A stretch of 51,492 nucleotides of DNA, the filler included, from Sphacelaria rigidula (lineage: Eukaryota): the NCBI GenBank assembly GCA_964200075.2. It is 4 parts of 4 records of this genome, joined end to end, with 100 filler letters (N's around TTAATTAATTAA, not from the genome) between each part and the next. Parts side by side here need not be neighbours in the genome. Positions count along the whole stretch, not along the records: positions 12,901 to 25,699 come from CAXNAA020003409.1; 3 more parts are not named here. One strand, given 5' to 3'. The notes beneath the pieces were generated by a model, which saw only the letters and a list, made by a program, of their open reading frames with translations, ran no database searches and was not told the origin of the DNA. The position numbers were made by a program, and so were the translations under genes. This document shows, one piece after another, positions 1-51,492 of this stretch (position 1 is its first letter; each line of letters starts with the position of its first letter).

Positions 1-593
1 CCTACGGATAATTCTTCTGTTATGATACTGCAATGACCCGAAAGATATCGTACAATATCTGCCACCACTGTAGAAATGACTAAAGCATGAACAGAGAGCA
101 AAGGGCGCCAATGATATTCAATGGAAATGACACGACCGTTATCGAGGTTCTCACAACAGTGAGACAAGAGGGTTAGGGTCCTCGCGGCGAGGCGATTCCA
201 AACCACAAAGAGCCGGCCGAGAGGAAAGACAAACGATAAGTCAATGCAAGCCGAGGGGGTTTGGAGCATCTTCTCCACATCCGGCTCTTGTCTCGCTACC
301 GAGTGATGCAGTTCTCAGCGCGGAAGACACTAAGTCACAGCTTTCAAATGTTGACTGTAACTTCATTCGATTGGACTCTTAATGTTTTTTGTTTATATCA
401 CCGGTAAACTCCATGACATAGGACTGCACACCTGGAATGCTCGTCAAAGTAGCTCACAAGGACTGATCCTACACATGCGGCTGTGATGGTTTATGACCGC
501 GTGCGAGAATATAAACTAGCACCGTGGGATATCACGATCATTTTCACAAACGACCGGCGAGTAAGAGAAGAGGGTCCCAGTCGCAAGTGTGCT

Positions 594-638
<45 letters not shown>
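594..638. repeat. Compound (TG)n(AG)n microsatellite
   Basis: Directly visible dinucleotide runs; they produce the CVCV/RERE pseudo-ORF 483..665. Confidence 0.95.
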
Positions 639-641
<3 letters not shown>

Positions 642-1446
642 GTGACACACACAACACACACATGATTAGTCGCAGGCGTACGTTACTGCTGACGCTTTGA
701 TTGACCATAGCATGGCGCGTCAGGCTGATTTTGTAATATGGCAGTTGTATGCGTGGCTACGGAAGAGGTTTTTGCCGAAACCTCGCGCGCACACCTGTTT
801 ACTTGTGCCCACGGACTGATCGACAGACATCCTTTGGATATTTAAGAAGAGCCTTCAAACATCGCCTACCCCATCGATCTCTCCTGTTCTACTCGGTCTT
901 CAAGTCCATAGCCGATCGACGTAAGTCTGCGAAGCTGTGTATGTACTATCATCCCCTTCTTCTTATCAATCGATTACAATTATCCAACAGGCGTGGGCTG
1001 TGTTTCCCCAAACAGCTGGCATCGTTGTGTTGAGACTGAGAACCGCACGTGAAATTCTGTCTATACACAAGCATGATTGAACACGGGCGAGGCCCGTGTT
1101 ACTTCTACACAAGCTCCCGATGCTGTATTCTTTGTGTCACTTCTACACGGCACTAGTTTACACTACACTTTCATTTTTGCCTCACAAAACACAACAGCCA
1201 CTACAGCACGCCCTAATCGCCAGAGTATAGCGTATCTTCTGCGTTAAAATATTCTTCCGAATTGAAGTACTGCCCAAAGTACAGTACCGTTTGAGTCACA
1301 AGTAATCTTCCCGGTCAATATTTCTCGCGAACAGTGAGGTGCCGTGCCGTAGCGTACGTTGGTACTGCCGTCCTGTCGGGACACTTGTCACATGTATTGC
1401 ATCGTAGACATGACCTCTCACGGCGCGGTTGCACACGTGGACAAAT

Positions 1447-2706
1447 AGCACCCTGTGGGGCACGTCTACAGGGTTCAGGCAAACGGTGCAGTGTTTCTCG
1501 CGGGGATCTAGCTGTAGGTTTGTTTTTGCGCCCCACAGGACGCTTCACAGGGTTCAGGGAAACTGGGCAGGGTTTCTCGCGGGGATTTGATTGTAGGGTA
1601 TTATTTTGTGCCACACAGGGCGCTTCACAGGTTTCCGTCACTCCGTGTACAACTCATCGCTATTAATATGCTGCGCAGCCTTCATCGCACGCATACAAGA
1701 TATACTTCATACAGCATGGGCATGGTACTGGCAGAAAAAAACGGTCGAGAAGTGGTAGGGGTGAGAATGGAGCTCGCGATTGCGTCCTTGGGAGTGTCGG
1801 GTTGCACATTGAGCTACCCGATTTGCTACACATAGCGGAATGATTTTGTGCTTCTAATAACTATCAAGCAAAACACTCTGTAAAGAGAGGCATACTCGGT
1901 TGAGTGATTTTGGTAGACTGCGCACCATGGGGCATTCAAAAGCAATGTGCAGTCATATGCAAGGTATATACCTACACACCAGCATCCACGTCTTGAGCGG
2001 AAGCGTCGTATCTAAACTCGTAGGCGTGTGGATATACACTCGATCGTAATCAGTGTGTCGGGTCTCTCTTCAGCAAAAGCTGTTGAGAAGTATTCATCCT
2101 TTAGCCCATGTGCATGGACCGGGGGGCAAGAGGATGAATTACTTTCAACAACTGTTTCTGCTTATCGGATCCCACATGCTGATAACGGTGCAGTATGATC
2201 ACGTGTTCGAGAGATCGAGCTAAGGTGACGGATATAACATGATAATGCGGGATATGCCCAGCTGACGCTGTTCGCAATAAATCTCTTTTTGCCTAATTTC
2301 CGGATGAATTGGAGGGCAAAGTGATGATTAATTTCGAGCTTTCCCTGCTGTTCAAATTCCGAATCTGCCACTGTCCATGTGATTTGCGCAGCAGAAGCTG
2401 TTCGAAATGTATCTTTTTTTCGTCCAAATGAAGTGGGCGAAAAAAGGATCTGTTTTGAATATTTGCAAAAAGGAATTTATCTTGGACAGCAGGAGAAGCT
2501 ATTCCAAATGTATATATTTACGGTTTTTGTACCAAAAATAATTTGGAATTTTCCAAATTCGGAAGGCCTCTTCACAGGGTTGCTTGCAGGGTTTCGACAA
2601 AAACGCTATGCAAAACGCTGTTACCGGTGCTAGGGTTTGCAAATGCTACACAGGGGTTTTCAAAAAGACTGTGGAGAACCCTGTGCAGCTCGTCCTACAG
2701 GGTGCT
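1447..2706. mobile_element. Putative non-autonomous TIR DNA transposon remnant
   Basis: AGCACCCTGTGGG (1447-1459) and CCTACAGGGTGCT (2694-2706) are inverted with 12/13 identity. Both ends are rich in CAGGGTT motifs. There is no coding capacity and no clear TSD. Confidence 0.4.
1467..1636 (+). repeat. ~80-bp tandem repeat, about 2 copies
   Basis: ACAGGGTTCAGG.AAAC...GTTTCTCGCGGGGAT...TGTAGG...CACAGG.CGCTTC occurs twice in tandem, followed by a partial third start. Confidence 0.85.
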
Positions 2707-3260
2707 GTACGTTCGCTCTGTAAGGAGTATCGCCACCTGCGCTGACATTGCCTCATACACACACGGCATGCGACAGTTTTTGTGTTTTTTTCTCAACCTC
2801 AATATGTTCTCAAACCAGGACTGGGCGGTCTCACGTTGCTGTTCGCTGTGCCCCACACGTATCCCTTCATGGCGTGCAGGTTTGTCGAATGCGCTGTTGC
2901 GCTGGTGACAGTCACTGTATGTCTGTTAATTGTGACAACCGTCGTTTTCTTTTCGTCTCTTTGTTTTGACAAATTTATTCACCAACACACACAAAAATAC
3001 TGTTTGTTGTGTGCCTTCTAGATTTGTTTTCCTTCCTCTGCACCAAATTTAAAAAAGGTGGTAGGCCGCATGCATGTGCGGAGTGCTCTGGGCTACATGT
3101 CGATCAAAAACTGTCGACAGCACTCTACCACTCTATTCCTTTATTTTGGTTCACGCCGCCTCAGTTCCACAACACCCGCGTACTCCCACGACGAGACGTT
3201 CACTTTTCAACCCGTATCTCTAGATTATCGTTCTTGCGCATTTGCGCAGGTATACAAGCC

Positions 3261-6133
3261 ATGTCTGATATCAACCGCCCTTCGACTTCATCTGAGCACG
3301 ATGTCACCAAGGATGGTGCACTTCCTTCAGACAGGGGTGAAACAACCGTAGAGTCACCAATGCGTAGTGAGACGGTCGACAGCAACGAACCGGAACGTTT
3401 TGATGTCGATGATAGCGTGGGTGCACGGCACATTTCCAAGGACGTGACTACAGATTTGAATGAGGGCCGTAGTACTCCTTCCCATGCTCATAAAGTGCGA
3501 CAAATCAAAATGCTCACCCCCACCTCCCTTAGCGAACATACCCCTGTACACCAACCAGCTTTTCAAAGCTCTCACGGTGTTCCCACTTCTCATTCTCAGA
3601 TGGCATCCCTCCACGTGAGCTATGATGCTACGGGGACTTTTCCTGACAATGATCTCCGCACCCAAACCGGTGCTGAACCCTGTGACCGCCCCACTCTGGC
3701 TGTTGACGACCAGCCCAAGTCGGAACAGTCTCCGCCCACGTGTGACGAAGCATATTACCAACTTGAGCAGACCCGTCCAGCCATTATTCCCCCGCGCCAT
3801 CGGTACAACCTTTCGGTGACTGAACATAGCGGGTGCTGTGATCCGATTCAAAACAACGGTCTAGCATAGATTGAACGTGCGAGTTATAACTTGCACGCCT
3901 CGCTGCAGGTCAACGCGAGGATTCTGTAAGAGCACAGGACCCCGCGCAGGTCCCCCGTAAGATAGATGTCCATTCTGAGCAAAAACCAACGGAACAGAGC
4001 AACCAAGAGCGCGCGATACGCGAATGCACGAAAGCTATAGAAATTGAGAAGCAAGAATGTGGGCTGATAGCGCAAAGACACTCAGACGCTTCGCACCATT
4101 TCTCACAAATCTGGCAAACCTGACAATCACAACTGCGTTCGTTCCGTCGCCCCCAACCGGGTGACTCTAACGGTGTTCTACACCGCTCCAGACGCAACAA
4201 TCGATTCGACGGTACTGAACATGGCTAACGTTGTCCAACGCCTGACACACCTGACCTGGCACACTCAATCATAGCCACTTGCACCGGCTCAATCACAAAA
4301 CGGTGGACTTTTACACATGTGTGGACCCAGTGCTGCGGCTTAACCCCGCCAGGACGGTACCCACACAACAGTGATGCTCACCTCACAACTTGACAACCTT
4401 TTGGGAGCGTTCTACAAGTTCCGGAGATTCCAGATAGCATATGGTGGGGTAACCCAGGACGCGTTGCTTAGCCCAAAACCTAAGCGCCACCTGCCTGTTT
4501 ATTTTCTACTTCTAATGACCGTTCATTTCTCATTAGTGGGGAAAATCCCACAATCAAAAACAAACAATCGCCGGCCACTCCGGTAGAAGTACCCAACAAT
4601 TTTCTTTCGCTCGGGCAGGTCACATACATCACATACGTGAATCAACGTCGGCCACCGCGGGTTCAACCATGTGGTGTGGGCTCCCTGGTTCTGCTGAAAC
4701 TGTCTTAATGGGTTTCAAGATAGCCGAAGCCCGTGCACCATTGCATGGCTATCAATTGAGCACTGATCAACCCCAACGTTTGAATCCTGGATTACATCAC
4801 CCAGTTTTACATCCACCAGGTGCTAATCATATTCAATCGAATCCCTTCTCTTCGGGGGAGAGGCCGTTATGTAGTGCAGTTTCTTACTCACCCGGAGCCG
4901 AAATATCTTCTGGTACGGTAGACGCTGCCCCTTCGACCGTTTATCGGAGGATACCAAATTCAAAGCCACACACTCAACCACCCCCCAGCTGCTCGAGTGC
5001 CCGGCTAAGCACTCTACCTTGTTCCGCAAAAACTACGGTAATCGGTTCCCTTTCATTCGATGAGCGTAGTTATTCCTTAAAAGGTCGCAACCGCAAAGGA
5101 CCCATGCTATCCATCGCTCAGCGGGTTGGAATGAAACCCCAAGTGACAGCGACTTAGGTGGTACGCCAAGAGCGTGGCCTAGGTTCGACTGTCCGAGAAC
5201 TCATTTCAATAGCCCCTTAAGCAGTCGACCATTTCGTGCGCTATAGGCGTCACCCTAGGCGGGCTCCTCCAGATGATCATGTAGATAACCCTGAAGTAGC
5301 AAGCGCACGTGAATTCCAAGAAGAAGATCGCGTGTGGGCTCCAACAGATGAAGACCTTGGAGTGGAGCAGGCCGGTACTCCCCAGATTTCGAACAGATCG
5401 TTACTGCTCCCTGACCACCCCTCGTGCACTGCGTTAGAACCCATTTCCGATTAAGCGTCGCCGCCTGTAGGGGCAGACTTCGCTGAATCATGGACGTTTG
5501 TGTCTTAGTCATGAAGACACCACGATCGTGTGTTCATCACCCGGCAGACAAAGTGTTACGCAAGACGACTCGTTTCCTAACGCGCCCATGTTAGCCCCTA
5601 TTACAAACGCGGGGTTGAACTGCACAGCTCTATCAATCCCGCTTCCTGACAAATCGTCTCCAAAACCACCCAAATTGGCCCCAGCCATCGACGGTATTGA
5701 GTTGATTGGCGTATCAAATACAACACCGTGTCCCGATGAATCGTCCCCCGTTCTGACCAAGCTGGATAATGTAATTAATCCCGCTTTGCACAATGACGAC
5801 CCGCCCCCTCTGTTGGCCAATAAGTGTAAAACACCACGCACAAACCAGTTATCCGGTCCAACCACGACAACTGCCCTTCCCCGGCATCGTCCCTCCGTTG
5901 CAGTATATGAGATTCAACCCTCGACTAATGAGACAAATTTTTCAGGCACAAACACTGACACTCCATGCACGCACCATCCTTCCGACCAAAAGCTTGTCCC
6001 GCAGGATCATCAACGTGTGTATTTTAGCATATACTTTCAAAACGCAAAGCAGGATGTGTCAGATGTCTTTCCCGATTCGGGCCCGATTTCGTCAGGGGTA
6101 CCGCAGATTATGCCTCTTTCACGACCAAGATAG
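3261..6133 (+). pseudogene. Putative decayed gag/pre-protease region
   Basis: Series of broken Pro/Ser/Thr-rich + strand ORFs directly upstream of the protease. No diagnostic gag motif was recognised, so the call is positional. Confidence 0.4.
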
Positions 6134-6165
6134 GTTTACATAGTAGAGCGCGTGCAAACTGTCAT

Positions 6166-6717
6166 TTGATAGCTCTTGCACTGCCAGATTCAGGTTCGCC
6201 TCAAACATTCATTACAGTCAGCTGCTGGCAACGGATGATCAACGCGGGCGCGGTGGACGAGCATTGTCTTCCCACCGAGCACCCTTGTGTTTTTGGCGGC
6301 TTTGGCTCCTCCACATCTCTTACGGTTAATCAACTAGTGAGATTCAGTGTACAACTCTTCCAGGATACTACTCCCAATGCTCGGTTGTCCGTATGGGCAC
6401 TAATTGTACCCGACGATTCCATGTCGTTCGATGTTTTGTTGGGTCGAGATAGTTGGCTTCGTTTTTCTACGCACACGTATACGTCGGACAGACCTGTTCT
6501 GAACCGTTCGGCTACAGGCAAACTGTCATTGGGTCACTTCGACTCTGATTCGGGGGCTCAGTCCTACGAGAATGACCCCGCACAAACAGGTAATCCTTTC
6601 GGTCTGTACTATGTTGGTGAGCCTAACGTCTCACTTTCTCGTGAACCCCAACTTATCCATATGAATCTCGTGAGACGCAATGGATCGCCCGCTCTCACAG
6701 GACATCATTTGGTCTGA
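6166..6717 (+). pseudogene. Retrotransposon aspartic protease
   Basis: ALPDSGSPQTFIT (D-S-G active site) and FDVLLGRDSW (hydrophobic-LG-R-D motif). Confidence 0.85.
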
Positions 6718-7099
6718 TTGCTCAAATCTGACCAATCACAGGTTGGTCCGTTTGAACAGACCGAAGTATTCGTTCATGAAGGTCGGCAGGCCATTTACCT
6801 CACGTCCCCTGCATGTTTCGATATACTTAAGAGACAGTTATTGGGTTATGCTCAAGCGCCTCTCCTACGAAGTGCCCTGTCACATGTGTGCCCCCTGCGG
6901 AACGCAACCTGTCAACCGCCCCCTCAAAACTACGGGTCCCCCTACGCTACACATGCCTGACCCCATGGTGGTGACAAATCTACGAGATGCGCCTGAACCT
7001 AAACCCCCACCTGCATTACTGGACAGATTTTCCCCAGAACAACGCGCCAGTTTCCAAACGTTGTGGGATGACATTCCCCCTCATTTGCGGCATATTGTT

Positions 7100-8053
7100 T
7101 TTGATCTATCCGGTGATGGTTGGACACCCATTGTAGTCGATAGGCTGAAATCCATCTTGATTAGATATTCTGGGTGGTTTTCTAGTGCACCCTTGGATTT
7201 AGGTCGATGTACCACGACACCGTTCAAAATCAAAATCCCTGATGGCATTCCTCCTATCGCTATGCGTCCGTACCGCACGAACCCCCTCTTAGCGGATAAG
7301 ACCCAAGTAATTCTCGATTGTTACTTATCCACCGGTATAATTTGGTACTCGACATCTCGGTGGGCCTCGCCTTTAGTAGTCGTCCGCAAGAAGAAAGGCA
7401 AAATCAGACTGACGGTCAATTATCAAGGATTGAACGCTGTCACCGAAATCGCCCGGCTGCCTCTTCCACGGATTGATGAAATGTTTTACTCTCTTGGCGG
7501 GGGTAAGGTATTTTCGAACATTTACATGCAGTCCGGCTACCACCAACTCGTGATGGATCCAAATTCCATTGAACTGACGGCGTTTTGCACGCCATCAGGT
7601 ATGTACGAGTGGGTGGTTATACCACAAGGAGCCGCCGGAGCCCCAGGGGCGTTTCAACGCGTATTGTTCCTTGTGGCTGATGGATTGCCCAAATGTCATA
7701 TGTACGTTGATGATGCGGTGTGCCACGACTGCACGCCGGCCGAACACGTCGAACAATTGGCATCATTCTTTGGTCGGTTTGAACAACACAACTTGAAACT
7801 CGCTCCCTCAGAATCCCGCATTGGCGCCACGAAGATTGAGTTCCTGGGTCATTGCATCACCCCCAAAGGTTGTAGCCCAAACCCCAACAAAGTCGCCGCC
7901 CTCGCTGACATGCCCATGCCACGCGACATTTCTCCACTGCGTCCCTTGTTGGTAGCTCTAAGCTACTACAGACAGTACTTGCCAAAACTTGCCCGAACGC
8001 TCAAACCCCTCAACACCCTCCTCAAAAAAGAAGTGAAATGTGTGTTCACATAG
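7100..8053 (+). pseudogene. Ty3/Gypsy reverse transcriptase
   Basis: PIAMRPYR, WASPLVVVRKK, RLTVNYQGLN, LPRIDEM, SGYHQL, TAFCTPSGMYEW, PQGAAGAPGAFQR, YVDD, IEFLGH; in-frame stop at 8051-8053. Confidence 0.97.
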
Positions 8054-8530
8054 GAAATGGAAAAAACCGCCCGCCATCTTCTCGACACCCTTTCGCGCCC
8101 GCCGATTCTCGTCTTCCCTGACTGGTCAGCCGCCGAACATGGTTCTCGCCCTTTCCGTCTCCACACAGATTCTTCCAGAAATTGGGATTGGCTGGCTTCA
8201 CATTAAAACAGGAGCAAGACAATGCTACTGTTCGTCCCATTGTGTATGTGAGTCGCGCCACTTTTCCAAATGAACAGAATTGGTCTGTCATGGAACAAGA
8301 GACCGGCGCAGTTGTTTGGGCGTGCGACGTCTGCGTCAGTATTTGTATGACATCTTGTTTGTGAATTATGCGAGTCATGAGTCTTTGGAAAACCTCGCCA
8401 AATTGGTGGAACACAACGTTCAGGTACAACGCTGGTTCGAAATCCTGTCGTCTCACAACTTTCAGTTGAAATATCGCATAGGCCTACAAAATGCAAACGC
8501 CGACTTCCTGTCACGCTTGCCCACACCGGC
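8054..8530 (+). pseudogene. Retrotransposon RNase H, frameshifted
   Basis: PILVFPDW...PFRLHTDSS, RPIVYVSRAT..NEQNWS..EQETGAVVWA, NANADFLSRLP, spread across three frames. Confidence 0.9.
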
Positions 8531-9267
8531 TCAACCTATCGATGAATCCCCCATGGGACGTATCACCGATCCCACCGAAAACATTGCATATTTCTTCAGC
8601 AGGAATGAACGTAGATGTCTCTACACGCCACTTTCATTACGAAAAACACCGGCTTTAGGCATGGGTGGGCTGACGACCACAGCCCACGCATCAGTTCTGG
8701 GTAGCTTGCAACCTCAATCGTTGTACGCAGTTCGGAATGGACTGTCTACGAATACTGTTGGCTATGATCATTTTCGTGCAACTGGCCAACGCATGGTTTT
8801 CGCAGCAGGTGAAGAACCGTCCTTTGCTGACTCCATCTTACCGGTTCAAGTTCGAGATTTGATTTCGAGTAGGACGCGTGCACGGCGGACCGCTGACACG
8901 GCCACCAAATCAGCCGTATCTGGTCCTGACCTTCCCCTCCCTGCCCCCACCCCGGTCCCCGATAGTTTCCCTGCGCCTCCTCAACCTCCACGACGCAAGG
9001 CTCGCAGAAAATCGACCCCGACCGTGCCTTCCTTGCCAGCCGTAGCCGAAACCACGGCTGTGCCCCCTCCCTCGGTGATGATATTAATAACACCACCACA
9101 ACAGCCACCACGCTAATCGACGCAGGAGTAGACGTTGACGTTCCACCTGAGAATACACCACCTGGTAAGCTCACCCTTGATTCCGACATCACCGCTACGT
9201 GTCACCCCCACTCTGACCCGAACCAGAGCAAGTAGATGCTTCAACAGAAGACGTATTCAAGGAACGT

Positions 9268-10870
9268 TTGACCCTCTTCTCCCATGCCGATTGGGCCCGG
9301 CAACAACAGGCAGAACCTTCTTGTAAACCAGCTATTCATTATCTATCCAAAGGTTGTCCATGTCCATTCTCAGAAACCGAATTACTTTTGTCCGTCGGGA
9401 ACCTCAAAGCCCCCACACAGGATGAAGTTACTCAACTTTCGCGGAAAGGTATGCTGCATAAGGATGATGATGGTGTAGTTTTTTTAGTTCGCCGGCCCAC
9501 AGCGGCCCTCCCCAGGGGGAAGCCTACAAGTCGTCATGCCCGCTCGCTAGGTGATGAACCCATCCGCATTTATGTCCTGATGCTTCTGCGCACATGGGTT
9601 CTACACCGAATGCCATTCACAGGCATCGACTCATTTGGGCTCCATTAGGACCTCCCAGATGTTGGAACGTTTCCGTTGGTGGATTTGTATGGATCAGTGT
9701 CCTTGTTGGTGGATTCGGCGTTGTCTCTTGTGCCAAGCGCGCAAGACTTTACGTCAAACAGTTCGTTAGCTGATTGTTTCCATGCCAGTCCCAAACAGGC
9801 CTGGTGAAGTAGTTTCGTGGGACTATTTTGGTCCTTTGCCCCTGATAGATAAGGGTGATAAGTATATTTTGTTGTTTACAGATGGAATTAGTCGACTTGC
9901 GGTGATGCACGTTGTCCCTGCCAGTAGCTACAACGCGGAAGGTACCGCCAACGTTCTTGTATACATGTACATCCCACAGTGAGATGTGCCCAAACGATTA
10001 CTGTCTGACAACGACCCGCATTGTTGAGGCAAACTTTCGGCCGCAGTCAGCGACCTTTTGGGTGCCCATCGCATTTTTACTAGTTCGTATCACCCTTCCA
10101 TCAATGGTAGAACGGAACGAGTGAATCATACGATGGCACAGATGCTTGCTGCTGTAGCGAAGGAGAGACGGGTGGACTGAGATCTGCATCTGCTCCTTGT
10201 CCAAATGAACTATAACAATTCAGTCAGTGCCGCTACGGGATTGGCACTGAATGAAATATATATTGGTCGCATGCCCAGGTTACCTTTGACGGTATTCGAA
10301 CGCAAAAGTACAGGCGGACGTCAGAGTCTCGATCGTGATGTTGTGGAGTATCATTTGTCGGTTAGCAATCGTCTTCGTCTTACATATGAAGTGGTACGAG
10401 GACAAAACCGAATCAATTCGTCCGAGGTCACCAGGGCGAACTCTGTGTTGGATGATGTGGTACATATCCACCCGGTGTGGAAGGTAAGCCAATGGTGGCG
10501 AGTATATAACGATGTGAAGACCATCAATCAAGGGGCTAACTCAAGAATATCCTCTTTGGACAAAGTGTTAGAGGGAAACTTCCCTTGAATTGGACTGGTC
10601 CTTGGGAAATTTCGGCTATTGGTCCAAGTGCTACCGCACCCGACAAAAGTCCAGTGGGAGCATAACTTTTGTATTTAGATTTTCCCACGGATGAACCTGG
10701 ATTGAAGCCGAAACCTCGCGTCTCGATGCTACGATGCAAACCGTGTATCCCCTCTCATGACTCCTCGGACATGCCCAAACAACTACCGCTGGGGCTAAGC
10801 CAGTATGTGTTGACCAAGTATGCGATCAAAACCCCGCCGTATCATATGACGGTCGGGGATGCGGACGCAC
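9268..10870 (+). pseudogene. Integrase (HHCC zinc finger, DDE core, GPY/F), frameshifted
   Basis: CHSQASTHLG...RCLLCQARK (HHCC); VSWDYFGP (D1); RLLSDND (D2); YHPSINGRTERVNHT (E); NWTGPW (GPY/F). Confidence 0.93.
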
Positions 10871-10879
10871 CCTTGGAAC

Positions 10880-11045
10880 GTGTTGCGGTAGAAGATGAGA
10901 TTTCGGGCCATCAACTGGTCCGCGACCGTGGTGGTAAGATAGCGGTGTATCAAACACCTTGTTGGAAGGGTATCATGCGTGTTACATGGGAGCGTGAAGT
11001 TGACTAGCGTCTTTTTCGTCGGGAAATATTGCTGAACTGGGTAGG
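10880..11045 (+). pseudogene. Chromodomain-like module at the integrase C-terminus
   Basis: VEDEISGHQLVRDRGGKIAVYQTPCWKGIMRVTWERE fits the chromodomain pattern V-E-x-I-x-x-H...Y...W-K-G...TWE. Confidence 0.75.
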
Positions 11046-11199
11046 AGGTGCCGTCCGACACCGCCCGTTGAATAAGAGATATAGGTATATGCGCAAGGGA
11101 GCTGCCAGTCGCGTGAGCACTCTGTGCGGTTTGCCGTATCAGGGTACAGCCTTCTTTCGCGTTCACAACACATGCAGTCTTTTTACGGACCACGTTTGC

Positions 11200-11916
11200 C
11201 GAAGGGGGCATATTTTTTATATATGGCTTTGGATTCACTATGAAACACGCGATCTTACAAATTCGGGATGGATCTTTTACTGGGGACGAGAACCCGGAGA
11301 ATGAAACTCTTCGTTTCCACACCAAATCTTCGAAATATGGTTCTATTTCTTCATCTACTGACAGCTATTGACAACTGCTACACGCAATAGAAATTTGGAT
11401 TTCGATCACCGAAATGTTGGGGTCCTAGATGAAAAAAATCATTTCGGAACCATTTTGGCGTCCGTTCGGACACCCGGAATTCCCCGAATTTTTTTTTTCA
11501 CCTAGGACCCCAATATTTCGGTGATCGAAATCCAAATTCATATGGCGGGTAGTAGTTGTAAATAGCTATCAGTAGGTGGAGAAGTGGAAGCACGTTTCGA
11601 AGATTCGATGTGGGTACGAAGATTTCAATTCTCCGGGTTTTTCATCCCAAATATAAGATCCATCCCCAATTTGTAAGATCGCGTGTTATGGAGGTTGGGT
11701 AAGATTGATTTTGTCAACCCTGCATCTGACAACTCCTCCTTTATCTGTTTTCTCGATGACCCGAGCCCCCTTAAGATTCGCTTCGATGGTGCCTACTACA
11801 CCGAGGTACCGACCGCTCGCCGGGGATCCTGGTGCTTTCAAAGATACGACCAAGGCGATCTCGACACAGCTGTTCTCCGCAACACAGACACCGCTTGGGA
11901 TGCAGAAGACTCATGA
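11200..11916 (+). pseudogene. Additional aromatic-rich C-terminal Pol domain, split by the foldback insertion
   Basis: YIWLWIHYE (to 11244) and LWRLGKIDFVN...FICFLDDPSPLKIRFDGAYYT...GSWCFQ (from 11686) are in the same frame and rejoin on removal of the insertion. Confidence 0.6.
11244..11687. mobile_element. Foldback element/MITE (~205-bp imperfect inverted arms, ~30-bp loop)
   Basis: AACACGCGATCTTACAAATT.GGGATGGATCTT at the left mirrors AAGATCCATCCC.AATTTGTAAGATCGCGTGTT at the right. Internal TTTGGATTTCGATCACCGAAAT.TTGGGGTCCTAG is also mirrored. Confidence 0.93.
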
Positions 11917-12082
11917 TGCCGCACCCGAGTCTGCTTCCCTATTCACCTTGCGTAGTGTATCATGTTCGAGTCGCTTGTCTTGCGCCGTAGCGTCGTTGGA
12001 AAACCATGTGTTTCCCCCCTCTCCCCCCCCCTTCATTTTTTTCTGTACTGCTGTAGCCCCGTCCTTGTAGTAGTTGTAGTTG

Positions 12083-12170
12083 GTATTTTGTATTTTGTAT
12101 TTTGTATTTTGTATTTTGTATTTTGTATTTTGTATTTTGTATTTTGTATTTTGTATTTTGTATTTTGTAT
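12083..12170 (+). repeat. (GTATTTT)n heptamer tandem repeat, about 12-13 copies
   Basis: Directly visible; it explains the ILYFVFC and NTKYKIQ pseudo-ORFs. Confidence 0.97.
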
Positions 12171-12800
12171 TAGGTATTAGGTATCTCTTTTTTGTTTTTT
12201 CTTGCTTTGGACCCTGTCTTTGTGTTTCGTGTCGTTTTGTGTCGTTTTGTCTTCTCTTCCTTTTTATTTGTTTTTCTTCTCGTCCCGTGTTTCGTTTTGC
12301 ATTTTTGTGTTTGATGTGTTTATAAATGTATTTGGTTATTTCTGGGTTCAAATGTCGAAGCGTTACGTGACGACCATTCCATACACTTTCCTGACTTCGA
12401 GTCAGGAACACTTATACCTTCGTCCTCCGCGCCGTGCACTTGCGACCATTCCGTACCCTGGAACAGTTGCCACGGGTGAACAGCAAATTGTGCGAATTGA
12501 GGTTTACCTTCGAGATGAGGTTCAAGTGGCCAACCCGACTTGCGAACTTTTTGTAGTAGAAGTACCGAGGACAAGCTCTTATTCGGAAGAAGTAACCTGT
12601 GGAGGTGAACCCGTGACGCGTCATATTCAGTACGCCGAATATTGGAGAGAAGTAAGTCGGGTGAGCACTCTTGTTACTCTACGCCACAGGGGAAAAAGTG
12701 GGAGCGCATGGATCCCATGTCCTGCGATAACCCCCCCCCCCCCCCCCCCCCGGGGCGCGCCCGCCCGGGGAAAAACCCCCCCCACCCCCCCCAAAACGGG

Positions 12801-12900
12801 NNNNNNNNNNNNNNNNNNNNNNNNNNNNNNNNNNNNNNNNNNNNTTAATTAATTAANNNNNNNNNNNNNNNNNNNNNNNNNNNNNNNNNNNNNNNNNNNN
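12801..12900. other. Assembly gap with artificial TTAATTAATTAA spacer
   Basis: 100-nt N block with a central six-frame stop linker, identical in all three gaps. Confidence 0.98.
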
Positions 12901-13163
12901 GCACTCTGTGACCACGGGTTCGAGAGATCGAGCTAATGTGATGGATAAAATAATAGTTATGATAATACAGTAGCCTTTACCGTTTTGACGCTCTTATTAT
13001 ACTGTGTACAGAGACTCGATTGCAAAACCGACCGCACATTACTACCGACCGGCAACCACCGTGGAGTACGAAATGTACTGTACCGCACCGGACAGTACCG
13101 CACCGTATGACAACAAACTGTTATATAGTGTACACAGCTTCACGAAGATTCAGCCGTTGATAC

Positions 13164-14267
13164 TTACTTGTGCGTAGCTTCACGAAGATACACGGGCTGG
13201 TAGCTGGATCTGTAGAAGGTTTGCACAGAGAAGGTGCAGGTGCGGGTAGTGCATTCCGGGACGACGTAGCGAGAAATCATGAGCAGCACCAATCGTGCTT
13301 CTGCTGCACAACACGTAATTGATCCGTCATGAGCATCGGCGAAGACAAGAACCCTTTCGCCAACTCGCCAGCTGGCGGCCGCACTTGCGTGTACAGCTGC
13401 AAGGTGGCGGCCAACTTCGTCGCGCACGGCTGCTCCAGCTGCAGCAATCGTGCCAACACAGCCAGTGTCTGTGCCTGGTGTGTGGTCTGCCGGGACGGCA
13501 AGACTGGCTCCTGGTCGCGATACATCACGCCCACAAAGCAGCAGAAGTGCGTCGGCAGCAGACGGTGGAGACTCATCTTCTCGAGCGCCTGCTGCAGGCG
13601 CTCGAGTGGGAGTTGGGTCGGCGCCGTCGGCAGGCGATGTATATTCATTCGAGCTAGGGCTGGCGGGACGCGACCGAGGTGTGGTAGTTGGGCAAGCGCC
13701 GGCGATAATTAGCAATAATTCGTTCGGTGGAGGGTCGACGGGGAGTGGTCGAGGGCCGGCGGGAGGTGGCCGAGGAGGAAGTAGGCGGACACCGGTGGCA
13801 GGGGGGAGAGACTCACTCGGCCGAGCGCCGGCAGGAGGTGGCCGAGAAGGAAGTGGGCGGGCACCGGTGACAGTTGAGAGGAACTCGTTCGGTCGAGCGT
13901 CCGCGGGGGGTGGCCGAGCGCCGGCAGGAGCCGACCGACGCTAGTTTGGGCGGTCCCCGCTGGCAGGCCGAGGTGTGAGTGGGCGGGTGCTGCTGGCAGG
14001 TGGGAGGGACTCGCTCGGCCGAGCGCCGGCGGGAGGTGGTCGAGAAGGGACTGGGCGGGCGCCGCTTGCACGTGGGGGAGACTCATCTGGACGAGCGTCG
14101 ACGGCAGGTGGTCGAGCGACTGCTGCGCGGCGCACCCCAGGTAGAGGCGGCTGAGGCAGGCGCAGCCATGCAGCAACTTTAAATACGCACTGCTGTATAT
14201 GCCACCGTGAGTACAACTCCATGCACCTATTAAGGCAAACGCGGAGGAAACGTTGTAATGGCAACAA
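13164..14267 (-). pseudogene. Pro/Ala-rich repeat ORF with one in-frame stop, divergent from the KDZ gene
   Basis: ORF 13941..14267 and ORF 13164..13715 share a frame and are separated only by TAG at 13941-13943. Repeated RPPPAGARPSESLPP peptide units. Confidence 0.4.
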
Positions 14268-17200
14268 GTGCGGGCGATGGGCTTGCAGCGGCTGCTATAG
14301 TGATTTTAACCGTGACCTCAACGTCAAGTGCTGCCGATGCGACAAGAGCATCTGCCAGTTTTGCGAATGCCGAGGGTGAGTCTGTGATGGGTATAAGTGC
14401 GATTTCCTCCCGTATCGCTGATCCCTCCCTGTGTTTCAGCGTCGTAGTGTTTCCGTGTGAGTACATGTGTGCGATGTTTTGGCGTCAGGTTTAGCGTAAT
14501 TTCCAAGTGGAACACACGGCCGAAACAGACGGCGGTGAATGCGACACACATGAACCGAAAACTCTGAAAACGACTGTGGCAATGAATACTTTAAACTCGA
14601 AGCCAGTTTATATTTACTGTTCTTATTGATGTGCAGCCTCTTGTCTGGTACCACCAAAACGTCCAGGAAATTTGTGTTGAAGCAATTCGGCGGAATACTG
14701 ATGTGAGGTGGAGGAGTGTGTACATTTTCTTACGCCATACCCTCCAGACCACCCCCCACCCATCCTCCCCCATCAGTATACTGCTTGTTGTCGTTGACAT
14801 TCTACATGTTCTGTTTCTGGATGTGACGGACGCCCTCATGGGGTCGGTAGGGAGGATGGTGCAGCATCAAAGCGTGCCTCGCCGATGTGATCATTAAACT
14901 ACCGCTTGCTGCAATGTACAACCCGTTGGTTGGACGTGAAAACAGGTGTAAGCGACGGAGGGCAAGGAAGGCCGCAGTCGACAAAGGCAGCGGTAGTAAG
15001 CGACCATATGTGCGTGTGCAGCGCTCGGATGGCAATAGACATGTGCGACCAACCGTCTTCAAGTCTCCTGCTAGTAAGCACGATGCTGCAACCAGCACCG
15101 TAGTGTCAGTTTGCACCTCTTCCTCCCAGAACAGGGTGGTGACACTGGTAGATACAGACTCAGGGCGGAGCAGCTACTCAAGAGAAGAGTGTCACACGTG
15201 AGTCCGCCTCCTGCTTTGTTTCATTTCGGAGTCCAACACCAGGTAGCGGCATGATAAGGTGGTGAGGGGAATAACCCCACGTCGAGGTTCGCGTTGCCGT
15301 CACCGTTTCCTCCTTCGAATGTGATTCGGACAGTCAAACCGGGATTGTTGTGGCCGCCCATGTGCTGTCGTCGGTCATGCCAACATATCTAGTGCTGGAC
15401 TGAAAACTTGGCGATTACTAAATTATGTGAGACGGACCAAGCTAAAACCTATCGAATGCGAAGGGCTAGGGCTCCACAGCCGATCCATGGAATCTAATCG
15501 GCGGGCGTTGAGTTTCCGCGACGTGCTCTCCTCTGCGCCTTTTTCACGTCAGTCTTTCGCACGCAGGTAAAGTACGGCGACAGGTCGGAACCAGCGGCGG
15601 CCAAGTGGAGAGTGTGGCCGACGACGTGTGCAGTCACGCTCGCGCAGCCTTCAATGCCCTGACTGAGAAGACCATGCAAGTTGCCGAGAGGGTGGCATTT
15701 TGCGACACCGAAATCTTCACGAAACATGTGTGCGAAGCGACGGGGAAGGGTATGTTGTCGCAGGAGGACGGCAGGACATTGGTTGAAATGGCCAAGAATG
15801 CAGAGCTTGTCGGAGTGCCCCCTCTAGTACGAAGAGGTGCAACGGGGTTCTTTGCCGTGCGAGAGAGCGTGGGTCGTACGGGTGAGCACCGGTGGGCGCA
15901 CGTGAAGAAATATGACAACCTGGAGACGCGATTAATGTGCAAGGTAATGTGGTTATACATTCAGCAATTGCACAGCATAGTGGGGCTGAAACATTTGACG
16001 TTGGTACGCGTATGCTGGAACTCTATCTGGTACACTAGCTATCGGTGCTATCTCGCTCAGTATCTCAATATTGCGAAACGACATATTTGTGCGTGACATG
16101 AACGGGGAAGCTGTCGAGGCCCATGGCTACCTCACTTTCCATATGCCGATGTTCATATCAACACGTCGGTGTACACTCAGGAGTACGAGGCCGCCCATAT
16201 ATCGTGAACCCCACAGGCTACCAGAGGGAAACGGTGTACAGAAAGCATACTGCAAGGAACTGGGACGTGCAAACACACGAACATGGTAGCGCTGGGTTTG
16301 TGCGTACAGGGAGATAAACGGGTGGGCTCTGGTGCGGAGGTGGATGCTGTGAAGGCGCCTACGGATAGCTCTGATTCCCAGAGGCCGCGTGGACAGGCGG
16401 GGGGGCGATCAGCCTTCGCTTTTCTGCAGGAGAGACCAGAAGCGTTCCGGAGAAAAATGCGGGACTCCCTCAACCTCATTGCGGCAGTCCAGTTTCCACC
16501 ACGAAATCCGGCTGGGCTCCCTGCATACAACAGAGACTTGGAGCAATCAAAGTTCACAGCATCGCAGGAACGATGCAATATGTGCAGGGGATCATTCACG
16601 CCGGCAGGTTCGGTCACAGCGAAGTTGCTGACTCGGGTAAGGCAACGGTGGGAAGAATTGGCCGGTAGTGTGACGTTCAGTGTTTTCAGTACGGAAGGCA
16701 GCATGTGGTAGGTCAGGCGTTTATTGATATCGTTTTGGAATTTTCTGCGGGACCTTGTCAGGGCATGACGAAGCAAAAGAAGTGGGTCAAAAGACATTTC
16801 ACTGGTCTAGGACGTTTCATTACGGTAAACATAGTTTTTGCACGAGAACGCCCCAACCTGTCCCTCAAGAGGGAAGTGAAGGCCCATTCGTTTCTCTTCA
16901 GGATGCCTCTGCGATTCTCCATTCTCAGTTTCAAGTCACAATTGGAGAAACTGAGCTGAAAACTGAGGTAAGGTCCAAGAACAATATTCATGTTCTCTCA
17001 GAACTCTCCTGAAAAAACGAAAAACAAATGAAAAATTAAAGAAAAAAGTTTTTTCAATTATCATGCACTACGACCTGGGCCAGCCAAGAGTGGGTGTAAA
17101 TCTCGCTCAGGCGACGCACGGCGCGATATTAGGATTTGAACGCTGAAAAGTTGACAACAGCTTTTTATAGTCGGAATGCTGAAGATCACGCGAGCAGCAA

Positions 17201-17399
17201 AGAAAAAGACAAAAAGTTACAGGCATTCGAAATTTCAGCGCAAATAAGATATTGTCATAAGTCCAGGAAAAAATGAGAATCTGCAGGTGGACGCGTGAAG
17301 CATCAGTGCCGTGGATGTAAAAGGCCCCCCCTAATCTTTCAGCTCAAGAGTCGTCGAATTGGGCCGTGCGTTCAATATTTTCTGTGACGCTGCTGCACC

Positions 17400-17475
17400 A
17401 CTATAAACCAAGTGATGGGAGTCTCCTATCATGGAGGTCACGAGTTCGAATCCCAACATATTCTCTTTTTTTTTC
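17400..17475 (+). other. Degenerate tRNA/SINE-like Pol III remnant in KDZ intron 3
   Basis: B-box-like GAGTTCGAATCCC at 17442-17454 followed by a T run. No convincing A-box or cloverleaf. Confidence 0.3.
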
Positions 17476-20400
17476 GTCCGTCGTTAAGGTCATACATTGT
17501 GCAGCACATTTGCTTCCATTTTTATGTCATTCATAAGTTTTGATTAATATAATTTTTCACATAGAATTGTTTCAGTTTCAGTATTAAGAACCCTCCAACC
17601 CAGTCTGCAAGGTTGCAATGAATGTGGATTGCACAACTGGCAGTGAATAGGCAGCACAGCAGTATTTGGAACAGCGAGGGTACCTCTTTTTCTCCTGAGG
17701 CGGGAAGCTATGTCCTTTATCCTCCTCGCTCAAGCCCAATTTTTTCTATTCTCCCAAGAGAATTGTGCTCGAAACTATGCTGGCGTAGTCGGTAAAAACC
17801 AAACACCATCCTTTCCTTTTCGTGCCTCCCATACCTCGCCTTTTCAGGGCGTTGGCGGTCTCCAACTCGAAGCAGTTACTGTAGACCGAAGGGAGTGTGG
17901 GTGCCGGACCGCTGCGATTGGTGACTGGCGGAGCACCGGAGCTTTTCATTTCGGCAACAGCTGAGTCATCGAGGTGCACGTTCTGTACAATTGTCTCGAC
18001 GGATTCATGGCGGGCACTCCCATCACGACATGGTTTAAAGCGGAACTTGAGCACCTTAAATTTGACACGTCATGGGGAAGAGCTAATCAAGAACTCCACT
18101 TGAGGTGAGTGATGCGGCAATTGATTCAGGAAATATATGCCATATCGCCAATTTGAGCGGGTTACCGACTGACCGGTCGTTTGGGGTCCTACGAGTGTAC
18201 AGGCGCAGTTTTTTACTCTTTTACTTTTTTGGTCAACCCATAGATACGCCTGTTATAGCGAAGAACCAAATGGACTATATGTTGTATTCCTGTACACCCG
18301 TAGCGCTACAGCCAAAACAGGGTGTTTTTTGGACCTTGCACGTTCAATACCACCCCCTCGATAAACGGGGTTTTAAGGCCATGTAGTTCCAACAACACAA
18401 AACCGGGACATGTGCTCGAGAGACAAGCTACTTCTTTCCTGCCGTGCGTGTCGCCACCGCCGATGCCACCTTCGCCCCTCTTGTTTCTCTATTCTACGTG
18501 CTAGCCTTGTCCGCGGCGACAATTTGCTCAATACGCTGAAGAACGCCTCCCTAGCATTCTTGGCGCTGATCGATTTTCCGATGGAGCTCCGGTGCTGGCA
18601 GTGGGGCGACTTTCCCGATATTCTCACCTTCGACGCCTGCATGAAAGTCGGAACCGATTTCATCACGGGCACCCACCTGGATGCGTCGCGGCCAGAGCAG
18701 GACATCGACACAGAGCTCGTCTCTATCCTCTTAAAGCTGACGTTGGTGTCACCGATCTTCTTCGGAGGCCTGACAGTGGCCTTCGTCATGGTGGACGGGG
18801 CCAATACCGGCAACTCGCCAACCTGGATAGGGCCTCGCAGCCGCATATCGGAGGTTCTCCACAAGTCGGCACGGGGCAAGACGGCTGCAGAGGATGTCCA
18901 CAAGACGGGGAATGGGCAGGCGTTGGTGAACCACTTGAAGGATAAAGGAGGGATAGGTGCTGTCGAAAACATGGACAGGAAGACGCTACAAGCTCTGCAC
19001 AGGAAGTGCTTCTCGACGGGAGTCTCAAAGTGAGTGCAGTATGCCGCAGATAAACAAACATCGTTTGGGTTCCCACGTTCACCTCCCACGGAACGTAAAA
19101 GGGATTTTGCCAGGCCTCAACTGTGAGCTGTCGTCGCCATTTGTTTTAGTTCATTGGGCCCTGTCACTCTTCACTATGGTAATTCACGCCTGTCTCCCCC
19201 GTGTTATATTGCGCGCTCGGGCCTCCGGGAGGGGGGCGTCAGGGTCTGGACGGTGGCAGCATTGAAGTCGCTCTTCAAGGCCCTGCATACGTTTCACTAT
19301 TCGAAGGAAAACCCGAACTTCGACGACTACTCGAAGTTGTTTCTCGGTAGGGAGGCCTCGGTCGTGACCGCGGGAACATTCGCCGGATTCGCATCGTCGG
19401 GTGTTGTGGCGACCATGAAGCTGCTGCTGACGCAGGAGAGTGAGAGGGATCCAGCAGATGCCTTTCTCGGGTTGAAGGTATCTAGAGTGCGAGAATAGTC
19501 ATCCCTCTCTCACTTACTCGGAGAAAATGAATGAGGATGCCAGTGGACGTCGGATGAGACGACGAACTGGTGCCATTTTAATGTACTATTACGATTGGTG
19601 TTTTCGCCTTCCGATTGAAGTTTTTCGGCCTTCCGCTTGTATGCTTACCCTCTGGGAAAAATCGTGACTGACGCGTGCAGAACGCGCGGGGGGTGCTGTC
19701 GGGTCTGCCGGTTGCGATAGACGATGGTCAGTCTGTTGGCACTTGAATGTTTGATGCAAATTAGCCACAGAAGCAGAAGCGCAAATGAAGTAGTGCGTTT
19801 CCATGCGATCTTGCTTGCGCGTCGACCGCGGTGACGTCCAAAAATGTTCACCATGCTGTTTGCACCACTATACCTGTCCGTTCCCGTCTCGCCCACCACA
19901 CCCGCGCAGTGGCAGCCGATATTTGCCGTGTACGACTTTGCATGCGGGCTCGCAAAACAGCCGGAGGAGATGGCGCCAGGGTTGCTACACAACAAAGGTA
20001 TCTTTACTTGCCTCCCCATGACAGATGGCGCGGCTGCACACGGTGGAGGATTCGGTGAAGGGTCTAAAGATGGAGAGATGACAAGGGGGGGCGCTGGGGT
20101 GACGACTGCGGCAACCGAGCGAGCGGCGCCGCTCACGCCGGCACTTGTGGATGCGAGAGTGAAGGATCCGCGACACAGGGCGGCGGCCACAGGCGACGCG
20201 GTAGCCGGGGTTACCACAAGGTCTACTGTGTCGAACCCGGCAGCGCGGGGGACACGAGACGGGGCGGCGCCGGTAAACGGGAGCGTGGCGGAAATAGCAG
20301 CGGTGGAGGTTGCCGTGTCGAGATTCGAAGGAGTGGCAGCGGCGGTTAAGGCAAGAGTAGGCGGGGCGGCCGTCGAATTTGTGGGGGTCACTGCGCCTAA

Positions 20401-21365
20401 GGATGGAGCGCCGATGGCGGCGCTGCCTGCCGGGAGGAGGGCTAGGACAAAACGGGGCGGGGGAAGACACGCAGGGATGGTCGGGGCGAAAAGGTCACCC
20501 GTCGAAGCGGCGGCGGAGGGAGTGGAGAGAGGTCGTGTCAACCTCCCTGAGCTGGCGCATTTGGGAGACCACGGTCAAAGTGTCAGTCTCCCCGCATCGA
20601 ACGTGCCGCCCACCCCATGCGGTTGCGAGGAAAGGAACGCCATTCACGACGTGTACACGCTGAAAGCGAGGTCGCGACCTGACGCCCCGCAGAGCCGACT
20701 AGGTGTGGAGGACCTCCTGTCCTACCACGCTAACTTGAGTTCGTCCGCTGGCAGGGCGGCTTCCCTGGCGGCTACTTGCAGCATTTCATCGCTGCGTGTG
20801 CAAGGCCAGCGTATCCTATCTCTTCACGAGGTACTCGTTTTTACGTACCATTGGCATTCAGCGGTGACGGCTCAAGGCATCGACGTCGTATCCGTGGGAA
20901 TTGAAGGATGGGAGCTACTCGCTGCGGATGTAACGCCATCCCCACCGTCTTCTGAGAGTGGGGGTGGATGGTCGCAGAAGGGAGACGATAGACCACAAGC
21001 CGTTCGCGTGTCACACGCTATGGAGGTTGAGCGAGAGCTACTTGTTGTGATATCGGGATCTCGGGAAGGTATCCCACCCTCTCTACCGTCGCTTGGAGAA
21101 ATGACCAACTGGGTGGTGGAGCAGGCAACTTGTCGACCGTTCGTCAGGGTAATAGACGGGCTGCATTCCTACGCAGAGGTGAGGAAGCTGTGGCCGGAAA
21201 CGATCCAACCATTACATGCCACGGTAGGATTGGATGAGAAACGAAGGTGCTGAAATCAAAATAACTAAAATTGACGACCGAAATAGTGCATGTTTTTTTA
21301 AGATACCATACGTCGGAGGACTGACCACCCCTCGAAACGAATGCATTCGTTAGTGGTTTTTTTAA

Positions 21366-21715
21366 ACACCGAGCGTGACTCCTGCGCTCAAGTGAATTAT
21401 TTTGGAAACCAACGAGCAGGGCTCGTTTGCTCACGTCGCTTATTTTTCTCACCACGAGCAACGACTCGAGTGCTGAAGTCATTACTCTTTTTGCCGACGA
21501 ACGACGACGTGAGTGGTCGAGCTATTAACGTTTGTAACCAGGAGCACACTGTCGTTTTCTAGGGTCGTTCATTTGTTGAACCACGAGCAATGACTTGACT
21601 GCTCGAGCTATTCATTCCCTGGACCACGACCAGTTTACTCGTGTATTGGAGCCCTATCTTTTTCCACCACGAGCGCTCACTGGTGAGCTCCAATAATTTT
21701 TTCCCACCATGAGCT
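21366..21715 (+). repeat. Degenerate ~43-bp minisatellite (9 units, core ACCACGAGC) in KDZ intron 7
   Basis: Core variants start at about 21366, 21408, 21451, 21493, 21537, 21580, 21623, 21666 and 21706. Confidence 0.85.
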
Positions 21716-23089
21716 ACTTACTCAGCTGCTGTCCGTCCAGAATCTCCACGGCAAGCTTCACTTTACTGTGCGTCGCGCAGGCCAAGGTCCAATTTGTTGT
21801 GGAAGACCTGCTCCCTTCTGGCCCAGAAGAACGGATATGAGCCGGTAAGTCAGTGCGTCGCGCGTGCTCGTAGGAGAAGGTCCCGTGGGCACGGATTGTC
21901 CATGTGCGCTGCCACACGCGCACGCTGGAAATTCCCCATGAATGAGACAATGTACCCCAGTTTCCCGGTGTAGCCCACACGAGGTAGTTCGTATACTACA
22001 CTGCTTCACGATCGTGCATCGAAAAGCGCGAAGCGCACTAAGGGTCAATTATCGGGTTTGACTGTAATATTCTCGTCCGTGCTCGTCCCTCGTCATATTT
22101 CAGAGCGCGCCGTACGCAGTGGTATCGGCTTCAGCCAAAATGTTGCCTGGGTCAAGTCCCTACAAATAGCGCTGGCCCCGAACGTTCTTCCACATGATAG
22201 CGCCGGAGAGGACTTCAAGGTCGCAGGTTACGGCATAAAATTGCACGACACGGCCAACGATGGCCACAAGCGCACCTCCAATGGCCGGCGTCGCCCGCAT
22301 CTCCACATGCGTTGCTCAAGCGGAATGTACGTCGGGCCCGATGGTCCGCACGAGAAGAACCACGACGCTGACTGCAGGCGAAAGTACGCTGGGTTGTCTC
22401 AATGGTTGGAAATTAGCGGCGTAAATCTTAATCCCCACGAGCAAGACAATTCCCTCTTGACTTTGCACGTGCGTACGCTATCCAACATGACGCTAGAGGT
22501 CTTGATTTACTCTCTACGAGTCATTCACGAGGTACGCAACGAGGCCATCAACATGGAAACCCTGATGAGGATCGTACGAAATAGCATGCACCACAGGAAG
22601 GGAGGGGCTGCCACGGTCTGTGCATTTGACATCTGGATCCGCGGACGGTACTTTTGTAACTTCCCCTTGATGCGAGTGTTTGACCGTTTTGGGAGGGTTG
22701 ATGTAGTCTCCTTGCGTGCGATACTTGGGCAGGGGAAGGCTTCGTAAGGCGCGTCGCAGGGGTGGGAGGGGGTCGTCTCTGGGAGGGAGTGTTATTTGGG
22801 CAGGGGCGGTGATGCCATTGAGTGCGCTTGCTGTGGGTGGAAAGTGATTTGGGTGTTCGCGGCGTGCCTGTGATTGGGTGGCCGTTGCGGTTGTCGTTCT
22901 CCGTTCGTTGTACTCTTTTGCAAGTACTTTCAGATTTGTCCTGACACTTCAACATGTCTATGAACATGCCCATTTCCCTGAGTTTTACATATTTTGATCT
23001 CGATCCCCCATCAGCATTCCTGTATAATCGTCATATTCCGTGAGCGCCTGGCAAGGGCAAGAAAGATTACCACTGATCTTTCAACCAGT

Positions 23090-24050
23090 CATCACATAAT
23101 AATCGTCGTGAACCACCGCCTGTCCTTTGGGACCACCGTCTGCCGTTCGACCCTGGAAAATGAAAATATATCACGTACTGACTTTTCATCTGGTAGTTGT
23201 CGTACATCATCGGCACTCGTTAGGGAACGCCGTGTCTACTTTGACCCCGGAAAGTGAGCGAATGTGACCAAGTCATATACATATGACACTCGTTGTTCAC
23301 TACCATCAGTTGCTCGGAGAGATCGCTTGTGGTTCGACCCTGGCAGATGAACCGGTATGATCCAGTGTTTACCGAAGATACTCGTTACCCATCACCAACA
23401 CTTGTCCGGGACCATCATTTTTGCACACTGACACATGATTAAAAAATAGCAAGATACCTGGCACATGATACTCGTCGTTAATCGTGGGCACTTGGTCGGG
23501 AACATATTCTTTACTCAGACCTTAGAAGGTGAAAATATTCTAGGCACAGAGTTTATACGTGCCAATCGTTGTCTAGCACCAGCACTCGTTCGGGAGTATC
23601 TTTGTTTATCTGACTCTGGCGGGTGATAAAAAAATAATTGGCCGGTGATATCTCACAATACACGGTGGATGTCCACCACCATTAGTTGCTCGAAGAGATC
23701 GCTTGTTGTACGACTGTGGCAGAGAACCGGTATGATCCAGTGATCACACAACATACTCGTCACCCATCGTCAGAACTTATGCGGGACCATCATTTTTGCA
23801 CCCCGGCAGGTGGGAAACAAATCGAGCGGGAGATGTTACACATCATACTCGTCGTTAAGCATGGGCACTTAATGGGGAACATCATCTTTACTCAGACCTT
23901 GGAAGGTGAAAATATTCGAGGCACAGGGTTTAAACTTCCCCATCGTTGTCCAGCACCAGGACTCGTTTGGGGACATCTTCGTTTATCTGACTCTGGTGGA
24001 TGAAAAAAACGTTAGCAGGTGATCTCACACATGAGACGGTGAATGTCATA
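23090..24050 (+). repeat. ~376-bp tandem repeat, two copies plus a diverged partial copy
   Basis: 23298-23673 and 23674-24048 share AGTTGCTCG.AGAGATCGCTTGT, GAACCGGTATGATCCAGTG, GGGACCATCATTTTTGCAC, CTTTACTCAGACCTT.GAAGGTGAAAATATTC and TTTATCTGACTCTGG. A weaker homologous block lies at 23090-23297. Confidence 0.92.
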
Positions 24051-24946
24051 TCCGTTTACCCACGTTACATCAAATGCGTATCTGACACACTAGAATGATT
24101 CCCCTTCCTTTCTATTTCACTCGGAAGGTGCGCATGACTATTGATCAGAGAAGAAACTTCTTCTCACTTTTTAACAGGTTGATTGATCCTCGTTTGGTGC
24201 TCTCTCTCATGGCTTGATCACCGACATCATGCTGAAACGAGCCGTAATTTCGTCATTTAACACACGATTTTTCCCCATCATATTGATGCCGTAATCCTAA
24301 ATGTCAACACGTTGTGACGGTGTCAACATGCTCCGCCAGGCACTTTCCCGTTGCCCACTTACTCGCTGCATCCCTACGTCCCAGGCGGCTATTCCTGCTG
24401 GCACCGTTCACCGTGCGTGCGGCGCTGCCTGCGCTGCAGCATTCGACTGTATTTACGCCGTGGCTACTCCTCTACCGTGGTGTAGTGCATGCACACTGCT
24501 ACTAACATGGAAGTTTCTTTCTACCCGCGTCGTAGCTTGGCAACAGTCCACGGCGTCTGAGCAGCCAGCTGGCAATGCTACGGTAGGGGTGCACTTTTTT
24601 TCGCAAACTCGTGTCTGGTTCGATGACTCATGATGATTCAGGATTTGCAACAGTGTGGGTCAGGGCATCCCCCTTTGGAAATTCCGTCGGGATATCCCCA
24701 ACACATTGGAATAGTTATCCTGGCGCACTGTCACATATTTCATAAGTCATATTTTCGAAGAGACAAAGGGCTCCTGAACAGTTTAACCTCAGAAAATATA
24801 TGTGCGCCCCTACCGTAGCATCACTCCAGCGGCAATCCAGCTGCTATTACTGTATAGTATAATAGTCGTAGACCAGGTACGGTGGCTCAGTTGGTAACCC
24901 CCTTTATTTTTGACGCCAGTCTACACCTTCCGGTACATGTGGGCGC

Positions 24947-25232
24947 ATCAGCCGGGGTCACACAAAAGGAAGGCCAACACAGGAGCCTTTTCTTTTTTCT
25001 CTTTGTTTGAGTAATCTACTCTCCTTCGCGGTGCTTGCCTTATTTTTAAACGCGAGAGTGCTTCAGCGGTCCTTTTCCCTCGTCGATCGTGAACTCGATT
25101 TCTTGTGTACCCACGACATGACCGCTCTCCACTGTTGAGCGTGGATCGAGAAAAAAATCCCAGATCGCTCCGAGACTTGAGACTTGAACCCACGACCCAA
25201 CCGTCAAAATGTTTCGAGGTTATCAACCGACC
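24947..25232 (-). mobile_element. tRNA-derived SINE
   Basis: On the minus strand a tRNA-like head GGTTGATAACCTCG...GGGTCGTGGGTTCAAGTC (B-box) precedes a ~230-bp non-tRNA body. A related A-box fragment GGTGGCTCAGTTGGTAACC lies on the + strand at ~24880. Confidence 0.65.
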
Positions 25233-25699
25233 ATAAAAAGCAGCTGGGAATTCCCACGCTTGGGTTTGTTTTCTCCAATGTCGCCCATATGCGGCTCCTC
25301 ATATGAGGCGCTGCATGCAGCCTGAAACCAAACATCAGGCACTGTATGACCCCTTTCTTCGTGACAATTTTATGCTGCTTTTTTGTTTTTTTTGGGGGGG
25401 GGTATGGCAGAAAGTGTCAACAACAGACAGGGTGTAACCCCAGGAAGGTATCGGGATATATGAGGGGCTTCATCAAAACAGCACAAAAACCACAGCCCCT
25501 CGTCCCTGGCATCTACCCCGGTGCGACCACGACAAGAATCATCATGGAAAAAATGAGGGTTTTCGTTTTTATGACTACTGTACTAAAATCCAGTTGCTTG
25601 GGGGGTACGGCTGGGGGTTTCAGTTGGTGATAAGGGCTGAATCTTGTACTCAGCGCGCGGGTCTGTATGAAATAGAGGTCGTGGACCTGTGTTGTTGTT

Positions 25700-25799
25700 N
25701 NNNNNNNNNNNNNNNNNNNNNNNNNNNNNNNNNNNNNNNNNNNTTAATTAATTAANNNNNNNNNNNNNNNNNNNNNNNNNNNNNNNNNNNNNNNNNNNN
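25700..25799. other. Assembly gap with artificial TTAATTAATTAA spacer
   Basis: 100-nt N block with linker. Confidence 0.98.
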
Positions 25800-25809
25800 C
25801 CTCTTGTTT

Positions 25810-26082
25810 TCCTTTTTGTTGCTTTAGGTCGGCCATTTCTTTCTGTGCTTTGCTTGTGTTGACTTTTTATTACTTTTTTTGTCACGACTTAGTCCGATAT
25901 GTCGTTCTGTTCGACCACTCTCATTTTTTTCTTTTTCCTGTTCCTATTTTTTTCTGCTTCTGTTCCTTTTTTTTTTCTTAGAGCGTGTTTGAGTTTCGTT
26001 TTTCTTGAGTACGTCTATCATGAGAGCACGGCTGGACCCCGGGGGGGGTCAGTTAAAGTGCGACAATCAAAAAAATCAATCA
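25810..26082 (+). repeat. Dispersed repeat copy 1 (non-LTR retroelement 3' end with (CAAT)n-like tail)
   Basis: Aligns by eye with 44733-44962: AGGTCGGCCATTTCTTTCTGTGCTTTGCT...ACGACTTAGTC...CACGGCTGGACCCC.GGGGGGTCAG.TAAAGTGCG.CAATCAA. Confidence 0.85.
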
Positions 26083-27577
26083 TGACGGTGCTGAAGAGAC
26101 ATAGAGTAGTCCAAACAGATATGATGCTTTTCACTCTAAAACGACCTTTGACGAATGTGCGGTATACTCAAATACAAACGAAAGAGTACACGACTACAGG
26201 GTGCCGTTGCACGCAATGATGACGTTCGTGCCAACAAATGGTGTTTGCGTAGATAGCACTGGAACGCCTAGCTCATGAACAATCCTAAAAACCTTTTCCG
26301 GGGAGGGCGTTGAAACACTTATTTCATAAAAGTACGAGTGGACGCACCCCATTACCATAGCATACCGAGCGAGCGGTGCAAGCTTTCGAACTTCATCCCC
26401 TGTCAGTCGAACGATTCATCAGAGCTATCCACGAGGGTGCGTTTAAGATACCGCAGTCGATTCGGATACGCTGTTGTTTCTTGCTGTCCAGTAGCACCCC
26501 ATAATCGCAAGTAATCGGAACTCTCGATTATGCGGGGTGGGGGGAAATAAGATCACACACCCCAATCCATGGGGGGACAGGGGCGTTTATGTCCGTTCAT
26601 CCGACTTATGGATACATATTATGAAACAAGCACTCGCGAAATCACAACCCCCTCGCCCCCTCCCCCTCCCCCTCCCCCCCCTTGCCTCTCCCCCGAAAAA
26701 TTCTAGCCCATTCATCCCGTGCGGGACCTGGAGCTGCAAGCATGCGGCTGATCTGTTCGGAAACTGTAGGTGGCACAGACAGGGCATGGCGCGGCCCTCG
26801 ATTCAGAATCCTTCCACTCGCAATTGCTCAGGGAGAGAAACCTCGCATTGCTCGGGAATTACAACGTGCACATCGCTCTGAACAAAATCTCAGCAAAATG
26901 TCTTCCAATCAAAGAAGTGCCTACAGCGTGGTACGCCACAAGTTCCAATATCATCGCGGGAGGGGGGCGGGGGTCAAAAACTTTGAAGGTGGATGGGGGT
27001 GCTGTGAGGTGCGGCTCCAGCTCAGTCCTCAAGGTGCATGGAATGCTCAGTGGTTGCGGTTTATTTTTTCGGTTGTATATATCTCCAGTATGCTCAAACA
27101 CTGAGTATTGCCGGCAGTCACTACCTCTCTTCTTTCCTTCCTTTTTTTCTCTCGCCATGCCCCCAACTCCCTCCCCTTCCTCAGGAGTAGCCCGTAGTCT
27201 CAAGGGAATGATCAGTCCACCCGTCCCACCTCCCCGGTGATATACCTGACATTTCGGTATAGAATCGTAGATCGAATCATCTGCACCCTCGAACCGCGTC
27301 GACTTTCGTCAGGTTTTGTGTGTTTCCCACGTCCTCGCGGATTCAGTGACGGAACACGTATCCCTCCTCACAATAAAATAAACGTATCTGCCAGGGCCAG
27401 AGCCCTCAACTTTACCCTAGTCGTATCAGATACACCGCCGGGAGTCGGCGGTGGTTAAATGGATACCCCGCAGAGTATCCTGCTGTGCGATACGCCACCC
27501 TAACCATCCCTAATAGTCTGACATCAAAATAAACACGGCTTTACTCTGCCAAACCACGGTGGCCCGCAAAGCCTCGC

Positions 27578-30500
27578 TCACCCCGCGGCGACGACTGCTC
27601 TGTCCTGCTGCTGCACCAATCCCTCCAGCTGCGTCCGGAACCTCTTTCGCCACTCCGCCTTCTTGCCGTCGGCATCGCGGGCGAACTGCTTGGGCAGCAC
27701 GCACCAGATGGCTCGCATCTCCACCACATCCATGCCCTCCAGCTGCGTGAACGCGGCCGCACCCTCGCCCGTGAGGAAGTTCGACGTCTCCACGTCTTCC
27801 GGCGCACTCACGAGCCAGTGCAACGGACGGCACTCCCGAAGCCGCACGGATAGATCCGAGGGGTAAAACATTCTCCTCTTCACCGAACCGCCTCCATTAC
27901 TCGCGCTATGCCCCACCTCTTCATCTATCCCACTCCCCACTCCTTCACCCTCTGCTCCGCTGCAGCTTCTGGCCGCCGCCGCCGCCTGGATATCGGCGGC
28001 CTTCATATCCCAAACGGCCTCGGGCAACAGCCTCCGCATCTCTCTCAGTGCCGCAAGATTTGCCTCCCGGTTGGCCTCGCTCCATGCTTTCTCGCGTGCC
28101 GCTTCCTCCGCCGCGAACTCCGGCGCGGAAGACCGGCGACGCTGCCACGCCTCCACCTTCTCCGACACACGGAACACGTTACACACACGTTGATACATAT
28201 GCGTGTTGACGCTTGGCTCGTTCAGTACGGTATTGCAGGAACTTCCGAGCATAGTATCACACTAGTCATGCATACTTCATGCCCTGAGATTTCTACGCTT
28301 GCGTACAGCGCAGTCCTTTGTGCCATATCTATGCATACCAGTGACCACAACTGGATTCGTAGAGGATTAGTAGCAGAAATGCAAGAACATGTATGTGAAT
28401 CGACCGACTCGTACATCACTTGATAATATCTTGGAGCGAACAGGACACCCCGGGTACAACCGAATACAATGTATACTGTACATGGAATATCCACGCAAAT
28501 ACTGGTACACTTGCAGTTCTTAGCTGGCAAGCAACTGCGGGTTCTAACCACCTGACCAACCGCTGCCTTACCATCGATCCATACATCATTTGATCACATC
28601 TTGAAGAGAATAGGACACCCCGCCTACAATCGAATACAATGCTATACTGTACATGGAATATCCACGCAAATGCTGGCACACTCGCAGTTTTCAGCTGGCA
28701 AGTAATTTTGAATTCCAATCACCTGGCCAACCGCTGCCTCCACCTTCGGTGCCAACGCACGCAGGTCTCGCTCCGCCGCGTCCCCTCTGGCGGAGAGCGC
28801 CTGAGCTTCCTCGGAGATCTCGCGGGCCACCGCAGGCCTGTCTACCTCAGATCCCGTGCGGGCGGTCGCCGCGACGGCCTCCGCCAGTCGAGCCATGCGT
28901 TCAGCCGCCGCTCGGATATACGCGGCCGCAACATCGGCCGGCCACAGAACATTGCTACCGGCGGCGCCACCGCTAGAGCTCGAACTCGAGTTGGAAAAAG
29001 TGGCCGTACCGATGTTGAATGATGGCGCTTCCGACGATCCGATCTTTTGAAGGTTGGTAGTCGCGGCACCGGCTGCTCCGGGGGTCTTGAGTGTCGCGAG
29101 TACAGCGTCGGCAGACTTCTTTATGCGGGTTAGTGCACGATCATTCAGAGCTCCCGAAGAGACTGCGCGTCCGAGCGCCGTTGCGAACGACGATGTGGCG
29201 TCGTCTCCGCCGGATCCCCTCCCCGTGAAGCGGGCTCGAGCGATCTGCAGCTGACCCTGGAAATGGCAAAGGGGAACGAAAGGAAGAGGCGATAGAGTGC
29301 GGATAATGACGTCAGCCCTGTGAATGCGAAATACTCTATTATAGTGATTATCCCTGGAGTACTCTCAATGTGTGCCAATACCAACGCTTGTGACGTGTTG
29401 ACACGTAGGAAATCCCCTGCAGCAGTAAAGATCCCCGAGTATTTGACGTGAAGGAGTTGAGGTGTGAGCGTGTCTGCTCGGAGCTTTTGTGAGGCTTCTT
29501 GCCTTAGCCCTTTTGGCACCGGACTCCCACTAACCAGGGTTAACCCCCGGTTTGCAAGCAGGGGCCATTCGTATATTGGCATCATCTGCAGCCGCAAAAC
29601 GGCTGAAAATGATGCCGATTCACGAAAGGCCCTCACCCCCGGTTTCTCCAATCCGGTCCCAACAGGGTTAATCGGGCTTGGGATACCATGGTGTGTCCGA
29701 TAGGAACTTTCGGTGGTAAGCTCCGGGCCTGGCTTGTTTCGAAATGCAGACGTCGTATGAGTACATGCCACCGAGGCCTCCTGTTACGCACCCCAAGGAG
29801 GGCGTTGAGGAGGACAAAGCAGCCGATACATCCGCGCTGCAAGAACACGAGGGTCAGTCAGCACATGGTACTCGTAATCTTCGTGAGCCGTACTGTAAAG
29901 TGCATACTTAACCAGGTACAAAAGGGATATGCTCCTCGGGCCGCAGAACAACAGAATCTAAACTTGGGATCGAGACGGAATGGAAGCCGGAAATACACAC
30001 GCGTTCGCCCATGTACAAGGATGTTTCACTCCTCGAACAATCGACCGTTTCTCAACAGCAACAGTGTTGCGATACCGCAGATAGAGTTTACATGGGGGTC
30101 ACGGTGGCGAACACCCTCTCCTGACGCGCTAGGGTCGACCTCCCGCTGCTCGTACTTCATCATCTGGGAGCTCGTCCCAAGTCGTAACGCAGGCACCGTG
30201 GCGACTCTCAGTTGTACAAGAGCTCAATGAGAACTTGAAGCCTAGCGAGCGATGGTATCGTAGTAGATATACTGTCGACCAGAAAAGACCCAGAACACGT
30301 GAGAAATAGACCAACTCTACGCATTGACCTGGCGCCACAGGAGCCGCTCGTAGGAAGTCTCCGCCCTCTCCAGCGCTGCCGACGCGATGCGGTAGGCGTT
30401 TGCCTCGGGTTTGGCGGTCTCCATTCGCCACGTCAGCTCCTCGTCGGACAGCCCGGTGGCAGCCTTCAGCAACGCCACCTTAACGCGAGCCGAGAGAGAT

Positions 30501-31613
30501 ACAGAGGGTATGTGCTCGGCTTAGCCAAGACCCGGGCTCTGTCGCCCCACGTACCGCGGGTACTTGCTGAAAGTGTTTATTCGGGGCGAGCATCGACGCG
30601 TTACCTACGACCAATGATTCTTCTACCGGTATTATCTTGTTTCGAACGGGTCGCGGTCCCCTCACAACACCCACAATCCTCACAACACAAGCGCGCACTA
30701 GTCAACATTACATATCCAACTCCGGATACACGCATCGCAAACAGATCCCCCAGACACACCTGTTCTTGCAAGCTCTCGACATCTCCACTCCCCCGCCCCG
30801 CCCCGACACCACCGGCGCCACCATTACCACCACCACCACCTCCTCCTCTGCGCGTCCCGCGCCCTTTAAGCTTAGCCATTATCGCTTCCGCCGCTGCCCT
30901 GTCATCATCCGCACTCGCAGCTCCCACCACACCGCCAGCCTCATTCCGCCCTCTCCTCGCCGTCGGTCCTGACCGCCCGCCAGCATGGCCTTCTGTCCTC
31001 GCCGTTGCTCCCGCCGCCGCCAGCATAGCATGGCCCCTCGAGGATACGGGCGCACGGAGCTTTCCGGACCAGCCCGTAGTATCGGCGGCCGATTCGACCT
31101 TGGCCGCCGCCGCAGCCGTCAGAGCCGCTACACCACGGCCGGAGGCGGCGGCGGCTCTGGCGGCGGCGGCGCTTCTTCTTGAAGATGCGGACAACGTCGG
31201 CGGGCGCATGATGGCCCCACCAGGAGCGGTTCGCCCCCGGAAGCCTATGTCCCCCGGGCGCATCGTGGGAGGCGGCGGAGGCGGCTTTGGTTTGGAGGAC
31301 AGGGAACGGGCAGCAGCGGTACGCTTGCCGCCGTTGCTCTTGTTGTTGGATTGCTCGGGTGGCGCGGTGGGAGACGTGCACCCGGCAGCTTTTGCCGTGG
31401 CTGGGTCACCATCTGCAGCATCGCCTTCACCTCCGTACTGCCCTCGGGGTATAACAGCCCCTAGGTCTTTCCCACCTCCCCTCGCTCGTTTTGGAGCCGA
31501 TTCCTCTGGCGGAATCGGCACGTATTTCATCGTCAACGCCGCTTGCCGCCCCAGCTCCCGAAATTTTGACAGGGGCCTCTTACCGAGCGACGGTGGCGGC
31601 GTTCCGATAGGAT
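27578..31613 (-). CDS. Spliced hypothetical protein (partial). Probable exons 31613-30760, 30478-30329, 29836-29792, 29256-28723, 28156-~27580
   Basis: GC-rich open frames with phase-0 GT-AG junctions. The last exon has a globular-looking segment LHWLVSAPEDVETSNFLTGEGAAAFTQLEGMDVVEMRAIWCVLPKQFARDADGKKAEWRKRF. The 5' exons were not found, and the TGA at 27578 overlaps a GTGAGC donor so the gene may continue. Confidence 0.75.
28399..28745. repeat. ~171-bp tandem duplication including an exon end and splice donor
   Basis: AGGACACCCC, GAATACAATG, TATACTGTACATGGAATATCCACGCAAAT, AGCTGGCAAG and CACCTG.CCAACCGCTGCCT each occur twice, about 171 bp apart. Confidence 0.92.
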
Positions 31614-34600
31614 CTGCGTTAATAAACAAAAACGGAATATGCCAGCACCATTTCAGATCACATCAGGAAGAAAGTGTGCATGCATATTGAGACGTGGTGG
31701 TCAGGGAAATGGACAGTAGTTAAAGCGGGGCAACAGCACTATTCATCGAACGAACGCCCTCCAAACGAATGCCGGGAATCTTCGAACGCGCAAGCGAACT
31801 GAGTGTCTCAAACACCTGCCTTTCTTGCCGCGGCACGAAATTCCTATTCTTCCTTTATTCCGTATGTTTCAAGGGTCGGACGAATTGATGATTCGTCTGG
31901 AAATTACTTCATTTTAGTGTAACTGATTCGCACCGTAATCACCTCTCGATTGCTATCATACCCGCACAAAAACTTCCTAGGGCCGACGCTCGTAATAGTA
32001 GGGCGGCGAGTTCACTGCGCCAATTCGACGGGAGGTTTAGGTGGGTTCAACTCTCACACAACCTTGGGCACGGCTTTCCAAAAGCTCGAGGCGCCTACCC
32101 CACATGACTGCCCTGAGACGGTCTAGTCGGGCCTCCGGGTAGTAGTCGGCACACGAAACCGCGCGCGGAGTGAGTGTTGAGTGAGGTTTCCTCCTTCCTT
32201 CAAGGTAAAAAAGAAAAAGTCAAACGTCAGCCGAAAGGTGTGGTATCAAATTGCCAAAATCGGCCAAAATCGGCCCATTTTGGACCAGAAACTGTGTCAA
32301 AAATATGTACTTATCTTCCTCTCGCCAGCTTCGTCTTCGTTTCATCTTCTTGTAACGAATCCAACTACGCTGCCGTCATCTACATCAATAAAAAAATAGA
32401 GATCCGCACCCTAAAACCAAGTCAACGTATGGGACGGGGATATGCAATATGCATTATACCGCAATACAGTACACCGTACAAGTAAATTGTAAGTATGCAT
32501 CGGTCGATGCGAGCGTGCCAGCAACGGTCATACTCCAAACAGCATTCGTCAAAACCCTCACCATGGAAGAGATACGCCCCCAAGCTCCGCCGCCGGGCGT
32601 CCGTTACAAGGCAGCTACGCTTCGCGCGGCGAATCACCCTCGCTTGCCCCCCTATTATCTTCCGGTTCCGTTTCGCCGCAGCCGCCGCTCGCTTACGGAG
32701 GATGCGTGTCCTCGCGGCTTTGCGCATGGCTTGCTTTTTCCTCTCCGCCTATTTCGGGCGAAACGGTAATGGATGCAAAGCAGCGATGACACGACGATGA
32801 TTTTTTTTTCCCGAAACCCATGTATAGAGCGTGTAAAAAAGAACAGAAAGAATGAGTATTGTAACATATTGCGAGTGCTGCGCTGGGTCGCGGCAGGGGA
32901 GCTTCGACATGAGTACCTTTATTATTATTGTGTACACATGCGCATAATGGAATACGACTGATTCGGAAACGCGGGGGACGAATCTGGCTCGAGTCATAGC
33001 AACGAATTAAGGAACGCTCCGAGGAATCCGGCACTAGTCGTCACGACTAGATGTTAGGCCGCTTCTCATAGTCTGAGAAAAAAATGCTGAAAACAGTCAT
33101 TTTGGTCAGTTTCTAGAGATTTTCACCAGGAAGCGACCATAAAGGGCCATATTTCATGAACAAGCTCCCTGGAAATTGCGAGATTTTTTCAGTCGGCGAG
33201 ATTTCGCCAAATCTGGCCGAGAAAAGCGTTCAGTTTTCAATGAGATCGAACTGTCTGAAAAGTGGCGCTCAATCCACTCCTCACATACCAGTGTGTAGTA
33301 CAGTCAGTACAGAGGTAGCTATCCATGTTGTACGTACAGGTACCGCAGTAGCAGCATAGCTGCTGCAGCACTCCGTGCATCCCTCTTTATGACCGTAGAA
33401 CCAGGGACGGGCAGTACAGTATTTGTTCGCCGGCTGCGTTACTGCTATAAAACAGCACGGTATCGCCCCTACTGGGTGTATTGACTGCCCGTATCGTTTC
33501 ACACTCGTCGTGCCCACCACCGATGGTAAATTCTGTAGTATTCTGGGTTTCGAGACTGTTGCTACTCGTATCGCACTGCTGATTGTCACGTGAATTCCTC
33601 GTGTGCAGTATGGCACAAATCGTACTGCTGTGTACTGCATTGCTTGCGACACTAATCTGTACCAAGCGGCAGTTGGTTGCAGGAAGGGCTGATACGCCTG
33701 TCGTTTTGACTCGTTATACCAGCAGCTACTCTGTGTGTGCTGTGTTACCATCCCATCTATTCTGTACCTCGAGGAAATAATGTGTTACTTCACCGGAGGT
33801 GGCACAGGCACAGTGTGCAAATGATGACCACTACCATCGTCTTCACGCAGGCTAGATGATGACCTTGGGTGTACAAGCCCCAAGGATTTTGTCTTCGGCT
33901 AAAAGGTGGGCTTTGAAAACTAAATTATCTGGAAAAAGTTACCAAGAAAAAGTTGCTCGCCCGATCTCTTTTCATCGAATTTTCTCGGTTTCTAAGAAGC
34001 GGCCTTATTCCGGAAAATGGACCGAGTCTGAGCTTAGCTATCCTGACTAACGGGAGAGAAAATGCCTTGACTTTCATAGTTTCTTCTTTGGTGAAACGGG
34101 CCGATAATTGAGCCCGCCTTTTTTTTTCGCTTTTCTGCAGTTCACGTGAAAGACCAGATGAGCCAAGATGTTGTATGATTCCAAACACTCCGCTCGTGCC
34201 GTGCGGATTTTACTCTTCCTATTGGGTCCAAAGAGAATCATGTAAACTTTTGCCCGGTTCAAATATGGTGGGATCTGATTTTTTTCTGTGGAGCCAATTA
34301 TGTGTATTTCTTTCTGTACCGCGCGGGGTGGATCCGGCGACACGAAATTACACTATCGAAGAACATACGACAGTACTACTGAATCTGCGCAATACATGCC
34401 GTTAGAATTGTGACATGCCCGGTCCGGAAAGGAAAAAAAAACACTGGCTGACTAACGGTGATGCATGTCAAAATATTTATGGGCCCAATTAGTCGCGCTA
34501 CGGTAGAGGGAGCACTTTTTGGCCGAAACTTGTCTGCGGTATTTTCACGTTGTGAAACAAAACAATGCCGTTCTTCATGTTTACGATGTTTTGCCTGGGA

Positions 34601-35420
34601 GAGCATCGCGTCACCTTCAGACGCAACTTCATCCTAAGTGCACTAGTCTGAGTGCGCGAGAGTCTTTATCTTGACTCCGGTATGCCGGCCCAGAACATTT
34701 TTGTGCACCCCAACCGCAGCAACGACTCCAACCCATGTCAAGGAGATATCATATCGTGAAATGCCTTCGATCTCGATCGATAGTTATGTTGGATAACAAA
34801 TCGACGTGAAATGGAAACAGCTCTACGGTAAGGGCTTGCCTCGATATTCTAAGTCACACTTCAAAGAAGATCACGAGCGCAGTTGGAACACGTCACGGTT
34901 GTGCTTCAGCGGTGGGTCCGGTTGTAAAACGTCAAAATCAGCCAATCAATTCACCAATCGATAATAATATGCTGCGTGTTACGCGTCTTGTACGCGGACA
35001 CCTCAGGCGGTGAGCGTTGGGGCACGAAGTCTCGTCGATAAAAACATAACATTTTGCATTCGCGCGGCAGTTTAGGAGGCATCGCGATACGAATCGTACA
35101 GAATCGCTGCAGCAGCGTAGGGCGTATCGCGTTTACGAGCATATCTAACCACGGTCCTCCGATCGCTTTGCTGAGCATATGCTGGATCGAATCCACACAA
35201 CGGCAAGTGGCGCATGTGTGGATCCTCTCAACGCCATCTCCCTCTTGACGGAACCTCTACATTTCTACCAAACACGTTTTTATCTGCCGAACCTAGTGTA
35301 TGTAGAAGTGCACGACGTTTCTGTGTTGGCTGCTGTGTCACACCCTTTGCATAAGCTCCTCCGGCTACTACGTTTATGTTCCCCTTCGAGCAAATAGATA
35401 AACAGATTGCCGGTTGGCGC

Positions 35421-35948
35421 TAGGCTTTCGCTCTTTAATAGCATTTTCATATGCGTTTTATTTCATTTTTTTATGCTCAAAGGTGAGAATTATGCGCGAC
35501 TTATGCGCCTTTTTCGCGTCTTTCTTGAGGCGGTTCCTGGCGGCATCCATCATGGAACGTACCTTCTAGCAAAAAAAAAAAAAACGCATAAAAAGCAAAC
35601 GTCTGATGTGAAATATGACACATTCACTTTTTCATCAGTTTCGTACAAACATAAAGTAGTTTATATACAGCACAATAACCGATGTCAGACCCGCAACACA
35701 GTTGAAAATAAAAAAAATCGAACACAAACGCCACGACTCGACGAGCCACGCGACATGGAGCACCCGTGGGCAGCTACTAGCTGCTGGGCATGGGGTGCAT
35801 CTATGCACCAAGTTATGCGTAAAACTTAGCTTTTATGCCTGTGTTATGCTGGAATCTCCAAAACATCTGTTTTAAAAAAAACGCATAAGGCTATGCGCAA
35901 AACCCCGTTTTATGCGAAATTATATGTGCGCATAAAAGCAGAAGTCTA
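35421..35948. mobile_element. hAT-superfamily MITE (528 bp) with 8-bp TSD
   Basis: Perfect flanking duplication GTTGGCGC (35413-35420 and 35949-35956). Termini TAG...CTA with imperfect TIRs, and many subterminal TTATGC/GCATAA motifs. Confidence 0.88.
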
Positions 35949-36723
35949 GTTGGCGCAGATACATTTTTTCCCGCTCTTCCCGGGGGGGAAAGGGGGGGGT
36001 TGCATTGAACGATCGCAAGGGGATAAAGAGAAGACGTACTTCGATAAAACATAAACATACAAGTACAGTATGTCTCTTCTTTGATGAGACACGGTGTAAG
36101 GTCTCCTCTTGCGGCATACAGGTACAAACACCTGGAAAACTGCCTTTTTCTTACCTTTTGCGCCGTTTTACGCCCTAAACGATGGTTAGACGGATGTTAA
36201 CACCTTGGAATGCTTGAATGCTTTGCTATGCTCGTTGGGACGATTCTAGTACACATTTGTGTTTTCCAGTGCCCGCAGTTTTTCTTGGGTCAAACTTGTA
36301 TTTGTCTCGGAGACCGATCAGGCTCAGAAAAAACTTCTCAAGTTTTTCTCGACTTGACTGGTCAGTGTGTGTGTGTGTGTGTTGTCATCCTTTGCCATAT
36401 TATACAAGCAATAGAAGCCGAATCTACGTGATGCTGTGTGTCGCGCTCTCGGTGATTCGCTGTGAATGAACATATTGTTTGGGGCAAAACAATTGTCATG
36501 ATTGCTCGATGCGGTGACCTGGTTCACAGCCGCAGTATATGTCGTTCGAACGCCATGTACTGGCACGTAGTATAATACTCACGCTTTGTCTGTACAGTAC
36601 TGACTGCGACTGTTGTACGTGCTGTAGTGCACTGTACTCTTGGTGATCTCGGAACCGTTTCCCCCTCTCGGTATCCCAAGCGTACATGCACGAACAGCGA
36701 AACGGTTTTTCACCGCCACTCAC

Positions 36724-38150
36724 CTCCTCCCATTGCGGCTCAGCACGATCATTCCAAACAGGCTTCCGAGCCGAATCCATCGCCACCCCCACTGCCCGCG
36801 CTTCCTTGCCCCCGCCTACGCCCCCGCAGCTACTTCCTCCAGCCGCCACTACAGCAGCCTTCCTCGATCTTCCCGTTCTCGCTTGTGCCGGAGTAACGGT
36901 CATGGTCGATGACCGCCCTTCCCTAGATTTTCCTCCGAAAACGAACCTCGGTACATGGCCCTTCCGGGACGATGTGGCGGCAGTAGCGTTCGTCCGACCC
37001 GTTTTCCTGGTAATACTCTGTGACGGAGTCGCCGCTGGGGTTGAAGCAGCGGTAGACGCCTGCTGTTTCGTGCGGAATACCGTTTCCGTGAGTGGAGGTT
37101 TTCGTATCGCCCTGGTCTTTGTTTTACATGCAGTCGAGGGCGTCAACATCGTAATCGTTGAATTGGGATCGCGGCTTCCCAGAGCGCGCCCCGTCAGCGG
37201 GCGTCGTACAGCAGCAACCCTCGATATTGCCGGAATCTTCCCGGAAGATTGCTGTTGTTGTTGGTGGTGGTGATATTGTCGGTGCTGTTGCCGCCGTTGT
37301 GGCCGCGAACTGTGCACCCCCTGCCCTTTCAGTGTGACCCTGGCGATCAGGTGCACCTTATGATCGCCAACGCCCTCTCCGCTTGTTGGCGCGAAGTCCT
37401 GTGGATCAAAGGTCGGCTCGATAATTGCAATGAGATCACCGTCAGCATCAAGGTATTGCAGCGATGATAAGGATACCGCGGGCGCAGGTAGAGCGCGGAG
37501 GATGTTCTCCACCGCCTCCTTCAGGAGTTCGTACGAGCCGAACGGCAGCTTCGGTGCTAGTGTCAGCTCTTCTGTGTTACTCCCTCTTACTGTGAGCTTC
37601 ACTTTCCGTTTGCATGATGCGGCTCCAGCTGGCGGCGAAGTCCTTGCTTTATCGACTGCCAGCGCCTCATGCACTGGCTCCGTATCATCTTTGTATATAT
37701 GGAACATTGCAGCCACTGGCTATTGGCCACCTTGCAGCTGCCAAGACGCTACCTCCTCCTGTGCAATAGGACAGCACTACACACTACAGCGTGTTGGCCG
37801 TTTGGTATTTCTGGCATCTTTGGTATTAATATATTATGTCATGTTCCACAATATGTGTAACTGCCACCAAGTGCATCTCCCCGCCGCATGCGTGTCGCTG
37901 CCGAACCTGGGAATAATCTCTTCGGACGAGTCGATCATACGCAATAGGTAATCCAACTGTATTATACCACAAATCTGCGATGACTTCGTACTCGGCGGCG
38001 GATGCTCTCCCCGCTAAGCATAGCTCATATAGTGCGCGAAGACCATGCTCTCCGCCGTGGGGAACAACAGCAGAGCCAGAAAGTCCGTGCTCAAAGCCAA
38101 CGACGGGTGTCGTACCGCCCATGAAAACGCGCACAGAGATGATACTGAAG
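36724..38150 (-). CDS. PB1-domain-containing protein (partial). Exons ~38150-37907 and 37719-36724
   Basis: KRKVKLTV...SYELLKEAVENIL...LQYLDADGDLIAI shows the basic lysine strand and the acidic OPCA motif of PB1 domains, followed by a Gln/Thr/Arg-rich tail. Phase-0 GT-AG junctions. Confidence 0.7.
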
Positions 38151-38597
38151 CGACAAAACGATGAGAGTGAGCATGCTCGACGATTCATCTCTCTTACGAC
38201 CAACCGACGGCGGGATCAGGAAGAGAGGATTGTGCCTGCTTTCGGTACAGACGGGCGCGATTGGTGGACTTCAGTCGTTGGGTGGACAAAGAATCCCATG
38301 GAAGCTCTGTCGAGGTAGGTTACTTGTGGCAGGAGCCATCTCTGTATCCGCTTGCCATTTATCTGCAGATATCTGAAGTAGGACCTCAGGAGTGATGCAC
38401 ACTTGCCCCCTCTTATGCCCTGTCTATTGGCGCGTCTTAAAAAAAAAGCATTCTTATCGACATTGATTTTTTCGAGCGCTGTGATTGGCCCGAGGGTCTT
38501 AAGAGCCAAGGGCACCTCAACGGAGCGGAGAGCCCTCCTCCCCCTTCCCCCCCCCCCTCCCACCCCGGCAGACAGGTTGCCCTTGGCAAGAGCTACA

Positions 38598-38697
38598 NNN
38601 NNNNNNNNNNNNNNNNNNNNNNNNNNNNNNNNNNNNNNNNNTTAATTAATTAANNNNNNNNNNNNNNNNNNNNNNNNNNNNNNNNNNNNNNNNNNNN
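38598..38697. other. Assembly gap with artificial TTAATTAATTAA spacer
   Basis: 100-nt N block with linker. Confidence 0.98.
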
Positions 38698-38905
38698 CCC
38701 CCCCCGCCCCCTTCCGAAAGGGGGGGGGGGTCAACTGGCAAACAACAAAGGGAAGTAATTAATGGTTTCGCCCCCCCCCCCCCCCCCTATATTGCGGTAG
38801 GCGCATGCTTGGCAGGTCTTTTTTAATACAACATTTTTTTCTCTCAATAGGCGTTCGTATAACGTCGGCTTCACGTCGTTTTTGCTATGCTTGTCTGCTG
38901 TTCAG

Positions 38906-39164
38906 GACGGCAAGAAAAAGAGCTTGGGAGGGTACGCCACGGAGGAAGAGGCAGCCAAGGCGTACGACAGGGCTGCCTTGTCTCTGTTCGGTCCTAACGC
39001 GGTGACCAACTTCAAGGATGGCAAGAGAGTGCAGCCAGAGCGAAACGGTAGATCTGGAGGGGCGCGGTCCTCTTCGCAGGTGAGGAGGAAGACACTTTCG
39101 AAGGGATACTGCACAGAGGTACAACTGCGAATCAGAGTCTAAAGATTTTTCAGAAACATTTCGA

Positions 39165-39222
<58 letters not shown>

Positions 39223-42200
39223 CCCATCGAATCGGATCGGCAAAGCGGATTTTCCGCACATTTTACTTGTTCTTGCGGAGGAAGCAAACTGACGAAAGCT
39301 TTCATTTTTTAATGCATTCACCTGTAGTGTCGTTGAGTACATGCGTCATACTACTGTCACATCCCTAGAAACTAATGACCGCCGAACGTCTCGAGTATCT
39401 CTCGTGTGTTCTGTGTGCCCTGAAATGTCCGCCGGTCATATACGCATGCGTGCAGTAGTCACTCTGCGTAAGCGGTATATGAGTCGTACATCACTACGTG
39501 GTCGTGCCCCGGTGGTGTAGCTGATGCATGCAACGTCCTGAAACGGGTTGGGGCGGAGTTGAGACTCCGAATCCTACTGGCAGGTGCCTTTTTTCATTTA
39601 TTTTGTGAGGAGCATCTGATTTTCAAAGTGTTGGTGTGAATGTTGGTGGTCACTTCGTCTAAAACGCGAGGACGTCAGTAGTGTAAAGACATTGGCGACG
39701 GTCGACGCAACGGGGTGCGGTAGTCCTATAGTCATGATCCAATCCGCGGTAGAAAAATGTCAGACGTGTACAGTACCGGAAGGAAGATGGGTTGATTACT
39801 TGATCGGTCGGTCCCTTCACTTGAAACTACACACCCGTCCCGACAAAGGGGAGGAAGGGGACAAAGGGATGGAATATATCACCAAAAAAACCAAAGCCGT
39901 CGTCATCGGTAGCGTGGTTGGGTCCACATTACTCCTGGTTGGGCAGTTGCCCGATTTTACGGCCTGACCGTCGCTAACCGTTGCCTCCACCCCCGCATTC
40001 CCCGTGACCGTACGCTGGCAACTGGCTGCTCTTGAAGGGAAAGAAGGCATCCCCCGACGCGGTGAGGGCGGCAGCGACCACTGGCGGGCGAGCAGACAGG
40101 TGAGCACCGCGCCGGTTACTTGGAACAGGCAGCTTGTGATGATGGTGATCAGTGCTTCGTCTCGTGTACTAGTTTTTCTTCAGCCACCGTAACTATGGTA
40201 TACGTACGGTGTGGGTGTCTTGTGATTCATCGGTAGTGAATGTTTGATCTGGAAATAGTTTCGAGTGCGGGCTTAACCCCTCGGCCGCACGAGTGCAACT
40301 TGTCCGGGTATTGCTTTCTTCCCAAGTGAAAATGATGCTGGTGCAAGGGATGAATTATGTTGGCGATCCAAGGATAAAGTTTAATTTTGGCAACAGATGC
40401 GTTCGTACCCCACCCCGAAATCGATGCCCTAGCGTTACGGACAGTTCTCATGTGGACTACAGCAGCCAGGCGGAACATTCGAAGGTTCAACTGATTTCGA
40501 GCCAGAGTAGGCCCAACTTACGCATCCCAGACCTTCGGTTATGTGTGTACTGTGTGTCTCGTGAGTCTCAAATTTCGCGCCTTGGGGGCCGGGGGGCGGG
40601 GAGGGAAATTCTCGTCGTGGGCATCATTTTCCGCCCTATATCGCCTTGAAACATTCGGCCTGCCTTCTAGGTGCTGTTGTGCATGAACAAATTCGATGAG
40701 GTACATCGGTGATCGGACAGCTGTAGAAAATCGCGTCCGGGTGATTTTTTTTTGCACGCACTACGGTAGGTACAGTCAAATTCGCCGCCGAAATCGCTCT
40801 TTTCCTGGTCGCACATCGCCTGTGGCGACCAACGAAGCTGCTGATTTTTTTCTGTAATTTATATCCTGACCGAACCCGTGGGCGACAAGGTGATAAGGTG
40901 AGAAGGTCAAAATCGCGTGCACCACTGGACTCAAATGCTCTCTTCCTACTCTCCTTTCGGGAGAGGGACGTCGACAATTTGGCGCTCTAGTCACTGTGTC
41001 CTCATTGCTACCCCCCTTCCCCGGCTTCGCTACCCCGTCGTACGATTACGCACCCGTTGCTTGTGAAATAAAAATGGCTGCATTTGCTGCAGCGTGCGGA
41101 AGCCCACGACCCAAGAAGACAAAAAGGATACCTCGCACGAAGACCAGTCAGTTGTCACGCCCGGCAGCAACGGTGCGTCTTCCGTCCCCTCTCAAGGGGG
41201 CGATAGTAGCCCTGCTCGCCATCACGGCCATACGACTTACCCGCCTCATCTTTCCGGCAGCGGCATCAGCAGCCCCGGGGAACGTGGTCAGCACAGCAGC
41301 AGCACTGTAAATAATGGCGGTGGACTTGGTCGTGATGAAGAACCCCTTCCCCCCATAGACTCCCTCCAGGATGCAGTCATGGCCGCCAGCGACCCGAACG
41401 TGCTTTCCATGCTATCGCCGCCCCGGGGTGGCGCCAGCACGAGCGAAGAGGGCAGTCCTTCGACCCCAGGGGTAGTGACAGCACGGGGTGATGAAGAGGT
41501 CCTGGCTCGCCGCAATGGCGATCAAAAGGACGGAGAGGACGATGAAGCGTACAACCAAACTCGAAAACGGCCAGGAGCGGATGATAACGCCGCACCATGG
41601 GACCTCCCCGTCCCCCCGACCGGAGCCTATCCACCCCTGTACCCGCCGCCGTACGCTCACCCGGGGTACACGGGAAAACCGGCCGGTCCCAACAGTCCAG
41701 ACGGTGCCATGTGGTCAGGAGCACCGCCAACAGGACACCCGGGATTTCACCACTACACGGCCGCGGCATACGGTTACCCGTTCGCTGCACCTCGGGCGTA
41801 CAGTCATCCCCCACCGAGTGCACACGTGTCCGCGGGGGGTAATAGGTCTTCGGAAGGTTATCCTGGGCACGCGGCGCACAGTCACGCGGCGCACAGTCAC
41901 GCGGCTGCGGCAGCGGCGGCAGCAGCGGCAGCAGCGGCCGCGGCGGCTGCTGTCCATCATGAAAAATCTCCTACCCCGTCGGAATCACCTGGCAGAGGAG
42001 GGTACAGCGCACCCGCCGAGCACGGCCTGCACGGGTATGGCATGTACAACGTACATAATCCCCACCGCCCTGCGTTCTTTCACTCAGGGGGCGGCGGACA
42101 TGCGCAACCGCGGCATTCCATCGACGGATCAGAGGGAAGCGCGGCGCCGCCACTGGAAAATGGTCGATCATTAGCTCCCTTCGGTGATGATGACGGTGAA

Positions 42201-42722
42201 CGACGGACTCTGATGTCCGGCGAGACGGAAGGTGGTGCGGGTAGGGATGGTGTGGAACTCGGGCTACGCGGTGGTCGAGGCTCTCAGCGTTCCAGCGGTT
42301 CCCAGGCGATGTACCGAGATCAAAACGGTGGCGACAGCGGCGGGAAGATAAGTGCCGCCGGGGGCAATCCCGAACAAGGAAGTTTCTCTCCCTCGGCGCT
42401 CTTGAACGCCCAAAGGGCTTACGCAGCTCAAGCCCGCGCGCATGCAGCGGCCCAGGCGGCTGCTGCGGCGCAAGCAGCCGCACAAGCGGCAGCGGCGGCG
42501 GCGGCGGTTGGCACAGGGAACAGTGAACACCTCATGTTCTCCCATCACGCGGCCCCGGGGATGTACATTCATGACGGGTATATGGCGCATCATGCGACCG
42601 CTGCGCACCACAGAGCAAGGGCAGACATTGGAGGGATGGAAGGTTTGGCCAAGCAAGCCGCACGGCAGCAAGAGATGGAGGGGTTTGCGCAGGCGGAGCC
42701 GCGGCGTAGTTATGACCCGTAG
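38906..42722 (+). CDS. AP2/ERF-domain transcription factor (5' part missing). Exons 38906-39079, 40038-40099, 41093-42722
   Basis: GKKKSLGGYATEEEAAKAYDRAALSLFGPNAVTNF is the C-terminal half of an AP2/ERF domain. Splice phases 0 and 2 are consistent. The long last exon has poly-Ala and His/Pro/Tyr-rich tracts. Confidence 0.85.
39168..39218. repeat. (TG)n microsatellite
   Basis: Directly visible, intronic. Confidence 0.97.
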
Positions 42723-44487
42723 TTGTGGGTGACGACGAGGACAGACCCATGTGATGTCGAGGATTGTTTTAATACTGCGATTACTGCGCAGTTTTGCTTG
42801 TGCCTGGGAGAATTAGACGATCCGTCCGTGGTGCCACCTTCTGAGCTTGAAATGTCTAGAAGGGAATTGTCGCCTCATGCTCCGCTTTTCATATCATGCA
42901 TGAGATGGAGATGATTCTTGGGGTAAGGATGAAGAGGAGCGGCAGTGCGCCTTGTTACTGAAGGTAAGAAAGAGGCCACCGTTCGAAAACGATATACGAC
43001 TGTGGACCTTGCTTCCACAATACCAGAAGTATATTTTCTATATTCGGCTGCTGAGAGTGATGTTTCTTGAGTCCATCATTCTTTGATTGATCGATCAAAG
43101 TTTGCACCCGGTGTTGGATCAAGCCGTCTGCGTGCCATTTCCTGTTTCTTGATGTAACGAGTGCAGAAGAGACATACGGTGCTCGCGAATAGTGTGGTCT
43201 CGCACCTGAAGGAAAAAGGAGAGGATACCCTCGCTTCATCATGGATTGATTTGTGTATAGCCAAATTACATGTGCCAGTATGCGTAAATGGTGCCGTTTT
43301 GCCGTTATGTGATGACGTATCCTTCACTTTTGTACGTACAAGGGGAGACTCCTTTACTTCAAGCGATTTGAAGCAGGTTTGTTGTTTTGCATTCGTGTTT
43401 TGCACTCGTGTCTCTGATTTCGAGGGTGATATGGTTTCGTGTAAATGTATGTCTCTGTTAATAAATAGTAAGGTCGTATCGCGTCCCGCTGCAGTGCTGG
43501 AGAGGAGGAGAAGAGAAGGCGTTGATTTGATTGCCAAACAGGGAGCAAAGGGCGGTGACTGATGAATACGATAGATGAATGTGCACCGTTCCATTTGCGT
43601 GCGCGTGTGCTGTGTAATGTGTCTAGTTGTTGGCGTGTGTTGTGACCATAGGACGGAGAAGGACCGTATTGGGACGGAAGATGCGATCCATCTTCCCAAG
43701 TTGCAGAAAATGTCATGAGAAACGAAGAGAACACAACCCAGGCGAAATACGACATGAGGTGGAAATGGAAGACTTCCAAGCGACGATAAAAGAAATTGCA
43801 TTCAACGTATCGGTATCGTATGGATGATCGATCAGCGGTGATAACTAACACCATGTGCCGTGTTTTCGCGTCATCCATCCTCAGACACGGTCCCAGATAG
43901 CCAGAGCACGGTGCAAGCGGATTGGCTTCCAAAATTCAGGGCAATCTTCACCTCTCCCTTGCTCAACACTATAATAGAATGTGTCGTTACCTACGTGGGT
44001 TACCCGTTGTGAAGCACATTCTCAAGTACGTGCATTACAGATTATTCTTTGTTTCTCGTCAAGTACGTGAAAACACGTACTGCCATAAAATGTACACAAA
44101 ACCGTATTTTAACCGACAGCTAAAGTCACCGAACAGAGGCACAAGAGCGTCGAAACGCTCAAAACACTGCCTACACCACGGCTCGCGAACTGCATGTTCG
44201 CACATGCACACCAACCACAGCCTCCCCCGAATGCATCAACGACTCGAACGATAAGATAAGTCCCCTTTTGACGTCAGACATTCTAATCACGTTATTGCTA
44301 CCCAATCGGAGTTTTTTCAACATACAGCAAACTACCACCATCATGTTACTCAAAGTGGCCAACCGTTGTACAGTTACGGCATAGGGATCCCCTTCATCAC
44401 CCGCTACACCCTTCCCCCTCCTCTCATCCCAGCTCGCCCTGAATTGCACAACCAGGAGCTCGAAACTGACGGCAGGCTTCCTGCGCA

Positions 44488-47400
44488 CTATGACACTTCA
44501 TTGAACATCCCGTTGTTGCCTGACGCCCCAGACTTGATTGGCTTGGGGCTCGTCATGTTGGCACCCGCGGCGGTGGCGGACTCTATCTCCGTCACCTCAG
44601 CAGGGGTCATGAAAAATCGGTCCTCCTGTGCAAACAAACAGGATTTACCAAAACAGTCGCTACAGTTAGTGCGCCGTCTTCGTAGCAGTTGCTTGCAAAA
44701 CAAACCCGCGATTTCAACACACCATCCTTTACTCTTTTTGTTGTTTCAGGTCGGCCATTTCTTTCTGTGCTTTGCTCGTGTCGACTTTTTCGTCACTTTA
44801 TTTTTTGTTACGACTTAGTCTGCTATGTCGTTCCGTTTGACTTTTTTTTCTTCTGTTCCTTCTTTTCCTCAGAGCGTGTTTCAGTCTATCAAGAGAACAC
44901 GGCTGGACCCCTGGGGGGTCAGCTAAAGTGCGGCAATCAATCAATCAAATCAATCGATCAATATCCACAAATCACGCTGTTTTGGACGCATTACATGGTG
45001 GCACAACAACACGCACTTGACGCTTTCTGCTCTTGATGGAGTATTTCGGGATGGAACACCGAAACGCACCAACCGCAGATGACGTGGCTGTAGCGCTGGA
45101 TAACTCTTGAGCTACAGTTCGCTCACGATAACACTGAATACTATACCCCTGCCGTTCAGGATAACATGACCTACAGCATACACGATAGAGCTTGATACAG
45201 CGTTCTCACATTCCCATACTATTTAGATTAGTACTGTGGTGAGTGGGAGCATGGGCTATTCACTCCATTTCCACAAAACTTGCATCCCAATGTACATGCA
45301 GCGCAGTCAGTACCTTCATGTCCCAGAATGGTCCTTGCGGCGGGTCGTGGCCAGTCACCACCTCCATCAGGTGGAGCGAGTTCACCACCCAGATTGATCC
45401 TGCACGCCCCTCCGTCCCGGCATCGTCCCACACCTGTCACACAGTCGCGGTCATAGTCACAGTCATAGTCACGGTCACGGTCACAGTCGCGGGAGAAAGG
45501 CAAGGGCGAGACTTTAAAGGGGGTGTGCGCGGTATTTTGTTTGAAAATACTGTTCAAATGTTACGCGCAGTGTGACATTTTGGACAAACGTATGTATACG
45601 TGGCGACGACATATTACTTTTCATTCCTTGATACCATGCACTCATCTGGGGCTGTGTGTTTAACAACATCATCTGCTGTACCCGTGTTTTTTAGGGGACA
45701 AGAAGGCGGGCGCTGCAGTCATCGTGTTAAGACATTGCAACCGAGTATGCAGTGATAACTGCTTTCAGTTTTCATGTTGCTGAGTGGTCAATGCTGAGTG
45801 CTCAGCCCTTTGTTTTGTTCTTTCGTAAAATTGTCAACCGTGTGTCTTTTCCAGAATAGACCGCAGATCTCAAGATAGCAGTTGCCACCCATGCTTAATT
45901 CCACAAACGAAACGTCGTTCCATACATCGATGCACAACGCACCAACATTTCTACACGTAGTCATAACACACTACAGTGACTACACCAACCCCTCCCTCAT
46001 GGGACTGCGATTTTAACCCTGCTTCCTTACTCAGATGAGACTCATGATCCCTAACCCTTATCCTGTAAGGGCAGGGCACACACTTTAGCGGCACTGTGCT
46101 ATTGATCCACGTTTACTCAAGAAATTGACACGTACCACCACGCAGAGACATATTTCGGGCAACCCTGTTGCATTTGGTGTCGTTGTGGTCCTGGAGCACT
46201 CGCAGACGGCATGGAGTGAACTTCCTGCACAAAGTCGAGTCGTTCATGCCTCACTCACCATGGGACATGTGCCGCTCTTGGACTCAGGCACTCAACACAC
46301 CATTATACCAAACCCTTGGAAATGTGACTTTTTTGCAGAATACTTGGAATGCTTTTATGACTGTCTGTCAGGCACGTAGCTCGCTACAAGGTGGGTGATA
46401 AAAATGAAAGCCGCTGCAGGTTCGGGTTGTCAGGTATAAAACAAAGAACGCGCGCCAGAAACAGAACGGAAAGCGGCCAATCTTAGCCTCACGACCCACA
46501 TCTGACGCGAAATAAATGACCCTCCAAACAGCACATCTGTCACCCGAAAGCGGCAGACTCCTCAACTCACAGCGATGTACATATAAACCTTATTAATCCC
46601 CAAAGGCACTTCTACAGGTGAATACGATCAATCACCTTGACAGGCTTGAAGGTACTTTCTACCACCCAACGCCGTGGTACACAGCGCACAGAGTCGTAGG
46701 GCGGGGGCTCTTCGGTGGTTGTGACGATCATGCCCATCGCTACAAAGGCGGAGCTTGGCGGCACAGGACGCCACATGTACACCGCCTTCTCGCCGGCAAC
46801 CTGGGGCAAGCAACCCCGTAGCGACGACGAATGCATGAGCACGCCGCGTCAGGGGCAACGGGAGGGGCGTGCAAAGTGCGCACAAAACGGTGGCGAGGCA
46901 TCCAACCCGAGGATCGATGTAACATGTAACGTCCAGCACCATGACACCCGCTGCAAACCTTGTCGAATACTACTTCGGATGCCGTCAGTGGAAAACAGTC
47001 ATGCACACAACACACCTCGTCTACAGACAGGTCAAACCAACATTCCCCGTTACGCCAAAAACTAGTCCGTTCACGGTCGGCACCGCACCACACCGCACCG
47101 CACTCAAGGCAAAGACGAATGCTCATTTTTTCTCCACGCGTCGCAAGTACGTCAAACTGTAACAGACCTACGAGTGTACCTCCGAGGGTTAGGACCACGG
47201 TTACCGTCAGAGCTCGTATTGCTTTAATTGCTTAGTTGGATGAAACGTCTGGGCCTGTCCCGCACAAGAGGTCCGCGGGCATCGGAAAGCGAGAGAAGCC
47301 GCGCAACTGCCTGAGCGACGTTAATGCAACAAAAGGCCTTCAGGAGCCTGCGAAATACCGCACTTGAGAGTGTGCCATCGCCTGCAGTGTGACCGATGCT

Positions 47401-50400
47401 CACGCACTGCAACCGCTTGACGTACCTGCTTCCAGACTTCTCTGAATCGCATAGGCCGCGGGAACAGAGAGTCAATAACAACGTCCAGCTTTTTACCGTG
47501 CCCCAGTCTCCAGCTACCCGTGTCCGTGATCTCCACCGACTGCGGCTCGACGTCCTGCTCCCTACGCCCCCAGCCACTGAACCCTCCCCTCGCGTAGTAC
47601 CCCAAGCACAGCCGCACCTGTGCAATGTGCAAGATCCAAGCGAGGTGGAGGGGGACGGTGAGAACGAGTGTGCACGACATTCGCCCCCCACCGGAATACC
47701 GTACTGCCCAATAGTTCTCCGGTTAGATGATTAGCGACACTGTGGCTGGGTATGTCATACGCCAAAGCTGCAAGCGCCTAGTACTCTGGTGTGCCCAGCA
47801 GAGCCGCACTCAAGGGGAGAGGGCAAGAGGTGAGGGCGGCAGAACTGAGAATCGACCGTCAACTTTTATCGGCACCTGTCAGAATGGAGTTCTACGCTCG
47901 CCGTGTAGGAAAATCGAGGGTCGCATACATGCTCGTCGTTGGGAAGGAAGCGATGTCAAATATCACGCACAAAGGTGTAAGCTGTATGTAAGTTGGTGGA
48001 TGAACCAATGCGTCCACACATCTCGTACAGTATGAACGGCCACAAAAACATCACGGGCCACGCACACTAGCTGAGGTCCAAAAACGTTCGACAGGTAATA
48101 ATATGGGCATTTTCAAAGCTTGTACCACCTCAAAGTCTTCATGATGCACCAAGTGCTCTTCATTTCCAAAAAAAAATGAGGTTCAATCCGAACAGTAATA
48201 CGAGCTAGGCCAGCCAGGACTCCGCTCAAACAGTTCATTGGGCATGCGCGGCGTAGTTTTTCGAATTTTGGGGCGAAAATGGACACCAGATAGACAATTA
48301 ATAGGCGTACTCTGTATCTGGAAACATATATTTCCCCTCATCTTCTATCCCACTTCCCGCCTATGCAATTTTTTAAAGCTGTCTTCAGTCCCCGCACACT
48401 GCTGAAAAAATCCAAATTGGATTCCAGGTCATGGTCAAGGGTAGGCCTATGCGTTGTCTGTCTGGTGTCGAAGCTTCAGCCCGAAATTCGAAAACGTTGC
48501 CCCACGCATGGTCGTGCTTGCGTGAGCAGTGGTTGGAGGCTAGTTGCAAGGAGAGAAACTCCCGGCGATGCTGCCACGTAGCTTTCATTGTATCAACCTA
48601 GCCTCAACAGTGACTCGCCCTTCCCTTCAAAGACGGTGCGGACAGCGGTCCTTCCCCAGCGCTGATCGCTCAGCGGGCTCGACGCTATGTCCCAGAGCGC
48701 ACCCAGCACGTGCGGGTGATGCAAGCAAAGGGTCGCAACATGACACAAAAATAGGAGAAGCTTAACCCCTTCAGTGCCAGCACATGGACACCAAAGTCAA
48801 ACACTTTTTTTTCAAGTAAAACTGATGACAAACCAACAGATGAAGGCCCCTCGACGGACAAACGGCTGGAAAGTCTCTGGCGACAAGTATAATACTCAAG
48901 TGCATGGTGAGAATCATAGGCAGGCAGCTAGAAGGGCGTGGCGCATCTTTGCTTGCCTTGTTCCTTTGCATCAAGTTGCCATGGGTCACCACCGGGGCCC
49001 ACACGCTGCACTGTGATCGCGCTGCCGATCCGTGCGTGGTCCATAATCTCTCCAACCGCTCCTGCTTTTGCACCTTCAGCTTGAAGGCCTCTAATCTCTC
49101 TTGCGCGATTTCGTCAATGCTCGGACCCTTCTGCTCGTCGCGGTCACGTCAACACACATGTACACGGGGAGCCCAGGAGGGGGGGGCTCAGGAGGTGCGT
49201 TGTACATGCGTCTGCAAAATGACGTAGTACCTTTAGGAAACGCAGGAATCGAACATAAGAGCGCACCATGGCAAATAGAAGATACCAAGATACATCCGAG
49301 AACTAGGGTCACAGGCTACGTAGTTTTACCATCGCACAGAATGGGTATCGCGGTGGGTAGTCGACAGGGTTACTGAAGCCATCATGTCCGCCCTATATCC
49401 TCGACGAAGGTTTACACACACGGCGAACGTCCACGGCGGCGCCATAAGCAAAACAAGTGAAGAAATGTTAAATATCCTACCGCTCACCTGTTCCCCTTGG
49501 GAAGTGTAGAGCTCTGGCATGGGCTTGGGCGGCACCGTGAAAGCCACGTCTCCCTCGAAGTCAGGCCAATCAGAGCTGCCCAGCAGTTGCTCTCCGAACA
49601 GGTCATCGCCTTTGCCTGTGTTACCGTCAACATCCGCGCGTGGGGGCGGTGGTGGGACGTGTCACTGGCACGTGGATTACGGTGATTACTCTCCTTGTGC
49701 TTTCTTGGGCCAAGTACGCTATGATGGATCTTGGCGTTTGACTTGTCACGGTAAATTTTGATTGAATTGTTGCGTCACAGGACATCACAGAACATCACAT
49801 CAGGGCGTCGCTACATACAGGCTGTTTCTTCATGGTTGCACTATGGTTGAATTCACTTAGATCACGGTTGCCAGTAGCAAGTGGGGTACAACTACAACGA
49901 CGCCAGATCGGCACGGAGGGGACTACAGAAAAAACCCCGCAAAGCTCGTGCTAGGTCAGGTATTGCTGGCAAGGTTTGACATAAACTATGCAAAGCGCTT
50001 AGTGAAGATTGAAGATCGGAATATAAGACGCCTTTAACAGCTTACCCGGCTCGTGAAACGCCCGCTTGAACTCTTCCCAGCTCACATATCCATCGCAGTC
50101 GAGATCCACCGTGCGAACGATATCGTGCACCTAGGCAAGAGAAAGTAAGGACAGTCACCACAAAATCCGCGACGGAACGATTCAGATCACTCGCGGAGCG
50201 TCAAAAAAAGGTAAAGGGCTGGTGGCTGTTTTCAGTGGTATGCAATTAGGGCGTGCTTCTCGTCATTCGAGTCCAAGATACACCTACATCGTTGTTTCGC
50301 CGGTGGTACGATCGCGGCGTGGACCAAACACTCGCGGTGCACATTAATGAAAAGCAGAAAACCCCCAAATAAGGGTAATGCCCCACGCTCACGAAGCCAA

Positions 50401-50825
50401 AATCTCAAGCGACCCAAGTCACTTGTAGCAGAGGCGTTCACTTGGAGAAGCCTCCTTTGGAAGAAGAAAAGAAGAAACAAACACAGGTTGGATACTGTAT
50501 CGCAAGTGGTGTTTACACTGGCACTACGCTATCAGCTACAGTACCCTTGTACATCCTGAAACACGCTTGCTCGGCTATGAAAAAGAAAAAAAAACACCTG
50601 TGGAGGAGTGACCCTGATACCCAGCCACTCCAACGCCCCGTACATCTCGGAGCAGCTGAGCGCGCCCGAGCGAGTGGAATTAAAGGCAACGAAGGCGTCC
50701 CTGATGGGGAGACCCTTCGCTTCTATTCTCCGCCGTACGGCTGTGATGGTGGACCTATACTGCAACAGGTGGAACTCATCCGGCACCAGGAAGATTCTCG
50801 ATACCGGAGTGCGCTCCACAGGAAC
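44488..50825 (-). CDS. EF-hand + Vps62/DUF946-like domain protein, 3' portion. Exons 50825-50598, 50130-50046, 49615-49488, 49130-48957, 47617-47426, 46800-46636, 45433-45314, 44625-44488
   Basis: EF-hand pair AFVAFNSTRSGALSCSEM and VRTVDLDCDGYVSWEEF. Vps62-like segments CSVWAP, YMWRPVPPSSAFVAMGMIVTTTEEPPPYDSVRCVP and VWDDAGTEGRAGSIW. Phases are consistent to the stop at 44488. Confidence 0.85.
44733..44962 (+). repeat. Dispersed repeat copy 2 (non-LTR retroelement 3' end, (CAAT)n tail), intronic
   Basis: Homologous to 25810-26082; ends in CAATCAATCAATCAAATCAATCGATCAAT. Confidence 0.85.
45440..45492. repeat. Degenerate hexamer repeat (GTCACA/GTCATA/GTCACG)
   Basis: Directly visible, immediately adjacent to a minus-strand splice acceptor. 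Confidence 0.85.
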
Positions 50826-51196
50826 CTTTGAGTGCACATCGGGGGAACAGGAGGGCGCGGGGGGGGGGGGTACTCATGATCTTGTATACCGTAGTCATGA
50901 GACCATTGACCTCACATCCCTACGAAGCCGGGATGGAGCACGGCGGGTTTTCGCCGGACCAGGCTCGCAATCCATCACCAAGGGCGAAGCGTCGTGATGT
51001 GTTCGGCGAGTCGCATGAAGGGTGAGCTGCGTCCTGCTAAGATTGTTCGGCCCAGAGCGTACTGATTATCTTGCACATGGATGGCAGTCTCCGATGAGTT
51101 GCTTCATTTTCTGGTATCGCCACTTCCACAGACAGCCACGGCTTACACACTGCCTCATGGGTAATAAATCACTGCACAGTATGATCATCATGTTTG

Positions 51197-51492
51197 AAGG
51201 GGGGTGGGGGGTATACTCGTTTGTTTTTTGCCTTAGTCGTTCGACCATTATCCACGCATCCCTCTCCCTAATGAAGACACCTCCAACATTTCGGTGCTCA
51301 TTACGTTCCTTTCATACATACCTTACACAAAAAGTTTCACATATTCTATCCCCGTCCTGTTTCGCCATCTGTGGCACCATCTCTTTCCTAGTGTAGCCAT
51401 CGTTGCTCAGGGGGGCGGAGGGGGGGGGGAGGGGCGGGGGCGTACTCAATTGTTGCTTGCCTTAGTCGTTTGACCATTGACCACGCATCCCT
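51197..51492 (+). repeat. Direct repeat with ~230-bp spacing, truncated by the window end
   Basis: A G-run followed by TACTC...TTGCCTTAGTCGTT.GACCATT..CCACGCATCCCT occurs at ~51200-51262 and ~51432-51492. Confidence 0.8.

Follow-up and report, generated by a model that had tools for sequence, protein, structure and literature searches.

Positions 14914-22747 of the Sphacelaria rigidula DNA analysed here (the window, meaning the whole stretch of 51,492 nucleotides, filler included) raise the question of whether they hold a working transposase gene, a transposase gene turned to host use, or a chance chain of open frames. An earlier note had read them as a nearly intact nine-exon gene of 4,134 nt, related to KDZ transposases and to HMGXB3 and overlooked by annotation. 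In our analysis, this interval is probably one transposase gene copy of a multicopy family of DNA transposons of the cut-and-paste type in brown algae, CxC4-bearing and Zisupton-like within KDZ.

Homology and the exon map

Homology and splice-site inspection place a spliced multi-exon gene on the + strand at 14914-22747. When 137 fetched protein fragments were compared with the window by tblastn, matches were found only at 15575-22741, all on the + strand, and the alignment blocks stopped at GT/AG sites. The homology-supported model comprises nine exons, 4,089 nt and 1,362 codons, and is without visible frameshift:

14914..15197, + strand: putative exon 1, opening with ATG at 14914; contains a basic KRRRARK stretch and is followed by the donor GTGAGT at 15198
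15553..15943, + strand: exon 2, conserved N-terminal region with tblastn matches; donor GTAATG
16217..16636, + strand: exon 3, start of the CxC4 cluster (first Cys pairs: C..C..H, CNMC)
16789..17630, no strand assigned: very high-copy, non-coding repeat nested in intron 3
17848..18104, + strand: exon 4, latter half of the CxC4 cluster, with ECGC; in-frame TGA at 17962-17964
18505..19029, + strand: exon 5, candidate first catalytic Asp (FDACMK, D 18632); dozens of fragment alignments
19243..19477, + strand: exon 6, QESERD region; acceptor 19243 favoured over 19150
19910..21178, + strand: exon 7, candidate second Asp (VYDFAC, D 19934); variable Ala/Gly-rich linker at about 20000-20540, conserved region at 20435-21175; donor GTGAGG at 21179
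21781..21844, + strand: exon 8, 64 nt; in-frame TGA at 21838-21840
22104..22747, + strand: exon 9, GPDGPHEKNHxxxC (D 22340) and NLNPHEQD (E 22439); acceptor ...tcatatttcag, TAA at 22745-22747

The nine-exon GT-AG gene proposed for these coordinates holds for exons 2-9, which are backed by homology, and for the join 18104|18505, which is backed by a contig, but exon 1 has no homolog among the 137 fragments (tblastn) and no Pfam match; its phase is compatible with exon 2 through the acceptor at 15552. Residues 5-124 of P0001 align to 15575-15916 of exon 2 (35% identity, E 4e-11), which is also matched by P0072 and P0028. Over exon 3 there are 13 fragment alignments within 16208-16654, with ends mostly at 16639-16654, and 15 of 26 protein alignments finish at 18105, at the exon 4 boundary. 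Eight alignments to exon 6 begin at 19229-19271 and finish at 19441-19480, with none over 19150-19228. Exon 7 is covered by P0003 (19874-19999, with MYDAGC, and 20435-20917) and by P0008 (20753-21175). Residues 15-41 of P0127 align to 21778-21858 (63% identity, E 4e-5); exon 8 was read in that frame, and its length of 64 nt brings exons 7 and 9 back into phase. For exon 9 we found 12 homologs, from 80-86% identity (Sphacelaria) down to 34%. The junctions LMCK|ATRGKRC (15943|16217) and LLTR|GVGG (16636|17848), across which the cysteine motifs had been said to assemble, are canonical GT-AG and agree with where the homology blocks end.

Contigs of run X6, whose RNA nature is only a guess, bear on two junctions. 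A single contig runs over 17944-18102 and then 18503-18655, which delimits an intron from GT at 18105 to AG at 18504 and hence the join 18104|18505. Contig record 27 stops at 16635 with 127 letters unplaced, and approximately 17848-17974 is covered by another contig of equal depth; together they would bridge the junction of exons 3 and 4. This run is without cover at 15105-15525, 19736-20577 and 22683-23103, and these gaps were not used as evidence.

Chains of open frames through GT-AG sites are plentiful, as one would expect if there were no gene here and the model had arisen by chance. In a control that held exons 1-3 and the junction 19477|19910 fixed, the open chains numbered 1,232 for the head and 356,902 for the tail, and 5,507 pairs came to exactly 4,134 nt; an open GT-AG path of that length is therefore no better than chance. 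Among so many solutions the exact model of the earlier note was not recovered. It is homology and not openness that supports the gene. The chance explanation is nevertheless already refuted by exon-wise homology that reaches an E-value as low as 1e-124, for P0126 on exon 9, by conserved blocks that finish at splice sites, and by one contig lacking exactly a GT..AG interval. That a spliced, ORF-fragmented gene of transposase type from a stramenopile lies here is borne out by the homologs, the host being specifically a brown alga.

Stop codons, variants and the question of domestication

The supported model is interrupted in frame by TGA twice, at 17962-64 (exon 4) and at 21838-40 (exon 8). The first is spanned by all 26 protein alignments, and position 17964 is G (codon TGG) in four of four runs; this stop is thus specific to the window sequence and could be an allele or an error. 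At the second, P0127 has R. With two nonsense codons in the 4,089-nt model, and with exon 4 reaching 18104 instead of leaving by a donor upstream of 17962, the intact ORF of 4,134 nt falls away. A stop-free path that keeps ECGC exits exon 4 at 17920 in all eight enumerated heads, and since this exit conflicts with both the protein alignments and the X6 contig, it is contradicted. “Nearly intact” is thus apt for a model free of frameshifts, but not for one with two nonsense codons, which leave the window copy unable to make the full-length protein.

Within DNA runs, two letters occur side by side at single positions (e.g. 14851, 15065, 15087 and 17800). The same kind of data contain joined forms with internal deletions, 18801>20578 in three runs and 17642>21045 in two; the former is in-frame and loses 377 codons, the second Asp included. 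Depth figures were not taken as copy numbers. The co-existence of variants and deletion derivatives in DNA runs favours a transposon over a domesticated gene. The repeat at 16789..17630 has a summed contig depth about 100 times that of its flanks in all four runs, and gave neither a tRNA nor an Rfam match. No pair of inverted repeats (TIR) flanks the gene within the 51-kb window; the element's ends may lie outside, be short or have been lost. Among 20 flanking ORFs, the only Pfam match was RVT_1 at 6674-8053.

The earlier note names HMGXB3, an animal gene, as a domesticated relative of KDZ transposases, and the locus might by analogy be a host gene of that kind, descended from a KDZ transposase and kept for a cellular function, its stops being due to mis-assembly or polymorphism. 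The G at 17964 in all four runs would suit such a history, as would the good conservation of the candidate motif residues between Sphacelaria-like and Ectocarpus-like copies. We nonetheless consider it very improbable, given several variants and two internal-deletion forms inside single DNA runs, the second stop in exon 8, and C-terminal Cys positions that are degenerate in the closest copies. Moreover, the relatives are many diverged fragments (124 matches), and the HMG box was unmatched in ORF blocks, exon pieces and a read-through of 18506-22744. What the window gene has in common with HMGXB3 would be at most a CxC4-type cluster; unlike HMGXB3 it has no HMG match, is multicopy, and comes with stops and deletion derivatives. 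The window copy is an ordinary decaying transposon copy, a member of a family type already described in brown algae.

The cysteine cluster and the candidate core

Family assignment turns on the cysteine cluster. Pfam describes CxC4 (PF18717, cut-off 26.9 bits) as “associated with KDZ transposases”, and four relatives score above this cut-off (P0002 43.6, P0072 39.9, P0008 38.3 and P0003 28.9 bits). The domain matches 25 of 125 family fragments (E<=0.1), among which no other family recurs. Exon 4 of the window alone reaches 16.4 bits (E 0.0085, stop entered as X), below the cut-off, and aligns to the CxC4 region of the relatives with E down to 3e-19 (tblastn). The KDZ link made in the earlier note is therefore upheld by a cluster that passes the cut-off in Ectocarpus relatives, but not by the KDZ catalytic domain, PF18758, which was unmatched in every scan: in 8 ORF blocks, in 6 exon pieces (E<=10), in 125 fragments of relatives (E<=0.1), and in a stop-as-X read-through of 18506-22744 (E<=10). 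In these tests the core was split over exons 5, 6, 7 and 9, and HMMER filters discard weak matches. The SAP domain that the note had included was likewise unmatched in Pfam scans of ORF blocks and exons, and neither SAP, SWIM nor the HMG box turned up in the scans just named. A SWIM zinc finger was found neither in exon 9 nor in 12 aligned rows (exon 9 and 11 relatives; E<=10). The relatives bear a C-x-W-x-CGRCFC block whose counterpart in the window is degenerate.

The motif positions given earlier were confirmed, with FDACMK at D 18632, VYDFAC at D 19934, DGPHEKNHDADC at 22340 and NPHEQD at E 22439. The first candidate Asp is kept in 24 of 26 aligned rows, and the second is present in P0003 and, by eye, in P0057. 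In exon 9, conservation of the motif residues extends to 11-13 of 13 rows; DxxH/N/H/C is kept in 11-12 of 12, and the E in 11 of 13. AlphaFold models were poor for both exon 5 (27-row alignment; pLDDT 62, below 50 around the D) and exon 9 (13-row alignment; pLDDT 34). Searches of the ESM Atlas with exons 9 and 5 peaked at scores of 0.80 and 0.77, no better than chance, and the exon 5 profile had no match among solved-structure sequences. A weak match of exon 9 to paxillin among solved-structure sequences (E 0.0033) was read as noise.

These results leave some room for a transposase lineage outside KDZ, a separate brown-algal superfamily in which a CxC4-like cluster is joined to an unrelated or very divergent core. 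PF18758 was, after all, unmatched in four designs, nothing came from solved-structure sequences or the Atlas, and the profile search reached short fragments only. We regard such a lineage as unlikely, because CxC4 is a curated KDZ-associated domain found above cut-off in relatives, and because both the succession CxC - D - D - DxxH - E and a protein of more than 1,300 aa agree with KDZ and Zisupton as described in the available text of PMC12477816 and PMC11343200. A core spread over at least four exons also weakens each per-piece profile test. It is a distinctly speculative, and in our judgement rather improbable, extension that the CxC4 transposases of brown algae form a separate branch or superfamily, with a catalytic core so removed from the KDZ of fungi and animals that PF18758 misses it, and that the 18801>20578 form might encode a truncated CxC4 regulator of transposition and not just a dead derivative.

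On the preferred reading, a Zisupton-like KDZ element, an intact copy would bind DNA through its N-terminal CxC4 zinc cluster (exons 3-4), and a DDE-type core would then cut and rejoin the element. Candidate residues of this core are the D of FDAC-K (exon 5), the D of YD--C (exon 7), and GPDGPHEKNH---C with NPHEQD (exon 9). The element of the window copy, if mobile at all, would need mobilisation in trans. We infer catalysis, fold, DNA binding and mobility alike.

Relatives and known elements

The closest relatives are Sphacelaria rigidula proteins (80-86% identity), and exon 5 shares 48% and 46% identity with Ectocarpus P0001 and P0002. An exhaustive profile search returned 124 relatives, all of at most 549 aa, whose entries are nameless, so that fungal or animal KDZ proteins would not be recognisable among them. 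A search with exon 9 among longer proteins found none in 1,129 candidates, and no relative came from a search of metagenome and viral contigs for related loci. The view that annotation had missed this gene is right in that databases hold only fragments or partial models. It goes too far for the family, which has partial models in Ectocarpus and Sphacelaria, titled “unnamed protein product”, and for which Ectocarpus KDZ elements are published, as the available text of PMC12477816 indicates.

In Ectocarpus, eight KDZ families of giant elements are reported, with nested TEs and a transposase gene that is often pseudogenised (PMC12477816, as far as its accessible text goes). The window gene resembles these, as portrayed there, in its brown-algal host, nested high-copy repeat, pseudogenised transposase gene and predicted protein of more than 1,300 aa; the identity shared with P0001 and P0002 over exon 5 does not equate it with the published KDZ-n_Ec32 transposases. 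Canonical Zisupton combines a KDZ domain with CxC4 and SWIM and makes an 8-bp TSD, according to the accessible part of PMC11343200. Like the Zisupton-type KDZx1 of Cryptococcus deneoformans described in that part, the window gene has an N-terminal CxC4 followed by a long DDE-like region, and both belong to large elements. Whereas canonical Zisupton has PF18758, SWIM, TIRs and the 8-bp TSD (same text), PF18758 and SWIM were unmatched in the window gene, which has nine exons and no TIR in the window. In comparison with CMC (EnSpm/CACTA-Mirage-Chapaev) and Transib transposases, the GPDGPHEKNH---C block of the window gene has the same relative place, but their transposase families gave no Pfam match in any scan, and CxC4 is not their N-terminal domain.

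On its own, the window copy raises no new question. The practical value of this analysis lies in annotation, as intron-rich transposase genes of brown algae are present in databases only as exon-sized fragments or partial models, and a homology-backed exon map aids in masking and classifying giant elements. Alongside the KDZ elements described from Ectocarpus, it also supplies a second brown-algal lineage, one close to Sphacelaria.

Homology and exon structure

On the plus strand of this eukaryotic window, 14914-22747 holds a run of open blocks, and homology to other proteins shows this region to be a gene. Exon 5 (18506-19027) is 48% and 46% identical to two Ectocarpus proteins (2 of 596 candidates). 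A profile built from exon 5 and these two matches, scored against 1.84 billion representatives, retrieved 124 proteins at E ≤ 1e-3, of which 51 reach ≤ 1e-10 and 12 reach ≤ 1e-30; the 124 relatives reach at most 549 aa, the majority being exon-sized. Exon 9 matches 12 of 180 candidate proteins, three of them at 80-86% identity (two named Sphacelaria rigidula) and the others at 34-68%. When 137 fetched proteins were aligned to the window by tblastn, all matches lay on the plus strand within 15575-22741, in blocks bounded by GT and AG dinucleotides. The supported model comprises nine exons with GT-AG at 8/8 introns and 4,089 nt (1,362 codons plus stop). Homology bears out exons 2-9; exon 1 is without a homolog.

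Exons of the supported model
14914-15197, +, putative exon 1; phase-compatible guess only, no homolog
15553-15943, +, exon 2
16217-16636, +, exon 3; carries the first part of the CxC4 domain
17848-18104, +, exon 4; contains TGA 17962-64
18505-19029, +, exon 5
19243-19477, +, exon 6
19910-21178, +, exon 7
21781-21844, +, exon 8; 64 nt, contains TGA 21838-40
22104-22747, +, exon 9

The exon 7 to exon 8 link is based on phase and a single Sphacelaria gene model (P0127). Among the proposed junctions, that of exons 4 and 5 is the sole one with direct support: a 312-nt contig from X6, a run guessed by the tool to be RNA, covers 17944-18102 and then 18503-18655, which, with the shared AG allowed for, removes GT(18105)..AG(18504). 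A second X6 contig stops at 16635 with 127 letters unplaced, and because it shares its depth with a contig on ~17848-17974, the exon 3-4 junction is probably bridged too. Contigs of this kind could also come from a processed DNA copy. Directly upstream of exon 1, a Cys-rich 74-aa open frame (14155-14379, +; CCICH...C..C...CSGC...CCRC...C..C.C) had no Pfam match; it may represent a further exon upstream or what is left of an unrelated zinc finger.

Two in-frame stops

A nearly intact gene with a spliced length of 4,134 nt had been claimed; an uninterrupted frame is ruled out by TGA 17962-64 in exon 4 and TGA 21838-40 in exon 8. The first is crossed by 26/26 protein alignments over exon 4, 15 of them ending at 18105, and is also spanned by the joined X6 contig. 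Position 17964 is G (codon TGG) in 4/4 runs, and therefore this stop occurs in the window sequence only, where it marks a particular allele or copy or may be erroneous. The second lies in the frame of exon 8 that matches P0127 (QAKVWFVVEGLHSTGPEERMRA followed by ERAVRSGIGF), where P0127 has R, and the 64-nt exon 8 is required for exon 9 to enter its conserved frame. Stop-free models that keep ECGC leave exon 4 at 17920 in 8/8 enumerated options, an exit that omits a stretch both homologous and contained in the joined X6 contig. With exons 1-3 and the junction 19477/19910 held fixed, enumeration gave 1,232 open heads and 356,902 open tails, of which 5,507 pairs come to exactly 4,134 nt; an open GT-AG chain in this region is cheap.

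Family assignment and candidate catalytic residues

CxC4 (PF18717), described as 'associated with KDZ transposases', is the sole curated profile by which the gene can be tied to an established family. It scores 43.6 bits in the Ectocarpus protein P0002 (cut-off 26.9), 28.9 in P0003 (also Ectocarpus), and 38.3 and 39.9 in the relatives P0008 and P0072, with P0046 under the cut-off at 22.1. CxC4 occurs in 25 of 125 family fragments (E ≤ 0.1), every other family in at most one; exon 4 of the window alone, with X at the stop, gives 16.4 bits (E 0.0085, profile positions 45-104). The KDZ catalytic profile PF18758 had no match in 8 ORF blocks, 6 exon pieces and the 125 fragments, nor in 18506-22744 translated in a single frame through its stops (set to X), a stretch that holds exons 5, 6, 7 and 9. 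These scans likewise gave no match to SAP, HMG or SWIM.

The motifs reported earlier lie exactly at their coordinates: FDACMK (D 18632), VYDFAC (D 19934), DGPHEKNHDADC from 22340 and NPHEQD (E 22439). The D of FDAC-K is kept in 24 of 26 aligned rows, the positions of G-P-D-G-P-H-E-K-N-H---C in 10-12 of 12, and those of H-E-Q-D in 11-13 of 13; both relatives spanning the second D have it, P0003 (MYDAGC) and P0057 (ITDIPC, by eye). These residues are candidate catalytic and metal-binding positions. AlphaFold on single exons gave pLDDT 62 and 34. The probable assignment to KDZ is based on CxC4 and architecture rather than on PF18758. Relatives also share a conserved C-x-W-x-CGRCFC block at the exon 9 C-terminus (22600-22700); several of its Cys are substituted in the window and its closest copies (IRGRYFC), which suggests decay of this zinc motif.

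Transposon copy or host gene

In the DNA runs X1, X3 and X4 the gene region lies under short contigs of 95-99% likeness, and in each run two letters coexist at single positions (e.g., 14851, 15065, 15087, 17800). Internal-deletion forms join 18801 to 20578 (three runs) and 17642 to 21045 (two runs). By arithmetic on the exon model, the former loses 1,776 nt, 1,131 of them coding, and with them the second Asp; as these are 377 whole codons, the frame is kept, and this shortened form might be transcribed. P0003 likewise is without most of exon 5 and without exon 6. Intron 3 contains a very high-copy repeat (16789-17630; summed contig depth ~100x its flanks in 4/4 runs) with an A-rich stretch and, near 17434-17460, what we take to be a tRNA T-arm-like motif; ARAGORN and Rfam found nothing in it. 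No terminal inverted repeats were found around the gene within the window. The coexisting variants, deletion forms, nested repeat and two stops are consistent with a DNA transposon copy in decay, and not with the domesticated gene that the earlier note had offered as an alternative.

On either side of the gene lie tandem or direct repeats. Units of 72-105 nt recur within Pro/Ala-rich frames upstream (13696-14123), and a ~376-nt unit is repeated twice downstream (23294-24009). The stretch 24367-25600 is of extremely high copy (peak depth of the covered stretch in 4/4 runs), with many alternative joints at ~24826-25242 and a short inverted repeat (24575-24601 / 24795-24821). An ORF at 6674-8053 (+) matches RVT_1, the reverse transcriptase domain, at 64.1 bits, and the long ORFs adjoining it (2970-9116, +) suggest a LINE-like retroelement upstream. 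A palindromic unit of 444 bp at 11244-11687 resembles a MITE or foldback element; its arms, 11291-11443 and 11487-11639, are 84% complementary, and it has outer arms as well. Two direct-repeat pairs (57 nt, 93%; 35 nt, 91%) between 25812-26047 and 44734-44918, ~18.9 kb apart in window coordinates, could be copies of one repeat or a long element's ends. Three paired 44-N runs, one every ~12.9 kb (12801-12900, 25700-25799, 38598-38697), have by their regularity the look of masking or scaffolding, not biology.

Overall, the earlier observation is partly confirmed and its interpretation partly supported. Canonical Zisupton elements are described as having TIRs, an 8-bp TSD and the combination of a KDZ domain, CxC4 and SWIM (PMC11343200), and Kyakuja as having a 7-bp TSD and no TIRs, against 8 bp in Zisupton (PMC12730594). 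For Ectocarpus, PMC12477816 reports eight KDZ families with 6,403 copies (1.8% of the genome), giant elements of 10-30 kb with nested TE insertions fixed among copies, transposases that may exceed 1,300 aa, and a transposase gene that is often pseudogenised. The window copy agrees with this brown-algal picture, and is best filed as a further member, from a Sphacelaria-like host, of an already known kind of transposon.
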